Part shown: positions 1 to 64,000 of the stretch, one piece after another
Layout: the number at the start of each line of letters is the position of its first letter
Numbering within the stretch: the stretch's first letter is position 1
Virus record (IMG/VR): IMGVR_UViG_3300016476_001599
Location: 54,847-118,846 of that record
DNA length: 64,000 nucleotides
Origin: a virus
Direction: 5' to 3' (one strand)
The notes under the pieces: generated by a model
Database searches by the model: none
Told to the model about the DNA's origin: nothing
What the model saw: the letters and a program-made list of their open reading frames with translations, nothing else
Position numbers and translations under genes: made by a program

Positions 1-2
1 CT

Positions 3-533
3 GGTAGTCCTGAGAACTTGGGTGCGTTGTCAACCTTCGCCAATTCGGGGCGAGGCGTCGGAGAAATGCGGTTTGTTATTTATAACAAAATGAACCGCAA
101 AATTCCGAAACGTTTTCTCCCAGGAAGAAACATGCAGCCGCACGCCAGGAAACTTGCAGACACTTGGCGTAAAATCATGATCGAGCTACATCGTATCGCG
201 AAAGTATCGGCAAGTTTTTCGATCGGTTTTGTTTTCGACGACGCGACTGACGACGCGACCTTGGCGCAGCACGAGCGACACGAAAACGAAAGCATCTACT
301 ATATCAATCCAGTGTTGCCGAATTTTAAGAAACGTTTTTCGGCAAAAGACAAGGATTTACTGATTCTAGTGGCCGCGCACGAATTTGTGCACGGGCAATA
401 CGGGCTTCGTTTTCACGATGAAGACTTTGCTTCACGTTTAACTTTTTTTGCGGCGGAAGTGATGCGCAACCGAAAGTGTTTTAACCACTGCTTCCGGGAC
501 TCAACTAATAACCAAGAAAGAGCATTGGCGTAA
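3..533 (+). CDS. HExxH (zincin-like) domain protein, 5' partial
   Basis: Frame is open to the window edge; AAHEFVH...HDEDF motif. Confidence 0.55.
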   Translation, partial: GSPENLGALSTFANSGRGVGEMRFVIYNKMNRKIPKRFLPGRNMQPHARKLADTWRKIMIELHRIAKVSASFSIGFVFDDATDDATLAQHERHENESIYYINPVLPNFKKRFSAKDKDLLILVAAHEFVHGQYGLRFHDEDFASRLTFFAAEVMRNRKCFNHCFRDSTNNQERALA

Positions 534-757
534 TGAGTAAACCGAAACCCGAGGAAATGTTGAAGCTGCTGCTACGGCAGCAGCTTTCGGCAACCGAAGA
601 GCAGGCCGAAACAATCTGGTCTTCTTTTGAAAGTTTTTGCCAACGTCGGCTTCGCGAGGACTACCCAGACAGCGGCTATGCCGCAATCGTTCTAGATGGC
701 GAAGGCGGCGAGATCATTGGTGTAGACCTATATGACGACAGGGACGGTTCCGATTGA
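533..757 (+). CDS. hypothetical protein
   Basis: TAATG stop/start overlap. Confidence 0.65.
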   Translation: MSKPKPEEMLKLLLRQQLSATEEQAETIWSSFESFCQRRLREDYPDSGYAAIVLDGEGGEIIGVDLYDDRDGSD

Positions 758-972
758 AAAAAATAAAACAAGGCGACGAATTTATTTTAAAACAGTCCGA
801 CGGATCCAAGCTTAAATTTCGGCGCGAAAATAATGATCCTCAACCTGTATGGCCATCCGAAATGCTGCGTGTCACTCACTTAAGTCACAGCATGGTCCCT
901 AATTTTAAGCCGTACACTTTTAACACTTGCCAAGAGTGGTTTAGACAAAGAGATCTATTTGCCGAAGAGTAA
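754..972 (+). CDS. hypothetical protein
   Basis: TTGA overlap with the upstream gene. Confidence 0.55.
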   Translation: MKKIKQGDEFILKQSDGSKLKFRRENNDPQPVWPSEMLRVTHLSHSMVPNFKPYTFNTCQEWFRQRDLFAEE

Positions 973-1035
973 GCCAGTTTTGGTGGCATACTTTGCAGGG
1001 CAAAATCCCGCGTTCCAATAAGAAAATGGTGAAGC

Positions 1036-2070
1036 ATGAAACCTGAAGAACTAAAGACAATTTTGGACGATCACGATAAGTGGTTGCGTGGCGAAGGCGG
1101 AAAACAGGCCAACCTTCGCGCGGCCAACCTTCGCGGGGCCGACCTTTACTTGGCCAACCTAAACGAGGCCAACCTTTGCAGGGCCAACCTTGCCGGGGCC
1201 AGCCTAAGCAAGGCCAACCTAAGCGGGGCCAATCTTCAAAGGGCCAACCTAAGCAGGGCCAACCTAAGCGGGGCCAACCTAAGCGAGGCCGACCTAAGCG
1301 AGGCCGACCTTCGCGAGGCCAACCTTCGCGGGGCCAACCTAAGCTGGGCCGACCTAAGCGGGGCCAACCTTGCCGGGGCTGACCTAAGCGGGGCCAACCT
1401 TGCCTGGGCCAGCCTAAGCAAGGCCAACCTAAGCGGGGCCAATCTTCAAAGGTCCGACCTAAGCGGGGACGACCTTCGCGAGGCCAACCTAAGCGAGGCC
1501 GACCTTCGCGAGGCCAACCTGAGCGGGGTCAACCTTCGCGGGGCCAACCTTGGCGAGGTCAGCCTAAGCGAGGCCATCCTAAACGGGGCCGACCTTAGCG
1601 AGGCCAACCTTTGCTGGGCCAACCTTCGCGCGGCCAACCTAAGCGGGGCCAGCCTACGCGAGGCCAACCTAAGCAAGGCCAACCTAAGCATGGCCAACCT
1701 AAGTGAGGCCAACCTAAGCATGGCCAACCTAAGCATGGCCAACCTAAGCGGGGCCGACCTAAGCATGGCCAACCTACGCAGGGCCGACCTAAGCGGGGCC
1801 AACCTAAGCGAGGCCAACCTAAGCGGGGCCAGAGTTGACGCCGCAGTGTGCAGGATGGACTTCGGCGGTTGGTCGATCTGCGTTTACGCTGACAAAACCT
1901 CTATCGGGTGCAAAACGCACGCGAACGAGAACTGGTTATCGTGGACCCCGGAAAGCGAAGAAATCAAGACGATGCACTCCGATGCGGCTTCTTGGTGGGC
2001 GACGCACGGAGGAATGGTTAAGGCGGTGATACGGGGTGTGATGGCTAAAGCGAAAGGCGGTGAAGCGTGA
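1036..2070 (+). CDS. pentapeptide repeat protein
   Basis: About 48 A(N/D)Lxx units; typical N-terminus [17 protein letters not shown]; C-terminal IGCK-type domain. Confidence 0.95.
1108..1827 (+). repeat. 15-nt coding tandem repeat, consensus GCCAACCTAAGCNNN, about 48 units
   Basis: Periodicity read directly from the sequence. Confidence 0.95.
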
Positions 2071-2156
2071 GCGATTTAATAAGCTGCTTCGGTACCTTGG
2101 ATTCAATGTCGATCGCGGCGTGTACCGCAACGATAAGAGGAAACACTAGGAAATGA
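2067..2156 (+). CDS. small hypothetical protein (29 aa, not in the ORF track)
   Basis: GTGA overlap at the start and ATGA overlap at the end; MSDLISCFG... Confidence 0.45.
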   Translation: MSDLISCFGTLDSMSIAACTATIRGNTRK

Positions 2157-2461
2157 GCGAAAAACGAAAACCTGAATTGTCTTTCGATGCCTGGTTTTGG
2201 GGCAAGAGCGGAAAGAAGAAGGTCGTTAGGATCGAGCTGTACCCTGCGAATCTATGGCCGATGGGCGAGTCCAAAGTAAGGCTTGGATTGCGAGAAACTA
2301 AATCGGACGTGTACAGGCTCAGAGTCAATGGTAAATGGTGGCAATCGCAAAAGACGTTTACGCTGTCTCAGTTTTTCGCGATCTTTCGCCGAACCTCGAT
2401 CTCAATTCGCAAAAATATGCGAAGAAAACAAAACTTGAAACAGGAAGGCGGTGACGCGTGA
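2153..2461 (+). CDS. hypothetical protein
   Basis: Coupled ORF ending GGDA*. Confidence 0.7.
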   Translation: MSEKRKPELSFDAWFWGKSGKKKVVRIELYPANLWPMGESKVRLGLRETKSDVYRLRVNGKWWQSQKTFTLSQFFAIFRRTSISIRKNMRRKQNLKQEGGDA

Positions 2462-2856
2462 GCACAAAAGCAAAGTTCGGGCCAGGAAGTTACAAGACTA
2501 GATGCGGTGAAGACGTTGAGATTGTCGCAGTAGTTGGCAAAGTTGCGATTGGGTATTCTAACAACAACCCGAAGGCCGCCAACACATGGAGCGCCCATAC
2601 GGGGCGATTCCACTTTGGATTGAGCTACGAGAGCAAGTACGACCTCATCGACGCGAACGCGAATCAGCCGGAGAGCGAAGGTTTAAAGATTGGCCTTCGC
2701 GACTGGTTCGCGGGGCAAGCAAGCGATAGCGACGTTAAGCGATGGAAGGAGATTTATTCGCACAACGGCACTTCAATCACTGAAGAAGAGGCTAAGTACG
2801 TATACGCTGATGCCATGATTGCAGCGAGGGGAAAGCAGGAAGGCGGTGAAGCGTGA
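2458..2856 (+). CDS. hypothetical phage protein
   Basis: YKTRCGEDVEIVAV module plus LRDWFAGQA...ADAMIAAR module common in phage accessory genes. Confidence 0.75.
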   Translation: MSTKAKFGPGSYKTRCGEDVEIVAVVGKVAIGYSNNNPKAANTWSAHTGRFHFGLSYESKYDLIDANANQPESEGLKIGLRDWFAGQASDSDVKRWKEIYSHNGTSITEEEAKYVYADAMIAARGKQEGGEA

Positions 2857-3176
2857 GCGAGCAGAAACAAGTCTGGATCGATGTACACTGCCCAATTCAA
2901 CCAAGCGATCCACTACCGCCAGAGCGAAAGGTGGTGTTGATTTGGCTCGCAGGGTTCGCTCTTCCGTTTTGCGGATATGTTCGATATGCGGCAGGTGATG
3001 AAAAGCGCCCTTATTTTGTTGCCTATCACGGAAACTTGAATAAGGGGGCGGAGGTGATTGCTTGGTGCGATTGCCTGCCGGATCAGGGGCCGAATCGAAA
3101 CGAAGCCAGCATGTACAACGCCGAGCAAAAAAAACGGAAGAGGCTATCCTGCAAGGCGAGCAGCGAAAGGCGGTGA
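2853..3176 (+). CDS. DUF551-like protein, possibly frameshifted near the C-terminus
   Basis: WI...LPPERKVVLIW...VIAWCDCLP pattern; A8 run at 3127-3134. Confidence 0.55.
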   Translation: MSEQKQVWIDVHCPIQPSDPLPPERKVVLIWLAGFALPFCGYVRYAAGDEKRPYFVAYHGNLNKGAEVIAWCDCLPDQGPNRNEASMYNAEQKKRKRLSCKASSERR

Positions 3177-3179
3177 AGC

Positions 3180-3446
3180 GTGAGTGAAGCAACTTGTCCG
3201 TACTGCAAGGAAGAATTCGAGCCTGACGATCACTACAAATCAGGTCCATACGAGTGCCCGGAGTGTTCGGAGGTGCTTTGGCTGGAGGTGGAGTATGATA
3301 TTTCGTTCGATGCAAGCTGCATGAAAGGCGCGCACCTTTTCGTAAAAAACGAAGCCGCGAGCTTTAAGCACAACCAAACTGTGCTTATCTGCGAACGTTG
3401 TGGCGCTTGTGACTTGCCGGACACGCGAAAAGGAGGCGAGGCGTGA
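3180..3446 (+). CDS. zinc-ribbon protein
   Basis: CPYC, CPEC and CERC motifs. Confidence 0.7.
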   Translation: MSEATCPYCKEEFEPDDHYKSGPYECPECSEVLWLEVEYDISFDASCMKGAHLFVKNEAASFKHNQTVLICERCGACDLPDTRKGGEA

Positions 3447-3649
3447 GCGTACCCAAACTGGAAGAGTTATTTGAGAAGTTTCGAAAGCTAAATTCTTTAG
3501 CGCAACGCGACGCGTTTGAGCAACACTTTCGTTCAATTGCGAGCGGGCAAGCGGAACCCGAACTTCGTAAAGAAAGCGCGGTATTCGCCGCTCAGTGCGT
3601 GGTCATTCTATTTGAACACACCAAGGTGATGGAAGCCGGTGAAACCTAA
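3443..3649 (+). CDS. hypothetical protein
   Basis: GTGA-coupled ORF. Confidence 0.65.
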   Translation: MSVPKLEELFEKFRKLNSLAQRDAFEQHFRSIASGQAEPELRKESAVFAAQCVVILFEHTKVMEAGET

Positions 3650-3696
3650 CCGCCACACTGCTGACTAAATTTTCAAAATCGAAAGGAAATAAAACG

Positions 3697-4053
3697 ATGC
3701 TTACAGTAGGGAATTACAAGATGAGAGACGGACGCGACGTGAAGATCGTTGCGGTGGTTGACGGATTCGCTGTTGGTTATCGCGCAGATGACGGGCCGAT
3801 AGGCTCAACTACATGGGATGCCAGCAATGGACGGTATTTTAATGATGGAAGCGAAGATAGCTGGGACATCATTGACGACAAACCGCGAATCAAGCGAGAG
3901 GCTTGGTTGACAATTTACGACGAGAGAGATGACGGCATTGTTGCAGGAGGAGGCTACGCAACGAAAGAACAGGCGATGGCGAACAGGTCGGAAGCTTGCA
4001 TCGCCATCGCTCGTGTGCCTATCGATTTCGTAAGAGGAGAGAACCTTACGTAA
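3697..4053 (+). CDS. hypothetical phage protein, paralogous to the N-terminus of 2458-2856
   Basis: AAAGGA RBS; YKMRDGRDVKIVAV module. Confidence 0.75.
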   Translation: MLTVGNYKMRDGRDVKIVAVVDGFAVGYRADDGPIGSTTWDASNGRYFNDGSEDSWDIIDDKPRIKREAWLTIYDERDDGIVAGGGYATKEQAMANRSEACIAIARVPIDFVRGENLT

Positions 4054-4132
4054 CTCGGCGACGAAGAGTTTAATGTAACGCTAAAGTGTGTGAAATGACA
4101 TTTTTTGAAATTTATGTTACCAGGAGAAGATT

Positions 4133-4660
4133 ATGCGATTCAAGAAAGCGTTGATTGAGATCACTCACGATGAGGGATATGCGGATGATTTGATAATGCA
4201 CATCAACCACGCCCTCAGCGGTAAAGACATGCGAGCTGAAAGAGTTGTGAAGCAAGTCGAAACAAACAGCAAGGCTGAAGGAATCCCAGATGGCTGGGAA
4301 TTTGTGAGAGTTGGCAAGTGCTATCCTGGAGATGTGAGGGTTAACACCGGCGGCAAGCCTGCCGAGTGGGACTGGACTGCAAGCACAAGTGTCAACCACG
4401 TCGTCATTCGCAAGATCGAGAAGCCCAAGCAGTATCGACCGTTTTCGAATGCGGCGGAAGCTGGAGAACTCTGGAATGCGGTGCTGAAGCTTAAATATCC
4501 AACAGAAGGAGAAGAGGCTTCGAGGTTTAGAGTGGTTCGGATTACGGAAAAATCGGTTACCGTCGGTGCCAACAGTTACACTTACCCAAAGGCTTTCGAG
4601 CTTTTTGAGTGCGTCGACGGCATCCCGTTCGGCGTTGAAATAACAAAGATTCAGGCATAA
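4133..4660 (+). CDS. hypothetical protein
   Basis: AGGAGA RBS; IPDGWE...IRKIE module shared with 7657-9510. Confidence 0.75.
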   Translation: MRFKKALIEITHDEGYADDLIMHINHALSGKDMRAERVVKQVETNSKAEGIPDGWEFVRVGKCYPGDVRVNTGGKPAEWDWTASTSVNHVVIRKIEKPKQYRPFSNAAEAGELWNAVLKLKYPTEGEEASRFRVVRITEKSVTVGANSYTYPKAFELFECVDGIPFGVEITKIQA

Positions 4661-4708
4661 GTCGTGCTGCATCCGCAATTTATTTGAACTTAACTGAAAG
4701 AGCAAAAC

Positions 4709-5101
4709 ATGGGAATGGGATACGCCGCCTGCCAGGCCGAAGCTTTTGAATACGCAACCGTTAAAACGCTTTGCCCGCAAGAAATAGCTGCGATTGAAAG
4801 TCACGCTGAATTTGAAAGCTGGGGCAAACTCGCTGAAAGCCTGTTTGACGAAACCGCGGAAAAGCAAATAAGCCTTCTTGTCGGAAACCTGCTTGCAGCC
4901 TTTAACAAAGCTACCGAAGTCGACGGTAAAGGGCTTACGTTGTCTTTCACCCACTACAGCAAAGATAACGGCGACCGTTACGATACGACTTGCTCACACG
5001 AAGGCTGCATTTTTGAAGTTCACGGCACAATGCAGCTAACACCTGCCGGAGAAAAATTCAAAGACAAAACACAAAACGTTTCGTACGTTGTGTTTATGTA
5101 A
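4709..5101 (+). CDS. hypothetical protein
   Basis: ORF in the co-directional gene array. Confidence 0.7.
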   Translation: MGMGYAACQAEAFEYATVKTLCPQEIAAIESHAEFESWGKLAESLFDETAEKQISLLVGNLLAAFNKATEVDGKGLTLSFTHYSKDNGDRYDTTCSHEGCIFEVHGTMQLTPAGEKFKDKTQNVSYVVFM

Positions 5102-5121
5102 TTTCTATCCTAGGGACAAAG

Positions 5122-5418
5122 ATGAAACACGAAAAAATTATACGACGCGACGACGGAAGTCACGTCAAAATAGAAGTGCACTTGAATCTCGCTTTTTATT
5201 CCGACAACGTGGAATGGCGTTTTGCAACTTACAAGCGTGAAAAAGGCAAAAGAACTTGGCAAACAGCTGCCGATCCGTTTGCGTACGATCTACGCGGTCT
5301 CGCAGCTAAAGACAAAAAGGCTCGCGAGCTTCACTTGAAATTACAGCTGGCAACCAAAGAAGAAGTTGAGGCTGTGATGCTCGAGCTGTTGGCTAAAATC
5401 AAACCAGTAGTATCCTAG
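5122..5418 (+). CDS. hypothetical protein
   Basis: AGGGA RBS. Confidence 0.7.
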   Translation: MKHEKIIRRDDGSHVKIEVHLNLAFYSDNVEWRFATYKREKGKRTWQTAADPFAYDLRGLAAKDKKARELHLKLQLATKEEVEAVMLELLAKIKPVVS

Positions 5419-5426
5419 GAGCAAAA

Positions 5427-5672
5427 ATGAATAGCTTTTTCAAAGATCTTGGAGTGCAGATTATCCTCACGGGCTGTTTTCTTGCGGTAATGGCGTTCGG
5501 CTTCGGCTTTTGGGTCAGTTTTAAAAACAACGAAAGGTGGACGGTCTATGCTGACGGCCAAACCTTTGAATCGCTCAAGCAAGTCACATTAACCTCCAAC
5601 TACGTCGAATACGTTACACCTGATAACAAACGCATTATTTTTCACGGATCATTCACTGCGGTAAGCGAGTGA
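5427..5672 (+). CDS. small membrane-anchored protein
   Basis: AGGAG RBS; N-terminal hydrophobic helix. Confidence 0.7.
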   Translation: MNSFFKDLGVQIILTGCFLAVMAFGFGFWVSFKNNERWTVYADGQTFESLKQVTLTSNYVEYVTPDNKRIIFHGSFTAVSE

Positions 5673-5702
5673 TCGAGTTCAAAAAGACAGCAAGGGACAC
5701 AC

Positions 5703-6050
5703 ATGAAAGTAAAAGGCGGGCCTGCTTCCCGTAAAAAGCAATCGCAACAGGTCCAGGTTCCGGATGTGCTCGATAGCTCTTTGGCTAACACGCAGCTGAC
5801 ATTGCGAACACAGAACACGCTAGAGAAACACGGTATATGCACTATTCGCGATCTGACCGCAAAAACGGTCGCGGACCTGATGAGCATTCCCAACTTGGGG
5901 CAAATCACGATTCAGACCTTGCGAGTGTTTTTAGACAGCCTACGCGTTGCGCACCGGTTGAACGAAAGCGACGAGGTTCAAATACAGACCGCTAAAAAGC
6001 GATTAGACGCACAGAAGCGGAAAACCGCCCCGGTGCAGACCAAGCAGTAA
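5703..6050 (+). CDS. stand-alone RNA polymerase alpha subunit C-terminal domain-like protein
   Basis: LTLRTQNTLEKHGICTIRDLTAKTVADLMSIPNLGQITI matches the alpha-CTD pattern LSVRSxNCLKxxxIxxIGDLxxxxExELLKxPNLGxKS. Confidence 0.85.
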   Translation: MKVKGGPASRKKQSQQVQVPDVLDSSLANTQLTLRTQNTLEKHGICTIRDLTAKTVADLMSIPNLGQITIQTLRVFLDSLRVAHRLNESDEVQIQTAKKRLDAQKRKTAPVQTKQ

Positions 6051-6092
6051 AAACGCTTCCAGCGGGCTCTCAGGGGCCCGGAAAGGTACGTC

Positions 6093-6392
6093 ATGAGGGT
6101 CAATGACGAGGTAAAGCAGATGGTAATTCAATCCCGTAAAAAGGGACATCTGCCATCGATGTTCAGGCCGGACTACTACGTCAACGATTTAGAGTTCAAG
6201 TTTGAGCGGTGGCTATACAGCCAAGGGTTCCGCCCTGGCGACGAGCACATGCTAGGAAGAACCGTAAAGGTGCCTTTGTTATCGCCGCAGTTGGTAAATC
6301 AATACGTAAGCCATGTCAGCAACGAGGACTGGCCGCAGATCTGCGTGTTCGCCAGCCGATTAGTGAATCTTCAAAGGCTAGAGCAGAATTAA
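6093..6392 (+). CDS. hypothetical protein
   Basis: AAAGG RBS. Confidence 0.6.
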   Translation: MRVNDEVKQMVIQSRKKGHLPSMFRPDYYVNDLEFKFERWLYSQGFRPGDEHMLGRTVKVPLLSPQLVNQYVSHVSNEDWPQICVFASRLVNLQRLEQN

Positions 6393-6405
6393 CGCAGCTT
6401 TTTCG

Positions 6406-6701
6406 GCAATGTGCGCTTATCCATATTTTCATTATCCTAACGGATAAATGAAAACCGCGATTGCATTCATATAGGCGTTCTGCTGTGTCGTGCTGTCGTT
6501 TAAGCAACAGCCGCAGCTTCTACCATGGTCAATAAAGAACGCTACCGCCTGTAAAGCCTATTTGGGCTAAAGGCAGCTACTTAAAGATGTGTTTCTTATG
6601 CCACAAGAAAGGATATAAATAATAATAATAATCGGAACTACTCGGTTTTTTGGTTTCTATTATCCGTTAGGATAATGGAAATATGGATAAAAGTACATTG
6701 C
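6406..6701. repeat. 42-bp inverted repeat pair (6406-6447 and 6660-6701) with TTATCC iterons and (AAT)5; candidate replication origin
   Basis: Arms match at 38 of 42 positions as reverse complements; longest non-coding stretch in the window. Confidence 0.75.
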
Positions 6702-6754
6702 AGGATTCGTCCTGCTAATTCCGGAGGGAGGTCAGCATTAAAGCTACTGGAAAG

Positions 6755-7657
6755 TTGCCCGGTTATTGCAAAACAATCAAATACCAACCGTCTAGGTCTT
6801 GTTTACCCTACCGGTTGCTTTCTTCTTGTGTGCTGCACTTGAATCGAAATCGAAAAGCTTTTCACCGCGTTCTAATGCTTCAGTACCGTTATCGATTGCA
6901 GCTTAAGTCTTACGTTGCTGCGTTGAACGGTCGTCGCAAGCATGTTCAGCGTAAAGCCGATGAACTGGGTGTAGTGCTGTCTTCGATTGACTCCACGGAT
7001 TTCAACGGTGAGTTTCTTAAACTGGTGCGGCAGTGCAATTGCCCTGCTCCTGGTTGCAGCTACACACCTTCGCCGCTGTTTCACTGCGGAAACCCTAAAA
7101 CTTGCCCGTTTTGTTTTGTTCGACTGCGATTAATCCCAGTTTACGAGGGTGTTATGTCGCTCGGCGAATCTGTTTTAGCTAATTCGATGCTGATCGGCTG
7201 GTCGCGTAAGTGTTCCTTCAAAGATGGCTTACCGTTCTTTTCCCGTAGAACGGGTCCGCACGGGTGGACGAAAGCCGCTTTTAGTGTGCAAGTTGCAGTG
7301 CCTTTTTACGAACGCAAACTGCTGGCGGAACCCGAGGAGGTTCGCGGTCGGATTAAAAGGTTTGAGTACCTTCCGGTGATTTTCCACGTTGGACTGCACG
7401 TGGTTCCGGCGGATGGTAATGGGCTGGATGTCTTCCGTAAAAAGCGGGAGGCGTTAAAACTAACGTCGGTGCCTTACGCTTCGTTGGTTGGTTTGAGTCC
7501 GGAAGAGCGTGAGGCCCGTTTGCTCTCCGTTATGCAACAGCTTTTTGCGTTCCGCTGGGAACCGTTTTTCACTCCGGACGCGAAGCTTGTTTTTCGGACG
7601 GTTCACGATTGTTTTAGGGAGCAGAATTTAATTCGTTTTCAAAAGAGGAAAGACTGA
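6755..7657 (+). CDS. Cys-rich Zn-binding protein, possible replication initiator (alternative start 6875)
   Basis: CNCPAPGC...HCGNPKTCPFC; lies next to the inverted-repeat region. Confidence 0.45.
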   Translation: MPGYCKTIKYQPSRSCLPYRLLSSCVLHLNRNRKAFHRVLMLQYRYRLQLKSYVAALNGRRKHVQRKADELGVVLSSIDSTDFNGEFLKLVRQCNCPAPGCSYTPSPLFHCGNPKTCPFCFVRLRLIPVYEGVMSLGESVLANSMLIGWSRKCSFKDGLPFFSRRTGPHGWTKAAFSVQVAVPFYERKLLAEPEEVRGRIKRFEYLPVIFHVGLHVVPADGNGLDVFRKKREALKLTSVPYASLVGLSPEEREARLLSVMQQLFAFRWEPFFTPDAKLVFRTVHDCFREQNLIRFQKRKD

Positions 7658-9510
7658 TGTCAGAAAGAAACCGTAAAATTGCTGAGCATTTAAAAGCTCT
7701 CGCTTTGCTAATTGAAAGCGATTCCGTGTCGCAAACCTGTGCGCAATCGCTTCCAATCCCTGAAGGGTGGCGAGAGCTAAAGCCGTACGAAGTGCCCGAG
7801 GCAACCGATATGTTTGAGAGACTGGGCGGTTGGCATGCGAAAAAATATGTCGGCAGTTCCGAATACAAATGGTACGGCGTTCGCCACATTCGAAAGATCA
7901 AAACTGCCAACCCTTCGGAAACTCCGAATAGCCCGAAGTGGATTCCCAAGGTGGGCGATAAGGTGCGGGTGAACAAGCCAAGCAGGAGAGTTCACGGTAA
8001 GGTCGGTGTCGTTGTCAAGGACGATTCTCGCGAGTATGCGGTTAGGATTGACGGCGAAGATTTCACATCGTATAGCCTAGAAGCCCAATACCTTGAACTC
8101 ATCGCGGCGGCACCACCCGCCGACCATATTGCCGACGCCGACAAAATGGTACCGCCAACGGGTTACCGGTTGCTCGACAAGTCGGCAAAGGTCGAACCGC
8201 GAAAAGCTGGAGATTTGTTTTGGTCTTTAACGCTCGGGGACTGGAAAATCTTGTCTGACGAGGGCGAACAGGACGCAAACCGAGACGACTGGCCAGCATG
8301 TCGAAAGATCGAAACTGCCAACCCTCCGGAAACTCCGGACAGTTCGATCCCTGATCCTGGGCCGGGCTATCGATTGTTGAGCAAAGATCCGCCGGAGCGG
8401 GTTGTTAAGGGTGATGAGTTTTTTGATGGTTGCAAGTGGCTCGGGTCTGGAGTCTGGGTGCATGAAGGCGGGCCACAAGGGTCGTTCTACTACCGCCGCA
8501 AGATCGAGGAGCCAGCCAAGGAGCAAGAAACTCAGTACCGAGAGCCGACATACGCTGACCTTGCAAACGGGCCGATTGAGGTTGAGGTATGCGATAACAA
8601 AACAAACGAATTGAACTGGGTCAAAAGAGCACTGTACGCAGTGCTCCCAAGCAAGTGCAGATTTCGTTACGTTGTCGGTTCTTCCAGAGGTGATGGATTC
8701 ACGGAACACTACAAGTACGCTCGCATCGAGGTAGAGACTGCCAACTCTTCGGAAACTTCGAATAGTTCGCTGCCGTTTGCCGAACTGGTAAAGGGTTTGT
8801 CGCAAGCAATGCAGCGAGATCAGGATCTCGCATGGACTTGGCATTGCAACATAGCGACGGCATCGTGCGACGAAGGTGCTTGCCCTTCTGCGGCAAATCT
8901 TGCCGCCGCACGATTTATGCGTATTGCGTTCGGCGTCGATGTAACAACCTTTGACCAATGGAAGTCGGCTGAATGGCTGAGTTCGCAGCCGCTTGCTATA
9001 CCGGATGGGTGGAGGGAGTTGGAGCCGCACGATTTCCCAAGGCGAAGCGATATGCGTGAAGTTGACGGTTCTTGGGAGTACAACAACACTGATTCGGATG
9101 CAGAGTACAAGTATTGGAAAATTCGCGTAATTCGCAAGATCGAACAGTGGCCGGGCCACGTTCAAGGTGTTTGGGTTGAGGAAGCTGAGGAGAAGCTTGC
9201 CTTTACCCAGGACGAACTAGAGGAGTTAATTGAGAAACGGATCGCAGATCGAGAGCGGATCAAGAAGGAGAAGGAAGAAGCCGATGCGAACGCTAGCCGC
9301 AAGAGCGAGCCCACCGAATGGATTCCCAAGGTGGGCGACAAGGTGCGGGTGGTTGGAGGACTTGCGAATACTGTGGGCGAGGTCGGCATTATCAAGGCAT
9401 TCTGTCCAGTATTGAACGGGGAGTTTTTAGTCTTTACAAGCAATGAGCGTTGCTTTTTGGGGTGGTTCAAGAAAAATGACTTCGAACTCATCGAGGCCGC
9501 GCCACGATGA
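7657..9510 (+). CDS. modular hypothetical protein with KOW-like and repeated small domains
   Basis: WIPKVGDKVRV x2, TANxxETxxS x3, IPxGWRELxP x2, GYRLL x2. Confidence 0.8.
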   Translation: MSERNRKIAEHLKALALLIESDSVSQTCAQSLPIPEGWRELKPYEVPEATDMFERLGGWHAKKYVGSSEYKWYGVRHIRKIKTANPSETPNSPKWIPKVGDKVRVNKPSRRVHGKVGVVVKDDSREYAVRIDGEDFTSYSLEAQYLELIAAAPPADHIADADKMVPPTGYRLLDKSAKVEPRKAGDLFWSLTLGDWKILSDEGEQDANRDDWPACRKIETANPPETPDSSIPDPGPGYRLLSKDPPERVVKGDEFFDGCKWLGSGVWVHEGGPQGSFYYRRKIEEPAKEQETQYREPTYADLANGPIEVEVCDNKTNELNWVKRALYAVLPSKCRFRYVVGSSRGDGFTEHYKYARIEVETANSSETSNSSLPFAELVKGLSQAMQRDQDLAWTWHCNIATASCDEGACPSAANLAAARFMRIAFGVDVTTFDQWKSAEWLSSQPLAIPDGWRELEPHDFPRRSDMREVDGSWEYNNTDSDAEYKYWKIRVIRKIEQWPGHVQGVWVEEAEEKLAFTQDELEELIEKRIADRERIKKEKEEADANASRKSEPTEWIPKVGDKVRVVGGLANTVGEVGIIKAFCPVLNGEFLVFTSNERCFLGWFKKNDFELIEAAPR

Positions 9511-9782
9511 TTAAGCAAAAACTAGCCGAGTTGGTCGATGAACTTTACTCCATGCCGGAATGCGGAGTTGGCGGGCCGTTGCATATTGTTTTAGATGACG
9601 GCAACATCGACGATGAAAGCATCCATTTTTGCATGCGGAAAATGCGAGAGCACGAGACGGTTGTGCGAGGGATGAACGGCAACGCAATAATCGCAATTTG
9701 CGAAGAAATAGTGAAAGCATTGCTAGAATTTACGCAAGAGAAGCGTAAGGAACTTTACGAATTGAACTGGGGAAGATCATGA
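9507..9782 (+). CDS. hypothetical phage protein
   Basis: ATGA overlap; GGPLHIVLDDGN motif. Confidence 0.75.
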   Translation: MIKQKLAELVDELYSMPECGVGGPLHIVLDDGNIDDESIHFCMRKMREHETVVRGMNGNAIIAICEEIVKALLEFTQEKRKELYELNWGRS

Positions 9783-10099
9783 AACGAATCTACATTGCAG
9801 GGCCGATGACTGGAAAGCCGGATTTGAACAGGGCGGAGTTTGATAAAGCTGAGGATTTTATCGACGAATCATCGGAATGCGATTCAATCAGTTTCAATCC
9901 GCACCAAATTGGACGCATGCTTGGATGGGATGAGCAAACGCCGATAAAAGCAATTGCTTCGACACTGCTTCCCGACTTGGCTAGCTGCGATGCCATCTAC
10001 ATGCTACGCGGTTGGGAACAATCGAAAGGAGCTACAGCGGAACACGCTGTAGCGAAATGGATCGGGCTAGAGATCATTTATCAGGGGGAAGCGGAATGA
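9779..10099 (+). CDS. DUF4406 / nucleoside 2-deoxyribosyltransferase-like protein
   Basis: RIYIAGPMTG...NP...CDAIYMLRGWEQSKGATAEHAVA. Confidence 0.85.
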   Translation: MKRIYIAGPMTGKPDLNRAEFDKAEDFIDESSECDSISFNPHQIGRMLGWDEQTPIKAIASTLLPDLASCDAIYMLRGWEQSKGATAEHAVAKWIGLEIIYQGEAE

Positions 10100-10371
10100 G
10101 TTGGGATAAACATCACGACCGAAGAATGGAAGACTTGAGAGTGCTCGGGCCAATTGCGGCAAGGGTGATTCAGGAGGACTCGAACGAACTCAAGAGTCTG
10201 CGAGAAGAAAACAAGAAACTGCGAGAAGAATGCGAGCATTTAAAATCTTTGCTGGTTTCTTCCGATGTACGAGCTTTCTCTAAGGGAGTTGCTTGCTGCG
10301 GAGTGCTTTTTGCGTCTGTTCTGTTGCTTGGTTTTTACTATCTACTGCTTACGGGAGGTTCTTTGAGATGA
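10096..10371 (+). CDS. coiled-coil protein with C-terminal transmembrane helix
   Basis: ATGA overlap; hydrophobic C-terminus. Confidence 0.65.
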   Translation: MSWDKHHDRRMEDLRVLGPIAARVIQEDSNELKSLREENKKLREECEHLKSLLVSSDVRAFSKGVACCGVLFASVLLLGFYYLLLTGGSLR

Positions 10372-10628
10372 GTGGTTTTAAGGTCGGCGACAAGGTGCGC
10401 GTGAACTGCCCTGGAAGGGTAACTAACCGCAAAAAGTGTGTTATTACGGAAGCTGCAAACGGCGAGTACACAGTTAAGCACTTAAACCTGATATCGAAAA
10501 ATCTCAAAGCGGAACACCTCGAACCTGTCGTGGCAGCACCGCAATCCGACCGCAATTCCGACGCCAACAAAAAGGTCAACTTGGAGGAAACTCCAAATAG
10601 TTCGATCCCTGATCCAGGGCCGGGGTGA
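10368..10628 (+). CDS. KOW-like module protein, truncated paralogue of 7657-9510
   Basis: KVGDKVRVN and ETPNSSIPDPGPG shared with 7657-9510. Confidence 0.65.
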   Translation: MSGFKVGDKVRVNCPGRVTNRKKCVITEAANGEYTVKHLNLISKNLKAEHLEPVVAAPQSDRNSDANKKVNLEETPNSSIPDPGPG

Positions 10629-10756
10629 GCCCGGCGAGTCGTTTCTGTTGAGTTTAGTTTTGACGCGGTCAGATTAGCAAACACGCTACTGGTCGCGATA
10701 GCGATTTCGCGTTATCGAATTAACAGGTTACGCTTTTATTTTAACACAGAGGAAAA

Positions 10757-11326
10757 ATGGACATCACATCACCGCCGTATCCGCGAGCTAGTTGTAACAC
10801 CGACAGCCTTTATTCTTTACTTATGTCGCTTGGCGACTGGGTGGAGGAGCACCGCGAATGGGCTGAAGCTAAGGCCGAGGAGGCGAACGCGCCGTTTAAG
10901 CCGTTTCTGCCGGATCTTTCTTTTTTGAAGCAGCAAAAGCTGGATCACTTTAAGACGCTACCGATTTCTTGCCTAGCCTCAAACTGTAGCGCGATGCAGG
11001 ACATTCGTACTTCGTACGACGACATTGTTCGAAACAACGAAGAAGTGGAACAGTGGGAAAGCCCAAGGTGCGTTTTTATGCGACTTACGTTGCTTCGGAA
11101 GACTTCTCTATTTCTGACGGTTGCCTTTCTGGACAAAGAAAAAAGAGAAGCTCGATGCAAAGAGCTTCGTGACAGCGCAGGCGGCGAAGTGCGAGTCGTA
11201 CCCATTGAATCGCTGCCGCCGGATCTGCTGGAACGGATTTTTCCGGCGAAACAGGAGGGCATATCTGACGCCCAGTTTGACAATCTTTTCAACAGCAAAG
11301 ACCTTTTGGAGGGAAATGATGAGTAA
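10757..11326 (+). CDS. hypothetical protein
   Basis: AGAGGA RBS. Confidence 0.7.
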   Translation: MDITSPPYPRASCNTDSLYSLLMSLGDWVEEHREWAEAKAEEANAPFKPFLPDLSFLKQQKLDHFKTLPISCLASNCSAMQDIRTSYDDIVRNNEEVEQWESPRCVFMRLTLLRKTSLFLTVAFLDKEKREARCKELRDSAGGEVRVVPIESLPPDLLERIFPAKQEGISDAQFDNLFNSKDLLEGNDE

Positions 11327-11564
11327 GAAATACAACACCGCGTTTACCGTGGCCTTCAGTGTTGATCACGATTTTGAGGACACGGCGGATGTTCCAATTC
11401 CTCTGCTGATCGCCGGAGCTTTGCGAAGGTTAGCGGACCTTTCGGAGGAGGATCCTCGAGGGGCCGCAGAAGCGTTTGAAGCTTACGACACCTATGAAAT
11501 TCAAATGGGTAAAACGATGTTTGTTACAGCCGAGGAGCAAAGTCAAAAGCCTGACACGCCGTAA
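11316..11564 (+). CDS. hypothetical protein
   Basis: GGAGGG RBS; overlaps the upstream stop. Confidence 0.65.
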   Translation: MMSKKYNTAFTVAFSVDHDFEDTADVPIPLLIAGALRRLADLSEEDPRGAAEAFEAYDTYEIQMGKTMFVTAEEQSQKPDTP

Positions 11565-11607
11565 ACAACACAAAACTCATTTATTTTAAATCCATGAAAG
11601 GTACAGA

Positions 11608-11946
11608 ATGCACCCTTTTAACAAGAAAAGTTTCGATTGCGTTCCTGGAATGCCTCCCGGTTTGGCGGCCAAGCTTGAGGTTTCAAATTCCATGGACCTT
11701 TTTCGGATTGCGGTGGATCACCACACGCAGTATATGGCTCTTGTCGGTGCTGCCTGGGAGGACGTGTCGCCTGTTGTTGCCTGGTTCGAGTCGCAAGGTC
11801 TCTACAAAGAAGGTGTTAGTTGGCTGTACGAAAACACACCGGATACTTATATGCGGATTTTGGCGATAAACCGTCTTTTGGCGGAGTTAGAGAAAAGTCA
11901 AAACTCTGCAAACGGCTTGCAGGCTGAAAATGCCGATAAGATTTGA
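11608..11946 (+). CDS. hypothetical protein
   Basis: AAAGG RBS. Confidence 0.65.
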   Translation: MHPFNKKSFDCVPGMPPGLAAKLEVSNSMDLFRIAVDHHTQYMALVGAAWEDVSPVVAWFESQGLYKEGVSWLYENTPDTYMRILAINRLLAELEKSQNSANGLQAENADKI

Positions 11947-11951
11947 CTTAA

Positions 11952-12344
11952 CTAGCGTTGGCTGCTGACATGGTTCATTTTGCAATCGACAAACTCCGGT
12001 TGTTGAACCAGGTTCGTGATTTCGTTTTTAATCGCGACTCGTTCCCGGTTGTGGTTCCGGATAGCAACAGCGCGTTTGCCGATTTCGGCCAGACCTAGTT
12101 CCAGGTCTAGCCCTCTTCGCAGGTCGTATTCAAGATCCCACATTTTACCGTTGATTTTCTTCAGGCGGAAAATAAGATCCAAAAGCTCCGCATTGTCGTT
12201 GTCGACACCTTCTCGCAGGTAGCTAATTTGCTTCGAAAGCAGCTGTTTGTCTACTTCGGTTTCGGACAATCGTTCCATCTTCAGTTCTGCGATCGTTAGT
12301 CTGTCGCAGAGTTCGTTTATTGGCATTGGGATAGTTTTGATCAT
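11952..12344 (-). CDS. DUF6165-like protein (only credible minus-strand gene)
   Basis: PINELCDRLTIAELKMERL...LKKINGKMWDLEYDLR...NRERVAIKNEI resembles the DUF6165 pattern. Confidence 0.7.
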   Translation of the reverse strand: MIKTIPMPINELCDRLTIAELKMERLSETEVDKQLLSKQISYLREGVDNDNAELLDLIFRLKKINGKMWDLEYDLRRGLDLELGLAEIGKRAVAIRNHNRERVAIKNEITNLVQQPEFVDCKMNHVSSQR

Positions 12345-13452
12345 GTTTAGAAAAATTTTAGCTGTTAGTGATTTGCATTTGTCGGACACTATTTGGAAAC
12401 ACCGGCCTATCCATGGAGACAGTTACCACAGCTGGAACTACATTGTGCAATACGCTGTGACGTCGGGCGTTGACGCTGTAATTCTAGCGGGCGACATCTT
12501 GGACAAGCAACTAAATGTTGCAAATCCGGTTGCGAAGCTGAACGCTGGGCTTCTGAAGCTGCGGGACGCCGGAGTGACCGTGCTTTACAATCAAGGACAG
12601 CATGAGTTCCAACGCGACTTGCCTTGGATGGATGTGGCCGACTTGGGTGCAAAGCATTTAAAGGGAACGTCTGACTTCTGCTTTTCGAACGGCCTTCGGA
12701 TAGCTGGATTCGACTACTGCAACGAGAAAACTCTTGCGGAAAGGCTGGGTGAAATCGCAAAGGATTCTGGACAAGAGTATTTTCTTGTCTGCCACCAGGT
12801 CTGGAAAGATTTCATGGGTGACGTTGGAAAGACGCAAGGTTGCTTTGACGATCTGCCCGCAAACGTCAGATTTATGCTAACTGGCGATTTCCACCAAACG
12901 ATTGTTCGCGAGGTTAGCAAAGATTTGACGGTTTTAAGCCCCGGAAGCACGCATTTGCGTAGCTTGGCGGAGCCGGCGGAAAAGCATTTCTTCGAAATAA
13001 GTGTTAAGCAGAAAGGCTTGTCGATTGAAGTCCGCGACATACCGACTCGAAGGTACTTGGAAGTCAAAACAGGTACTTTGCCGTACTTACAGATTTCTGA
13101 GCAGGTTAAAACGTTTGTCGGACAAGATTTCGGCGATCTCCCGGAGGAGCTGCGGAAACCGATTGTTCGAATTGTCCACGGCAAGGATGATTTTGACTTT
13201 GTACGGCACATCAAAGAGAGTTTTGACAACCTTGCTCATTTGTTTTTCAAGCTGAAGACGATTTCTGTTGACGTTTTAAGCGTGGACACCACTACGGACG
13301 AGAGCCATTTGACGCTTCAAGCTTGTTTGCCGTTTGAGATCGACCCGCAGGGATCGCCTGCGGCCTATGGTTTGGCGTCCGAGCTTTTGGCGGGTGCGGA
13401 TCCGAACACTGTACTTGAACGTTGGTTAGAGGAGAATTTAAATGCAAATTGA
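12343..13452 (+). CDS. Mre11/SbcD-like metallophosphoesterase nuclease
   Basis: SDLH, GDILD, GQHE, CHQ and GDFH motifs; directly upstream of a Rad50-like gene. Confidence 0.9.
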   Translation: MFRKILAVSDLHLSDTIWKHRPIHGDSYHSWNYIVQYAVTSGVDAVILAGDILDKQLNVANPVAKLNAGLLKLRDAGVTVLYNQGQHEFQRDLPWMDVADLGAKHLKGTSDFCFSNGLRIAGFDYCNEKTLAERLGEIAKDSGQEYFLVCHQVWKDFMGDVGKTQGCFDDLPANVRFMLTGDFHQTIVREVSKDLTVLSPGSTHLRSLAEPAEKHFFEISVKQKGLSIEVRDIPTRRYLEVKTGTLPYLQISEQVKTFVGQDFGDLPEELRKPIVRIVHGKDDFDFVRHIKESFDNLAHLFFKLKTISVDVLSVDTTTDESHLTLQACLPFEIDPQGSPAAYGLASELLAGADPNTVLERWLEENLNAN

Positions 13453-15583
13453 GACGGTTGAGCTGAAGAACATAGGTCCCCACAGGGAGTTAACCGCAGA
13501 GTTGGCTTCTGGCATTGTCGGCATAGTCGGCGCCAACGGTGCGGGTAAGAGTTCGTTCGTGAACGCCATCTACGCCGCTTTTACGGGCGATTTCAAACGT
13601 TTCAATGCCGCAACAAAGGCTGAGGTCATTAACAATCAGGCAGCTAAGCACGAAAAGGCTTGGATTAAGATTGTTGGCAACCACGGCGGTAAGCCGTTTG
13701 AGCTGGTTCGAAGCCTGCGACCGAACGAGGTGACCTTCACATACGGCGACAGTGAGATCGAGACGGCTTCGCAGGTCAACGACGCAGTTTTCAAGCTGCT
13801 GGGCCTGACTCCAAGCGTTTTTGATCGTTACGTGTTCGTCGAGCAGTGGGAAATGTTTAGTTTTCTCGATGATACGGAAAGCGTGCGAGCTAAAGCTTTT
13901 CAGCACTTGTGTGGGGTCGAGTCGGCTACTCTGTTACATAAGGCTTGCGTGCAATTCCGGGACAGGCTCACGGCAAAACAGTCGATTGACAACAGCTTAG
14001 ACCTTGAAAGCAACATTGATCAGATTCAGCGGGAAATGCTGCGACTTAAGCGTACGAAGTTTGAAGGCTTGCTGTCTAACGATGAGGCAGCTGAATTGCG
14101 ACAGAAGCGGGATCTTTATCTAAAAGTTTCGCAGCTTGAGTCGCTTAAGTCGCAGGGACTTGTTGATCTCGAAGCATTGAAAAATGTTCTAGTCGACAAA
14201 GAGAAAGTTTTCGAGGCTGTGGAAACAAAGTTTAACAGAGCTGAAACCTGGTTGAAAAAGTACAAGACTTTGATTGAAGCTGCTGTGGGTACTCTACGTG
14301 ACTGGCAGGCACAGAGAGCGCTTCAATCCAAGCAAGTAAATTGCCGCTCACTTATTGGTGACTGGGAGTCGAAGGTTGAAGCGACCGAGGCAGAAATAGC
14401 TTCGCACGTTGCAAAAGCTCCAAGCTTTTCAAAAGAGGAACTTGCGGGCTTGAAAGCAGAACTTCAAGGTTTAAAAACAAAAGCGAAGGAGTTAAAAACC
14501 GCCGCCAGTAACTTGGAGCAAGGCAGTCGGGCTGTGTGTTCTTCGTGCATGCAAGACATTCCTGCGTCTCATTTGGTGAAATTAAAAGCTGAAGCGGACG
14601 CTGTCGAAAGGTTGGCAGTGGAGAAAGCAAGACAGCTCATGACCTTACAGAACTATTACGACCGCGCGGAATATCTGCTTGAGTTACGAAGAGAGCAGCA
14701 AGGTCTTTTAACAAAATACCAAGCGGAGTTGCAGGGACTGTCGCAGGTTTCGCAGTCGCTAGTAACGCAAGATGCGGCAGACAGGGCAACGGCAGCCATC
14801 GAGCAGCGTAAAAAAGCGGAAGCGTCGCTTGCGGAGAGCAAACCGAAGCGCGACAGGTTGAAAGCGGAATTAGACGTGCTGAGAGGCCGCTTATCGAATG
14901 CTGAAAGTCAGCTGCAAGAGTACGAGTCTCAGCTTGCAGCTTTGACAACGCATCTCGGGGCGGCTGACGCGTCGATACAGGCGAAGCTCGAACGTCACGA
15001 CGAGGCTTTACGTCAAAAGGCTGCGGTTTCTGCGGAGTACAAGACTAACGCAACTCAGTTGGGTATTTTGCAGACGACGTTGAATAAGCTGAAAACCTCG
15101 CTTGCCCGCGAAGCCAAGACCAGGTCGTTGGCCGAAGTAGTGGACAGGGTCGCTAACGCTTTTCATTGGTCTGGGCTGCCTAAGCGGGTAGCGCAGAACA
15201 ATTTGATGCAGTTGGAAGCGGACATTAATGCGCAGCTCGAGCTTTTCAGTTCTCCTTTTTTGGTTGAAACAACTGACGATCTATCTTTCAAGGCGACTTT
15301 CCCAGGCAAACCCAGCGTGTCGGCAAGGCAGCTCAGTGGCGGGCAGAAAGTTATCTTGGCCATTGCTTTTCGGGCGGCTTTGGATAGGCTTTTCGGGCAT
15401 AATATTGGAATGTTGTTTCTGGACGAACCTACGGCGGGATTGGACGCAGACAACGTTGCTTACTTCCATGACGCGATGCAGAGCTGGTCTGCAAACGTCG
15501 GGGCGCAGAAGCAGATTATTGTCATCACGCACGTCCAAGACATGACAAGTGCCTTTGACCAAATTGTAACGATCGATAAATGA
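13442..15583 (+). CDS. Rad50/SbcC-like SMC ATPase
   Basis: Walker A GANGAGKS, coiled coil with CSSC zinc hook, LSGGQ signature, LFLDEPT, ITH. Confidence 0.95.
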   Translation: MQIETVELKNIGPHRELTAELASGIVGIVGANGAGKSSFVNAIYAAFTGDFKRFNAATKAEVINNQAAKHEKAWIKIVGNHGGKPFELVRSLRPNEVTFTYGDSEIETASQVNDAVFKLLGLTPSVFDRYVFVEQWEMFSFLDDTESVRAKAFQHLCGVESATLLHKACVQFRDRLTAKQSIDNSLDLESNIDQIQREMLRLKRTKFEGLLSNDEAAELRQKRDLYLKVSQLESLKSQGLVDLEALKNVLVDKEKVFEAVETKFNRAETWLKKYKTLIEAAVGTLRDWQAQRALQSKQVNCRSLIGDWESKVEATEAEIASHVAKAPSFSKEELAGLKAELQGLKTKAKELKTAASNLEQGSRAVCSSCMQDIPASHLVKLKAEADAVERLAVEKARQLMTLQNYYDRAEYLLELRREQQGLLTKYQAELQGLSQVSQSLVTQDAADRATAAIEQRKKAEASLAESKPKRDRLKAELDVLRGRLSNAESQLQEYESQLAALTTHLGAADASIQAKLERHDEALRQKAAVSAEYKTNATQLGILQTTLNKLKTSLAREAKTRSLAEVVDRVANAFHWSGLPKRVAQNNLMQLEADINAQLELFSSPFLVETTDDLSFKATFPGKPSVSARQLSGGQKVILAIAFRAALDRLFGHNIGMLFLDEPTAGLDADNVAYFHDAMQSWSANVGAQKQIIVITHVQDMTSAFDQIVTIDK

Positions 15584-16404
15584 CAGATAGACAAACCGTT
15601 TGTTTGCACGCAGACTCCAACGGCGACGTTTGGAGTCTACAGGCCGGAAAAGGCATAGTTAAACCCAGGTTTGACGTGTTACACGCGTCAGACTTTTGGG
15701 TTGTAGGCCTGCCGTCGAACTATGCAATCCTGACGGAATTGTATTTCGACACTGTAAGGCGTTACAAAGCGAACGAAAAAAGTCTCTCCAGCATATATGT
15801 CGGCTCGGTTTTTCCTTGGCGTCATTTTGACTATAAGTCTAAGGATTTCCTGTATGACGTTGTCGCAGTTTCGCCTGCCAAGCGGCAAGCTTCGCATTGG
15901 CACCTTCTGGACGATGCATCCATCAGCACGTACTTACTTGCTAAAAGTCTATACGACGCATCTTACGAAATGGCGGAATTGGCCTGGCAAAACCATTGTT
16001 TAGCCCCTGTTTTTTCGAGACTAGGATGCGATGCAAATTTAGATCCTGCGATGTTTTTGGTTGCTGACATTTTGGATCCCCGTTGGTTCATGGCAGCAAA
16101 CGGAAGTTTCAAGGCTTTGGAGCGGTACTTTGGGCTTCAAAAGAAGGCGCACAGACTGGCAGACGCGAAATTTTTCATGTTGTCGGACGCCGTTAAAGCG
16201 ATACCTGGCAATAGTTTTTTGCACGCGGAGGCCGAGGTCAGGAATCCGAGAGACAAGCTTTTTGCGCTGCCTAAATTGTTTTTGCATTTTTTTGTGCGGC
16301 ACTGGCTTTCGTGTCAAACGCGACTTTCGTTTTTCGATCCGTCTTTGTTTTTCAAAAGTCAGAAAGCGAAGAAAATGTACTCGACTATTTTTGAGCCACA
16401 GTGA
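15580..16404 (+). CDS. degenerate IS110 transposase C-terminal / Nop-like protein
   Basis: AMFLVADILDPRWF...KALERYFGL resembles IS110 AAxLLAEIGDxxRFxxxxxLxxYxGL; C-terminal KLFLHFFVRHW helix. Confidence 0.45.
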   Translation: MTDRQTVCLHADSNGDVWSLQAGKGIVKPRFDVLHASDFWVVGLPSNYAILTELYFDTVRRYKANEKSLSSIYVGSVFPWRHFDYKSKDFLYDVVAVSPAKRQASHWHLLDDASISTYLLAKSLYDASYEMAELAWQNHCLAPVFSRLGCDANLDPAMFLVADILDPRWFMAANGSFKALERYFGLQKKAHRLADAKFFMLSDAVKAIPGNSFLHAEAEVRNPRDKLFALPKLFLHFFVRHWLSCQTRLSFFDPSLFFKSQKAKKMYSTIFEPQ

Positions 16405-16883
16405 CAGAGTTTATCGCACGCTTACAATTTGTTTCGCCTTGCCTGGGCAATGCTAAAGAACCCGGGTCGGGAAGGTTTTTGTTTAGTAGAAATCGCGAAG
16501 GAAAGATAGTTTTCTTGCCTGCTTGGCACAGATCGAACATGGTGATGGCAGCCAATTTGATATCAGACTATCGCGAAGAAGTGCGACGTATTCTGTGGGG
16601 CATGGTGGTCGAGGTAGAGCTACGTGACAAACGCTGGCATCGAATTTACTATACGAATGCTGCAGGCAGGGAACGTTACTCTGTTCACGAGTCAATCGCT
16701 GCGGGCCAGTTGGCAGAAATAAGCCTTTCGCTTCCTGAGAACCTGCCGGTCGATGCTTTTTCGCGTTTGCTGGGAGTTGCAGGTAAGCACAAAGGCCTAT
16801 CACCGTGGCAACCCGGCACGTATGGTCACTACAGGGTTGTTGACGTGTTTGCGAGACCGACTCTGTTTACGGATAGTGAATAA
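16401..16883 (+). CDS. stand-alone Cas7/Csm3-group RAMP-like protein
   Basis: RLQFVSPCLG, FSRNREGKIVFLP...RS, HESIAAG and C-terminal G-rich loop AGKHKGLSPWQPGTYGHYRV. Confidence 0.6.
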   Translation: MTEFIARLQFVSPCLGNAKEPGSGRFLFSRNREGKIVFLPAWHRSNMVMAANLISDYREEVRRILWGMVVEVELRDKRWHRIYYTNAAGRERYSVHESIAAGQLAEISLSLPENLPVDAFSRLLGVAGKHKGLSPWQPGTYGHYRVVDVFARPTLFTDSE

Positions 16884-16987
16884 AAAACCACCCGAGTTGT
16901 GACCCTCGGGTGGTAATTGGCTTAGCTGTCGTCGTTGCAGCTGATTCCATTTTAGCCGAAACCCTTTTACTTACAATGGGACACAGG
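16883..16987. ncRNA. structured intergenic element with two stem-loops; the first reads as a minus-strand intrinsic terminator
   Basis: ACCACCCGAG-ttgtgacc-CTCGGGTGGT next to an A-run; nested TAGCTG/CAGCTG and TGGCT/AGCCG stems. Confidence 0.5.
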
Positions 16988-18523
16988 ATGGGTAAAGAAG
17001 TTGTTTTGATAAAAAACGGGAACATTTTGCTTGTGGACCCGGGCGTTGTAGACCCGAAAATAGTGGAGATTCTGGGGCCCAAACTTAGTTTCGAGTCGTT
17101 CCGTAAGCTGGTCGGTCGTGAACTGTACGACGCAAAAAGAAACGGTTTAAAGACCTTCGCTATTGATCGGCACATTCTTTTCGAGCTTGATTTCAAAGGG
17201 AGAGTTGCAGCTCCGTTTGGTTTTTGGAAGACTGTGTCGGATACATTGAAGTCTGCAGGATATGCCGTTCGTTATCACGACAACACCCCGACTGTCGTGA
17301 ATCAGCAGCACAAGGCAGCAAAAAACAAAGCGTTACGTTTCGAGATATTCATGGACAACATCGCGGATTATCAGTTGCGGGATCATCAGCCTGAGTTTTT
17401 GAACGCGATCATTAAAAACAGCTGTGGTCGTATAGACTGCGCACCTGGCTTCGGTAAATCGTTTATGATTGGAATCGTGGCTTCCGTTTTTCCGCGGGCA
17501 AGAATAGACGTCGTGTCCAAGCGGGTAGCTGTTTTGAGGGACAGAATTTATCCGGAGCTGACTTCTATGGTCGGCGATGTGGGTATCGTGGGCGGCGGAA
17601 AAAGCATTAAAGACCGCCGAGTGATGTGCTACACGGCTAACTCGTTGAAGCACAGCAAGGCGGATGCGGACATACTGATCGGTGACGAGTGTCACGAGCT
17701 TGCTGCGGATAAAGCGTCGGAAGAGCTGATACGCTATCAGGACAGTCGAAATTACGGCCTGTCGGCTAGCCATGACGTTCGTTACGACAACAAGGACTTA
17801 CGGTTAGAAGGTATATTCGGTCCCATTATTTACCGTGTTCCGTACCAGACGGCGCAAGGCTCAGGGCTTGTTGTGCCCATCGAAATACGGTGGACAAACG
17901 TCAAATTAGACTACAATCCTTGTGCAGGCGTAGACACAGACGACTCGGTAAAGCGTAAACGCTTCGGTATTTGGACTAACGAGCTGCGTAACATGGCTAT
18001 CGCCAATGACGCGAGATCTTACGACAAGGAAACGCAGGTTCTAATCACGGTCGACACAATTACTCACGCTTTTCACCTGAAGAAGCTGTTACCTGAATTT
18101 ACACTGGTGTACGCTGACGAGGGTCTTACGCCCGAGGAGTTGCAGAACTACAAGCGGCAGAAGTTTTGTTCTGCAACGGAGCCGCTGATGGATTTCGCGA
18201 GGAAAAAAATGTTGACGCAAAAATTCGAGAAAGGCGAGCTCAAGAAAGTGATCGCGACAACGGTTTGGAATGTTGGTGTTTCTTTCAATAACTTGGCTGT
18301 GCTTGTCCGAGGTAATGGCGGCAGCAGTGCGATCGACAGCACGCAGATTCCTGGCCGAGTAAGTCGCATTGCGGAGGGTAAAACTTTCGGTATTATCCAC
18401 GACTACCTTGACGGGTGGGATAAAGGCTTTGACCGCCAAACCAGAGGGCGGCTTAAGGTTTATCGCCAACACGGTTGGGTGCAGAAATTTCCTGACTCGC
18501 AGCTTGAAAGGCTCTATTCTTGA
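16988..18523 (+). CDS. superfamily 2 DNA helicase (UvsW-like)
   Basis: LRDHQ, APGFGKS, DECH, SAS and QIPGRVSR motifs. Confidence 0.9.
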   Translation: MGKEVVLIKNGNILLVDPGVVDPKIVEILGPKLSFESFRKLVGRELYDAKRNGLKTFAIDRHILFELDFKGRVAAPFGFWKTVSDTLKSAGYAVRYHDNTPTVVNQQHKAAKNKALRFEIFMDNIADYQLRDHQPEFLNAIIKNSCGRIDCAPGFGKSFMIGIVASVFPRARIDVVSKRVAVLRDRIYPELTSMVGDVGIVGGGKSIKDRRVMCYTANSLKHSKADADILIGDECHELAADKASEELIRYQDSRNYGLSASHDVRYDNKDLRLEGIFGPIIYRVPYQTAQGSGLVVPIEIRWTNVKLDYNPCAGVDTDDSVKRKRFGIWTNELRNMAIANDARSYDKETQVLITVDTITHAFHLKKLLPEFTLVYADEGLTPEELQNYKRQKFCSATEPLMDFARKKMLTQKFEKGELKKVIATTVWNVGVSFNNLAVLVRGNGGSSAIDSTQIPGRVSRIAEGKTFGIIHDYLDGWDKGFDRQTRGRLKVYRQHGWVQKFPDSQLERLYS

Positions 18524-19317
18524 TGTTTTCAAAGCCTCCAAAACCCTCAAACAGATCTAAGGCCGTTCCCGCCGCAAACGCTTCAAACGACAACCTTTCA
18601 GGGCATGTTTTGCTGTTCAAGCGGACGTATATCTTAGAGCGTCGAGTCTTAGACATGTGTCGATCAGAGGGCGACGCTCCTGTGTACAAGCCTGCGGCCA
18701 GTCTTGACGGTGGTAAACGCTACAACACGCCGGAAGAGAAAGAGAAGCAGAACAGCTGGGAATCGGCTTACCGTGCAGTTGCTGCCATCTGTAAGCCTGC
18801 CACGCCGATCGAGTACGTGCGTATATTGTTCAACTCGCTACGGTCTAGTTCGTTGGCGACTCCGACTGTGTTGCAGTTGGCTTCGGCGGCTAACGCACAA
18901 ATTGTGCGAGACTACGCAAAAGACGCATTTAAACGACTTCAGTCGAGTTTTATAACGGATTCGGCTAGAGCTAAAACGGAAATACTTTTGCGGCTGGGGG
19001 GAAAATCCGGGACTAGGCAGGCTACGTTTACGGCGATATATTGCACCCTGCTGGATGCACGTTTGGGTCTATCCCCGCTTTACCGTTATTGTTTAGCGAC
19101 GGATGCACTTAAAAAAGCACAGGACGAGCGTAAAGCTGGTGTGAACATGGATTTTAGAATTTCGCGTATGGAAACCTACGTGAAAGACTTGGAATTCTTG
19201 GCAGCTTTCGACTATACCGTTTTTCCGGAAATTTACAGTTCGGTTTACGGAAGTAGTTTGCCGTCTGGGTTTAAAGAATTGGCTTTGTCCTTGGTGGATT
19301 CCGCCCGGGACGTTTAA
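18520..19317 (+). CDS. hypothetical protein between the two helicases
   Basis: Coupled 265-aa ORF. Confidence 0.75.
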   Translation: MMFSKPPKPSNRSKAVPAANASNDNLSGHVLLFKRTYILERRVLDMCRSEGDAPVYKPAASLDGGKRYNTPEEKEKQNSWESAYRAVAAICKPATPIEYVRILFNSLRSSSLATPTVLQLASAANAQIVRDYAKDAFKRLQSSFITDSARAKTEILLRLGGKSGTRQATFTAIYCTLLDARLGLSPLYRYCLATDALKKAQDERKAGVNMDFRISRMETYVKDLEFLAAFDYTVFPEIYSSVYGSSLPSGFKELALSLVDSARDV

Positions 19318-19328
19318 AGGAAATCGTC

Positions 19329-21023
19329 ATGAGTGGGCAGCAAAAAGTGCTGTCAGAAGCTCATTTGAAACTCTTTTTGGCTGTCTTGTTTCGCAACGAG
19401 CAAGTATTCGAGAGTTTCAAATCAAGCCTGACAGCGAGTCATTTTGACTTTGCAGGGTATCAACTGCTCTACAAGGTTGTTTGGGATTATTTTAATGAAA
19501 ATCAATGTCTTCCAGATTTGTCGCAGATCAACGCGGACATTGCCAGCTACATCGAGAATGAATACTTCTCGCTGGACGATGCCGAGTACGACGCGTTAGA
19601 CGATTTTTTGTACTACGCTTTCGACCCTGGCCTGTTCAAAGAACCGGACGGACCGAAAAGCGTCAAGGCGGAAAATTTCGCTTTTAACTTTGCGACTAAG
19701 TTTTTGCTGGAGCAGCAAAAACGAGCCGCTATTTCTCAGCTAAGTGACCTCAGCGACGTTGGTCAATTGCCGGCTATTTTCCAACAGGCTACAGCTCAAA
19801 CCGAGTCGTTGATGGGTTTGTCGGTTTCCGGAGGCAGAAACCTGACGCTTCCGGTTGGTTGGGATAAAAGGGCCGGTGTCTACTTAGAGTCATGCGGTGT
19901 CAGTTTCTTGGATACCTTTCTCGAGGGTGGAACTGCTCCGGGCGAAGTTTATGGCGTGCTGGCGCCATTCGGATCCTACAAGACTACTTTGGCTGTGATG
20001 CTTTGGTACGCTGCAGCCGAGCAAGCGTGTAGCAAGTACTTGAGCGGAGAGTCGAACGGTAAAAAGGGTTTGTCGGTTCTCGTGTCTTACGAGGCTCCGT
20101 TGCAGGACGAGTTGAGGGATCGTCTGCTGATGTATGCAGCGAGGATTTCCCGGACGCGTCTTCAAGCCATGGGTACGAACGGTGTTTCTATATTTGGAGT
20201 CGACCCGGAGTCGCCGCAAGATTACGAAAAGATTCTTTTTAAAGAGCAGATAGCGAATGGTGTTTTTGAGCCGGAGATGCAGCGTTATGAACGAGTTTTG
20301 CCGGTCGTTAACGAGCACACAGTTTGTCTTGATTTCACCGGTAGGCACGAGAAATTTAAGACGGCGGGTAACCGCGGCGTGTCGGAAATTGTGTCGGCCA
20401 TAAAAGCGGAATTAAAGAGGTGCGGGCCGGATTATTATATCTCGACTGTAATCGTTGATTACGTTGGTCTCATGGTTCAAAGGGATGTGACGGTTGATCC
20501 CAAGGAAAAACAACGTGAGGACAAGTTGTATCAGCTCGCAGGATTGCAGCTTGTCAATCGGGTGGCTATGCCTTTCAACACGCCGGTTTGGGCATTTCAC
20601 CAGCTTTCTGGTGAAGCGAATGCCGTTTTGAATCCGGCAAAAAGGATGGATCACACGCAAGCGAAAGGTTCGAAAAGCTTTGCCGAGAACCTTGCGTTTT
20701 GTTTTGTAGGTGGACGTTTAAACGACGATTACATGGGTCAACTTTGTTGCTCTAAGCATCGTCGCGCGGGCCAGCACAATCCTGTTTTGTTGAAAGTTGA
20801 CGGTTCGTTCAACATGGTTACGGCCCCGGAAGGCTACACTATTGATCGGCTTGGAAAAATTGTCCGGAAAGACAGCTTAGGCGCTTCAACCATCTTGTCA
20901 CCAGACGTCTTTAATGTAGTTCCAGGTATGGCTGCATCCGATGCCGATCCTTTTTCCGACTACGATGAAGAAAGTAATATGGATTATGCTTCGGAGCAAA
21001 TTTCAAATTTAAGCGAAGAATAG
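19329..21023 (+). CDS. DnaB-like (SF4) replicative helicase
   Basis: Walker A APFGSYKTT, SYE, VIVDYVGLM, FHQLS, GSKSFAEN, SKHR; upstream of primase. Confidence 0.8.
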   Translation: MSGQQKVLSEAHLKLFLAVLFRNEQVFESFKSSLTASHFDFAGYQLLYKVVWDYFNENQCLPDLSQINADIASYIENEYFSLDDAEYDALDDFLYYAFDPGLFKEPDGPKSVKAENFAFNFATKFLLEQQKRAAISQLSDLSDVGQLPAIFQQATAQTESLMGLSVSGGRNLTLPVGWDKRAGVYLESCGVSFLDTFLEGGTAPGEVYGVLAPFGSYKTTLAVMLWYAAAEQACSKYLSGESNGKKGLSVLVSYEAPLQDELRDRLLMYAARISRTRLQAMGTNGVSIFGVDPESPQDYEKILFKEQIANGVFEPEMQRYERVLPVVNEHTVCLDFTGRHEKFKTAGNRGVSEIVSAIKAELKRCGPDYYISTVIVDYVGLMVQRDVTVDPKEKQREDKLYQLAGLQLVNRVAMPFNTPVWAFHQLSGEANAVLNPAKRMDHTQAKGSKSFAENLAFCFVGGRLNDDYMGQLCCSKHRRAGQHNPVLLKVDGSFNMVTAPEGYTIDRLGKIVRKDSLGASTILSPDVFNVVPGMAASDADPFSDYDEESNMDYASEQISNLSEE

Positions 21024-21044
21024 TCGCAGAAAAGGGTAAACTCA

Positions 21045-22145
21045 GTGACAGACAACAAACCCTTGAACGTGTTGCTTTATAATCGAATCAAAGCGACGTT
21101 TAAGAACGTCAGAATAAGCCATCAAAACGAGAAGCAAGAAAGAAAGCTACGAATTGATTTTCTTACTAACCGCGAAATGATCGACATACGGAACTGGGGA
21201 GAGTCTTATTCCGTTTGCTGTCCTTTCTGCAATGATACTCGTTTCCGTTGCGTGATAAATCACAGATACGGGACGGTTGACGAGCATAACCGGGTTCAAT
21301 CCAGACTCGTAGTTTGTTTTAACGCCGGTTGTCCGTTGGCGTTGAAAAACCCGGAATGCTATGACCGTCTTGAGCAGATGCTTACAGGGCGAAAACTTTT
21401 TGACCTTGCTAAAGCGGAGATAGCTGTCGGCAGCGCGTTGAACATTGATAATTTCAGGATGAATTGGCCCGGTGATGTCATTCGTGTCGACAAGCTTCCG
21501 GACGATCATCCGGCGACCTTGTGGCTTGCGGGAGTGCGAGGTTTCAACGTAAAGCGACTGGGAACATATTACAACGTTCACTGGTGTGACAAAAGCAAGC
21601 ATGCTTTGTGCAGGGACCGAATCGTCATACCGATTTACATGAACAAGAAGATGGTAGGTTTTCAAACAAGGCCTCCGTACGATACGGACTGGAAATTGGC
21701 AAGCGTTCCAAAGTACTACACCGCAAAGGGTACGCCCAAAAGACAGATAATTTACAACCTGGGGAATATGATGAAATGCGAGACCGGAATCGTTGTAGAG
21801 GGGGTTACGAGCGTTTGGCGGGGCGGTGATCAGTTCGGTGCGATACTCGGTTCAGCTGTGACGCCGGCTCAATATGATTTGCTTGTAAAACACTTTAAAG
21901 ACCATTCTGTTGTTTTGCTGCTAGACCCGGATGTTTTTCTGGAAAGCGCGAAGCGTAAGGTTTTGGACAGCTTGATGACGGTGGAAAAACGATTGAAGTC
22001 TGATTTGAAAGGCGGTTGCTGTTCGGTTTGGTTACCGGAGGGAACCGACCCGGCAGATTTTGACCCGGCTTTCCTTAGGGAATATATCGCTAATGCGGCG
22101 GCTGAGCAGGGTGTCACAGTTTCGTGGAGGAAACGCAATGGCTAG
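21045..22145 (+). CDS. DNA primase (Zn finger + TOPRIM)
   Basis: CPFC...CFNAGC; RIVIPI...GFQTR; IVVEG, LDPD, DPAD. Confidence 0.9.
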   Translation: MTDNKPLNVLLYNRIKATFKNVRISHQNEKQERKLRIDFLTNREMIDIRNWGESYSVCCPFCNDTRFRCVINHRYGTVDEHNRVQSRLVVCFNAGCPLALKNPECYDRLEQMLTGRKLFDLAKAEIAVGSALNIDNFRMNWPGDVIRVDKLPDDHPATLWLAGVRGFNVKRLGTYYNVHWCDKSKHALCRDRIVIPIYMNKKMVGFQTRPPYDTDWKLASVPKYYTAKGTPKRQIIYNLGNMMKCETGIVVEGVTSVWRGGDQFGAILGSAVTPAQYDLLVKHFKDHSVVLLLDPDVFLESAKRKVLDSLMTVEKRLKSDLKGGCCSVWLPEGTDPADFDPAFLREYIANAAAEQGVTVSWRKRNG

Positions 22146-25100
22146 AAAAATAGAAAAGCTCGGCGGTATTGTTAGTTCTTCCGGCAAGTTAAGCGTGGCC
22201 GAACAAAGAACCAAGCTGGCACATTTGGAAAAAATATTGAAGGGGTCGGAGATTTACGGGTTAGACTCGCCAGGTCTGCCTACGTTGTATGGTGGAAGCG
22301 CCTTTCTACAGTACGCGCAGGCAAAAGGCGACGACAGCGATTCTTTCATGTATGATCTCGTAAGGGCCGCTCTCCGCGACAGTTCGTTTGTTTTGCCGGT
22401 TGAAACTGCGGCGCATCAGACGAAAGATGCTAAGTTCTTGCCGGGCCATTTGTGGGGTTCTACCGTAGAAGGGCCCAGGCGAGCCAAGATCATGATCATT
22501 AACAAAAACCCTTGGGTTTTGTCGATGAAAAACGGTCGTTGTTTCGCCGACGAAGACGGAAAAATCCTCATGGATATTTTTGCAAGTTGCAAAATGACGA
22601 ACATTGGAAACATTTACGTCACGCATCTTGTGAAATTTATGCCGCCAAACGGCAAGACAACGTTTAGAGCCCAGTGGGTTAAAGACGGCGCCTATCTTCT
22701 GGCGCACGAGATAAAAATCGTGCAACCGGATTATATTTTGTGTCTGGGGACCGACGCCAGCAAAGCACTGCTGGGAGACGGTCATGGTGTTAACGACATG
22801 CTGGGCAAGGTCGTTAAATACCGTTACAACATAGCGCTGGACGCAAGGGACGCAGAATCGAGCTGGCTTGAAGCGAGTGTGATGACCGTAGTTCATCCGC
22901 GTCAAACTGCGAGGGACCAGTCGGCCATTCGCGCGTTGGAGAACGGGCTAGCCTCTTTCGTCAATTTGACGCAGGGTAAAAGCATTAGCTTCGACACTAA
23001 TGTAGATCACAACGTTGTTTCTTCGTTCGACGAATTGATTTACTATTTCTCGGAAATCGACAAAGATTACGACCCGGTCGAGGAGGTTATTTCGGTTGAC
23101 GCAGAGTGGAACGGACAGCATCCAATTAACGAAGGTTCGTACATGCGAACAATTCAGCTCGCATGGAAACCTGGCAAGGCTATTGGTATCATTCTGCATC
23201 TTGCAGGAGGTGCCGTTAATCCGGACATTGATGCTAAAAACAATTCCGAGGTTACGGCATTGTTTAATGCTTTTTTCAAAGGAGGCAGTGTAACAGTCAC
23301 GCGGGAAGACGGTTCGGAAGCTGTTCTGAAGTTCAAACGTAAGCGTGTGGTCGGTCACTTTTTCAACGCTGACTTGGAGTGGCTTGTCGACTATGGGATA
23401 GATATTCAGGAGTGTTTTTCGTGCAAGCTCTACGACTTGGTCCTGCCGAGTTCTGACGCTGTACCTAAAGCATCAAAGCGACTCTTTAATTGCTATCTTG
23501 AAGACGGATTTAAGCCGGGAGAAACTGTTCCAGCGTGGTATCGTACGAAGTACGAGGGCGGGGCAGACACTGGCTTAATGTGCCACGCAATAGAGGAGAC
23601 GGCTAACTATAAGTTGGAGCTTCTTGCGGCCAGGTATCTTAATTCCCATAGGTACGACGCGGAGTTGCAAGAGTGGAAGACGAGCTACTGTAAACAAAAA
23701 GGGCTGTCCTCCGAGTCACTTGAAGGTTACGGCGAATGTCCGGACAATGTTCTACTGCCTTACGGCATGTGGGACGCGGATGTTACGCTTCGTCTTTACT
23801 ACAAGTTTAACCCGCTGCTGGATAGCGATTACGACGGTAACTGTTGCAGGGAAGCTTTCTGGGAGGCTCAAATTGCAACGCCGGCTGTGCTTGACATCCA
23901 CCGCAGCGGTATGACTCTTGACAGATCGCGTGTCGATTTTTTGACGGTTCAATTTATCGACGGTCGAACCGCTTTAGAAACCAAGATACGCGAAAGCTTA
24001 AATTGGCCGGACTTCAATATTCGGTCATTAACGCAGGTCCGAGAGGTTCTTTTCGGGCACCTGCTTAACGGCAAGCGTGATCCTGAAACAGGTGGTCCCG
24101 TTCGCGTGCGACCAGCCGATGCAATTTCTTTAAACCTTATGCCGCTTTACGATACAAGTAAACCGCCAAAGCCATGGGAAGAAATTCGGCAGAAAAACGT
24201 TGAAAGTCAGCACAGTCCTTGTACTAGCAAACAAGTTTTGTCCATCTTGGTGCAGACAGTTTCCGACGCGAAAGCGAGAGAAGTGCTTGGTATGCTGCGA
24301 GATCACCGTTTTCTTGATCAAGCGCTGAAAACGGTTTTAAGGCCGCCGAACACCGACCCGTGTACGCACGAAACCTGTTATGACGAGGATGGCAACATGG
24401 AGTATGCCAAAGGTCTCGCCGCCTCTTGCTGTTCTGATGGAAAAATTAGGACGCACATATATCAAACGAAGGAGACCGGAAGGTGGTCGAGCGCTAGGCC
24501 CAATTTGACGAACATATCGAAAAAGCGGGACAAGGACTTTAAACGCATTCTGGGCAGCAAGTACAAGTACAAACTGCGAAGTATCTTGAAAGCCTCTCCG
24601 GGCCATGTGTTTGTTGAAGCGGACTATGTTGGTGCAGAGCTTTTCGGTATGGCGGTTATGTCTGGCGACACGGCTATGATCGAGCATGCGAGGCGTAACC
24701 AGTTGGAGGACACGCACCCTAATTACTATGACATTCACTCGAATGTGGCAGTTAACGCCTTCAAGCTGAAATGCCCTCCGACCAAAAAAGGACTGGAACA
24801 GATCAAAAAGGACCACCTTCGCAACGTGGCAAAGTCTGTTATCTTCGGCATAGCTTACGGTAGAGGCGCAAAGGCTATTTCGGTGGGTGCTAAGGAAGAA
24901 GGTATCGATATCTCGGTAGACGAGGCAAAGGCGGTTATTAAGACCATTTTTGCAACGTACCCGAAACTCGTACCTTTTTTCGAGGGTTGCAAGGAGCGTG
25001 CACGCGGTTACTACCTGGATAGCAATCATCAACCTGTTCCCGTGCCGCGATACCTGTGCAACTGTTTTGGGCGATTTAGGCGTTTTCCGGATAGCTTCGG

Positions 25101-25659
25101 CGCCAGCGATTTGGAATCCGAGTTTGAACGGCAAGCTATGAACTTCCCGATTCAAAGCATGATCGCCTCGGTGGCGAGCAGAGCCGTCGGTTACTTGATC
25201 GACTACAGGAACAAACAGATCAAGCTTGGTCATAATATGTTCAAGCTGCTTCTGCAAATCCATGACGCACTAATCTTGGAGGTTCCGTATCGCTACGTTA
25301 AACACGTGTGCGAGTATGTCATTCCTACGTACATGCGAAAAGCCGTCCCGATTTTCCCAACGCACATTAGCGGTGCGCTCGAGGGTGAGCCTACAGGTGC
25401 AGGTCCCTTTTATCTTGGTATCGAGGGGGAGGTGACTACGAACTGGGGCGAGCGTATATTTGACGCGGACGCTAAAAGACTTGGTTTGCCTGTAGGGCGT
25501 GGCGTTGTAGATGGCTGCGTTGTGCACTATAGTCAAACGCCGAAAGCGGGCGAAGAGCGATCGGTCGTAGACGTCTCGAAACCTCGTGCTAAGCGAGACA
25601 TAACGCCTCCAGATCCGTATGTACCTGGGAAGTTCAAGGCATCAAAACGTAGGCGATAA
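22138..25659 (+). CDS. family A DNA polymerase with N-terminal uracil-DNA glycosylase-like domain and 3'-5' exonuclease
   Basis: GGAGG RBS; exonuclease DAE and YGMWDA; ETGRWSS; motif A EADYVGAEL; motif B RNVAKSVIFGIAYG; motif C QIHDALI; UDG-like EIKIVQPDYILCLG...HP. Confidence 0.93.
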   Translation: MARKIEKLGGIVSSSGKLSVAEQRTKLAHLEKILKGSEIYGLDSPGLPTLYGGSAFLQYAQAKGDDSDSFMYDLVRAALRDSSFVLPVETAAHQTKDAKFLPGHLWGSTVEGPRRAKIMIINKNPWVLSMKNGRCFADEDGKILMDIFASCKMTNIGNIYVTHLVKFMPPNGKTTFRAQWVKDGAYLLAHEIKIVQPDYILCLGTDASKALLGDGHGVNDMLGKVVKYRYNIALDARDAESSWLEASVMTVVHPRQTARDQSAIRALENGLASFVNLTQGKSISFDTNVDHNVVSSFDELIYYFSEIDKDYDPVEEVISVDAEWNGQHPINEGSYMRTIQLAWKPGKAIGIILHLAGGAVNPDIDAKNNSEVTALFNAFFKGGSVTVTREDGSEAVLKFKRKRVVGHFFNADLEWLVDYGIDIQECFSCKLYDLVLPSSDAVPKASKRLFNCYLEDGFKPGETVPAWYRTKYEGGADTGLMCHAIEETANYKLELLAARYLNSHRYDAELQEWKTSYCKQKGLSSESLEGYGECPDNVLLPYGMWDADVTLRLYYKFNPLLDSDYDGNCCREAFWEAQIATPAVLDIHRSGMTLDRSRVDFLTVQFIDGRTALETKIRESLNWPDFNIRSLTQVREVLFGHLLNGKRDPETGGPVRVRPADAISLNLMPLYDTSKPPKPWEEIRQKNVESQHSPCTSKQVLSILVQTVSDAKAREVLGMLRDHRFLDQALKTVLRPPNTDPCTHETCYDEDGNMEYAKGLAASCCSDGKIRTHIYQTKETGRWSSARPNLTNISKKRDKDFKRILGSKYKYKLRSILKASPGHVFVEADYVGAELFGMAVMSGDTAMIEHARRNQLEDTHPNYYDIHSNVAVNAFKLKCPPTKKGLEQIKKDHLRNVAKSVIFGIAYGRGAKAISVGAKEEGIDISVDEAKAVIKTIFATYPKLVPFFEGCKERARGYYLDSNHQPVPVPRYLCNCFGRFRRFPDSFGASDLESEFERQAMNFPIQSMIASVASRAVGYLIDYRNKQIKLGHNMFKLLLQIHDALILEVPYRYVKHVCEYVIPTYMRKAVPIFPTHISGALEGEPTGAGPFYLGIEGEVTTNWGERIFDADAKRLGLPVGRGVVDGCVVHYSQTPKAGEERSVVDVSKPRAKRDITPPDPYVPGKFKASKRRR

Positions 25660-25664
25660 ATAGA

Positions 25665-26336
25665 ATGTTGCTTTGTATCGAAGGCATTGATGGTTCGGGC
25701 AAAGGAACCATCACCGAGTTGTTAAAGGAGCACTTTGACCGGGCCGGCAAGAAAACGCAGTTGTTTTCCTTTCCGGCTTACTGCAAAAACGCTTGGAGCG
25801 AGCTCATCGGAAAGTACTTAGACGGCCAATTCGGACTTTTTCCGATAGAGGTGCAAGCCGCTTTGTTTGCGTTAGAGCGGCTTCACTCTAGGGAGGAGCT
25901 GAAGGCTGCATTAGCTTGTAATGACATTGTCTTTTGTGACAGGTATGTTCCGAGCAACTTGGCTTACGCTGCTGCTGGCGTAGAAAAGGAGAAAGAGCAG
26001 CAGATCATTAAATTGATTTTGGATTTAGAGTACGAACAAATGGGTTTACCTCGTCCCGACGGAATTGTTTTCATGGACATGCCGTTGGATTTGGCTATCA
26101 GCAACGTCGCTAAAAAGCAGGGGAGACGCTACACAAAAAACGTCCTGGATCTGCTTGAAAGACAGCGAGAGCTGTTGCATAATGTCGCTGGCTTTTACGC
26201 GCAAATGCAGCAGTGGCACCCTGATGCCAAGTTTTTGCGGGTCGATTGCACAACTGGCGAAAAGCAGGACGATTTGAGGTATTTTCCAGATTTAGTTTCA
26301 GAAGTTGTTTCATTCATTCAGAGTTTTTTGGAGTAA
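25665..26336 (+). CDS. tmk: thymidylate (dTMP) kinase
   Basis: IEGIDGSGKGT P-loop, FP, DRYVPSNLAY, PRPD. Confidence 0.88.
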   Translation: MLLCIEGIDGSGKGTITELLKEHFDRAGKKTQLFSFPAYCKNAWSELIGKYLDGQFGLFPIEVQAALFALERLHSREELKAALACNDIVFCDRYVPSNLAYAAAGVEKEKEQQIIKLILDLEYEQMGLPRPDGIVFMDMPLDLAISNVAKKQGRRYTKNVLDLLERQRELLHNVAGFYAQMQQWHPDAKFLRVDCTTGEKQDDLRYFPDLVSEVVSFIQSFLE

Positions 26337-26338
26337 AA

Positions 26339-28132
26339 ATGCAAGGACAAAACCGACTACGACCGCGTTCCAAGGCCGCCACAGCGAGAAATCTTCTTCC
26401 TCCTGATGATAACGGAGCCAATTCGCCGCGGAACAATCATTTCATCAACAAAAACGCCAAGAACGTCCGTCTTATTCAGCCTGATTGCTACAAGAAAGGC
26501 GGTCTGCTTTCAATTCGTATCTGGAACATGTTAAACCCAGAGAATCCGGTCGATCTGATGAACGGACGAACTTCGCAGTACGATACGGCGGGGTTGGAAG
26601 GTGTTTCGATTTCCGAGCCGGTGTTTGTATGCAGCTACGCAGGCGTGAACCGTAAAACTGATCGCATCATCGGCCACGATGAAAAGGATTGCAACCCGGT
26701 CAGCTACATCATTGCGAGAAGCAAGCAGCACGTCGTCGAAGGCGTCGATTTTTGGGAGGAGCCTTACGTTAAGTTTTGCAAGGTCGCCAAAGACGCGCAC
26801 CAAAGTGGACGATTTTCGCAAAACCGCAAGTGGGACCCGGACTGGAACTGTCTTTTGCCCGCCACGATGAACAAGGCTATTTCTCCTTGGAAGCAGCAGT
26901 ACTTCATCGTCGGATCGGTCTACAACAACGGCCCGAATTTGGATTTAATACGTGAGTATTCCAGTTACGAGAAAAACGGTAAGGTTGTTGAGAAAGAGGT
27001 CGCTCGTGACGGTGTTCCATTGGGTGATGCCGCAGAAGATCCGGTTCCGTTGATAACGGTGTCGGCAAGCGCTGGGCGTAAGCTTCTAGAGCTGATGGTC
27101 CGAACAAAAGAGAAGTTCCAAGGGGACCCGGACGTTGATCCTGCAGTGATGTACAAGTACGGCGACCCCTGCGGTAAATTTGACGCGGCCACACGCACTG
27201 TCAAAGGAGGTGTTTTCTTCCATCTTTTCAATCCGGATACGTTTGTACCGGACAAGACGGATCCTGTGCACAAGCAACTGGCAGGCAACACGACTTATGT
27301 TTTTGCGGCCAAACAGCCAGACGCCAAAAGTTCGAAACTGCAGAAGGGCGGCGAGCAGGTAACGCTTTACGAGGCTGCTGTAACCAACGGCATCAAGGGG
27401 CCAAAAGGCTTGGTGCTGCGACCTGATCTAAGCACGGAACAGGTCAACAACATCACGTCGAAACACCTTTTCTTCTGGAAGGACTCGGATCAGGATCCAG
27501 CGGATTCCTTTTTCCTGGCCGAGCCATCGATTGAAGAACGCTGTATTTGGATTGCTAACGCGTTCAAATTCGTTCCAAATTTGGTAAAACTCTGTTGGAT
27601 GAGCAACCCCGAGTACCTGGCATTTGACGCGGTTAAAGCCGTTTTGAACAATCGTACGCAGGTCGTTGTTCCGGATTACAATCCCGAGCCAGAGGAGGAG
27701 GACTTGCAGCCTACTCCTGTTGCGACACCGTCTAGTCGCAGCACAAGGCAGCCTAAAACGCAACCGGTTGAAGATGTTCCTTTTGAGGACTTTGACACTG
27801 TGGCAGATGCGACTGTTTCGCAGGTTTCGGTGGAAGATCCAGCCGGATTGGACGCGGAGGACCTGATGGATTCTTTCGAAAACGAAGGTGAAATCGAAGC
27901 CGAACTTGATGACCTTGAAGTCGGCGAGGGTGGTGAGATCGTCGAACAGTTTCAGCAGGTGGAAGATTTTGAAGACGAGGTTTCCTCGGACTTTGACATG
28001 CCATCTGACGGCGAGTCGGTCGAAACCGACGAAAACGAAGTTGACCCTTTCCAAGCTAGCGTCAACAAAAGCATGGCTGCGGCCAAGGCGATCTCCCGCT
28101 CCGCGTCGCGGGGATCGAAGCCTAAGGCCTAG
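26339..28132 (+). CDS. hypothetical protein with long acidic C-terminal tail; possible ssDNA-binding protein
   Basis: D/E-rich last ~130 aa; lies between Tmk and the RecA-like gene. Confidence 0.5.
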   Translation: MQGQNRLRPRSKAATARNLLPPDDNGANSPRNNHFINKNAKNVRLIQPDCYKKGGLLSIRIWNMLNPENPVDLMNGRTSQYDTAGLEGVSISEPVFVCSYAGVNRKTDRIIGHDEKDCNPVSYIIARSKQHVVEGVDFWEEPYVKFCKVAKDAHQSGRFSQNRKWDPDWNCLLPATMNKAISPWKQQYFIVGSVYNNGPNLDLIREYSSYEKNGKVVEKEVARDGVPLGDAAEDPVPLITVSASAGRKLLELMVRTKEKFQGDPDVDPAVMYKYGDPCGKFDAATRTVKGGVFFHLFNPDTFVPDKTDPVHKQLAGNTTYVFAAKQPDAKSSKLQKGGEQVTLYEAAVTNGIKGPKGLVLRPDLSTEQVNNITSKHLFFWKDSDQDPADSFFLAEPSIEERCIWIANAFKFVPNLVKLCWMSNPEYLAFDAVKAVLNNRTQVVVPDYNPEPEEEDLQPTPVATPSSRSTRQPKTQPVEDVPFEDFDTVADATVSQVSVEDPAGLDAEDLMDSFENEGEIEAELDDLEVGEGGEIVEQFQQVEDFEDEVSSDFDMPSDGESVETDENEVDPFQASVNKSMAAAKAISRSASRGSKPKA

Positions 28133-28156
28133 TTTACCAGTTTAGTTTTTTGCCTC

Positions 28157-28187
28157 GCGTAGCCGGTCAAGCCGGCTACGCTTTTTT
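28157..28187 (+). terminator. intrinsic terminator
   Basis: GCGTAGCCGG-tcaag-CCGGCTACGC followed by T6. Confidence 0.85.
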
Positions 28188-28196
28188 GGAGCTGTT

Positions 28197-29744
28197 ATGT
28201 CTGATTACGACGAGTTCATTGACGACCCTTTGGCCGAGCCTCCGGACGAGCCTAAACCTGAAACAAGCGAACCGTTGGGAGAGCTCGCGGCGGAACCCGG
28301 GGCAATCGCTAAGCCTGAAGAGGCGACGAGTACCCACAAGTCGCAGGCGTCAAAAAAGCCAGATAAAGCTAAAAGCGAAAAAAAGAAAGACATTAAAAAC
28401 GCAGTTAACCGTAAGGTCGCGGAGTCGAAACCGCAGCCAGTCGGCAAGATTGCGATTTTTCAAGACGATCGAAACTTGACTAAGGCCGGTAAAGCGGTTA
28501 TAGCCGACAAGTGGTCAGACGCAAATCGCGGAAAATCGCGAAACGGCATGATGGCCGCTTTTGCGGCTGCGGCGAAAGAAAAATTTGGTGCAACGAAGGT
28601 TTTCGGTAGCAAGCAAGATTTGGAGCAGCTTTGCGTGGGTATTCCGACTCCGTCATTGCCAATCGAGTACGTTATTGCAAACGATGTATTGCCGTTTGCC
28701 TTGATGATGCTCGCTGGAAGCTGGGGTTCGTGCAAAAGCTCATTGCTGTTTGAGTTCTTTCGTTGGGTTCATGAGTTGAATGGTCTTCCGTTTCACCTTG
28801 ACACGGAGCACAAGTTCGACGGCGATTTTGCGTGCCGCATTATGCGGCAAACGGAAGGTCCGTTGCCTTTTAATTCCAACCGGTGCAATTCCACGGAGGA
28901 GTGGCAGGCCATGTTCACTCACTATGTTTCCGAGGTCAAACGATTGCTTCGAGGTACTAAAGAAGAGCCTGGTCCCGGTGCAACCATTCCTGTCGCTATC
29001 GGCTTGGATTCGCTTGCGGCAAGCTTGTCGGAGGAAATTCAAGACAAGGTGATGGAAGAAGGTTATGCGAATCGGGCACACCCGGTTGACGCGTTGAAAA
29101 ATAAAAACTACCTGAATGCGATCATACCGAAGCTTGCCAATCATCCTTTCATGGTTTTCATTGTAAACCATTTGAAGACACGAAAGGACGATCGCGGTAT
29201 CGAGCACGCGTACACGTTAGGTGGCGGGAACGTGAACTTCCGAGAATCTATCGAGCTCCACATGTCCGTGTGGCGAAGTAAGTTCAAAAACGCTCAGTTT
29301 GAGGGCATAGGCGTGCGTATAGCCTGTGCAAAAAATTCTTTCGGGCCAACGCATCGCGCCATCAAGACTCGTTTCTTGTGGTGGTACGACGAGGATGAGG
29401 TTACTGGCGAACTTGTTCAGCGTGTGACCTGGGACTGGGATTGGGCTATATGCGATCTTCTGCAATCAGCGGAAGGCATCAATAAAAACCGGCTGAAGAA
29501 AGCTGACCTAGAGTTGAAGGTCAAATCTGCGGCGGCGGATATTGAGTGCATGGCTAACATGCGAGCGTTAGGCATGGGTAAGGACGAGTATTTGACTTGG
29601 CAGGAAGTGGGGAGAATGATCCACGAAAACGCAGAAGTTTCGCAGCGAATCCGCGAAGCTTTGGGTATTAAAATACGACCAAAGCTTGTGGACGGAATAT
29701 CGTTGCAAGACATCCAGGAAAAATACAGAAAGGCGGCTGAGTAG
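28197..29744 (+). CDS. RecA/UvsX-like recombinase
   Basis: GSWGSCKSS, LDTEH, IGLDSLAA, VNHLK, LGGG...F, KNSFG. Confidence 0.85.
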   Translation: MSDYDEFIDDPLAEPPDEPKPETSEPLGELAAEPGAIAKPEEATSTHKSQASKKPDKAKSEKKKDIKNAVNRKVAESKPQPVGKIAIFQDDRNLTKAGKAVIADKWSDANRGKSRNGMMAAFAAAAKEKFGATKVFGSKQDLEQLCVGIPTPSLPIEYVIANDVLPFALMMLAGSWGSCKSSLLFEFFRWVHELNGLPFHLDTEHKFDGDFACRIMRQTEGPLPFNSNRCNSTEEWQAMFTHYVSEVKRLLRGTKEEPGPGATIPVAIGLDSLAASLSEEIQDKVMEEGYANRAHPVDALKNKNYLNAIIPKLANHPFMVFIVNHLKTRKDDRGIEHAYTLGGGNVNFRESIELHMSVWRSKFKNAQFEGIGVRIACAKNSFGPTHRAIKTRFLWWYDEDEVTGELVQRVTWDWDWAICDLLQSAEGINKNRLKKADLELKVKSAAADIECMANMRALGMGKDEYLTWQEVGRMIHENAEVSQRIREALGIKIRPKLVDGISLQDIQEKYRKAAE

Positions 29745-30283
29745 TGTCAGACAAACCACAGCATCCAAACAACCCATTGTTGTCAAAGTTCCAAGCTATT
29801 GACTCTAAAGAAGTTACAAAGGCATCTTGGGAGCACAGTAGAGTAATGCACATTGTGCAGGTCATGGGTTACAAAAACCTGGTCTCGGATTTAAAACGTG
29901 TCTCACAGGGAAGCTTGTTCACCTTGGGGGATTTTGTTCAGGTGTGCGATGATTTTCCTGTGTATCTTTTCGCGGAGACGTTGAAAGGTAGTCCGCCTAT
30001 TCATCGGGATAACCGCTCGGTGCATCCGATATGGTTCAAATCTTTCACGTCCGTTCCTTTCGTCAAGGTTTATATTGAAAGAAGCAAGACGTTTCCGACA
30101 GATCGGCCCGTTGGCATGCTCTTTCCTAGGAGAGGTTTTCAACAGGGTATGATCATTCACGACGGCGATCCCGAGAGATTCTTGCCTCCGGGCTCAAGCT
30201 GTCACCTTTACAGGGGCGACGGCGGGACTACTATGATAGTTCAGCCCTTCACCGGCTTTTTGAACCATTTGAAAACGTTTTAG
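29744..30283 (+). CDS. hypothetical protein
   Basis: Coupled ORF after the recombinase. Confidence 0.7.
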   Translation: MSDKPQHPNNPLLSKFQAIDSKEVTKASWEHSRVMHIVQVMGYKNLVSDLKRVSQGSLFTLGDFVQVCDDFPVYLFAETLKGSPPIHRDNRSVHPIWFKSFTSVPFVKVYIERSKTFPTDRPVGMLFPRRGFQQGMIIHDGDPERFLPPGSSCHLYRGDGGTTMIVQPFTGFLNHLKTF

Positions 30284-30292
30284 GAGTAGGTT

Positions 30293-31078
30293 ATGACTTT
30301 GAATCTGTCGAAGAAAAGGCAGGCTGTTTTTAATTCAATGGCTGCGACCACGCAGGACATTGCGAAGAAGATCGGCGAGAAAGTTCTAGCGGCGGGAAAA
30401 GTCGGTGTTTTGCTTTATTACGACATAGGGCAGGCCATTGACCTTCTTTACAAGTCGGAAGACTTGGCTGACGCAGAAAAACGCAGTGAGATGCAAAAGT
30501 TGGCAGCTTTCCTGGGTAAGGACGGATTTAGCCTGACGCAGCTTACGGACTACCGTAACGTGGCTGTAACGTTTCCGCGGGAGTATTTGTTACAACAAGT
30601 CGCTGAACCTTTGGCCGATGGTAAATACCTGACTTTCGCGCATTTTCGCGAGCTTCAAAAGCTTTCAAATGAAAGTCGGCGAGAGTCATTGCTGGTTAAA
30701 GTACGGAAAAATTCGTTGTCGGCAAAAGAACTTTCTGTTGAAATTTCCAGCAAGAAAGAGGCGGACGTTAAGAGAAACGGCGGAAGGAAGCCGGGTATTC
30801 CGAAGTCGCCAAACGCCATGCTGCAGAAACTTATCAACAGCACGCAACAAACAGGAAACTACCTGCACGAGATGCTTGATCCGTTTTCGACGGCTGTTGC
30901 GGAAATTGAGGCGGACGCTTTCGACCCGGCTTTCGTGCAAAATCTTGACGCTGCCATTCTTAAGCTCGAGGAGACCGAGAAGGCTTTGGGTTCGGCGAGA
31001 GAAAAGCTTAAGACTGCTCGATCAAAGTCCGAGGCACACTTAAAGCCGATAGCGAAAGCGGCTAAGAAGTCTTCGTAA
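30293..31078 (+). CDS. DUF1016 (YhcG) N-terminal-like DNA-binding protein
   Basis: LYYDIG...GFSLTQLTDYRNVAVTFP...LTFAHFREL...SLSAKELSVEI. Confidence 0.6.
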   Translation: MTLNLSKKRQAVFNSMAATTQDIAKKIGEKVLAAGKVGVLLYYDIGQAIDLLYKSEDLADAEKRSEMQKLAAFLGKDGFSLTQLTDYRNVAVTFPREYLLQQVAEPLADGKYLTFAHFRELQKLSNESRRESLLVKVRKNSLSAKELSVEISSKKEADVKRNGGRKPGIPKSPNAMLQKLINSTQQTGNYLHEMLDPFSTAVAEIEADAFDPAFVQNLDAAILKLEETEKALGSAREKLKTARSKSEAHLKPIAKAAKKSS

Positions 31079-31082
31079 CGTA

Positions 31083-31901
31083 ATGTTTACGGTTTGCGTG
31101 TTGCTTTATGGCGACTACCCTGAACTGGCTAAGCGCGTGCTAGGGTCTATCTCTAGCACGCATTTAGTCGGCGAAGTTCGGCTGGGTCTTAACGCGGTTT
31201 CCGAAGCAACATTTTCTTTTGTGCGAGAATGGGCAACCGAGAAATCTTTTTCGGTTCCGGTGAAAACATATAGCCCGAGTGGCAACAAAAACGTTGGTAA
31301 GTACCCGTTGATGAGCCGCATGTTTGTTGACTTGCGTACTTCTCATGTTATGTGGTTTGACGACGATAGCTTTCTGCTTGATGCTACGCCAGGATGGTGG
31401 AAAAATGTATTTGACCGCGCTGCTTTATTCGATGTTTACGGGAGTTTGCATCGCATAAGCCAGCGCGGTAAGCAGTACTTGGCCATTCCGCAACAATCCT
31501 GGTTTGGCGGTAAACCTGTTTCTCCTCGACATGTGTACAATTTTGCGACGGGGGGCTGGTGGGTAGGAAGCGTTAGTTTTTTACGTAAGTGGGGCTACCC
31601 TTTTCCGCAGCTGCAACACAACGGAGGCGATTCCGTTCTGGGCGAGTTGGTACGGCAACAGGGTGCCAAGTTGGGTCACGCCAACACTTCAATTGCAGTT
31701 TGCTACTGCGAAGCTTGTGCCAAAGGCTTAAATCCGCTTCGATCGCGGCCTGTTGGTGGCGTTAACATCAACGTGGGCGGACGAGCTGGTAGACGCGGTA
31801 TCGGGGTTTCATCTGAGAACTACGTTTTCTCGGACGGCAACCCGTTCCCGTCTTTATTGCATCATTCTTTTGACGTGGAAGTGCTGAATTATGAGATTTG
31901 A
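31083..31901 (+). CDS. GT-A / family 2-like glycosyltransferase
   Basis: TVCVLLY, NVGK, VMWFDDDS (DxD), GGD. Confidence 0.75.
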   Translation: MFTVCVLLYGDYPELAKRVLGSISSTHLVGEVRLGLNAVSEATFSFVREWATEKSFSVPVKTYSPSGNKNVGKYPLMSRMFVDLRTSHVMWFDDDSFLLDATPGWWKNVFDRAALFDVYGSLHRISQRGKQYLAIPQQSWFGGKPVSPRHVYNFATGGWWVGSVSFLRKWGYPFPQLQHNGGDSVLGELVRQQGAKLGHANTSIAVCYCEACAKGLNPLRSRPVGGVNINVGGRAGRRGIGVSSENYVFSDGNPFPSLLHHSFDVEVLNYEI

Positions 31902-32448
31902 TATTGAACAGATGAAACCGGAAGACGGCTTCCATTCGCAGGTCGTTAACGGTGAGCTTGTTTTAGACTTGACCTACAAAGGCGAAAAAGTTTTTAGCGA
32001 GGTTGTTTCCGACGAGGACTGTTTCGAAGACGCTGGGGACTTTGCGGCGTCCCAACTCGATCGAATGCAGTTATTGTTGCAGTCGTTCGCGGACTTTTTC
32101 AACGCAGGAGGGTCTTTATCCGAGCTTAAAGACTGCAGTCGCGCGGCGGTGCAGGCTATACTTTCACGGGGAATATGTGACAAACCGGAGTCTCCCGTTT
32201 TGGACTACGGGGACTATGTTCACGTCGACACGCTAAAGAGCGATCACGTGATGTACACTTTTTTAAACGCGGAAACGGGACGCGAAGTAGCCTGGGAACG
32301 GTTTTATTTCATTGACCTGGACGCTAAATTTTTCGATGAAGGAGAGAGCCATGTCCGACTTGCCCCCGGTACCTTCGATGTCCATCCCGACAATTCTTGC
32401 GAAGCGGGACAAACTGACGGCAGCTCTGACCTCCTTCTTGGGGAGTGA
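31891..32448 (+). CDS. acidic hypothetical protein
   Basis: ORF overlapping both neighbours. Confidence 0.6.
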   Translation: MRFDIEQMKPEDGFHSQVVNGELVLDLTYKGEKVFSEVVSDEDCFEDAGDFAASQLDRMQLLLQSFADFFNAGGSLSELKDCSRAAVQAILSRGICDKPESPVLDYGDYVHVDTLKSDHVMYTFLNAETGREVAWERFYFIDLDAKFFDEGESHVRLAPGTFDVHPDNSCEAGQTDGSSDLLLGE

Positions 32449-33262
32449 ATTAAAGCAAGGCAAGTACGATGCTTTTGCCGATAAGCTATTGGAGGCGTTA
32501 CCGGACGGTATGCCGGCAAGTTCAGTCCGCAACAGCATAAAAAATCTCACGGGAAAAGTTCTAACAGATTCTCTGTTGCTTGAGCTCTGCTGGAGAATAG
32601 CTGCAAACGTAGACATGTTGTGGGTCGGCAAACCGGTTATCGACTGGACATTTCAAATGAAATTTGAATGGATACCAGCTTTTATCGAGGAGATTTACGT
32701 TGTAAAGCAGGATGGAAAGCTGAAGCACCGACTTATTTTTCAGTCGTTGGCGGGTTCTATTGTTCCGCACAAGTTGGTGCAGAACTGGTCGTTCGAAAAG
32801 ACCACTTACTTGGCGGTGTTTAAGGACAGTCGCGGACTTGGTTTCGGGTTCAATCGATCTAAGATCAACAAGCGAGGAGAGAACACCGCTAAGCGTCTTT
32901 TCTGGGATTACAGGCAGTGCGTAGGACTGAGGTGTTTTTTGCTACTTGACCCTGTCAAGTCTAAGGCCAGGAACGAGCCTGTTGCAACGGAAATCGGGCA
33001 CAATTCGTCCACAATGGCCTACAACAAAGAACTTATAAAAAAGCGAGACAGGGGTATCACCCCTTGCTTTTATCGCCTATCGGACGATATAGAATGCCAC
33101 AACTGTCCGTACGGTTCGGACAGATGCGAAATGGCAACGCACCCTAGAACCTACACCGTAGCGGTTTGCAAGCAGTGCGAAGTGCGTAGTTATCACGATT
33201 CCGGAGATAGACTGCACCCTGACGTTTGTGTAAACTGTGCGTCTTACAGGAGAAAACAATAA
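32351..33262 (+). CDS. hypothetical protein with C-terminal Zn-binding Cys clusters
   Basis: GGAGAG RBS; CHNC, CKQC and CVNC. Confidence 0.75.
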   Translation: MSDLPPVPSMSIPTILAKRDKLTAALTSFLGSELKQGKYDAFADKLLEALPDGMPASSVRNSIKNLTGKVLTDSLLLELCWRIAANVDMLWVGKPVIDWTFQMKFEWIPAFIEEIYVVKQDGKLKHRLIFQSLAGSIVPHKLVQNWSFEKTTYLAVFKDSRGLGFGFNRSKINKRGENTAKRLFWDYRQCVGLRCFLLLDPVKSKARNEPVATEIGHNSSTMAYNKELIKKRDRGITPCFYRLSDDIECHNCPYGSDRCEMATHPRTYTVAVCKQCEVRSYHDSGDRLHPDVCVNCASYRRKQ

Positions 33263-33264
33263 CA

Positions 33265-33768
33265 ATGCAAGCTAGAATGTCTAAAGGCGACGACCGGCTT
33301 TATAGTCCGGCAAGAGACGTTGCACATAATTTCAAGGAAGTCATGGAAACTGTTGCTGCCAGACTCGAGGACTCGGCGTGCTGGACGGAGCTCAGGGAAA
33401 TTTTGGCGCGGGAAAAGGTCACGGACAACGACTTGGGCGAGGCCTGTGCCGCTTATTGTCGGTATCTGGTATCCTCGGCTGAAGCGCCTAAGGTTCCGAT
33501 GGCCGCTGCGATCGAGCAGGCTGGGTTTTTCAAAACAAAGCCGGCGGCACAGGTTGCGGTCATGGCTATGATTGGCACCGTGTACGCCGGTATTCAACAT
33601 GTTGGCGTGAGAGAAGCGACACTGGGAGGCGTTGGCCCGCTGCAAGACGCGAAGTCTCTTGTGCGAGAAGCCGAGTCGCTAACGCGTTACATGCGTTATC
33701 CTCGATGGTTTAGAAAACCTTACCGGTTTTTCGTCAGGCTAAAAACGGCTTTAGCCGCTTCTTTTTAG
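33265..33768 (+). CDS. hypothetical protein
   Basis: AGGAG RBS. Confidence 0.7.
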   Translation: MQARMSKGDDRLYSPARDVAHNFKEVMETVAARLEDSACWTELREILAREKVTDNDLGEACAAYCRYLVSSAEAPKVPMAAAIEQAGFFKTKPAAQVAVMAMIGTVYAGIQHVGVREATLGGVGPLQDAKSLVREAESLTRYMRYPRWFRKPYRFFVRLKTALAASF

Positions 33769-33782
33769 ACAAAGGTTGTCGT

Positions 33783-34763
33783 GTGATAGTAAACGAATGG
33801 AGTCCTCGGTTCAAGAAACAGTATGGCGGTCGATTTCCGCAGTCTTACCTCTGTTTTGACACCGAGTTTACAGGTAACAGTCAACAAAGCGACCTTGTGA
33901 TGGAGATCGGCCACGTTATTGTCGAGAATAACGTGGTCGTTGACCAGGGTAGTTTTGTGCTTAACTGGTACGCTGCTGACATAGATGCGGGGTGGTTAGA
34001 TTATAAGTTAAGCAGCCTTCGAAGCGTCATTGGGGCGAGTTGGCGTTTGAATGCGTCTCTTGTCAAGGAGAAGGGGCACGACCCGCTTAGAGTCCTTCGT
34101 TTTTATCATGACTTATTTGACGCTTGGAAAAAAAGAGGTCTACCGTTCGTTGCGCAAAATGGAGTATGGGCCGACGAGAAGATGATAAGAAGTAATTTCA
34201 AGCGTTTTCTCAACAAGAATTTTGAACTGCCGTCTTCGGGTTATTTCGACACAGGAGTTCTTTTTAAGGCAAACCGCGTTTGGGAGCCGGACAGCCCTTT
34301 TAAGGCGTATAAAAACATCGTGTTCCCGGTCGCGGGCGAGTCTTTGCGGGATTATTTCATACGAATAGCTGGCGTCAGGATTTCAGGTTTGAAATGGAAC
34401 ATGTCTGCCATACTCGACTTTTACAAGCTTACAGAGAAACACGCTATTGACGTCGGTCAGCTGCACGGAGCGGCTTTCGATGCAATGTGCGTGCATCACA
34501 TCATGCAGCATTATCGTTCTCTAGCAGTGGAAGAGACCGTCGGCGAGGCGGTAAGCGACGGGACGACTAAGCGAGATACGCCAGTGAATCCTTTTTCGGT
34601 GAAAGCGTTGGGGGAGATTGTCGAAAAGGAAATAACCAAAATTGAGATTGACTTGCAAGCTAAAAAGGTTGAAAGTTTATCGCCGCTGCCGACAATAAGC
34701 AGACCGGCTAGAAACACACCTGCCGTATCGCCTTCCCAGCGAAGAAAGCAAAGGCCAGTTTGA
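33783..34763 (+). CDS. DEDDh (DnaQ-like) 3'-5' exonuclease
   Basis: FDTEFTG, AQNGVWAD, FDT, LHGAAFDA. Confidence 0.85.
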   Translation: MIVNEWSPRFKKQYGGRFPQSYLCFDTEFTGNSQQSDLVMEIGHVIVENNVVVDQGSFVLNWYAADIDAGWLDYKLSSLRSVIGASWRLNASLVKEKGHDPLRVLRFYHDLFDAWKKRGLPFVAQNGVWADEKMIRSNFKRFLNKNFELPSSGYFDTGVLFKANRVWEPDSPFKAYKNIVFPVAGESLRDYFIRIAGVRISGLKWNMSAILDFYKLTEKHAIDVGQLHGAAFDAMCVHHIMQHYRSLAVEETVGEAVSDGTTKRDTPVNPFSVKALGEIVEKEITKIEIDLQAKKVESLSPLPTISRPARNTPAVSPSQRRKQRPV

Positions 34764-35230
34764 TGTCTGAAGAGTATCAGTTTTATGTACCGCAGGACAA
34801 GCTTGCGGACTATAGGGTTAAACACGCCCCCGCGGCTTGTCCTATTCTCGGCATGACAGGTGAAAAATTTCACCCGGTAGTTGACCACGATCACGCGTCC
34901 GGCAGAATACGTGGCGTTATTTCGCTGGAGGTTAACCTCTTGATAGGCAAGGCGGAGAATTTTTATCGAAGCCGATGTGTGAACAGTTCGGTTTCGTTGC
35001 CGGATGCTTTACGGCTTATCGCGGATTACTTGGAGGCGGCACAGGGTCCGTATCACCCAGTTGGTATCCGGCAGGTTGCCAAGCGTTTCGGTCGCTTGCC
35101 GAAGAAAGAACAAATTGATACTCTTCTTTCCATGGGGGTTGCAACGAGCCAAATCGAGGCTTGTAAGAGTGCGGCTAAAAGACAAGCTCTGTGGCGTAAA
35201 TCGGTAGTTGCCGGAAGGGGAGTAGGCTGA
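34760..35230 (+). CDS. endonuclease VII-like (Holliday junction resolvase family)
   Basis: CPILG...VVDHDHASGRIRGVI...VNLLIGKAEN...LRLIADYLE. Confidence 0.85.
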   Translation: MMSEEYQFYVPQDKLADYRVKHAPAACPILGMTGEKFHPVVDHDHASGRIRGVISLEVNLLIGKAENFYRSRCVNSSVSLPDALRLIADYLEAAQGPYHPVGIRQVAKRFGRLPKKEQIDTLLSMGVATSQIEACKSAAKRQALWRKSVVAGRGVG

Positions 35231-35949
35231 TGTTGATTTTCGTAAATTGGAGTGACACGAGCCATGTTATCAAGTGGTGGGAGCAGAAACTTTCGCACGT
35301 AGATGCACTTCCTAAGGAAGACAGAGCCACTTACATGGCGGACGCTGTGGCCGCCAGCCCGGAATTTCAGGTTTTGCTCAAACAGTGTGACGAGCCTTTT
35401 AAATCGCTCGATCAGCTCCGCAGCGAAGACCCTTTTAATTATTCGCTTATGGCTGTGCGATTCACTGTACCGTCGCTGCAAAAGTCAGCCAAGTACAGCC
35501 TTTCTAACCGGATGCCTGGGTTTCCGGACGCTAAGCCGCCAGTCAGCTTAGCCTGCAAATCCTTTTTGTCGGCCACGCTCAAGGACTTTTTCTTTCAATA
35601 TTTGAAACCCAAAGCTGAAAACAATTTTACGTTTGTGAGTTTTGCGAGCGAAGTAGATTTTTTTCAGTTACTTGTGAACGCGTGCGCTGTCTTGGACAGT
35701 CCCATACCGCAAGGCATAGCCGCCTTTTCCAGGTGCAATCACATACGCATGGATGAGACCGAGGCTTTGCAGCTGGTTAAAACTTACGTGCGTTTGAACT
35801 GCTCTAAGCTGCAACAGGCGGGTACGCTTGCCACGCACGAAGAGTTGGTTAAAAGCTACCAGCCGGGTGTTAGCGTGGACACGTCGAGCTTGTTGCTACT
35901 TACCGCGGCGAACATACAAGGTATTACAGAAATGGAGCCTTCAAGCTAG
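35230..35949 (+). CDS. hypothetical protein
   Basis: TGATG overlap. Confidence 0.7.
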   Translation: MLIFVNWSDTSHVIKWWEQKLSHVDALPKEDRATYMADAVAASPEFQVLLKQCDEPFKSLDQLRSEDPFNYSLMAVRFTVPSLQKSAKYSLSNRMPGFPDAKPPVSLACKSFLSATLKDFFFQYLKPKAENNFTFVSFASEVDFFQLLVNACAVLDSPIPQGIAAFSRCNHIRMDETEALQLVKTYVRLNCSKLQQAGTLATHEELVKSYQPGVSVDTSSLLLLTAANIQGITEMEPSS

Positions 35950-35951
35950 TC

Positions 35952-36665
35952 GTGAGCGACATACAACTGCACGAGGACAAACATTACGTTTTCAAGCCCT
36001 TTAGGGTTCCCAAGTACCGCGTTCAATTTCAGAATGCAAAGAGCTTGGCGGACATACCGGGCTACGTGTGGTACACACCCGCGGCGTTGTATCTTTGGGG
36101 ACGGTTCACTGAAAAAAATTTGTCCGACTTGGTCGACAAATACAACCTATCTGTTTTTTGGTATCAGTTTGACAAGCCTATCTTTTCCGGTTTTTCTTTT
36201 TCGGAAGACAAGTCCTGGAATCATTTGTTGTGGGCAGTTCGAGTCGACGAGTATTCGAAGCTTGTCGACGGCATACTTGAGACAGTTCAGTTTGACTTAG
36301 ATCGTTCAATTTTGTATCAGTATGCGTTGCAGCGTTTGCGAGTTTACGATCCGTTAGCCGTCGATACCGATCGCGTCGTCACGCCTAAAACGCCTGTTTT
36401 AGAGCTCAGTGCTTTCGCGGTGCTTTCCAACAAAATGCAATGCGCCTTCGACAACAAAAAACCTCTGAAGACTTTGCCGGGAATGGTATCATATCCGCCG
36501 GATAGCTTGCACGTTAAAGCCGCACAGAGACTGTTTCGGCTATCGCACAAGGACACAGACGCCGCGTTTTCGGCCTATAAGCGTGTTATGTCTGAGATGC
36601 AAGACGAGGCTTATTTTTTGGACGTTAAAAACAAGAAGGCTAACGTAAGGATTAAAAGCAAGTAA
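35952..36665 (+). CDS. hypothetical protein
   Basis: 237-aa ORF in the operon. Confidence 0.7.
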   Translation: MSDIQLHEDKHYVFKPFRVPKYRVQFQNAKSLADIPGYVWYTPAALYLWGRFTEKNLSDLVDKYNLSVFWYQFDKPIFSGFSFSEDKSWNHLLWAVRVDEYSKLVDGILETVQFDLDRSILYQYALQRLRVYDPLAVDTDRVVTPKTPVLELSAFAVLSNKMQCAFDNKKPLKTLPGMVSYPPDSLHVKAAQRLFRLSHKDTDAAFSAYKRVMSEMQDEAYFLDVKNKKANVRIKSK

Positions 36666-36917
36666 ATGACAACGTTCGATCCATCGGCTAAGACTTTCCC
36701 GGTAGACAGTCTGCAGAATTTTTTGATCCCCAACCAGGTTTTGCAACTTAAGCTGTTCTGTGACGATTCACTGGAGGGGCTTGAGAAGCAGGTAAACGAT
36801 TGGATTCGCAGCACGCAGGCCGTAGTAGCGGTGCCGGGTGTCATCGCGATTTCCGGGGGTTTATTGCGTATCGGGTTGTCGTATGTTCCGGCAAGCGAGG
36901 GTGCGACGCATGCCTAG
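36666..36917 (+). CDS. hypothetical protein
   Basis: Abuts the upstream stop. Confidence 0.65.
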   Translation: MTTFDPSAKTFPVDSLQNFLIPNQVLQLKLFCDDSLEGLEKQVNDWIRSTQAVVAVPGVIAISGGLLRIGLSYVPASEGATHA

Positions 36918-37515
36918 CGAAAAAAAGCCGATTCCGGCTGCGATCGATGCCTTAATGCGGGTTATTGCGGCTAAAAAAACCGTGTCCGGCGAGTACGATC
37001 TGGAATATTCCGAGCATTTAAAACGTCTGCCTTCGGACGTCTCGGAATCTTTTTTTGCCATGGGTTCGAAAGAAGCGGACGAGGTCGGTTTGCCTTCGCT
37101 CAAATATTGTCTTTGCGAAAGCCCCGAGGGCGATTACCCGGCTGTTTACGCCTACAACAACCTTGCAGACCTTGTGAAAGCTGTTCACTCGCGAGTAGGA
37201 AGGGAAACTGCTGTTTCCGTTTTCTACGGCCTGCCGCTTGTGTTGACTAAGTCGACCAAGCCGGATGGGACTGCGGATTACTATTTGCGACTTCCGAACC
37301 AGACAGCCGTGAAACTGAGTAAAGGCGGGGAATTGGACGTTTACGCAGTGGCAGACTTATCCGAAGACACTAATATGGAGGTCTTAGAGCACGGCTGGAT
37401 GGGTTCAGATACCTACATGCAGTCGCAGTACTTCCGGGACGGTACAACGGATCCGTTTCAGGACGCTGAGCAAAAGAAGTTTGAAGGCGGCGACGAAGAC
37501 AATTTGACAACGTAA
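36910..37515 (+). CDS. hypothetical protein
   Basis: GAGGG RBS. Confidence 0.7.
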   Translation: MPSEKKPIPAAIDALMRVIAAKKTVSGEYDLEYSEHLKRLPSDVSESFFAMGSKEADEVGLPSLKYCLCESPEGDYPAVYAYNNLADLVKAVHSRVGRETAVSVFYGLPLVLTKSTKPDGTADYYLRLPNQTAVKLSKGGELDVYAVADLSEDTNMEVLEHGWMGSDTYMQSQYFRDGTTDPFQDAEQKKFEGGDEDNLTT

Positions 37516-37525
37516 AGGAAAGCCA

Positions 37526-38242
37526 ATGAGCAGTTACAAGCCTAGCAGCGTGTTGCCGGGAGCGACGGAAATACCTTCAAGTATCGGCGACCGGATGGAC
37601 GGCAGGTCGGCAGGATTCGACCACAACAAGCCAGGTCTGGTCGTGGTGGATCCGGACGAGTCGGACTCTTTTGTCATTGACATGGGGAAAGTTTCCAGAG
37701 AGTCGTTTGAAAAAGCGGCTCGTAGCTATTCGAGCGGCTCCGATTACTTTCAACGACTGGCCGAGGACACAAATCGGTCTGAATCGGAGAAATCGGTAGC
37801 CAAGGACAATTTCCTTTTGGAGGATGTGGTCAAAGCTTCATCTTCCGCAGTGGTTTCGGATTTTAATCCGACAGATTCCCGTCCGAGCAATTCTCCCCGA
37901 GGGATTGATGCTTCAGTTATAAAAGCGGCTTTTGGTACGCTGGGCATTCCGTTTTTGGCGTCTGCTGTTCCGGCCAAGCCCGCGTTTACGGTATATTTTG
38001 AGTTTGCACAACTGGGAACGATGTCCGCAAGATATCATCAAGTAGTCGACGCGAAGGATTGCCTGGTTCTGGTCTATGACTCCCGTTTTGAGTACGGTCA
38101 GCAGTATTTGCCGCCAAACTTAGGGCCGGAGCAGCCGATTAACGTCGGAGTAGCTGAAACCGGTTTGTCGTACAACGTGGCATCACTGGGACTCAGTTGG
38201 ACGCTTGGTTGTTTAGATTTCGTACTTTTGATTAAGGCGTAA
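37526..38242 (+). CDS. hypothetical protein
   Basis: AAGGA RBS. Confidence 0.7.
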   Translation: MSSYKPSSVLPGATEIPSSIGDRMDGRSAGFDHNKPGLVVVDPDESDSFVIDMGKVSRESFEKAARSYSSGSDYFQRLAEDTNRSESEKSVAKDNFLLEDVVKASSSAVVSDFNPTDSRPSNSPRGIDASVIKAAFGTLGIPFLASAVPAKPAFTVYFEFAQLGTMSARYHQVVDAKDCLVLVYDSRFEYGQQYLPPNLGPEQPINVGVAETGLSYNVASLGLSWTLGCLDFVLLIKA

Positions 38243-38247
38243 ACGAG

Positions 38248-38433
38248 ATGGAAAAAAACGGTGCTATCGGCGAAAACACGCCGTGCGAAAAACCAGAGTG
38301 TTGTCGGCGGCAAACTGAAAATCTGGTACAGAAGACTTTTCAGTTTTTAACGGACAAGGAAGCCGCGGACGAGAAAGAGAGTTGCCTTATGAAAGATGCC
38401 GCTGACGTGGTTAAACAGGCAACATCGAAGTAG
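38248..38433 (+). CDS. small hypothetical protein
   Basis: ORF filling the gap before the putative portal. Confidence 0.6.
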   Translation: MEKNGAIGENTPCEKPECCRRQTENLVQKTFQFLTDKEAADEKESCLMKDAADVVKQATSK

Positions 38434-38455
38434 TTAGTTTTTAGCGAGATCTGCA

Positions 38456-40390
38456 ATGACATACCAAGGCGCAAGCATTCCGTTTTTCAGTCGCGGGGCT
38501 GGTGCATCGCAAGGTGAACACGGTTTTGCAGATCCGTTTAATGACATTGCAACTACGCAGATGCCGACAACGATCAAGTCGGCTCTGCGGTGGTCAGAGT
38601 ATGTTTGGCAGATAATGGGTACGTACCGCACCGCCATGGAGCGACTCGTATCGTATTTCTTAAGCGACATCGAAATTGGTGGCGAGGATATTGGCGATGA
38701 CGAGAAAAGAAAATACAAGGACTACCTGGGACAGCAACTGAATTTGATGCAGTTCTTGTCGACGGCCATGCGAGACAGGCTTTGCTACGGTAACTTTTTC
38801 GGTAGCGTTATCGTTCCTTTTCGCAGGCACTTGAAGTGTCCTTGTAGCAGCTGTAGGGCGGGTAACATGTATCCGCTTCGAGTTGTTTATGAGAACTTTG
38901 ATTTTCAGTTTGATGCGTCTTTTAACTTTGTGGCGACTTGCCCTAAAACGGGTTGGCGTGGGCCCTGGGTGGTGGTGGATAAGCCCAAGGAAGAGTCGGA
39001 GCATCTTATTTTAAAGACGTGGAACCCGCACGAGATCGAAATTCTGCACGACCCGTACACAAACGAGACGGCGTACTTGTGGCGAATTCCGGAATACTAC
39101 AAGCGCATGGTCAAGGAAGGCAATCTTTATCATCTGGAACGCTCGCCCAAGGCTGTACTCGAAGCTATTCGCACGGACAAGCTTTTCCGCTTTCACCATG
39201 ACGCCATTTACCACATGAAAGAGCCTACTTTGGCAGGCATTCGCTCGATGGGGTGGGGTTTACCTCGCAGCCTTATAAATTACAGACAAATATGGAATCT
39301 GCAGGTTCTTCGACGGTACAACGAAGCAATTGCACTAGATTACATCATACCTTTCCGCTTGATAACGCCTGAGGTTCGTTCGGGAAGCGGTGGTGCCGGT
39401 GGCTTTGCAATGAACGATCCGATGTCGTCTTACAACATGGGTGATTTTAGGTCGCAGATTCGCAACATGATCAATCGACGGCGACGAGACCCATCAGGGT
39501 GGAATATGCTGCCTTTTCCCGTTAAGTACCAGATACTTGGCGGCGAGGCTAGCCAATTAGCTCCCACCGAGATGATTACGCAAGCGTACGATTCGCTACT
39601 TAACGAGTCAGGTGTGCCGGTTGACTTCTATCAAGGTACACTGAGTGTCCAAGCTGCACCTGTTGGTTTGCGTTTGTTCGAAAGCCAGCACCGTGCATTG
39701 GTGACCGACGCTAACAACCTTGTTCAGTGGATTATGAACACGGTCGCACGCATAATGAGTTGGCAGAAGGCCGAATGCAAGCTTAAACCGGTCACTATTT
39801 CGGACGACATGCAAAAGCAAATGGCTGCGTTGCAGCTTATGATGGCACAGCAGTTGTCGGGTCAGTCTGGCCTGGCTGCAGTTGGTTTCGACTGGGAAAC
39901 GGAGCAACGGCGTTTGGCGGACGAGGCAAGGCGACAGCAGGAAATGCAGGCTCGCATGCAGGAAGAAATGGAGCAGGCCGGTTTTGCCGCAGAAATTGCC
40001 AAGGGTATCAATCCGGCCACGCAGGGAGGACAACCAGGGGCTGCTGCTCCTGGCGGCGTAGCCGCAGGCGGTCAACAGGGTGCAAATCCAGCCGGTCCCG
40101 ACGCGCAGTCGGCCATGGGTGCGGGGCAGACGCCTGTTACCGCGTACGTGCAAAGTATGAGTCCAAACGCAGCGATCACACCCAACGACTTAGAGGCGGC
40201 TGCGTCCCAGCTGGCTCAGGAGCTGTTGGGACTGCCGGAGGGTGTTAAAGACTCGGAGCTTAGAAAGCTTAAGCAGTTCAATCCGATATTGCACAGCCGT
40301 GTACGGGCCAAGATGGACGAGCAGCGGCAACAGATTAAGAATCAGGGCGGGGCCATGCTTCAGCAACAAATGGCACAAGGGCGTATGTGA
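38456..40390 (+). CDS. putative portal protein
   Basis: 644 aa; RDRLCYGNFF helix-turn, IYHMK...GWGLPR, SGVP segment and Q/G/A-rich tail typical of phage portals. Confidence 0.55.
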   Translation: MTYQGASIPFFSRGAGASQGEHGFADPFNDIATTQMPTTIKSALRWSEYVWQIMGTYRTAMERLVSYFLSDIEIGGEDIGDDEKRKYKDYLGQQLNLMQFLSTAMRDRLCYGNFFGSVIVPFRRHLKCPCSSCRAGNMYPLRVVYENFDFQFDASFNFVATCPKTGWRGPWVVVDKPKEESEHLILKTWNPHEIEILHDPYTNETAYLWRIPEYYKRMVKEGNLYHLERSPKAVLEAIRTDKLFRFHHDAIYHMKEPTLAGIRSMGWGLPRSLINYRQIWNLQVLRRYNEAIALDYIIPFRLITPEVRSGSGGAGGFAMNDPMSSYNMGDFRSQIRNMINRRRRDPSGWNMLPFPVKYQILGGEASQLAPTEMITQAYDSLLNESGVPVDFYQGTLSVQAAPVGLRLFESQHRALVTDANNLVQWIMNTVARIMSWQKAECKLKPVTISDDMQKQMAALQLMMAQQLSGQSGLAAVGFDWETEQRRLADEARRQQEMQARMQEEMEQAGFAAEIAKGINPATQGGQPGAAAPGGVAAGGQQGANPAGPDAQSAMGAGQTPVTAYVQSMSPNAAITPNDLEAAASQLAQELLGLPEGVKDSELRKLKQFNPILHSRVRAKMDEQRQQIKNQGGAMLQQQMAQGRM

Positions 40391-41181
40391 TGCGGATAGG
40401 CTTTGTCTGCCCAACGTACAAGGCGAAGGAGTTGCACCGTTACACGGAGAAGGCACTAGGCTCGTTTTTTCGTACGACTCCGGGCGGGCTAGCGGTTGTC
40501 GTTGATGACGGGTCGGTCGGATTCGATAATGCTTATGCTCGTCGATTAAGAGCATTGGCGCCGACGGAAAACCAAATAGTCGTAGAACGTTTTGAATCGC
40601 AGTTGGGCCTGACTAGAAGCTGGAATAAAGGGCTTTCAATTTGCATGGAGCAGCGGGCAGATTACGCGATTGCTGGAAACAACGACGTTGTTTTTACGCC
40701 TAGGTGGTATGAGGGCATGGTACAGCTGGCCGCCATTTCCTTTTCAATGGTGGGACCACTTTCAAATGCTCCCGGTATAACGGCAAAAGGTCAGCAGGAG
40801 ATTTCAAAGTACATCAAACCCTACAAGTTGACGGACGACCAAGAAACCTTGGATGGATACGCGAAAAGATTGCTAGATCGCTACACAGGTAACTTTGTGG
40901 TAAGTAAGATCAACGGTTTTTTTCAGTTTGCGTCAATGGCGGCTTGGCATGCAGGCAAATACGACGAAAATCATTTCTATCGTCCGGCCAACTTTTTCAA
41001 CGCAGCGGGCAAGGAAAACCCAACTCCGTTTATGACCTTAAACGAGGATGAGCTGCAGGCCCGATGGGCGAAACTAGGGATGAAGTCGGCCATAAGCTTG
41101 AGCAGCTTTATCTTCCACTACAGGGCCGTGACGCGAGGCGACAAGTACAAGAAAGGTCAGTGGTTCAGGCAAAATGACTAA
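40387..41181 (+). CDS. family 2 glycosyltransferase
   Basis: VCPTY, VVVDDGS, GLTRSWNKG, GNNDV, IFHY. Confidence 0.88.
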   Translation: MMRIGFVCPTYKAKELHRYTEKALGSFFRTTPGGLAVVVDDGSVGFDNAYARRLRALAPTENQIVVERFESQLGLTRSWNKGLSICMEQRADYAIAGNNDVVFTPRWYEGMVQLAAISFSMVGPLSNAPGITAKGQQEISKYIKPYKLTDDQETLDGYAKRLLDRYTGNFVVSKINGFFQFASMAAWHAGKYDENHFYRPANFFNAAGKENPTPFMTLNEDELQARWAKLGMKSAISLSSFIFHYRAVTRGDKYKKGQWFRQND

Positions 41182-41881
41182 TGTAGTTGTTTACAGTTGC
41201 GTGACTGGTGGTTACGACAAACTTGAAAACACGTTTTCAGCTTCAAATAACGTTCCCGAAAACGGCGTAAAGTACGTTTTGTTCGCGGACAAGCAAAGCG
41301 TCACAACGGGAACCATAACCTCTGCAAAAGGCGTCGAATGGGAAATCAGACCGCTCATCTGGCAGCATCGTTTCTGCGGCAGGCGGACGGCTCGCTGGCA
41401 CAAGCTTAATCCAGAGGCTTTCACGAAGCCGGGCGACATTTCTATCTGGATTGACGCCTCGCAGCGAATAAAGGTCGAGAGGTTTGCTGAACGACTGTTG
41501 GCGGAAACAGTGCAAAAAACGCCGCAGGTCGACATTTTTTCTTTCAAGCACCCGCAGCGGAACTGTATCTATCAAGAGTTGCAAGCTTGCATTGGCTACC
41601 GAAAAGACAACCCTGTTTTGATGCGAAAACAAATTGAGTTTTATCGCACAGAAGGCTACCCGGCGTCAAACGGTCTTGTGGAGACCGCTTGCGTTGTTCG
41701 GCGACACACGCCGAGTTCAGTCAGATTTGATCGTTTGTGGTGGTACATGCTGGATCACCACAGTTTGAGAGATCAACTTAGCTTTAACTACGTTGCCTGG
41801 AAGAACGAAACGGCTTTTGGTAGGATACCCGGGTGCCGCACGAATTCCCCTTTTTTTGATTTCGTTCCTCATGGTTCTTGA
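41174..41881 (+). CDS. DUF616-like putative glycosyltransferase
   Basis: VYSCVTGGYD, WIDAS, HPQRNCIYQE, RDQLSFNYVAW. Confidence 0.8.
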   Translation: MTNVVVYSCVTGGYDKLENTFSASNNVPENGVKYVLFADKQSVTTGTITSAKGVEWEIRPLIWQHRFCGRRTARWHKLNPEAFTKPGDISIWIDASQRIKVERFAERLLAETVQKTPQVDIFSFKHPQRNCIYQELQACIGYRKDNPVLMRKQIEFYRTEGYPASNGLVETACVVRRHTPSSVRFDRLWWYMLDHHSLRDQLSFNYVAWKNETAFGRIPGCRTNSPFFDFVPHGS

Positions 41882-41890
41882 AAGAAAAGA

Positions 41891-42958
41891 ATGACAAAAG
41901 TTGGCATCTATGTCGATTACAAACACAACGATACGACGCTCGCTGCTGTTATGCTCGGTAACTGGTTTATTAGAAGCGGTAGCCAGGTTCGATTTATTTC
42001 CGACGACTCGGTGGCACGCAATGTTGATGACTACTGGGACTCGAAAGTTTTGCGTGATTTTTCAGGGCGAGGTGACTGCTACTCTGGTCTATCGCACGTC
42101 TTTTGGTTTTGTCCGAACGAGTTGAGCTTAAAAGCGGCTAAGCGAGAGGAAAGCCAGAGTGACATGATTTCTCCCGTGCGTCATTTCTACGTTCCGGGTT
42201 GGTGTGCCGCGTCTGCGATGTCGGATGCTTTTTTGCTTAACGCGCACAAGACGATTTCTTTGAGCCAAGATGCCGCGATTTGGTTAAGTTCAAAGTGCCG
42301 TGATTTCGAGGTAAATACGGCTTGGTCTAATTTGTGCGCGGCAGACAAGCTTCTCGTACCGAAAAATGGCCGGGTAGAAAACGACAAAATCAAAATTTTG
42401 ATATTGTTAGGTTCGGACTTCTCTGTGGCTATTGGTGACGAGTTTTTTGAAGTCGTCGAGAAGCTTCTCAGACTGTACAAGGGATTACACGTTACTTTCG
42501 CGATGGAGCGATCGCTTCCAAAGTCGCAACGGAGGCGTCTGTCCGGTTTAATTCAAGCGTTTGGATCTCGCGTGTGCCGTAAAGGTGTTGTGCCTTACAG
42601 TCGATATCACGAGATGGCGTATTCGCACGACTGGGTTTATTTGGCGTGCTCTGCTTTTCGGCACGGTGCTTTAATATCGCACTTAGAGGTGAGTGGAACG
42701 CCGCTCATCTGCCACGACGTTCCTCCGGCGAGATCATACATAGCCGGAAAGTTGTCAGGGTTACTTGTCCCCACAACAGCAGCTGACACCTTCAAACCAG
42801 CTGGCATTGTTTGTTTTGATTCGCTAATGACAACATTAGGCCAAGCGGTTGAGCTCAACGAGCTGAGTTTAAAAGGTTTGCAGCGGAACGCATACGCTGG
42901 AAGGCGTAAGCGAATCCAGGACTTTGAGCGGTTCCTTCTGAAAGAGGTGCTGGCTTAA
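41891..42958 (+). CDS. GT-B (family 4-like) glycosyltransferase, divergent
   Basis: VPYSRYHEMAYSHDWVYL...SGTPLICHDVPP...GLLVP C-terminal pattern. Confidence 0.6.
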   Translation: MTKVGIYVDYKHNDTTLAAVMLGNWFIRSGSQVRFISDDSVARNVDDYWDSKVLRDFSGRGDCYSGLSHVFWFCPNELSLKAAKREESQSDMISPVRHFYVPGWCAASAMSDAFLLNAHKTISLSQDAAIWLSSKCRDFEVNTAWSNLCAADKLLVPKNGRVENDKIKILILLGSDFSVAIGDEFFEVVEKLLRLYKGLHVTFAMERSLPKSQRRRLSGLIQAFGSRVCRKGVVPYSRYHEMAYSHDWVYLACSAFRHGALISHLEVSGTPLICHDVPPARSYIAGKLSGLLVPTTAADTFKPAGIVCFDSLMTTLGQAVELNELSLKGLQRNAYAGRRKRIQDFERFLLKEVLA

Positions 42959-43053
42959 TTCTGCGGCATAAATGCCCGAGCAAACATTCGGGTCGCTTGA
43001 AATCGGCAAGGACTGTGCTAGAACTATCTCTTCAGCTTTAAGCGGAGTCGAAA

Positions 43054-43617
43054 ATGGCGGATTACACGTTCGAAAGAAACTATTGGGGAAACTGCACAAA
43101 CACTTTTGACGAAGAGCAAAAGCATTTTGTGTACGCGCGTTGCATGGGGATAGCGATCGGTCGCTATTCGTTTACTCCGATGTGTGGCCGGATACTAGAT
43201 GTCGGCGGTGGTCCGGCCAGCATGTTACTCAAGGTCGAAAACTTAAAGGAAGGTTTGGTCTGGGATCCTATCGTGTATCCGAGATGGACTGTGGAACGGT
43301 ACGCAGCCGCTAACATTTCGGTTCGCACTTCGCCCGGAGAGTTGCTAAACGAAACGGGCTGGGATGAGGTCTGGATGTACAATTGTTTGCAGCATACTGA
43401 TGACCCCGAGAAAATCGTAAGAAATTGCCTACGGGCGGGTAGAGTTTTTCGAATTTTTGAGTGGCTGGATATTCCTCCCCACGACGGTCATCCGCAGATG
43501 TTGACAGAAAAACTGTTGAACGATTGGCTGGAAACGAAAGGAACTGTGCGGTTTCTTGACGGTACGAATGGCTGTTTGGGGCAATCCTATTCTGCTGTTT
43601 TAACCGGTTCGGTTTGA
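43054..43617 (+). CDS. class I SAM-dependent methyltransferase
   Basis: ILDVGGGP, WDEVWMYNCLQHTDDP, FE. Confidence 0.85.
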   Translation: MADYTFERNYWGNCTNTFDEEQKHFVYARCMGIAIGRYSFTPMCGRILDVGGGPASMLLKVENLKEGLVWDPIVYPRWTVERYAAANISVRTSPGELLNETGWDEVWMYNCLQHTDDPEKIVRNCLRAGRVFRIFEWLDIPPHDGHPQMLTEKLLNDWLETKGTVRFLDGTNGCLGQSYSAVLTGSV

Positions 43618-43621
43618 TGCT

Positions 43622-43972
43622 TTGGTTTTTTGTTTCACTACAGCGTTTGGAGGTACCCCCACCTTGGCGGAAAATTCTACTGGTTCCTTTTTAACTTCTT
43701 CGGCTCCGGGTAAACAGTCAAGCGATTTGTTGACGATGCTTGCACAGGAGTACGGCAAACCGCTCACAGGCGAAGTTGTTACTTTTTTGGGTTTCGCACG
43801 TGGTTACTTGGAAAAAAATCGCCCGTCGGAAATCATTACGTTACCTAACAACGTTGGGCTCAAGTTGACGAACTTTGTGGAGGTCCGAGTTTTTCCGGAT
43901 CAGCCGGGAATGCAAGTCGGGGACGGCTCAATGGCAAGCAATGACCCTGGCATATCTATCAACAGGCCATGA
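43622..43972 (+). CDS. hypothetical protein
   Basis: ORF, start uncertain. Confidence 0.45.
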   Translation: MVFCFTTAFGGTPTLAENSTGSFLTSSAPGKQSSDLLTMLAQEYGKPLTGEVVTFLGFARGYLEKNRPSEIITLPNNVGLKLTNFVEVRVFPDQPGMQVGDGSMASNDPGISINRP

Positions 43973-44205
43973 TGTTGCAACTTAATCCGCCTTTACCTTT
44001 GACGACACCAAGGGGTAAAGGCTTTGCTCATTTCTTAATTGACTACTCGCAAGAACACGATCTTTTGTGGGTTGTGTTTTTGGATGACACCGGTGAAAGC
44101 TGGACGTTCAACAACCGAGAAATACGCTTGCAGTCAAACATCACCATGGGAAGGCCGAACAATTCGACCAAGGAAGGTTATGACAAAGAACCCAATTCAG
44201 ATTGA
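43969..44205 (+). CDS. hypothetical phage protein
   Basis: LQLNPPLPLTTPRG...LIDYSQEHDLLWVVF. Confidence 0.75.
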   Translation: MMLQLNPPLPLTTPRGKGFAHFLIDYSQEHDLLWVVFLDDTGESWTFNNREIRLQSNITMGRPNNSTKEGYDKEPNSD

Positions 44206-44614
44206 AGAAAAAGTAGCTTTAATGACTGCAGCAAGGGTAAAGCCTAGATACCCTTTTTGGCCGGTCACTTTCCGGTCAGTCACGACTCCGGAAGTGGTTA
44301 ACGTTATCTTTGAGGGTGCAGAGGATGCAGAAGAGTTTCAGACGAAGGCGGCCTTGGTCTTCTTAAGCGTGCAAGGCCTTTCTTTGCCCAACGCGTTCTC
44401 TCTTGAGTTTGACAAACCGGTGTCGACGCTTAGAAAAGAAAGTGCCGCTTTTGACAGTGCAATTGCAAGCTTTTCAACGCTGGGAAACACGTCAAACTTG
44501 ATCTTAGAGACTTCGAATTTTTCCGTGGTATGCTACAGGCCAGTTTGTGTTTCTGCGGATCAAAGGCACGCAAACTTCTTTTTCAAGCAGGGACCGGACG
44601 CATGGCCGGTTTGA
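44180..44614 (+). CDS. hypothetical protein
   Basis: AGGAAGG RBS. Confidence 0.65.
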   Translation: MTKNPIQIEEKVALMTAARVKPRYPFWPVTFRSVTTPEVVNVIFEGAEDAEEFQTKAALVFLSVQGLSLPNAFSLEFDKPVSTLRKESAAFDSAIASFSTLGNTSNLILETSNFSVVCYRPVCVSADQRHANFFFKQGPDAWPV

Positions 44615-44660
44615 CCGGGTAAATTCTTGAGCGTTTACAATTCGGAGTGGATTTAATCGG

Positions 44661-44688
44661 ACGGCCTGCATTCGCAGGCTGTTTTTTT
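44661..44688 (+). terminator. intrinsic terminator
   Basis: ACGGCCTGC-attc-GCAGGCTGT followed by a T-run. Confidence 0.8.
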
Positions 44689-44754
44689 GTTTGTAGCGAC
44701 TGGCGATACGGGCACCTTTCGCTGGTCTTTTGCGTTTTCGGTGCCAGATAGCGA

Positions 44755-45039
44755 GTGGCAATGGCTGATTTGTCGCTAGACCTAACGGGGTTAAATACCC
44801 CGAACTTGCTCGAGCTGAGCACATCGCACCTTAGTCTGCCGGTTGCAGAGTGGTGCAAAGGGAAGTGCTGCATGGAGAACGAACACGGTTTCTTCTTTAA
44901 CGTGCTGGACGCGGAAGGCACTGATTGTCATCCGCAAGTTGCAATGATTTTGAAGGCAGCGCATAAAGCGGGTTTTCATTACGTCTGGTTTGACTCTGAC
45001 GCAGCGGTTTGTGCATCTTTACCTTCTTATGACTGGTAG
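44755..45039 (+). CDS. hypothetical protein (DUF5983-like)
   Basis: LSTSHL...HGFF...FDSDA...LPSYDW. Confidence 0.6.
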   Translation: MAMADLSLDLTGLNTPNLLELSTSHLSLPVAEWCKGKCCMENEHGFFFNVLDAEGTDCHPQVAMILKAAHKAGFHYVWFDSDAAVCASLPSYDW

Positions 45040-45051
45040 AAAGGTTTTACG

Positions 45052-45828
45052 ATGGCTAGTCTCATTTTAAATCACAGTATTGACGTTTGGCTTAGCGACC
45101 CAGTTATCCGTAGCTTTGTGACGGTGACAATGCGAAATTTGCACTTTTCACCGCCGTTGGTGGATCAGGACGCTGTAAAAGCGAACGAGTCAGCGGTTGT
45201 GGTTTTGCTTCAAACGAAGGTTACAAGAGTTTTAAGCGAAACCTTTAAAGAGTATTGGCGGCTCGGCGACGACGAAAGCGAAAGAGTTGTCTGGTCGAGT
45301 TTACCGGAAGAACAGGCGTATGTGTCTGGCTTGTTTTATACCGCGTTTCCGGATGTTGATCGCTTTTGTACCGAGCTAAGGCGGTCGCAGATGGTTGGAA
45401 CACACCCGTTTAAACGCATTTCGCTGCAGTCGCTGTTTGATAAAGCTTGGCAAAGGTTTGTTGTGGAGAATCGCAGACCTGGCTGCGCAGACGGCGGCTG
45501 CCGCTATCAGACGCTGCGGAAACAAGGGGTGCAAACGGAAGAATGCCGTTGCGCTGTGGGTTGGTCATTGCCCAACATACCCGAGATGCTTGAAAGCCGA
45601 TCCGGTTTTGCGCAGATGGTCGAAACAGACCCTTTTTGGTTTGAAAAAGACCTGGTGTACCTTGAAAACAAGTCCGTGGTTTTGGCAGGCATACAGCAGC
45701 GTTTGCACGACAAATGGGTTAACAAGCGCGACGGCGAATGGTATTCGGACGTTGACCTGCCAAAGGTCTATCGTGATTTTGCCGCGGAATTTAACTTGAA
45801 AATACCAGAGGAGGTTGCATGTTCGTAA
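45052..45828 (+). CDS. hypothetical protein; C-terminal domain paralogous to 46128-46535
   Basis: ISLQSLFDKAWQRFVV...CRY...RCAVGWSLP. Confidence 0.7.
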   Translation: MASLILNHSIDVWLSDPVIRSFVTVTMRNLHFSPPLVDQDAVKANESAVVVLLQTKVTRVLSETFKEYWRLGDDESERVVWSSLPEEQAYVSGLFYTAFPDVDRFCTELRRSQMVGTHPFKRISLQSLFDKAWQRFVVENRRPGCADGGCRYQTLRKQGVQTEECRCAVGWSLPNIPEMLESRSGFAQMVETDPFWFEKDLVYLENKSVVLAGIQQRLHDKWVNKRDGEWYSDVDLPKVYRDFAAEFNLKIPEEVACS

Positions 45829-46079
45829 CTATAGTTCTTTCGGATCCGGAGGGTATATCACCCAGCCTAAAGGGTGAAGGCTTTTCTTTCCCCGAGGCTA
45901 AGGAGTCTTTGCGAAAGCACGCAGCACAGAGCAGATTGCTTTTGCCTTGTGGCTGGGAGCGGAACGTTAATTCGACGTACAGCAAAACCTCCCCGACCCG
46001 CTTAAGGATTGAAGATCAGTACGTTGACTTAACGATGACCATGGAGCCGTTTGTCGTGACTGTCGAAGTCGCTTTCTAG
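45819..46079 (+). CDS. hypothetical protein
   Basis: GGAGG RBS. Confidence 0.6.
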   Translation: MFVTIVLSDPEGISPSLKGEGFSFPEAKESLRKHAAQSRLLLPCGWERNVNSTYSKTSPTRLRIEDQYVDLTMTMEPFVVTVEVAF

Positions 46080-46127
46080 TGGCTTAACAGCAAAACCGGT
46101 TTGTAAATTTTAAACGAAAAGGAGCAT

Positions 46128-46535
46128 TTGATGGCAAAGTTGATTTCTTTGCAGTCGATTTTCAACAAGGCGTGGCAAAATTTTGTTGTAGACGGAAAGC
46201 CTCCGGCGTATAAAAACGGCCACTGCTATTACAATACGCCCGATGGTTGTCGTTGTGCCATAGGTCTTTCGCTTCCTCCGGACGTCCTGGCGGACGTAGA
46301 GAAAGTGGAAATGTCGTTTTCCGAGGTGGTTATGCGTCACCCGGATATTTTTGGGCCTTCCGTGCTGGCATTGTCGGAGGCTCAACAAAATATTTTTCAA
46401 GCCATGTTGCATGACGACTTGGTTTCTTTGTTTACCGACGGTTGGAAAAGCGGTGTTTCCCTTCGGGACGAGTACATCAGTACCGCAGAACGATTTGGCC
46501 TTAACGTACCGGAGAAAGCAAGTGAAAGATCTTGA
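46128..46535 (+). CDS. hypothetical phage protein
   Basis: AGGAG RBS; ISLQSIFNKAWQNFVV...CYY...RCAIGLSLP. Confidence 0.75.
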   Translation: MMAKLISLQSIFNKAWQNFVVDGKPPAYKNGHCYYNTPDGCRCAIGLSLPPDVLADVEKVEMSFSEVVMRHPDIFGPSVLALSEAQQNIFQAMLHDDLVSLFTDGWKSGVSLRDEYISTAERFGLNVPEKASERS

Positions 46536-46665
46536 GAAGTGGGACAGAGAGCTTGAACAACGGGATATCGCCAATTCGCCCTCTTGGCTTGACATTTCTG
46601 TTTTTTGCTTGAACTTTTTTACGTTCTGCGTGGTGTGTTTTATTCTTTACCGCCTTTTATGGTGA
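46522..46665 (+). CDS. small membrane protein
   Basis: GGAG RBS before GTG; hydrophobic C-terminus. Confidence 0.5.
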   Translation: MKDLEKWDRELEQRDIANSPSWLDISVFCLNFFTFCVVCFILYRLLW

Positions 46666-46669
46666 TCGC

Positions 46670-46981
46670 ATGACAGTGAAAGCGTTGACGAGTGCTATCA
46701 GCTCCAAGCTAGAGGAGCAGCAAAAACTTTTAAAACAACTTGAGATGTGGGAGGAAGTCAAATCGCAAGGAATTGACTGCGAAACGGTAAAAAGTTTTGG
46801 CTTTAAACCGGAGTACGTGACACCGGAAGAGCGGAATACTCTCCGAAGAAAACAAGCAGGTTGGATGACCTTTTCAAACGTTTTGCACCGTTATGGTGAA
46901 GAGCACTTTAACTGCGTTCGATTGAAAGACGATCAAATCGTGGCGCTTAAAACCGCAATTAAAAGACCTGAATACAGGTAG
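46670..46981 (+). CDS. hypothetical protein
   Basis: ORF in the array. Confidence 0.7.
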   Translation: MTVKALTSAISSKLEEQQKLLKQLEMWEEVKSQGIDCETVKSFGFKPEYVTPEERNTLRRKQAGWMTFSNVLHRYGEEHFNCVRLKDDQIVALKTAIKRPEYR

Positions 46982-46994
46982 AAAGAAATTACTC

Positions 46995-47564
46995 ATGGGT
47001 TGGATTATCGAAAGTACGGGAGTTGTTGTTGACGGTAACACGCTCAAGCGAATGGCTGCCGCAGGTACCATTGACCGGAACACAATGATACGGTCAAAGT
47101 CTAAAAACCGATCGGTGCGTGCGGGGGATATCGCGAGCCTTGTTTGGCCTGACGCGGGTACGGATGGCTTAGCAGATTTTTCGCCGATACAGAGTCCTCC
47201 GACGTATTTCAATTCGGCACCGACTGCCTTTCAGGAGGATTCTGCCGCGAACGCGACAGAATCCTCGGCATCGCCGCCAGCGTCGCCGGGTATTCTTGAC
47301 TTGGCGTTTGAGGTTCCGGTCACTCCGATGCTTGCGTCGTCGATTTGGTTTTTGTGGCTGGTCGGAGGGGCGTTGGTTTGTGTTTCAGCGGTTATCTATC
47401 ACCTGATGAATCTGAAGAACAACCCGGAGGGTGCTGCGTCTAGAGCGATCGGGATGCTGGTTGCGGGTTATATTCTTGCGACAATTTTGCTTCGAGTCGT
47501 TTTGGAGTGCGTGGTCGTGTTTTTTAAAATTGCAGAACACCTGCGTTCGATTGCTAGAAAATAA
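46995..47564 (+). CDS. GYF_2-like + DUF4282 membrane protein
   Basis: LKRMAAAGTIDRNTMIR N-terminus; DLAFEVPVTP...two TM helices...RVVLECVVVFFKIAEHLRSI. Confidence 0.65.
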   Translation: MGWIIESTGVVVDGNTLKRMAAAGTIDRNTMIRSKSKNRSVRAGDIASLVWPDAGTDGLADFSPIQSPPTYFNSAPTAFQEDSAANATESSASPPASPGILDLAFEVPVTPMLASSIWFLWLVGGALVCVSAVIYHLMNLKNNPEGAASRAIGMLVAGYILATILLRVVLECVVVFFKIAEHLRSIARK

Positions 47565-47577
47565 CAAGGGGCTACGC

Positions 47578-47898
47578 GTGACCGTCAATATAAACAAAAT
47601 GCTTGCTTTGCCGTGCAACAAGGGGTACTCCGTGTGGGGGGCGCACATGGGGCGACGAGATCAGCTGCAGGGTTCGGCGGAGCGTTTACATTTGCAGCGT
47701 GTGTCTCTTGGCTCGCAAGGTTACGACACGGGCGGGGCATACTGGGGTTGGGGCGAGCAACTTTGGTGCGCTTTTTCTCCGGACAGCACAAACAACGAAG
47801 AGCCTGTTCGGGTTTTTGTTCGTGCCGGTTCAAGGAAAGAGGCTAAGCAACGGATCCTGGGGATTTTACCCGCTGGCGATTGGTGTTTTTTTAAATGA
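47578..47898 (+). CDS. hypothetical phage protein
   Basis: GAHMGR...QRVSL...GYDTGGAYWG...FVRAGSRKEAK. Confidence 0.7.
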   Translation: MTVNINKMLALPCNKGYSVWGAHMGRRDQLQGSAERLHLQRVSLGSQGYDTGGAYWGWGEQLWCAFSPDSTNNEEPVRVFVRAGSRKEAKQRILGILPAGDWCFFK

Positions 47899-47941
47899 GC
47901 GAGTTGCAGGGTAAGCCGCCTGGCGAAACGAAGGAGGTGGA

Positions 47942-48217
47942 TTGACCGTGGTTAAAAAATCAACGTTGATTCTTCGTTCGTTAGGCTTGTCTGACAGTGA
48001 CAGGCGTCTTCCCGTTCAAAAGCTGGAAGACAAGTTATTCAAAGACGGAAGCGACCGGCTTTGGGTTTTGACGTATTTGGAAGGTGCGGTGCAGCTCCAA
48101 GAGGCAGCGTCCGGCGAGCAAAAAAAAGCAACGCATCTTTCCGATTTAGTTGTTTTCTACAACGAGCACGAGTTTGATCTTTACTTAAAAAAGATAAGTG
48201 AGGACGAGCTCAGCTAG
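47942..48217 (+). CDS. hypothetical protein
   Basis: AAGGAGG RBS. Confidence 0.65.
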   Translation: MTVVKKSTLILRSLGLSDSDRRLPVQKLEDKLFKDGSDRLWVLTYLEGAVQLQEAASGEQKKATHLSDLVVFYNEHEFDLYLKKISEDELS

Positions 48218-48222
48218 AAAGG

Positions 48223-48606
48223 TTGATTGTGTCTCATCCTTATCACCACGCCTTGTCTTCAGCGAAAAAGTGGGGCGGATCGCCGGAAGACTATTTGGCG
48301 ATACACAGTTGGTTTGACGAAAGTAAGTCCGCATACGCGGACGTTCGCCATCGTGCCCTTCGGCATCATTCCGAGGGTATATTTGAATGCGAGCAAGAGT
48401 TCGGCGTGACTCTTACTAATTCTAACGGCAGGGTAGTTCCGGTTCGTGCTATTGGCGAACAGCACGTCAACGAGGACTGCGGATTCATACCCTCCATGAA
48501 AGATTGGCTGCAGCATATCGCCTTGCAGCCCTGGATGTCGCGTGTCGGGGTTAAGCTTTCTGTGACTTTGCAACTAGAAGGGGAAAAAGAAAATGTCGGA
48601 AGTTAA
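48223..48606 (+). CDS. DUF6915-like protein
   Basis: HPYHHALSSAKKWGG.PEDY..IHSWFDESK...HRALRHH...IGEQHV.ED. Confidence 0.75.
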   Translation: MIVSHPYHHALSSAKKWGGSPEDYLAIHSWFDESKSAYADVRHRALRHHSEGIFECEQEFGVTLTNSNGRVVPVRAIGEQHVNEDCGFIPSMKDWLQHIALQPWMSRVGVKLSVTLQLEGEKENVGS

Positions 48607-48964
48607 ACCATTAGACAGAGCTATTTACAATCGCGCGAAAGCTGCCGGGATAACGTCGATTCTTTTGATGTTTGAAGGCGGCAGCGACGAGGGTTTTTTA
48701 CAGGTGGACGCCGAGTACGCCGATGCCGAAAAATCGGACAAATCTGCAGTGGAAAACGGGCTTCACGAGTCGTTTTTAGATGATCTTTACGAGTGGGCGG
48801 AGGAAACTTATGCCTTCTCGGGTAACGGAGACGGTAGCGGGCCGTACGGTTTTGACGTCACGTACGACCTGGCAAACGGCTTAGTTTCCATTGAAACATG
48901 GGAAACAAGTGCAGTTTACGATGCTGCAGTTGTCTCGGCGCTTGCGATTAACGAAGAGGATTAA
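48593..48964 (+). CDS. DUF6878-like protein
   Basis: GITSI...FEGGSDEG...GNGDG...VTYD; adjacent to the DUF6915-like gene. Confidence 0.55.
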   Translation: MSEVKPLDRAIYNRAKAAGITSILLMFEGGSDEGFLQVDAEYADAEKSDKSAVENGLHESFLDDLYEWAEETYAFSGNGDGSGPYGFDVTYDLANGLVSIETWETSAVYDAAVVSALAINEED

Positions 48965-49198
48965 ATGGCCAGAAAAGCAAAAACAATCGTACATGTCAAC
49001 CAGCCCAAGATTCGCGCTAACCTTAAGAAGGGGACCAATGAACCGGTTATAACAGTCAAGCATCGCGGCACCAATGTTTATGCACACGAGGTGCACGTTG
49101 ACGGTCCGTGCGTGCTCAAATATTCTCCGGACGATCCGCTCAGTTGCGGGGCTCGTGTATGGATCGAAACCACTGCTACCGTAACTGTCGTACGCTAG
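48965..49198 (+). CDS. hypothetical phage protein
   Basis: VHVNQ...PVITVK...PLSCGARVWIET. Confidence 0.75.
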   Translation: MARKAKTIVHVNQPKIRANLKKGTNEPVITVKHRGTNVYAHEVHVDGPCVLKYSPDDPLSCGARVWIETTATVTVVR

Positions 49199-49252
49199 CG
49201 AACAGGCTGTTTCACTTTCCAAATAATTTTTCACGTGAAGGGTTAAAATAGA

Positions 49253-49528
49253 ATGTTTAGCGAGATACAGGCCAAACTTACCGAACTGCGGACGGAGGCA
49301 AATCGGCTTTCTAGAGCACGGAACATTATTTACAACTGCCACTGCTACGACATTTTGGCGCATACGCCGAGTGGGGAAGTTAACCTTGGTTTCATTTTCA
49401 AGGACAAAAATATTCAGGCGAAAATCCAAGAGGTCCTGACCGCGGAAATCGACGAAATGCTCGGGCGTATCAACTCGATCGAGTCACGTCTCAACACTGC
49501 TCTTGCTGGCTTCAAGGTGGACGAATGA
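49253..49528 (+). CDS. hypothetical coiled-coil protein
   Basis: ORF in the array. Confidence 0.65.
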   Translation: MFSEIQAKLTELRTEANRLSRARNIIYNCHCYDILAHTPSGEVNLGFIFKDKNIQAKIQEVLTAEIDEMLGRINSIESRLNTALAGFKVDE

Positions 49529-49737
49529 CCGAAACGATTGAAGTCAAGGTAAGGGTCACGTTGCTTGAAAAAGTTGACGGCGAGGACGCTTTGGTTCGCG
49601 AAGTGGCCCAGGCGATAGTCGACGGCGTGAATCATCAGTCGATAAAAGAGGTTGAGCTTGTCGATTTCTGCACGGAAGATTTCAAGTCCCCGTTCAAGCC
49701 GCAAAAGACGCCGTCTGCGTCCTTTGAACTTGTTTAA
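49525..49737 (+). CDS. hypothetical protein
   Basis: ATGA overlap. Confidence 0.65.
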   Translation: MTETIEVKVRVTLLEKVDGEDALVREVAQAIVDGVNHQSIKEVELVDFCTEDFKSPFKPQKTPSASFELV

Positions 49738-49754
49738 CTCTACAAGGAAAACGA

Positions 49755-50327
49755 ATGGCCACTCGAGCTACTTATTGCTTCAAGCCGTCTGAAAACAACT
49801 CCAGACGACGAAAACATTTTGTCTATATCCACTATGACGGTTATCCGACGGGCGCGGCTGTTTACTTCTACAATGCGCTGCACCATGACGGCAAAGGCAA
49901 CTTTGCTACAGTTTTCATTAAAGCAAACCATCATGCGGAGTTGACGGACAGCCACGAACAACATGGTGACACCGAATACCAGTACGACATTATGGGCGAA
50001 GGTCCGCAGGCGCAGATTATGGCCCGGCGTCTTTTTGATTCGAAAGTAGTTTTCTGCGGTTTGTTGCATGAATTTATCAATTGTAATTCAAGTGACATCC
50101 CAGACTTTAAGCCGTTCAAAGAGCTACAACGTCCCTTTTATCCGCCGCAATTCGTGACGGAAGATACGGCTAAAAAGTTACTCTCGGTGCCAATTTCCTA
50201 CTTGTTTTGCCCTGCAAAAAACGACAGGCGGTCAGCCAAGTGGCAAGATTGCCTTGCAGATGCCAAAGCAATTTTGAAGGTCTTCCCGGAGCTGACGCCG
50301 AATAATTTTTCGGAGTTGACTGCATGA
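49755..50327 (+). CDS. hypothetical phage protein (MATRA...HYDGYP type)
   Basis: AAGGA RBS; YIHYDGYP and HGDTEYQY motifs. Confidence 0.75.
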   Translation: MATRATYCFKPSENNSRRRKHFVYIHYDGYPTGAAVYFYNALHHDGKGNFATVFIKANHHAELTDSHEQHGDTEYQYDIMGEGPQAQIMARRLFDSKVVFCGLLHEFINCNSSDIPDFKPFKELQRPFYPPQFVTEDTAKKLLSVPISYLFCPAKNDRRSAKWQDCLADAKAILKVFPELTPNNFSELTA

Positions 50328-50569
50328 CAGCAAAAGATTCAACGACGACTTACGAATATACCGATCGGATAGGCGAAAAGCACACGGTAGCAATGAAAGG
50401 CGAAGTAATATTGTCGTGCCCTACGCACCACATCTACATCGCACAGTTAGCAAGACGGGCGTTCCGTGTTCATTACGGGCTCCAGCATTCATTTCACGGC
50501 ACGCTCGAGGCCGCAACCGTAGAATTTGGCAATTGCTTTCTGCACGCAAATGCTGCAATTACGGCTTAA
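50324..50569 (+). CDS. hypothetical protein
   Basis: ATGA overlap. Confidence 0.65.
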   Translation: MTAKDSTTTYEYTDRIGEKHTVAMKGEVILSCPTHHIYIAQLARRAFRVHYGLQHSFHGTLEAATVEFGNCFLHANAAITA

Positions 50570-50631
50570 CTCGCATATCGCCTCACGCGTGCGGTCTCTT
50601 TCAAACAACAGTAGTACAAGGGTATTTCAAC

Positions 50632-51384
50632 GTGGCTGATAAATATTCTGGAACGATTCGCATTGGCGGTAGCGTCACAGAGGAGGAACTCGAAAAAATT
50701 CAAGCTTTGATTGAGCGGTGCTTAGACCCCTTGTCGGATGGTGAGTTGCGTGAGAACGGAACGGGTGATTTTGTCGAATGCGAAGAAAGCGACTTCAAGA
50801 AAGTAATTGCTTTTTGCGACCGACAAAACATCGCGCTGGCCTTAGTATGGCACAAAAAGCAAGGGGCAGACAGCGTTGTGGAGTACTGGTTAGCCGGTAG
50901 TCACAAGGAGTATCTTGCTAACTGCAACGGTGATGTTGTGGTCAAGATTTCCGACTTGGAATTGAAAACCGACACCTTGGTTGCAGATTTTATCGCTGAG
51001 CTTGAGGTTCCTGTTTTCCCACCGTTCAAACTTGTCAAAGCCGACAAAAGCGAGCCGCAAGGCTTTGATACTGCTCATCTTTGCGGTGACGCGCTTGTGG
51101 CGGCTAAAGCGGTGTTGAAGGCTCTTGGGCCCAATCCGTGCGGCAGTGGCGTTAGAGCTTTTTGGACGCCGGACGAATGGATTGCTCGCAACGAGAAATT
51201 TGGCAAGGACTCCCTTCTTATTTTGTGCCACGACGGAGGCGATCTCGCCGTGATGTGTAATTGGGACTACGGACGGTACGACCTGTCTAGAAAGCTTGAG
51301 AGGGAGCTCAGAAGACACGGATACTACTACGAGCAATGCACTAGCTGGTATTCCGCGGTGTACCGTATACCGACAAGCGACTAA
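50632..51384 (+). CDS. hypothetical two-module protein
   Basis: GTG start after AAGGG; C-terminal HDGGDL...YYEQCTSWYSAVY module. Confidence 0.65.
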   Translation: MADKYSGTIRIGGSVTEEELEKIQALIERCLDPLSDGELRENGTGDFVECEESDFKKVIAFCDRQNIALALVWHKKQGADSVVEYWLAGSHKEYLANCNGDVVVKISDLELKTDTLVADFIAELEVPVFPPFKLVKADKSEPQGFDTAHLCGDALVAAKAVLKALGPNPCGSGVRAFWTPDEWIARNEKFGKDSLLILCHDGGDLAVMCNWDYGRYDLSRKLERELRRHGYYYEQCTSWYSAVYRIPTSD

Positions 51385-51399
51385 CACGTTTTTGGAGGT

Positions 51400-51441
51400 T
51401 TGAACACGAGGGCAGCGGTTCGCCGGTGCCCGACTGTTCAA
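51400..51441 (+). other. intergenic stem-loop capped by a UUCG tetraloop
   Basis: TTGAACA..GGGCA.CGG-TTCG-CCG.TGCCC..TGTTCAA. Confidence 0.55.
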
Positions 51442-51492
51442 GTCTGACCATCAGAACTCGATGTTTTTTTAGCGTAACAGGAGACTTATAGC

Positions 51493-51723
51493 ATGTCGGA
51501 AGACGTGAACGAGAAATTAAAAAGACTGTTGGCGGCGGTTGACGTGCTTTTGTTAAACGCCGCAGATTTGAACGAGTGTTTTGTCGACGATGACAACGAC
51601 GACGAGGACGACGCCTACCCGGAAGACGAAGACGGAATACGTTGGTATCACGACTGGTTCGAGCTCAAAGAAGCTCGGGATCAGTTTAAAGACAACACTG
51701 AAGTTCAAACACAAGGGGATTAA
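51493..51723 (+). CDS. acidic hypothetical protein
   Basis: AGGAG RBS. Confidence 0.7.
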   Translation: MSEDVNEKLKRLLAAVDVLLLNAADLNECFVDDDNDDEDDAYPEDEDGIRWYHDWFELKEARDQFKDNTEVQTQGD

Positions 51724-51724
51724 A

Positions 51725-52186
51725 ATGTGTGCGTGCGATCAACCAAACATCAATGGTTATTACGGCTATCGTGAGCGGCCTGCAGCCGAAGTGAAAAGCT
51801 ACCCGGTGACTCCACCCGAGCTGTCGCAGGGTGACGTCTTGCTTATCGACGCTTGCGGAAGATGCGATGGAGTTTGCGATAGCCATGCGTTGCATCTGCG
51901 ACTCGTCAAAAACGCTGGCCATTACTTCCTACTTGCCCGGAACCTTTATGCTACGCGTCGATGCCAAATCGCGTATCTTCCGTCCGGAATTAATGCTTTG
52001 TTGCAAATGAATTCCGATGCAACGTATTGGATTCTGAAGCTGTTGTTGAACACCGCTGCTAAGCTAGAAAGGGACGCAGAGCAAAAAGAACGTACCTTTT
52101 GGCGAGAAGCCATTGCCCAAAAGCGGGTAAAAACGCGAAAAGTTCGCAAAGAAAATCGTGTCGATGTTTGGGTTCTAAACCCGTAA
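51725..52186 (+). CDS. hypothetical protein
   Basis: AGGGG RBS. Confidence 0.65.
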   Translation: MCACDQPNINGYYGYRERPAAEVKSYPVTPPELSQGDVLLIDACGRCDGVCDSHALHLRLVKNAGHYFLLARNLYATRRCQIAYLPSGINALLQMNSDATYWILKLLLNTAAKLERDAEQKERTFWREAIAQKRVKTRKVRKENRVDVWVLNP

Positions 52187-52258
52187 TCAGGGCTGCCGTT
52201 AGCTAGGTCGCTTGGCTAGGTTTTAACCGGAACGACTCAACTCATTTACATTTGAAAG

Positions 52259-52813
52259 GTGACAAACATGAAACAAGTACCTGTGGCAAAAAAAATGCGT
52301 AAAGCGCTTCAAGCTCTTTACGGGAAACGCGAAGACCTTGATACGATGGTCACGGACGCATTGGCGGACTTACGGCACATGTGCGACGTACATTCTATTG
52401 ACTTCTACAATTGCGATCGGATCGCGTACTCTCATTACGTGGTGGAATTGAAAGACAAGGAGCAGCTAAAGCAAAAAAATGCGGTGGAGACGCATGAGCT
52501 TTCGTCCGCGGAGGCAAAGCATAAATTGCAAGAAAAAATCGAAGAACGATTGTCGTTTCATATCGAGGCGAGCGGCGAGAACCCGGGCGTGCTTCCCGCT
52601 TCTTGTTTGTACGTTAGCCCGATAAGAGTAGACGTGCCCACCTTCACCGTAGAAGAGTTTCGCGAGTTATGCGAAAACGAGTCTTTTAGTGACGAAGATG
52701 GTTGGGGTCACCCTGCCAAAGACAACAAACAAGACCGATCAATCCGCATCTTTTCATCGAGATTAGGTCGAATTCCGAGCGATGCTACACACATTGTCTG
52801 GTACGACCGCTAG
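52259..52813 (+). CDS. hypothetical two-module phage protein
   Basis: TDALADLRHMCD...AYSHY.VE plus DEDGWGH...ATHIVWYDR. Confidence 0.7.
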   Translation: MTNMKQVPVAKKMRKALQALYGKREDLDTMVTDALADLRHMCDVHSIDFYNCDRIAYSHYVVELKDKEQLKQKNAVETHELSSAEAKHKLQEKIEERLSFHIEASGENPGVLPASCLYVSPIRVDVPTFTVEEFRELCENESFSDEDGWGHPAKDNKQDRSIRIFSSRLGRIPSDATHIVWYDR

Positions 52814-52880
52814 CTTCGGTACCGTGCCGATATCTGCAAGATTTTTAGTGCGACCATTAATTTTTCAAGGATATTCTGAC

Positions 52881-53849
52881 ATGACAACCAGGCCAAAAAT
52901 TTGTTTGTACGCTGCGTTTGAATACTGGCTCGCGTCGCCGCCCGTGAAGCGGCTTATCGAGCAAGCGTTGCAAAATGCAGGGGCTACCCCTTCGGAAATC
53001 GAGGAGGTTTACTGGGACGATTTTGCAGACTGCATTGAGAATTTCCAATGCGATATTTTTTCGTACTTGACTGACCGCGACTGGAAGGTCGAGTTCGTGC
53101 ATCATCCGCAAACACACGGAATCGGGGTCGTTCACTATTGCACCCTACAAGCAGACGACACCTTTGACCCCAAGATCGCCTTTAAGGCCTTTGAAGAGGC
53201 CCTGCATGCGGCGCAAATCGTTGCTCTGCCTTTCTTCACGCAGCACGCAAAGCGACTGCTCGGAGAGCACCGAGAAGGCGAGGCGAAAATGGAAACATTG
53301 GCGGAGGAGGTGTCAAGCCTACTCAGCGAAGCTGTGGCGTTGCTTCGCGATCTTGCGAAAGACCCTCTCGTCCCTGCCGGTCCGATCACACGCAAAATCT
53401 TTGATTTCCTGGGAAAGGTGGCCAAGACATGCCGTGCAATCAAATCTGATCCGTTGTCATCGACAGCTGGTCTCGCTTGGTTTTTTGGTTCCCACTTTTT
53501 TATGGAGCAAATTATGCTACGAGCAGAGGCTTGGAGCGATTGTCAGCAATTGCGGATTGAATTCGATGCAACTTTGTGGGCGGAGCAAGCGAGCGATCAG
53601 GCATTGATTGATTTAGGCAAGTGTGGTTTTCGTGGAGACTACCCTGCCGATGATGTAGTGATGTTTATGGCCGATCATTGTAAAAAGGCAGCAAGTCTAT
53701 TTGAGTTTCTTCAAATAGTGCAAACTCAACCATACAACGGCGACACCAATGGTTTTGAATGTGCGGTTGATGAAGACGACCTTCGTACGTGGCTTACGAT
53801 AAATAGACCACACCTTTTGGACAAGGTGTTCTTTGGTCATGAAGAGTAA
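52881..53849 (+). CDS. hypothetical protein, apparent fusion with internal starts at 53289 and 53514
   Basis: Three RBS+ATG sites in one frame; a repeat sits inside it. Confidence 0.55.
   Translation: MTTRPKICLYAAFEYWLASPPVKRLIEQALQNAGATPSEIEEVYWDDFADCIENFQCDIFSYLTDRDWKVEFVHHPQTHGIGVVHYCTLQADDTFDPKIAFKAFEEALHAAQIVALPFFTQHAKRLLGEHREGEAKMETLAEEVSSLLSEAVALLRDLAKDPLVPAGPITRKIFDFLGKVAKTCRAIKSDPLSSTAGLAWFFGSHFFMEQIMLRAEAWSDCQQLRIEFDATLWAEQASDQALIDLGKCGFRGDYPADDVVMFMADHCKKAASLFEFLQIVQTQPYNGDTNGFECAVDEDDLRTWLTINRPHLLDKVFFGHEE
53436..53490 (+). repeat. 55-bp direct repeat, copy 1
   Basis: GCAATCAAATCTGATCCGTTGTCATCGACAGCTGGTCTCGCTTGGTTTTTTGGTT, identical to 54851-54905. Confidence 0.92.
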
Positions 53850-53883
53850 ATGACACCAACAATTTGTACATAGGAGAAAACTT

Positions 53884-54123
53884 GTGAGTTACAATGTCCA
53901 ATACATTGATGCCAACGAAGCTACTCATATTCGTATTTTTTACGGATACGAAGGTTATGAAATTGATGCCGCAAATGACCAAGGTTGTACAGAAAATGTC
54001 TGGACACACTTCAATGATGAATTGCTGAGTCTTGAAAAAGCCAAGGAAGTTATTCCCTTGTTTTGTGAAGAAATACAACGACCTGATCTTCAAGATAAAG
54101 TTGTAATAAAGGAAAACTCATGA
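53884..54123 (+). CDS. hypothetical protein
   Basis: AGGAG RBS. Confidence 0.7.
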   Translation: MSYNVQYIDANEATHIRIFYGYEGYEIDAANDQGCTENVWTHFNDELLSLEKAKEVIPLFCEEIQRPDLQDKVVIKENS

Positions 54124-54302
54124 AATTCGAAACATATTTGTTGGATGATGAAGGAAACGTGCTTGAAAATTTCGACGATGATCCGGCTTGGATAGATAGG
54201 CACTCGGTCAACTGCAGCAATTGCAGTAAACTGGTTGACGAACGTGAATGTATGCCTTTGGAAGAAGGCGGTAGCCTATGTCAAGCCTGCTTTGTCGCTT
54301 GA
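54120..54302 (+). CDS. small zinc-finger protein
   Basis: CSNC and CQAC. Confidence 0.65.
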   Translation: MKFETYLLDDEGNVLENFDDDPAWIDRHSVNCSNCSKLVDERECMPLEEGGSLCQACFVA

Positions 54303-54354
54303 CTAGAGCGACGGGCGCTTGGTTTTTTGGTTCCCGTTTTTTGGAGATTTTGCA

Positions 54355-54864
54355 TTGCATAACGAATTCAGATTCATTTTCGCGGACGGTTTAGGGCGTT
54401 ATCTTAAAATTGAGTGCGGACAGGCCGTCCGCGACGTAGCGACGGCTAGGGGTGTCGACTGGGCGAACGCTCGCCTCATCGAATACCGGGTATCGCAAGG
54501 GTGGATCGACGTTACCGCTATTTGGAAGGGGTCGGCCCAAGTTGACGCTGCCCACACTGTGCGGCGGGGTGCGGGCGATCCTGCGTGGGATCGCAAGCAC
54601 CGGGAAAAGGTCTACGGCGTTTGGTCGAAGGTTTTTGGCGACCTCGACGCCGTACTCGGTGGCGACACTGCGGGCAGTGTCGCACAAATCTGCGCTGACG
54701 CCGTAGAGGTCGCGCTCCTAAAAGACGATCCGTCCTTTAGACTCGATACGGGCGAAGTGGTGGTCGACGCTCAGTTGATCGGGGAGTTGCAGGAGCGAAT
54801 TCGCAAGAATTTGGCTGCGATCGTAGCCGCCGATTGCCCGGTTTTGCCGAGCAATCAAATCTGA
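54355..54864 (+). CDS. hypothetical protein
   Basis: TTG start after GGAG; stop lies inside repeat copy 2. Confidence 0.6.
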   Translation: MHNEFRFIFADGLGRYLKIECGQAVRDVATARGVDWANARLIEYRVSQGWIDVTAIWKGSAQVDAAHTVRRGAGDPAWDRKHREKVYGVWSKVFGDLDAVLGGDTAGSVAQICADAVEVALLKDDPSFRLDTGEVVVDAQLIGELQERIRKNLAAIVAADCPVLPSNQI

Positions 54865-54905
54865 TCCGTTGTCATCGACAGCTGGTCTCGCTTGGTTTTT
54901 TGGTT
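54851..54905 (+). repeat. 55-bp direct repeat, copy 2
   Basis: Identical to 53436-53490. Confidence 0.92.
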
Positions 54906-54927
54906 TTTACTTTGGAAGTTATTTGCT

Positions 54928-55206
54928 GTGAAAATGTCTAAGCGAATGCAATTGTTGGTTCGGCGTATTCAGTATTGGTTGCGCAAACACGAGTATCAAT
55001 CTGGTTACGGTGGTTTGAAGCTTTACCGCTGTTTTGGTGAAAGTTTTGCTTTGTGTCGGTCAGGTGTTGTTGATGCGTGCGGCGGCGGATGCGTGGTCGA
55101 CAAATGGACGTCCTACAGTGTCCCGGAACTCAAGAGGCTTTTTGAGCTAGCCAAAAAGCAGAAAAAGATAGATGAAGAGGCTAGGCTAAAGGCTATTGCT
55201 GGATAG
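54928..55206 (+). CDS. hypothetical protein
   Basis: ORF after a T-rich leader. Confidence 0.6.
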   Translation: MKMSKRMQLLVRRIQYWLRKHEYQSGYGGLKLYRCFGESFALCRSGVVDACGGGCVVDKWTSYSVPELKRLFELAKKQKKIDEEARLKAIAG

Positions 55207-55327
55207 ACGATTTGTTGTTAATAGGGTTTTTGTTTTACTTTTGGAGATTTTACTGTGACGCCTATTTGTGAGATCACGCAAACGTAAAACCGACATTTTC
55301 TAGGTAATACAAGTTAAAGGACAAAGC

Positions 55328-56200
55328 ATGGTGAACATTGATGAAGAGACAAAGTCAAAACTAAAGGCGAAGGCGAAGGCAAAGGCAAAGAAAAAGACAG
55401 AGAGGGTTTTAACAACTAAGGCTGAAAGAGCTTTAGCGGAGAGCATTGGTTTCAGAGGCAAATATCTTTCTAAGTTGCTACAGGAAGCCGCAAAGTACTG
55501 TAAGTTTCAAGGCGGGCAATGCCTCCCCGATGCCGCCAGCTACTTGCGTGAAATAGCTAGGCAGCACGCTGTGGAGGTGAAACAGCAGTGGGGAATGTCT
55601 GTTCGACAGTACAAACTGTTGCAAAAGAAAGCAAAGTGGCTTCTCCAATCGTTTTCGACCGGTTATTCGATGGGGGAGCTGCGGCGGCTTGTTGTCGACG
55701 GAAAGGATTTCTGCATTGATGACAACCGAAAATACTATTCGAAAAGTTACCGGTACTCGGAAAAGCATGGTGAAATTACTGTTCAGCTCACGCTGCAAGA
55801 CTTGAAAAAGATTAAGCGGATTGAAGGCGTCTGGACGGTTCGCCGCAAGGGGACGGCTGCAAGTTGGCTTGAGTCTCGCGGGTCACTCAGTAAACACCAG
55901 GTCACCATGGTCGACGGCCATTTGGTTGGCACATCGCACGGCAAAACCGTTGCAGAGTGTCACGGACTTGAAGCAGGAAAAGCTATTCGCAATGACGCGG
56001 GAGAGGTCAAATTTCTCAACCGATTCATTGGGTTTGCCGATCGAAAGCTCGCAGGAGCTTGCGAAGTCGGCGTACGAGCCTTTTGTGATCGACACAATTT
56101 GAACATCAATTTCGGATACCGGATCGATTTCTTATTGAGTCTTAACGACAACATTGCAGTACCTTACCTTGATCGCTTGGCGAAGAAGCTGCAGCGATAG
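55328..56200 (+). CDS. basic hypothetical protein
   Basis: AAAGGA RBS; C-terminal AGACEVGVRAFCDRH motif. Confidence 0.75.
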   Translation: MVNIDEETKSKLKAKAKAKAKKKTERVLTTKAERALAESIGFRGKYLSKLLQEAAKYCKFQGGQCLPDAASYLREIARQHAVEVKQQWGMSVRQYKLLQKKAKWLLQSFSTGYSMGELRRLVVDGKDFCIDDNRKYYSKSYRYSEKHGEITVQLTLQDLKKIKRIEGVWTVRRKGTAASWLESRGSLSKHQVTMVDGHLVGTSHGKTVAECHGLEAGKAIRNDAGEVKFLNRFIGFADRKLAGACEVGVRAFCDRHNLNINFGYRIDFLLSLNDNIAVPYLDRLAKKLQR

Positions 56201-56238
56201 GTAGGTTTTTCGATGTAGTTTTCACCTTGGAGCATAAC

Positions 56239-56610
56239 ATGGCCTCATGTCCAATCATCAAGTTAGATGTCAAGCCGCGACAGCAGAAGACCGGAGAAAC
56301 TCGCGAGCAATACCTCAAGCGAGCTCTTAGGTTCTGTCGCACCGCGAGGGACAAGCTGTTTGCCACTGGCGAATACCGATATTGCCACGTGTCTTTCATG
56401 ATTCGCGATACGTTGCTGGCCGTCGAATCGGCGTTTCCCGACTTGGGTACGTTCGGGGTCGAAGGCTTCGAAGCCGGGCGTAACTCTCGCTCGCCCGAGA
56501 TATCGTATCTCAACACCGGCGACCCTTACGATAGCACCCTCCTGTACGTCAATGGCCGATACCGGATCGGCTGTTGGGGCGATTACGTCGAGCGTGGAAA
56601 CTATTCCTAG
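56239..56610 (+). CDS. hypothetical phage protein
   Basis: GGAG RBS; GTFGVE...YLNTGDPYDSTL...CWGDYVE. Confidence 0.75.
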   Translation: MASCPIIKLDVKPRQQKTGETREQYLKRALRFCRTARDKLFATGEYRYCHVSFMIRDTLLAVESAFPDLGTFGVEGFEAGRNSRSPEISYLNTGDPYDSTLLYVNGRYRIGCWGDYVERGNYS

Positions 56611-56633
56611 TCTTTTGTTTTTGGGGTTTTTGA

Positions 56634-56888
56634 ATGCTAAAAGTTACGGCCAGCGACATTGAATTTGTTTTAGAAAATTTTGACGATAGTTTTCGTTGCG
56701 TTGATCCGCCTAGCGAGGTTAGGGCTAGGTTGTGCAGAATAGCCCATACGGGGCATATTCGCCAAGAGTGGGGCCATAAAAGGGGGGATGTTTGGGTCGC
56801 AAGCGGTGTTTTTTCGCGTGCGATAGCCTCAAGGCGATTATCGGCAATATTACAATCTCCGATTGTTGCGATTTCTTCCAGTAGATGA
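56634..56888 (+). CDS. hypothetical protein
   Basis: ORF in the array. Confidence 0.5.
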   Translation: MLKVTASDIEFVLENFDDSFRCVDPPSEVRARLCRIAHTGHIRQEWGHKRGDVWVASGVFSRAIASRRLSAILQSPIVAISSSR

Positions 56889-56985
56889 GTTCACTTTGGC
56901 TAAGTTTAAACTGCAGCACTTGTTGCCAGGTTTGGTTGCGGAATTTAGATTGCTTTTGAAGTCACTTTAATTTTGGGTTTCAATT

Positions 56986-57279
56986 ATGGGTTTCGACAGG
57001 CATGTTTACACGGTTGAACTTAGAAATTCCATCGCAGGAGTGCGAGTCATCGCGTGGAGACGCAAGAATCGCATAAGACAAGCCTTCGGGCCTCTTTTTC
57101 CTTACCATTTGGCGATGTACCTTAGCCTAATCCCAACACAAAACGGGTTTACAAACAAGTTGTACGACTTTTCGTCTGAGGACTTAGATAAACTCGAAGC
57201 TAGTCCAAATAATGGAATTTGTCGCGTCTACAGAAAAAGGGCTAGCGTTTTCGTAACCGTAGATTTATCCAAGGTATAG
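56986..57279 (+). CDS. hypothetical protein
   Basis: Shares its first 15 nt with 57370. Confidence 0.55.
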   Translation: MGFDRHVYTVELRNSIAGVRVIAWRRKNRIRQAFGPLFPYHLAMYLSLIPTQNGFTNKLYDFSSEDLDKLEASPNNGICRVYRKRASVFVTVDLSKV

Positions 57280-57369
57280 AACGCGAGGACGGCCCCAATT
57301 TGGGGCCGTAAGCGTCACCCGGTCGTCGGGTCTGGTTCCAAGTCCAGTTCATTTTCAGGAGAGTTTGCC

Positions 57370-57594
57370 ATGGGTTTCGACAGGGATTTTGAGCATAGAG
57401 AATTTGAGGTGGCCTGCGAGCGCGAGGCGCATCGATTGCTTGTGGCCGAAAAGTGGGCTGGGGTGAACTCTAGCAATACCGCTAGGGAATTCGAGCGAGG
57501 GCGCGCCGATAGAGTCGCAGGCGAACCCTGCCGATCTGCAAACGGGGCCTATCTTGACGGCTGGTATTCTATTTCCAATCCAAAGCAAAAATAG
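57370..57594 (+). CDS. hypothetical protein
   Basis: AGGAGAG RBS; FERG...AYLDGWY. Confidence 0.7.
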   Translation: MGFDRDFEHREFEVACEREAHRLLVAEKWAGVNSSNTAREFERGRADRVAGEPCRSANGAYLDGWYSISNPKQK

Positions 57595-57605
57595 GGGGTT
57601 TTATC

Positions 57606-57956
57606 GTGGCGAATTTCAAATTGCAGCACTTGTTGCCTGAACTGGTCGAGGACTTCCGGGTCGTGCTTAGTGCGTACTGTTTGCCCGAGGACATCTCCGA
57701 AGTTATTGCGGAGATGTCCATTCCACGAGCGTTTGAAATTTTGAACGTCGTAAGCCGCAATCGCGCTTACGACGACAGCCACCCGGCTTTTGTTTCCGGA
57801 CGGTGGCGAAGAGTCCTACCTTTCGACGGTCGAAAGTATTGTTTCTATTACGTTGACAACGCGACCGACAATCACGTTCGCACCTTGTTGAAATACGTCA
57901 TTAAGGAGTTGCAAACCAAAAACGAGGCACCGGTTGCGAATACGGAACGCGATTAG
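57606..57956 (+). CDS. hypothetical protein
   Basis: GGGGG RBS, GTG start. Confidence 0.65.
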   Translation: MANFKLQHLLPELVEDFRVVLSAYCLPEDISEVIAEMSIPRAFEILNVVSRNRAYDDSHPAFVSGRWRRVLPFDGRKYCFYYVDNATDNHVRTLLKYVIKELQTKNEAPVANTERD

Positions 57957-57985
57957 TTTCAGGTTTTTACCTTGAAAGGAAAAGC

Positions 57986-58207
57986 ATGGGAAAATGCAAA
58001 AATTGTGTTTTTTGGGACGGGCAAGAGTGTGATTCGGTCAATAGAGGAGATGAGGGTTTCGGGTGGCGTCAAAACCCGCTGATATAGTTTGAAATTGAAG
58101 CAACGGCTTCAGACGATACCAACCTGCAAACCAGAATGCTGACAGGGCCGGAATTCGGTTGTGTCAGGTTCAAAGAAAAAGAAGGTAGCCATGAAAAAGA
58201 AAGCTAA
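57986..58207 (+). pseudogene. Cys-rich small phage protein interrupted by an in-frame TAG at 58085-58087
   Basis: AAAGGA RBS; MGKCKNCVFW...NPLI*FEIEATASDD...TGPEFGCVRF in one frame. Confidence 0.6.
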
Positions 58208-58607
58208 AGAGACGAAGAGTGATTCCCGCCAAGTTCGTAGGAAGCGGAGAACGTTTGAGGAAAAGCAACAGTGGGTTCTCGACAGGCTTGAGAAAGCTTG
58301 GGAGTTGACTCTTAGAACTACGATTTCGGGTCACTACGCCCCGTCGATTTCACCTGGCGATGAGGAAGATGAGGACGCATGGCATCGGGAATTCGGTGGC
58401 TACAGACAGTACTATCTCATGGGCAATCACGTCTCTCCCGACTTTGCAAGGACGCTTCGTAGGATGTGGGAAAACGGAATTTTGTTGCGTTCCATAGTAG
58501 GAAACCAAGGCGCGAGAGATGGAGGTTACGCCATGAAGACCTACGGTGTGCACTACCTATCCAAAAAGCATTCCTTGGCCGCGAAGCTGTTGCGAGAGAA
58601 AACTTAG
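58191..58607 (+). CDS. hypothetical protein, possibly winged-helix-like
   Basis: GAAGG RBS; FARTLRRMWENGILLR. Confidence 0.6.
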   Translation: MKKKAKETKSDSRQVRRKRRTFEEKQQWVLDRLEKAWELTLRTTISGHYAPSISPGDEEDEDAWHREFGGYRQYYLMGNHVSPDFARTLRRMWENGILLRSIVGNQGARDGGYAMKTYGVHYLSKKHSLAAKLLREKT

Positions 58608-58668
58608 CGATTAAGCCCCCTCTCGCCGGGACAGGCTCCGGCATTTTCAAATCTCTAAGGTTGCAACA

Positions 58669-58938
58669 ATGAAAAGCTACGTTTTGGAAATTGCAGACAG
58701 CGGCGAAGTTTGCGAAGGTAACTTCGGCAGCGAGGTCGATGCGGTTCTTTGGGCTGAAGCAGTCCTTGCGACTCGTGGGCACAACCGCGAAAAAATCGCT
58801 ACCGGCGGCTGGGACGCGAAAGGTCAAAACGATGACGGCGAACAATGCTACCGTATGTTGTTTTGGGCCAACAAGAATGACGCCGAAAACGACGCAGGTG
58901 CGAATTCTATTGCCCAACTTTGCAAGGTTGGATGGTAA
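58669..58938 (+). CDS. hypothetical protein
   Basis: AAGG RBS. Confidence 0.65.
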   Translation: MKSYVLEIADSGEVCEGNFGSEVDAVLWAEAVLATRGHNREKIATGGWDAKGQNDDGEQCYRMLFWANKNDAENDAGANSIAQLCKVGW

Positions 58939-58957
58939 GCATGGCAGAAAGGCAAGC

Positions 58958-59311
58958 ATGTTAAATGTAGGCATTACATGGCTCGTGACATTGCCGCAAG
59001 GCGGTCGCGAGTTAATTCACGCAGACACACCAGGCGAAGCTCGACGTGTCTTTAACGAAAGGTACGGCAAATTGCCTTCCACGTTACGACTTTTTTCAGG
59101 CTTCCCTCGCCTCTATGAGTTTGACCTGGTTTTCGGCGAAACAGTTTTTAGCCGTGATTTGTTTCCAGCGTTTAACTCGAACGCGTGGGTCCGTATCAAG
59201 AGTCGGCACCATTTAGATGAGTATCTTTGTACTGTTTTAGAGGCTGCCGTGTTTGTCCCTCCGTTCCGTGTAACACCGGCAAGTCCGGGACAATGGCGAA
59301 TGGAAGACTGA
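58958..59311 (+). CDS. hypothetical protein
   Basis: AAAGG RBS. Confidence 0.6.
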   Translation: MLNVGITWLVTLPQGGRELIHADTPGEARRVFNERYGKLPSTLRLFSGFPRLYEFDLVFGETVFSRDLFPAFNSNAWVRIKSRHHLDEYLCTVLEAAVFVPPFRVTPASPGQWRMED

Positions 59312-59401
59312 ACAATAGAAGTCCTTAGCATCAGGACTAGGGTAAGTACGATTTTTCCGTTGAGTTCGTTCCCGAGTTTTCTACGAAAGGTAGATAGTAG
59401 C

Positions 59402-59833
59402 ATGAGTAACGCAGCACAAACTTTGTCAGTTCGTGGGTTAAAATGGGTCTCCATCCTTGACAAAAAGCATGGTGGACTGGAACTCATTCTCAAGGTCTTA
59501 GACCTTGAGAATGAGTTAGCTGAGGCCCGCGAAGCCTTACACAAGGCGAAAGATGCGGCGACCTGCGAAGAGGAAGCCGTAGAATTTCCCGACGCGATTC
59601 AAATCTCGGAGTTTGCTGGCATGGACGGGACACTGCGGAACCCGCCCAACGAAAAAATTTGGATCGAATCGCTTAGTCAGAGGACTAAGCTAGATATTCG
59701 GGCAATTCTCACAGAATTGCCTACCGAGACCGGGCTGTATAGGTTTGTGTTTGTCCACAAGAAAAACCTCAAGCTGCTGTACGTAGCGGCAAAGGTTTGG
59801 GTTGTTCCAGTGCAAGAGGGGGACTGCTCGTGA
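59402..59833 (+). CDS. hypothetical protein
   Basis: AAGGT RBS. Confidence 0.6.
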   Translation: MSNAAQTLSVRGLKWVSILDKKHGGLELILKVLDLENELAEAREALHKAKDAATCEEEAVEFPDAIQISEFAGMDGTLRNPPNEKIWIESLSQRTKLDIRAILTELPTETGLYRFVFVHKKNLKLLYVAAKVWVVPVQEGDCS

Positions 59834-59949
59834 TCGGATACCGGCGTATTTCAAAGAGGCATTTTTATCTAATGGGCGGATTGTCTAATCCGAACTTGTA
59901 TAGAAAAGCAGAACGAGGAATTTGGTCGTACTGGGAGATTATTCGTTAG
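59830..59949 (+). CDS. small hypothetical protein (39 aa, not in the ORF track)
   Basis: GAGGGGG RBS, GTGA overlap; RISKRHFYLMGGLSNPNLYRK. Confidence 0.55.
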   Translation: MIGYRRISKRHFYLMGGLSNPNLYRKAERGIWSYWEIIR

Positions 59950-60127
59950 CATGAAACTACCTGAACCGTACCTGCCGCGCACCATATCGCCACGGCAAGT
60001 CCAGTGGTTCATTTCGCCCGTTCGGGCGATTGAACCAATTCACCTCTTTCGCTCGCGCCAGCAGGCGCGAGCAACAAGCTGGATAGTCTGAATCATTATT
60101 TTTTCTTTCTAGGAGCCTTTAACGATC

Positions 60128-60382
60128 ATGCCTAACGTAGATGGCAGACAGTGGCATTCAGTCCAGGACAGTCTCCCGCCGTTGGCGGGAGACTGCGGCT
60201 ACGGTGCTGAGGAATCGGAAGTCGTTTTAGTCGCATTGAGAAACGGCAGCATGTTTACCGCTAGGCTTCGCGATGGTTACGACGATGATGAACCCTCGCG
60301 ATGGGTGCTTTGCGGTCGGGATGGGTACATCGCAGACGATGTGACCCACTGGCAGCGGCTTCCGGATTTGCCGGAAGCCTAA
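60128..60382 (+). CDS. DUF551 domain protein
   Basis: WHSVQDSLP...VLVA...VTHWQRLPDLP. Confidence 0.85.
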   Translation: MPNVDGRQWHSVQDSLPPLAGDCGYGAEESEVVLVALRNGSMFTARLRDGYDDDEPSRWVLCGRDGYIADDVTHWQRLPDLPEA

Positions 60383-60463
60383 AACGGCTCGAACCAAACA
60401 ATAGAAGTTCGTTCAATTGGCTACTCTTCAGCTATTATTTTCACATTGAAAAGGAAAGTTTAA

Positions 60464-61126
60464 GTGTCAAACCTCGGAAAAAAAGAAGAAGAAGCTATAC
60501 GCGAAAAGCTTAGCAAAATGATTTTGTGCGCTGGCATCGGCAACGAAGATTCCGCCTGCTCTCTAGCCGCGATTAACTTGGCTTTGAGCGGTAGACTTAC
60601 GGACGACATACCGGACTGCATGTCGGAGGCTATCGGATCGTGGATCATCAGGGTTCAAGACGAAATGCCCGCAGATATGCGGAACAGTGTGCAGTGGAAG
60701 GCGTTGCTGCCGTATGCCGCCGGAACAGGCAGGCAGTACGAAAAAGAAAGAGTGGCGTTGATGTTGGACTGGATGTGGTGCAAGGTGGTTCCCACTTTGA
60801 ATCCTTACGCCGATCGAAACAATTTCCTCGCGGAGTGGGACGCTGTGAGAAGTCTAAAAAGCGTCGACGCAGTGAATCGCGCGTTATATGCTTCTAAAAA
60901 GAAAGAAGATCACGTTTTCCATGACATTTGTATTGCAATGCTCAACGCTATTCTTGCTGCGAATAACCCGTCTCTTACGGGGTATGAAGTTGCCTCAGTC
61001 GCAGCGTTTACTTGCTTGCTTGGAGTTACGTGGGAAACGTTTGAACCGTGCAAGTTACTGGAAAATTTGATTAACGTTGACCCGTCGTTTTATGCTGACG
61101 GGGAAGCCGCGTCACCTGCGACCTAA
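60464..61126 (+). CDS. hypothetical phage protein
   Basis: AAGGA RBS; CSLAAINL...DCMS...QDEMP...AGT. Confidence 0.7.
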   Translation: MSNLGKKEEEAIREKLSKMILCAGIGNEDSACSLAAINLALSGRLTDDIPDCMSEAIGSWIIRVQDEMPADMRNSVQWKALLPYAAGTGRQYEKERVALMLDWMWCKVVPTLNPYADRNNFLAEWDAVRSLKSVDAVNRALYASKKKEDHVFHDICIAMLNAILAANNPSLTGYEVASVAAFTCLLGVTWETFEPCKLLENLINVDPSFYADGEAASPAT

Positions 61127-61152
61127 AAGCGGTTTTAAACTAGGAGTAACAT

Positions 61153-61389
61153 TTGAACGCAATAGAGAGTCGTGAGATTTCCGCCAGCGTATGGGGCGCA
61201 AAGTTGTACGGGTCTGGTTTCTTGGTTCGTTGGTTGAAAAAAGGCGATCGTTTCACGTGGCCTTTAGATAAGAAAGACAGCCCGCAGGTGTACGTGTATA
61301 GGGGACGAGGCTGGTATAGTCGAGAAGGTGATCAGTCTTGTTTTCGTACAGGTGTGTTTTGTTGTTGCAACAAGTTGGAGGATAAATGA
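61153..61389 (+). CDS. hypothetical protein
   Basis: AGGAG RBS. Confidence 0.6.
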   Translation: MNAIESREISASVWGAKLYGSGFLVRWLKKGDRFTWPLDKKDSPQVYVYRGRGWYSREGDQSCFRTGVFCCCNKLEDK

Positions 61390-61395
61390 GGATAA

Positions 61396-61605
61396 ATGAG
61401 CAAAAAAGACTTACCTATGTTTCAGCAGAATCGTTACTACACGCACGAGCGCAATGGCATGTTTTATGTTGTTCGTTTCTTCCGTGGTAGCAACTGTGCT
61501 TTTACCGCTGGTTTTTCAAGCGAAGATGCTCGGCGTACCTGGGTGGAAGCGAACTGCTTAGGTTTCGTTCCGGTCAAGGCCGAGCATAACAATCATAGTA
61601 CTTAA
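61396..61605 (+). CDS. hypothetical protein
   Basis: GAGG RBS. Confidence 0.6.
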   Translation: MSKKDLPMFQQNRYYTHERNGMFYVVRFFRGSNCAFTAGFSSEDARRTWVEANCLGFVPVKAEHNNHST

Positions 61606-61609
61606 CACG

Positions 61610-62263
61610 TTGGAGGCATTCGTGACGCTTACAATAACTGAATCCCTTTTAAACCGGCTTAGCGAACGCATTCAAGAGGACTTGCTGTGTTTGCTAGACG
61701 GGTTTGGCGTACAGTCGGCAGAGCTCGACCGACTTAAAACGTTGGCTTGCCAGGTCGTTGTTGGTCGTGTAAATGAAACAAAAGCGACACAATCTGAGTT
61801 GAATGCAAGCGACAACCAGCTGCTTCAACGGTTATCGCAGTTAGAGGAGCACGTCGCAAAGCTGAAAGAAAGGCCAGTGACGGACAAAAAGAAAAGTAAG
61901 AAAAAGCGTTGTAAACGCGACGCGGGCGGTACCCCTGCCGAAAAAAGCTTGGGAGCTTACAGCGCCGAAGAGGTTCGAGAAATGCTTATTGGGCATTTCA
62001 TAGGTTTGATTGATGATTTAGAGTCACAGCAAGACACGCGAAAGGCCTTGGAAGGTCTGATCTTCAGGATACTCTGCGTCTTTGACGGTGTTATTGCGGC
62101 TTTCCCTGCGTTCAACATTGTTCCTTCTCCGCACCCCCGCGATAAAGCTTACCTTGAAAGCTGTGGAGAAAAATGGTTCAAAGGGGACGACGCGATTAAC
62201 GATTGCGAGCTGCGACATTTTTTCCTTGAAAGGCTTAGAGCTAGAAAGCCGAGAGAAACTTGA
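61610..62263 (+). CDS. hypothetical two-module protein
   Basis: C-terminal EGLIFRILCVFDG...PHPRDKAY module. Confidence 0.65.
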   Translation: MEAFVTLTITESLLNRLSERIQEDLLCLLDGFGVQSAELDRLKTLACQVVVGRVNETKATQSELNASDNQLLQRLSQLEEHVAKLKERPVTDKKKSKKKRCKRDAGGTPAEKSLGAYSAEEVREMLIGHFIGLIDDLESQQDTRKALEGLIFRILCVFDGVIAAFPAFNIVPSPHPRDKAYLESCGEKWFKGDDAINDCELRHFFLERLRARKPRET

Positions 62264-62613
62264 TGCGAGAGTCAGGCAACGAAATCCTACGGATACGCAG
62301 GTGTTGGAACGCGGGTGATACATTAAGCGAAGCTTCAAAAAGGATGCGAAAGCTGGGTTTCACGGATACGAGACTGCTTATCACCGAGTGGCGCAAAATG
62401 AAAAAGCTGTTCAGATGTCGTAGTGCGCCTGCCTGGTACGTCAACGGTTGGAGGGAGCCGTCCAAAGCTCCAGTTTACGCTGAAGCGAAACTGTCAGCAC
62501 TCGTTGGCCCGCCTGGCCTTTACGGTTCGGGGACTTACGGAGATTGGGCGGGCATCACTGGCCCTGGCAAGCGGTTGCGGGAAATTTTAAAGGGAGACGG
62601 AAATGCAAGTTGA
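62260..62613 (+). CDS. hypothetical protein
   Basis: Coupled ORF. Confidence 0.55.
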   Translation: MMRESGNEILRIRRCWNAGDTLSEASKRMRKLGFTDTRLLITEWRKMKKLFRCRSAPAWYVNGWREPSKAPVYAEAKLSALVGPPGLYGSGTYGDWAGITGPGKRLREILKGDGNAS

Positions 62614-62908
62614 AGCGGGTTACGTTGGCCGAATGTTTGCAGCAGGTGAAACTGTTCTTACGCTCTCAGGACGCAAGACCTCGCCGTTTCCGAAAACTAC
62701 ACCGCGTACGCGGAATAAAGCCGACAAGTGGTTGCTGCAGAACGCTTACGACGAAGCCGTTGCACGCGGCGACGATTTTAACGCGGTTGTTTTCAAGCGT
62801 GATTTGGAATGCAAAAACGTTCCGCAGGCTAGCAAGGATTCGGCGGAAATGTATCTTTTTGAGTGGCAGACTGCGGTTAAACGGTCAATACTCAAAACCA
62901 TGGGTTAG
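62603..62908 (+). CDS. hypothetical phage protein
   Basis: GGGAG RBS; TLSGRKTSPFP...QASKDSAEMYLF. Confidence 0.7.
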   Translation: MQVEAGYVGRMFAAGETVLTLSGRKTSPFPKTTPRTRNKADKWLLQNAYDEAVARGDDFNAVVFKRDLECKNVPQASKDSAEMYLFEWQTAVKRSILKTMG

Positions 62909-62976
62909 CTTTAACGCGAGTGGGCGAGATTCGAAGCGCTAAAAAGGACCTGGGGCTTTAGCCTCGATCTGTGAAC

Positions 62977-63024
62977 AAGCTTTCCGCGACTGCCCGGGCT
63001 TAAGTCGCGGAAAGCTTTTATTTT
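62977..63024 (+). terminator. long stem-loop / intrinsic terminator
   Basis: 15-bp perfect stem AAGCTTTCCGCGACT / AGTCGCGGAAAGCTT then TTATTTT. Confidence 0.75.
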
Positions 63025-63052
63025 CAATGTTGTAGTTTTGAAGGAAATAACG

Positions 63053-63985
63053 ATGTCAAATGAAATGCAGGGCAAAAGCGAAACGAGCGAAACCAAGGAT
63101 GAACGCCAGGGACCGGCGTCGCCTGGCGACGGTTACCGCTTCCTTGGGCCTAAGGAACTTGTTGTCGAAGGTGACGAGTTTTGGAATGCCGTGTGCGGGT
63201 GGGAAGCTTCAGGAAGCTATATCTTTGAGGAAAGGACACAATCGACTAATTGCAAGTACCGACGTCGAAACGAGTTCAGCGCAGGTGAGTTCGTGAGGAT
63301 TGTAAAGCCTTTAGACGGTTCGCACGGATGGCAAGATTGGATGGACGAACTTGACGGTGAGGTGGTTAAGATCACGCATTCTTCCCAGGACGGATTAGAT
63401 GACGGTGAATCGCATTGGTATCGGCTGGAAGGTTGCTCCCTTCTGGACTTTCGCGGCGACTGGTTAGCCCCTGCTTCCACCTATGAGGCTAAGAAGGTTA
63501 AGGAAGCCAAGGAAGCCGAGAAAGCGGAGGAAGCCAAGAAGGCCGAAGAAGCCAAGAAGGCCGAAGAAGCCAAGAAGGCCGAAGAAGCCCACCAATGCCC
63601 TGCAGAGCCGGGAGACGGTTATCGCTTCCTTGACCCTGAGGAGCTTATCGTCAAAAACGACGAGTTTTGGGATACACATTTCGGTTGGTGTGATGTCTAC
63701 CTCAAGCACCTTGACGGCGGAAAGCAATGCCGCGAGTTCCGATACCGTCGCCGAAAAAAGTTTGAGAACGCAGGCAAGGCGACTGAAGGCGAGGCTACTT
63801 CCCCGTCGCTATCGCTTGCAACAGACACGGTCGAACGTGCGATAACGCCACTGCTTGCGGTAAGCATTTACGCACCATTTACGGTGAAAGACCTCGCTGG
63901 CTTCGTAATGGCCGCGAAAAAAGAAAACGGCAAGCACGTCACCCTCCGGTTGGAGGGTGACTGGCTTCATATCGGTCAAGATTAG
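63053..63985 (+). CDS. modular hypothetical protein (PGDGYRFL module x2, AKKAEE repeat)
   Basis: AAGGA RBS; duplicated PGDGYRFLxPxELxVxxDEFW...YRRR module. Confidence 0.75.
   Translation: MSNEMQGKSETSETKDERQGPASPGDGYRFLGPKELVVEGDEFWNAVCGWEASGSYIFEERTQSTNCKYRRRNEFSAGEFVRIVKPLDGSHGWQDWMDELDGEVVKITHSSQDGLDDGESHWYRLEGCSLLDFRGDWLAPASTYEAKKVKEAKEAEKAEEAKKAEEAKKAEEAKKAEEAHQCPAEPGDGYRFLDPEELIVKNDEFWDTHFGWCDVYLKHLDGGKQCREFRYRRRKKFENAGKATEGEATSPSLSLATDTVERAITPLLAVSIYAPFTVKDLAGFVMAAKKENGKHVTLRLEGDWLHIGQD
63488..63590 (+). repeat. 18-nt coding tandem repeat GCCAAGAAGGCCGAAGAA (AKKAEE)
   Basis: Three perfect units plus degenerate upstream units. Confidence 0.85.
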
Positions 63986-64000
63986 ATGGTAATTGCGGAA

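Follow-up and report, generated by a model that had tools for sequence, protein, structure and literature searches.

Two separate RNA-guided worlds have Tas proteins and Cas7 proteins, respectively, as their RNA-holding cores, and to our knowledge no report brings the two together; our literature searches gave no link of Tas to RAMP/Cas7 proteins or to Mre11-Rad50. The hairpin guides of TIGR-Tas systems are described as carrying two 8-12-nt spacers plus box C/D motifs (Tas papers), and when the main text of both principal Tas papers was searched by term, neither a coupling to RAMPs nor a Mre11-Rad50/helicase setting turned up. A 2026 preprint (Xu et al., bioRxiv 10.64898/2026.09.09.750476) describes a divergent compact branch of TasR, without a coiled coil and without a detectable array, in densely packed viral genomes, and in that description the source of the guide is left open. 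In Nop5, according to the account in PMC12045711, an inactive RuvC-like N-domain recruits a partner enzyme while the Nop domain binds the guide. Here we compare with these systems a locus from an uncultured freshwater phage, in which a TasR-like protein (ORF-A) and a Cas7-like RAMP (ORF-B), both assigned by predicted fold, are encoded side by side within a replication-recombination module, and we suggest, at a probability of roughly 40%, that this pair may be a domesticated RNA-binding module and not a defence island.

In the window (the whole 64,000-nt stretch of DNA that was analysed), a Mre11/SbcD-like phosphoesterase (12343-13452; Pfam Metallophos E 1.3e-5, PHROG 1649 and the SbcD-like PHROG 100), a Rad50/SbcC-like ATPase (13442-15583; SMC_N 3.3e-20, SbcC_Walker_B, PHROG 77 at 2.8e-45), the compact TasR-like ORF-A (15580-16404; 274 aa) and ORF-B, a minimal Csm3/Cmr4-like RAMP of the Cas7 group (16401-16883; 160 aa), form a chain of overlapping genes on the plus strand, with ORF-A beginning on the Rad50 stop (ATGA, 15580-15583) and ORF-A and ORF-B sharing a GTGA (16401-16404). 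After a structured gap comes an SF2 DNA helicase with ResIII and Helicase_C domains (16988-18523, plus strand; PHROG 16 at 2.5e-39, Pfam ResIII), the frame of which is open from GTG 16910; alignment with relatives sets its start at ATG 16988 and the gap is therefore 16884-16987, or 104 nt. Both the ATGA/GTGA chaining and a structured gap of about 105 nt ahead of the helicase had been described in a first-pass annotation, and the ORFs and junctions match that description. Downstream, also on the plus strand, lie a conserved 265-aa protein with no family in four libraries (18520-19317; matched by tblastn in 27/28 related loci), a DnaB-like replicative helicase (19329-21023; PHROG 19 at 1.3e-14), a DNA primase (21045-22145; PHROG 47 at 2e-33) and a family A DNA polymerase with an N-terminal UDG family 4-like domain (22060-25659; NCBIfam PolA at 2.9e-40, a match below the cut-off, and UDG_fam4 at 1.1e-13).

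Mre11, Rad50, ORF-B, the helicase, DnaB, the primase and PolA were found in one order in all 28 related loci, which span 36-93% identity, and an ORF-A profile matched the ORF immediately upstream of ORF-B in 27 of them, so the linkage noticed in the first-pass annotation is kept in relatives. In one locus (L009), on a contig rated only 23% complete, ORF-B and the small RNA unit described below occur without ORF-A. Of 19 unique pairs, 15 have ORF-A and ORF-B spaced by -20 to +6 nt at their junction, and there was one copy of each in G000 and in the related genomes G002, G003 and G004, of which two have a completeness rating of 100%. The pair are almost certainly conserved core genes of the replication module in a family of large uncultured phages and, because they are single-copy and occupy the same slot in 27/28 loci, they look like a core component rather than a mobile defence island.

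The AF2 model of ORF-A (pLDDT 90.0, pTM 0.88) has a predicted RNase H/RuvC-like domain (residues ~1-110) followed by a Nop-like helical domain (~112-272). Its sole two Foldseek matches in the PDB at E<=0.001 were to TIGR-TasR 9mty (E 6.5e-4), and TasR also headed the VIA comparison (9mty_B, Z 11.7, 227 of 294 TasR residues aligned, over ORF-A residues 5-272), a likeness taking in the N-terminal RuvC-like and C-terminal Nop domains over the whole of ORF-A, with five TasH entries at Z 7.7-8.2 over 114-272. Residues 1-110 matched the RuvC-type or RNase H-like TnpB, Cas12, resolvases and YqgF at Z 4.5-6.3. The IS110 recombinase ISCro4 (PDB 9t56) shares this two-domain layout (Z 6.6-7.0 over residues 3-258), and IS110 elements use one neighbouring non-coding RNA instead of an array, but the match is weaker than that to TasR, there is no Pfam Transposase_20 match and no conserved DEDD, and ORF-A is immobile, being single-copy in a fixed syntenic position. 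Thus the IS110/Nop-type architecture proposed at first pass agrees with the fold, which is more precisely TasR-like. In sequence searches ORF-A matched no Pfam, PHROG, NCBIfam or PADLOC model, none of its 38 family members matched Pfam Nop or Transposase_20, and a profile of the 38 found nothing among PDB sequences at E<=10. For ORF-A and ORF-B alike, the family links are therefore at the level of predicted fold, with no sequence-level link.

Across the 38 sequences, D12 of the RuvC site is kept in 26 (this window included) and position 53 (E53) is acidic in 23, with no further N-domain column acidic in at least 60%; N47, an Asn at the start of the first helix, is invariant. ORF-A thus differs from nuclease-active TasR, whose four conserved acidic RuvC residues are absent across the family, and since this tetrad is unconserved and an invariant Asn stands at the first helix, its RuvC-like domain is, judging from sequence, probably not a canonical nuclease. 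TasR proteins with an inactive RuvC exist, so the missing tetrad does not exclude TasR. The longest helix in the model is 22 residues and there is no long helix pair, which, as far as a model can tell, fits the missing coiled coil of the compact branch; by the description of that branch, ORF-A is also like it in being phage-borne and small, in a dense genome, with no detectable array. It differs from TIGR-Tas in having no dual-repeat array in the sequence scanned, in its coupling to a RAMP gene and in its place inside a Mre11-Rad50/helicase module. Nop5 serves us as a working analogy for ORF-A with ORF-B, although it is absent from the ORF-A fold lists.

For ORF-B (AF2 pLDDT 95.3, pTM 0.86), Foldseek gave 128 PDB matches at E<=0.001 (best E 7.4e-7), and among the matches listed all were from type III, type VII or Cas7-11 complexes. 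A VIA comparison with 48,161 chains gave CRISPR entries in 49 of the best 50 rows (best Z 11.7), the matches being Csm3/Cmr4/Cas7 RAMPs with 145-154 of 160 residues aligned at Z 9-11.7, and the best BFVD match was a ‘Cas system-associated RAMP superfamily protein’ (E 1.4e-7); the ESM Atlas gave one weak lead at 0.77. This predicted fold supports the earlier suggestion of a Cas7-like RAMP. ORF-B shares with the type III Cas7 group (Csm3, Cmr4, Cas7-11 domains, type VII Cas7) the RAMP core and a C-terminal Gly-rich loop, AGKxKGLSPWxPGxYG (127-142), near-invariant in 39 sequences. It differs in its small size, in having only 5-13% identity to solved Cas7 proteins and in being invisible to Pfam RAMPs (0/39 family members match PF03787; no Pfam, NCBIfam, PADLOC or PHROG model matches ORF-B), and no CRISPR array was found by the scans described below, nor Cas1 or other Pfam RAMPs in this or three related genomes. 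Its conserved polar residues (D67, D71, R92, H96 and E97) sit elsewhere than the catalytic Asp of Csm3, which we take to be in the loop after the first strand. On these models, the assignments of ORF-A as TasR-like and ORF-B as Cas7-like very probably hold.

Such folds could have been kept without any guide, with the pair doing direct DNA work alongside Mre11-Rad50 and the helicase; ORF-A would then be a structure-specific DNA binder or nuclease in a NurA- or resolvase-like role, ORF-B a single-strand binder or mediator, and the gap element unrelated to either. The fixed place in a recombination/replication operon in 27/28 loci is consistent with this, as are the resemblance of the ORF-A N-domain to Holliday-junction resolvases and RuvX/YqgF (Z 4.5-5.7), the keeping of D12 in 26/38 members and the lack of any array found. 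However, the best whole-length matches of ORF-A are RNA-guided Nop-domain proteins (Z 11.7 vs 5-6 for resolvases), the acidic tetrad is not conserved, all structural neighbours of ORF-B among the RAMPs bind RNA and a conserved, predicted small transcription unit adjoins the pair, and so we think guide-less exaptation rather unlikely.

For the domesticated RNA-binding module that we prefer, the best candidate RNA would be a ~60-nt minus-strand transcript of the gap. The gap folds at -35.4 kcal/mol (z -3.47; 1 of 200 shuffles folds equally well), and the structured RNA of the first pass keeps its structure but is better read on the minus strand, with a predicted promoter and terminator of its own. 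On that strand there is a sigma-70-like promoter (16949-16976; TTGTAA, 16 nt, TAAAAT; 9 of 12 in the promoter scan), followed by a candidate RNA with predicted ends at 16882-16941, consisting of a short 5' hairpin, a single-stranded linker, a terminator hairpin (16887-16914) and a U-tract. Among terminator-like sites in the region, the minus strand has the strongest (10 pairs, then TTTTTTAT). Compensatory changes are seen at 10 of 11 terminator pairs, and 93.9% of cells pair, compared to 76.3% in shuffles (0/500). A covariance model of the small RNA gave a single strong match per genome and fails in the 9 loci that are most distant. The unit is predicted to have its own promoter and a same-strand intrinsic terminator with U-tract; in locus L007 a stricter tool scan found neither. 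Taken together, we consider the gap fairly likely to be a minus-strand small RNA gene. Lambda oop RNA is likewise short and antisense-oriented, with its own promoter and intrinsic terminator among replication genes, but the gap RNA has no sequence relation to it, is wholly intergenic and has a target that is a lead only. Elsewhere in the genome, at contig 32962-32991, a hairpin with a stem of this family (ACCACCCG...CGGGTGGT and a T-run) was also seen in plus orientation.

It is unlikely, in our view, that the gap holds no small RNA gene and is instead an intercistronic terminator, or mRNA-stabilising or processing hairpins, together with expression signals for the helicase. Intercistronic hairpins are common in phages, the related hairpin at contig 32962-32991 acts in plus orientation, and the tool scan did not find the L007 promoter; against this, a U-tract follows the hairpin on the minus strand only, an A-run preceding it on the plus strand, and different clades retain a minus-strand -10 box (ATTnTA on the plus strand, in an alignment of 12 gaps). 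Furthermore, the best promoter score was at least 9 on the minus strand in 13 of 21 unique gaps and on the plus strand in 0/21 (6.5% of 840 random stretches in the comparison set reached this score), and wobble pairs favour the minus strand by 6 to 2, six G.U cells there being A.C on the plus strand and the reverse holding for two.

Array scans (TRF and 7-10-mer recurrence) covered the window, the 118.8-kb contig and a complete 204.8-kb relative. Neither a CRISPR nor a dual-repeat TIGR array emerged from the contig or the relative, the window had no non-coding interspaced repeats, and the words that did recur have spacings that are all multiples of 3 and are thus coding repeats. No Rfam family (CRISPR repeat families included) or tRNA was found in the window; a six-frame Pfam search of the 118.8-kb contig found no Cas1, RAMPs, Nop or Transposase_20, and a search for Cas1 and Pfam RAMPs found none in G000, G002, G003 and G004. 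This agrees with the first-pass statement that no CRISPR array or cas1 is visible, and extends to the short-period repeat or TIGR-like arrays which it had proposed to look for, none of the dual-repeat kind being present in contig or relative. A large-loop hairpin scan for stem-loop tigRNA gave 1049 hairpins vs 742-806 in shuffled sequence, which is no useful difference.

These results bear on the idea, raised at first pass, that a Tas-like/Cas7-like RNP steers Mre11-Rad50 or the helicase to chosen DNA, guided by the adjacent small RNA or by an undetected stem-loop tigRNA. The closest folds (TasR, TasH and IS110) all target DNA with RNA (PMC12045711), and stem-loop TIGR arrays, which by the account in PMC12045711 are without conserved repeats, could escape our scans; nuclease and helicase genes also adjoin the pair. 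We nevertheless judge it improbable, as no dual-repeat array was found in 118.8 kb here or in the complete 204.8-kb relative, the hairpin loops of the small RNA (8-11 nt) could not accommodate two 8-12-nt spacers together with box C/D motifs, the RuvC site is unconserved and core single-copy status is unlike that of accessory targeting systems. The anti-CRISPR decoy raised at first pass, a phage mimic of Cas7 by which type III or type I complexes of the host would be poisoned, would account for a Cas7 fold without cas partners but is very improbable given the 5-13% identity to solved Cas7 proteins, the fixed core position in the replication module of 28 loci across 36-93% identity, the single-copy status, the coupling to a Tas-like gene and the absence of a PADLOC match.

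Returning to the domesticated RNA-binding module, a candidate target of the small RNA was found in relatives, several of which have complementarity between the 5' part of the RNA and the translation start region of the DnaB-like helicase. Exact 12-13-nt words complementary to the RNA lie upstream of DnaB in two loci (L016 and L017), and the motif copies upstream of DnaB are locus-specific. When 5-9 conserved gene starts were compared, that of DnaB ranked first in 10 of 20 loci and second in another 6, and the cognate RNA/DnaB pair ranked 1 of 20 in 5 loci and 1-2 in 9, figures to be read knowing that the idea arose after two matches had been seen and that the tested loci are mutually related. 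The window's own clade, where only 12 nt separate the upstream gene from dnaB, lacks the complementarity (cognate ranks 16, 10 and 11 of 20). This makes the DnaB upstream region a sequence-based lead as target in relatives.

In the reading that we favour, ORF-A would act like Nop5, its RuvC-like domain holding the partner and its Nop domain a structured RNA, while the ORF-B RAMP would hold a single-stranded stretch of the same RNA. Because the 5' part of the small RNA complements the DnaB start in several relatives, the likeliest job would not be DNA cleavage but an RNA-directed (antisense) control, exerted either on the expression of replication genes or on the initiation of replication. That the pair binds RNA is, we infer, not far short of an even bet, and that it uses the minus-strand RNA of the gap in particular is doubtful; the small RNA may be an ordinary antisense regulator, needing neither protein. 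More speculatively, and with a low chance of being right, the Tas protein and Cas7 RAMP could form one RNP around the adjacent small RNA, domesticated as an essential part of replication, which would keep the RNA on its target and gate expression of the replicative helicase or, alternatively, form or stabilise an R-loop that starts replication. The neighbouring helicase is of a kind that removes R-loops.

Beside the array-less compact TasR of the preprint, what appears to be new is the RAMP partner, the setting among replication genes and the small RNA, and the locus provides a concrete candidate guide source for such proteins, namely a conserved, predicted ~60-nt minus-strand RNA one gene away, together with a RAMP partner. 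If the one-RNP reading is true, it would answer where the guide of array-less TasR comes from, and the two great RNA-guide lineages would be seen in natural partnership for the first time. Two proteins as small as these (274 and 160 aa) would be of interest to tool builders if they are programmable. Given the core, replication-linked position of the pair, it appears that a virus can domesticate RNA-guided machinery to serve its own DNA metabolism instead of conflict.

The window forms the final 64 kb of a 118,846-bp virus contig (completeness rating 55%); nearly all of its genes lie on the plus strand and its GC skew is positive throughout. Genes for an Mre11/SbcD-like phosphoesterase (12343-13452) and a Rad50/SbcC-like ATPase (13442-15583) are followed on the plus strand by ORF-A (15580-16404), whose ATG sits on the Rad50 stop codon (overlap ATGA), and by ORF-B (16401-16883), whose GTG sits on the ORF-A stop codon (overlap GTGA). 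Next comes an SF2 helicase gene, also on the plus strand, with a frame open from 16910 and a start placed at the ATG at 16988 by comparison with relatives, which makes the intervening gap 104 nt long. This chain of overlapping genes, gap and helicase was confirmed as the first-pass annotation had described it. 3' of the helicase lie genes for a conserved protein of 265 aa that belongs to no known family, for a DnaB-like helicase and a primase, and for a family A DNA polymerase (22060-25659) with a UDG family 4-like N-domain (NCBIfam UDG_fam4, 1.1e-13, below the cut-off), and the set from Mre11 to the polymerase is a phage replication-recombination module. A 145-aa minus-strand ORF 5' of Mre11 (11952-12389), without a family match in PADLOC or NCBIfam, overlaps the Mre11 start by 47 nt.

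A pattern search based on the aligned ORF-B sequences retrieved 28 related loci (26 from IMG/VR and two on MAG contigs), on contigs reaching 235 kb, two of the three examined being rated 100% complete. Mre11, Rad50, ORF-B, helicase, DnaB, primase and PolA are found in the same order in all 28, at 25-96% identity, and the ORF-A profile matches the ORF immediately 5' of ORF-B in 27 of them, so that the pair is conserved in synteny across related phage contigs, a check that the earlier reading had asked for; the junction between the two measures -20 to +6 nt in 15 of 19 unique pairs. The exception is locus L009, where Rad50 abuts ORF-B directly (9975-10001) and ORF-A was not found anywhere on the 51.7-kb contig (rated 23% complete). 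Neither ORF gave a tblastn match in 50,697 phage records, and the only helicase match in that set was to Bacillus phage G at 26% identity, which leaves no cultured relative for comparison. Words of the query occurred in nine listed sequencing runs, all of DNA and none of RNA, from eight studies with freshwater or aquatic labels; a single run had at least half of the words, and it may be the source sample. In L027 and L028 the replication module lies on contigs assigned to MAGs with the names Gemmataceae and Nanopelagicales; phage contigs have probably been binned with bacterial ones here, and the MAG names are therefore no guide to the host.

The Cas7-like RAMP fold proposed for ORF-B was borne out. 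Relatives numbered 42 in a set of 5.8 billion proteins, and an AlphaFold2 model built from an alignment of 38 of these (one identical protein and three fragments being left out) had a pLDDT of 95.3. Foldseek against the PDB returned 128 chains at E<=0.001 (best E 7.4e-7, TM 0.58-0.67), and all of the matches listed belonged to type III, type VII or Cas7-11 CRISPR complexes. An independent structural alignment against 48,161 chains gave Z scores up to 11.7 with 145-154 of the 160 residues aligned; CRISPR RAMPs made up 49 of the best 50 rows, led by Csm3, Cmr4 and gRAMP, with type IV and type I Cas7 next and Cas5 and Cas6 types last, and the closest viral structure model carries the name of a RAMP protein. 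A glycine-rich loop, AGKxKGLSPWxPGxYG, is near-invariant across the alignment and is a feature that RAMPs also have; other conserved positions are LGN, W42, N46, W66-D67, D71, R92 and H96-E97. On these structural matches and the loop, ORF-B is, by its modelled fold, a minimal 160-aa Cas7-group RAMP. No member of its family matched the Pfam RAMPs, neither it nor ORF-A matched Pfam, PHROGs, NCBIfam or PADLOC, and its nearest ESM Atlas clusters were unnamed viral proteins (0.96-0.97).

For ORF-A a profile search of 1.84 billion proteins found 44 representatives, beside five close relatives. The alignment (38 sequences) comprised the window protein, the five close homologues and 32 of 43 further representatives, the 11 with the weakest matches (E 1.6e-7 to 5e-4) being left out, and the model made from it had a pLDDT of 90.0. 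At E<=0.001 Foldseek gave only two matches, both chains of TIGR-TasR 9mty. VIA-align scored TasR at Z 11.7 (227 residues aligned, spanning 5-272), five TasH entries at Z 7.7-8.2 over the Nop domain (114-272) and the IS110 recombinase ISCro4 at Z 6.6-7.0 over 3-258, the remaining rows covering only residues 1-110 with RNase H/RuvC-like domains (Z up to 6.6). The IS110/Nop-like label first given to ORF-A thus stands as far as the shared fold goes, with TasR the closer match, and in its predicted structure ORF-A has the layout of TasR. No long helix pair was predicted, so the coiled coil is probably missing from the modelled protein. D12, at the end of strand 1, is kept in 26 of the 38 family sequences and N47, where the first helix begins, in all 38; a conserved acidic tetrad was not found among them, and from these sequences a RuvC site is doubtful. 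The family profile found nothing among PDB sequences, so that only structure ties ORF-A to Tas; no family member matched Pfam Nop or Transposase_20, and nothing in the ESM Atlas exceeded 0.77. A NurA/HerA-like reading of ORF-A and the helicase was also considered, and NurA is absent from the ORF-A fold lists, an absence which is not decisive. Prediction of an ORF-A and ORF-B complex scored 0.00 against a mark of 0.32 and is uninformative either way.

The gap (16884-16987) had been taken to hold a structured RNA. It does fold well on the plus strand (-35.4 kcal/mol, z -3.47), but each of its conserved features indicates the minus strand. On the plus strand the first hairpin (16887-16914) has an A-run before it and no T-run after it; on the minus strand the same hairpin, followed by TTTTTTAT, is the top terminator-like site of the region in a tool scan, which also predicted a minus-strand promoter, TTGTAA-16-TAAAAT, at 16976-16949. 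Every relative has the gap (56-194 nt), and we compared 20-22 unique loci, leaving out the identical duplicates L002, L004, L010-L012, L014 and L020. Their alignment showed a conserved box reading TAnAAT on the minus strand, and promoter scores of at least 9/12 were reached on the minus strand in 13 of 21 unique gaps (L001 left out), against none of 21 on the plus strand and 6.5% of 840 random stretches from the same loci. A U-rich tail follows the hairpin on the minus strand only, compensatory changes were seen in 10 of 11 terminator pairs, and 93.9% of terminator cells were paired, compared with 76.3% in shuffles and 29-47% with slid partners; six minus-strand wobble cells would be A.C if read on the plus strand, the reverse case occurring twice.

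The predicted RNA would run for about 60 nt on the minus strand, from 16941 down to 16882, opening with a short hairpin at its 5' end, continuing through a single-stranded linker and closing with the terminator. Its counterparts in relatives would be 65-118 nt long; their 5' hairpin would be larger, often with ACACACC in the loop, and their linker CCGCUACAC. A covariance model built from 12 sequences gave one strong minus-strand match per locus (54-75 bits, against 21.5 bits or less on the plus strand), with a single strong match in the contig of the window, as in each of two larger relatives, and did not reach the nine most distant loci. Under the stricter criteria of the tool, neither promoter nor terminator was found in L007, and both were found in L026 and L022. 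Together we would put the chance that the gap encodes a real minus-strand small RNA at about two in three. Use of the gap motif as a recurrent phage promoter was rejected because a motif search found it only at its own place. A plus-strand intrinsic terminator elsewhere on the contig (contig positions 32962-32991; stem ACCACCCG...CGGGTGGT and a T-run) has a stem near-identical to that of the minus-strand terminator at 16887-16914, which points to a common terminator family used in both orientations. Two long perfect hairpins were also seen in the window, at 59481-59517 (17-bp stem) and 62977-63017 (15-bp stem, then a T-rich tail).

A possible target came from two exact matches, 12- and 13-nt words complementary to the small RNA just 5' of the DnaB-like gene in L016 and L017, and the test is thus post hoc. 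Most relatives carry a locus-specific copy of the gap motif beside the ribosome-binding site of this gene, a GGUGUGU-type motif that copies the gap plus-strand sequence locus by locus (L005, L006, L009, L016, L017, L018 and L026); the window's own dnaB leader (19290-19340 region) has only 12 nt. Sliding duplex energies over whole loci were noisy and were replaced by a gene-start comparison and a cognate/non-cognate matrix, from both of which L001 was left out, as was L021 since it gave no predicted start site. With 5-9 conserved gene starts compared, that of dnaB was the top-ranked predicted partner in 10 of 20 unique loci and the runner-up in six, and in the 20 x 20 matrix the cognate pair ranked first in five loci and first or second in nine, figures to be read with the loci mutually related and GGUGUGU common to many leaders. 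The cognate test fails in the clade of the window (ranks 16, 10 and 11), where the dnaB leader spans just 12 nt; complementarity is strong in relatives of the L016, L017, L026 and L022 types. Targeting of the dnaB leader by the predicted RNA is put forward as a lead only.

The likeliest reading of the ORF-A/ORF-B pair is that the replication apparatus has domesticated it as a module for binding RNA, every functional step of this reading being inference. ORF-A would be a Nop5-like scaffold whose inactive RuvC-like domain grips a partner and whose Nop domain grips structured RNA, ORF-B would be a single Cas7-like subunit for a single-stranded RNA stretch, and the best candidate ligand would be the neighbouring minus-strand small RNA. 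Analogies are offered by the oop RNA of lambda and by the R-loop origins of T4. R-loops prime origin replication in T4 (PMC3016281). The main rival is that ORF-A and ORF-B now have DNA as their substrate and work together with Mre11-Rad50 and the helicase, the small RNA being an unrelated antisense regulator. L009, in which ORF-A was not found, still has the minus-strand small RNA unit.

A programmable DNA-targeting system, as the first-pass annotation had envisaged, is possible but less likely than the RNA-binding module. Both folds and the conserved linkage support that annotation in part, its function being a matter of inference. Its statement that neither a CRISPR array nor cas1 is visible in the window held: neither Cas1 nor Pfam RAMPs were found in four genomes, and when the window, the whole contig and a complete relative of 204,794 bp (proteins 93% identical) were scanned for tandem repeats and recurring words, all repeat spacings were multiples of three, which marks the repeats as coding. 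The wider search for TIGR-like arrays gave no dual-repeat array in the contig or the 204,794-bp relative; stem-loop TIGR arrays have no conserved repeat (PMC12045711) and may be present, the large-loop stem-loop scan being non-discriminating, with 45-65 clusters in shuffled sequence alone. Rfam matches and tRNAs were not found in the window. The coding repeats include a 15-nt unit in about 48 copies (1107-1831, within ORF 1036-2070), encoding a pentapeptide repeat, with a second, shorter run at contig 26110-26535, and 9- and 18-nt GGN CCN-rich repeats of collagen-like look outside the window (contig 17560-18272 and 19351-19413); a 617-aa ORF (7657-9510) has small modules joined by repeated ETANPxETPNS-type linkers. 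An anti-CRISPR decoy is unlikely, the fixed gene order in 28 loci and the single copy of ORF-A and ORF-B in the contig and three larger relatives being as expected of core genes and unlike a variable island for defence or counter-defence.

TIGR-Tas systems were defined by Faure et al. 2025 (PMC12045711), whose Tas proteins have a Nop domain, alone or together with HNH or RuvC domains, and lie beside arrays of the dual-repeat or stem-loop kind. Xu et al. 2026 (bioRxiv 10.64898/2026.09.09.750476) describe one long branch of compact TasR proteins, without a coiled coil or detectable array, in densely packed viral genomes, and raise the question of another guide source for array-less TasR; compared by description only, ORF-A fits this branch. 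RAMP, Cas7, Rad50 and Mre11 are absent from the main text of both papers, and the literature records listed gave nothing further on Tas with Cas7 or on array-less TasR. What appears to be new in these phages is the combination: an array-less Tas-like protein coupled to a RAMP partner, set in a replication context and accompanied by a candidate small RNA.
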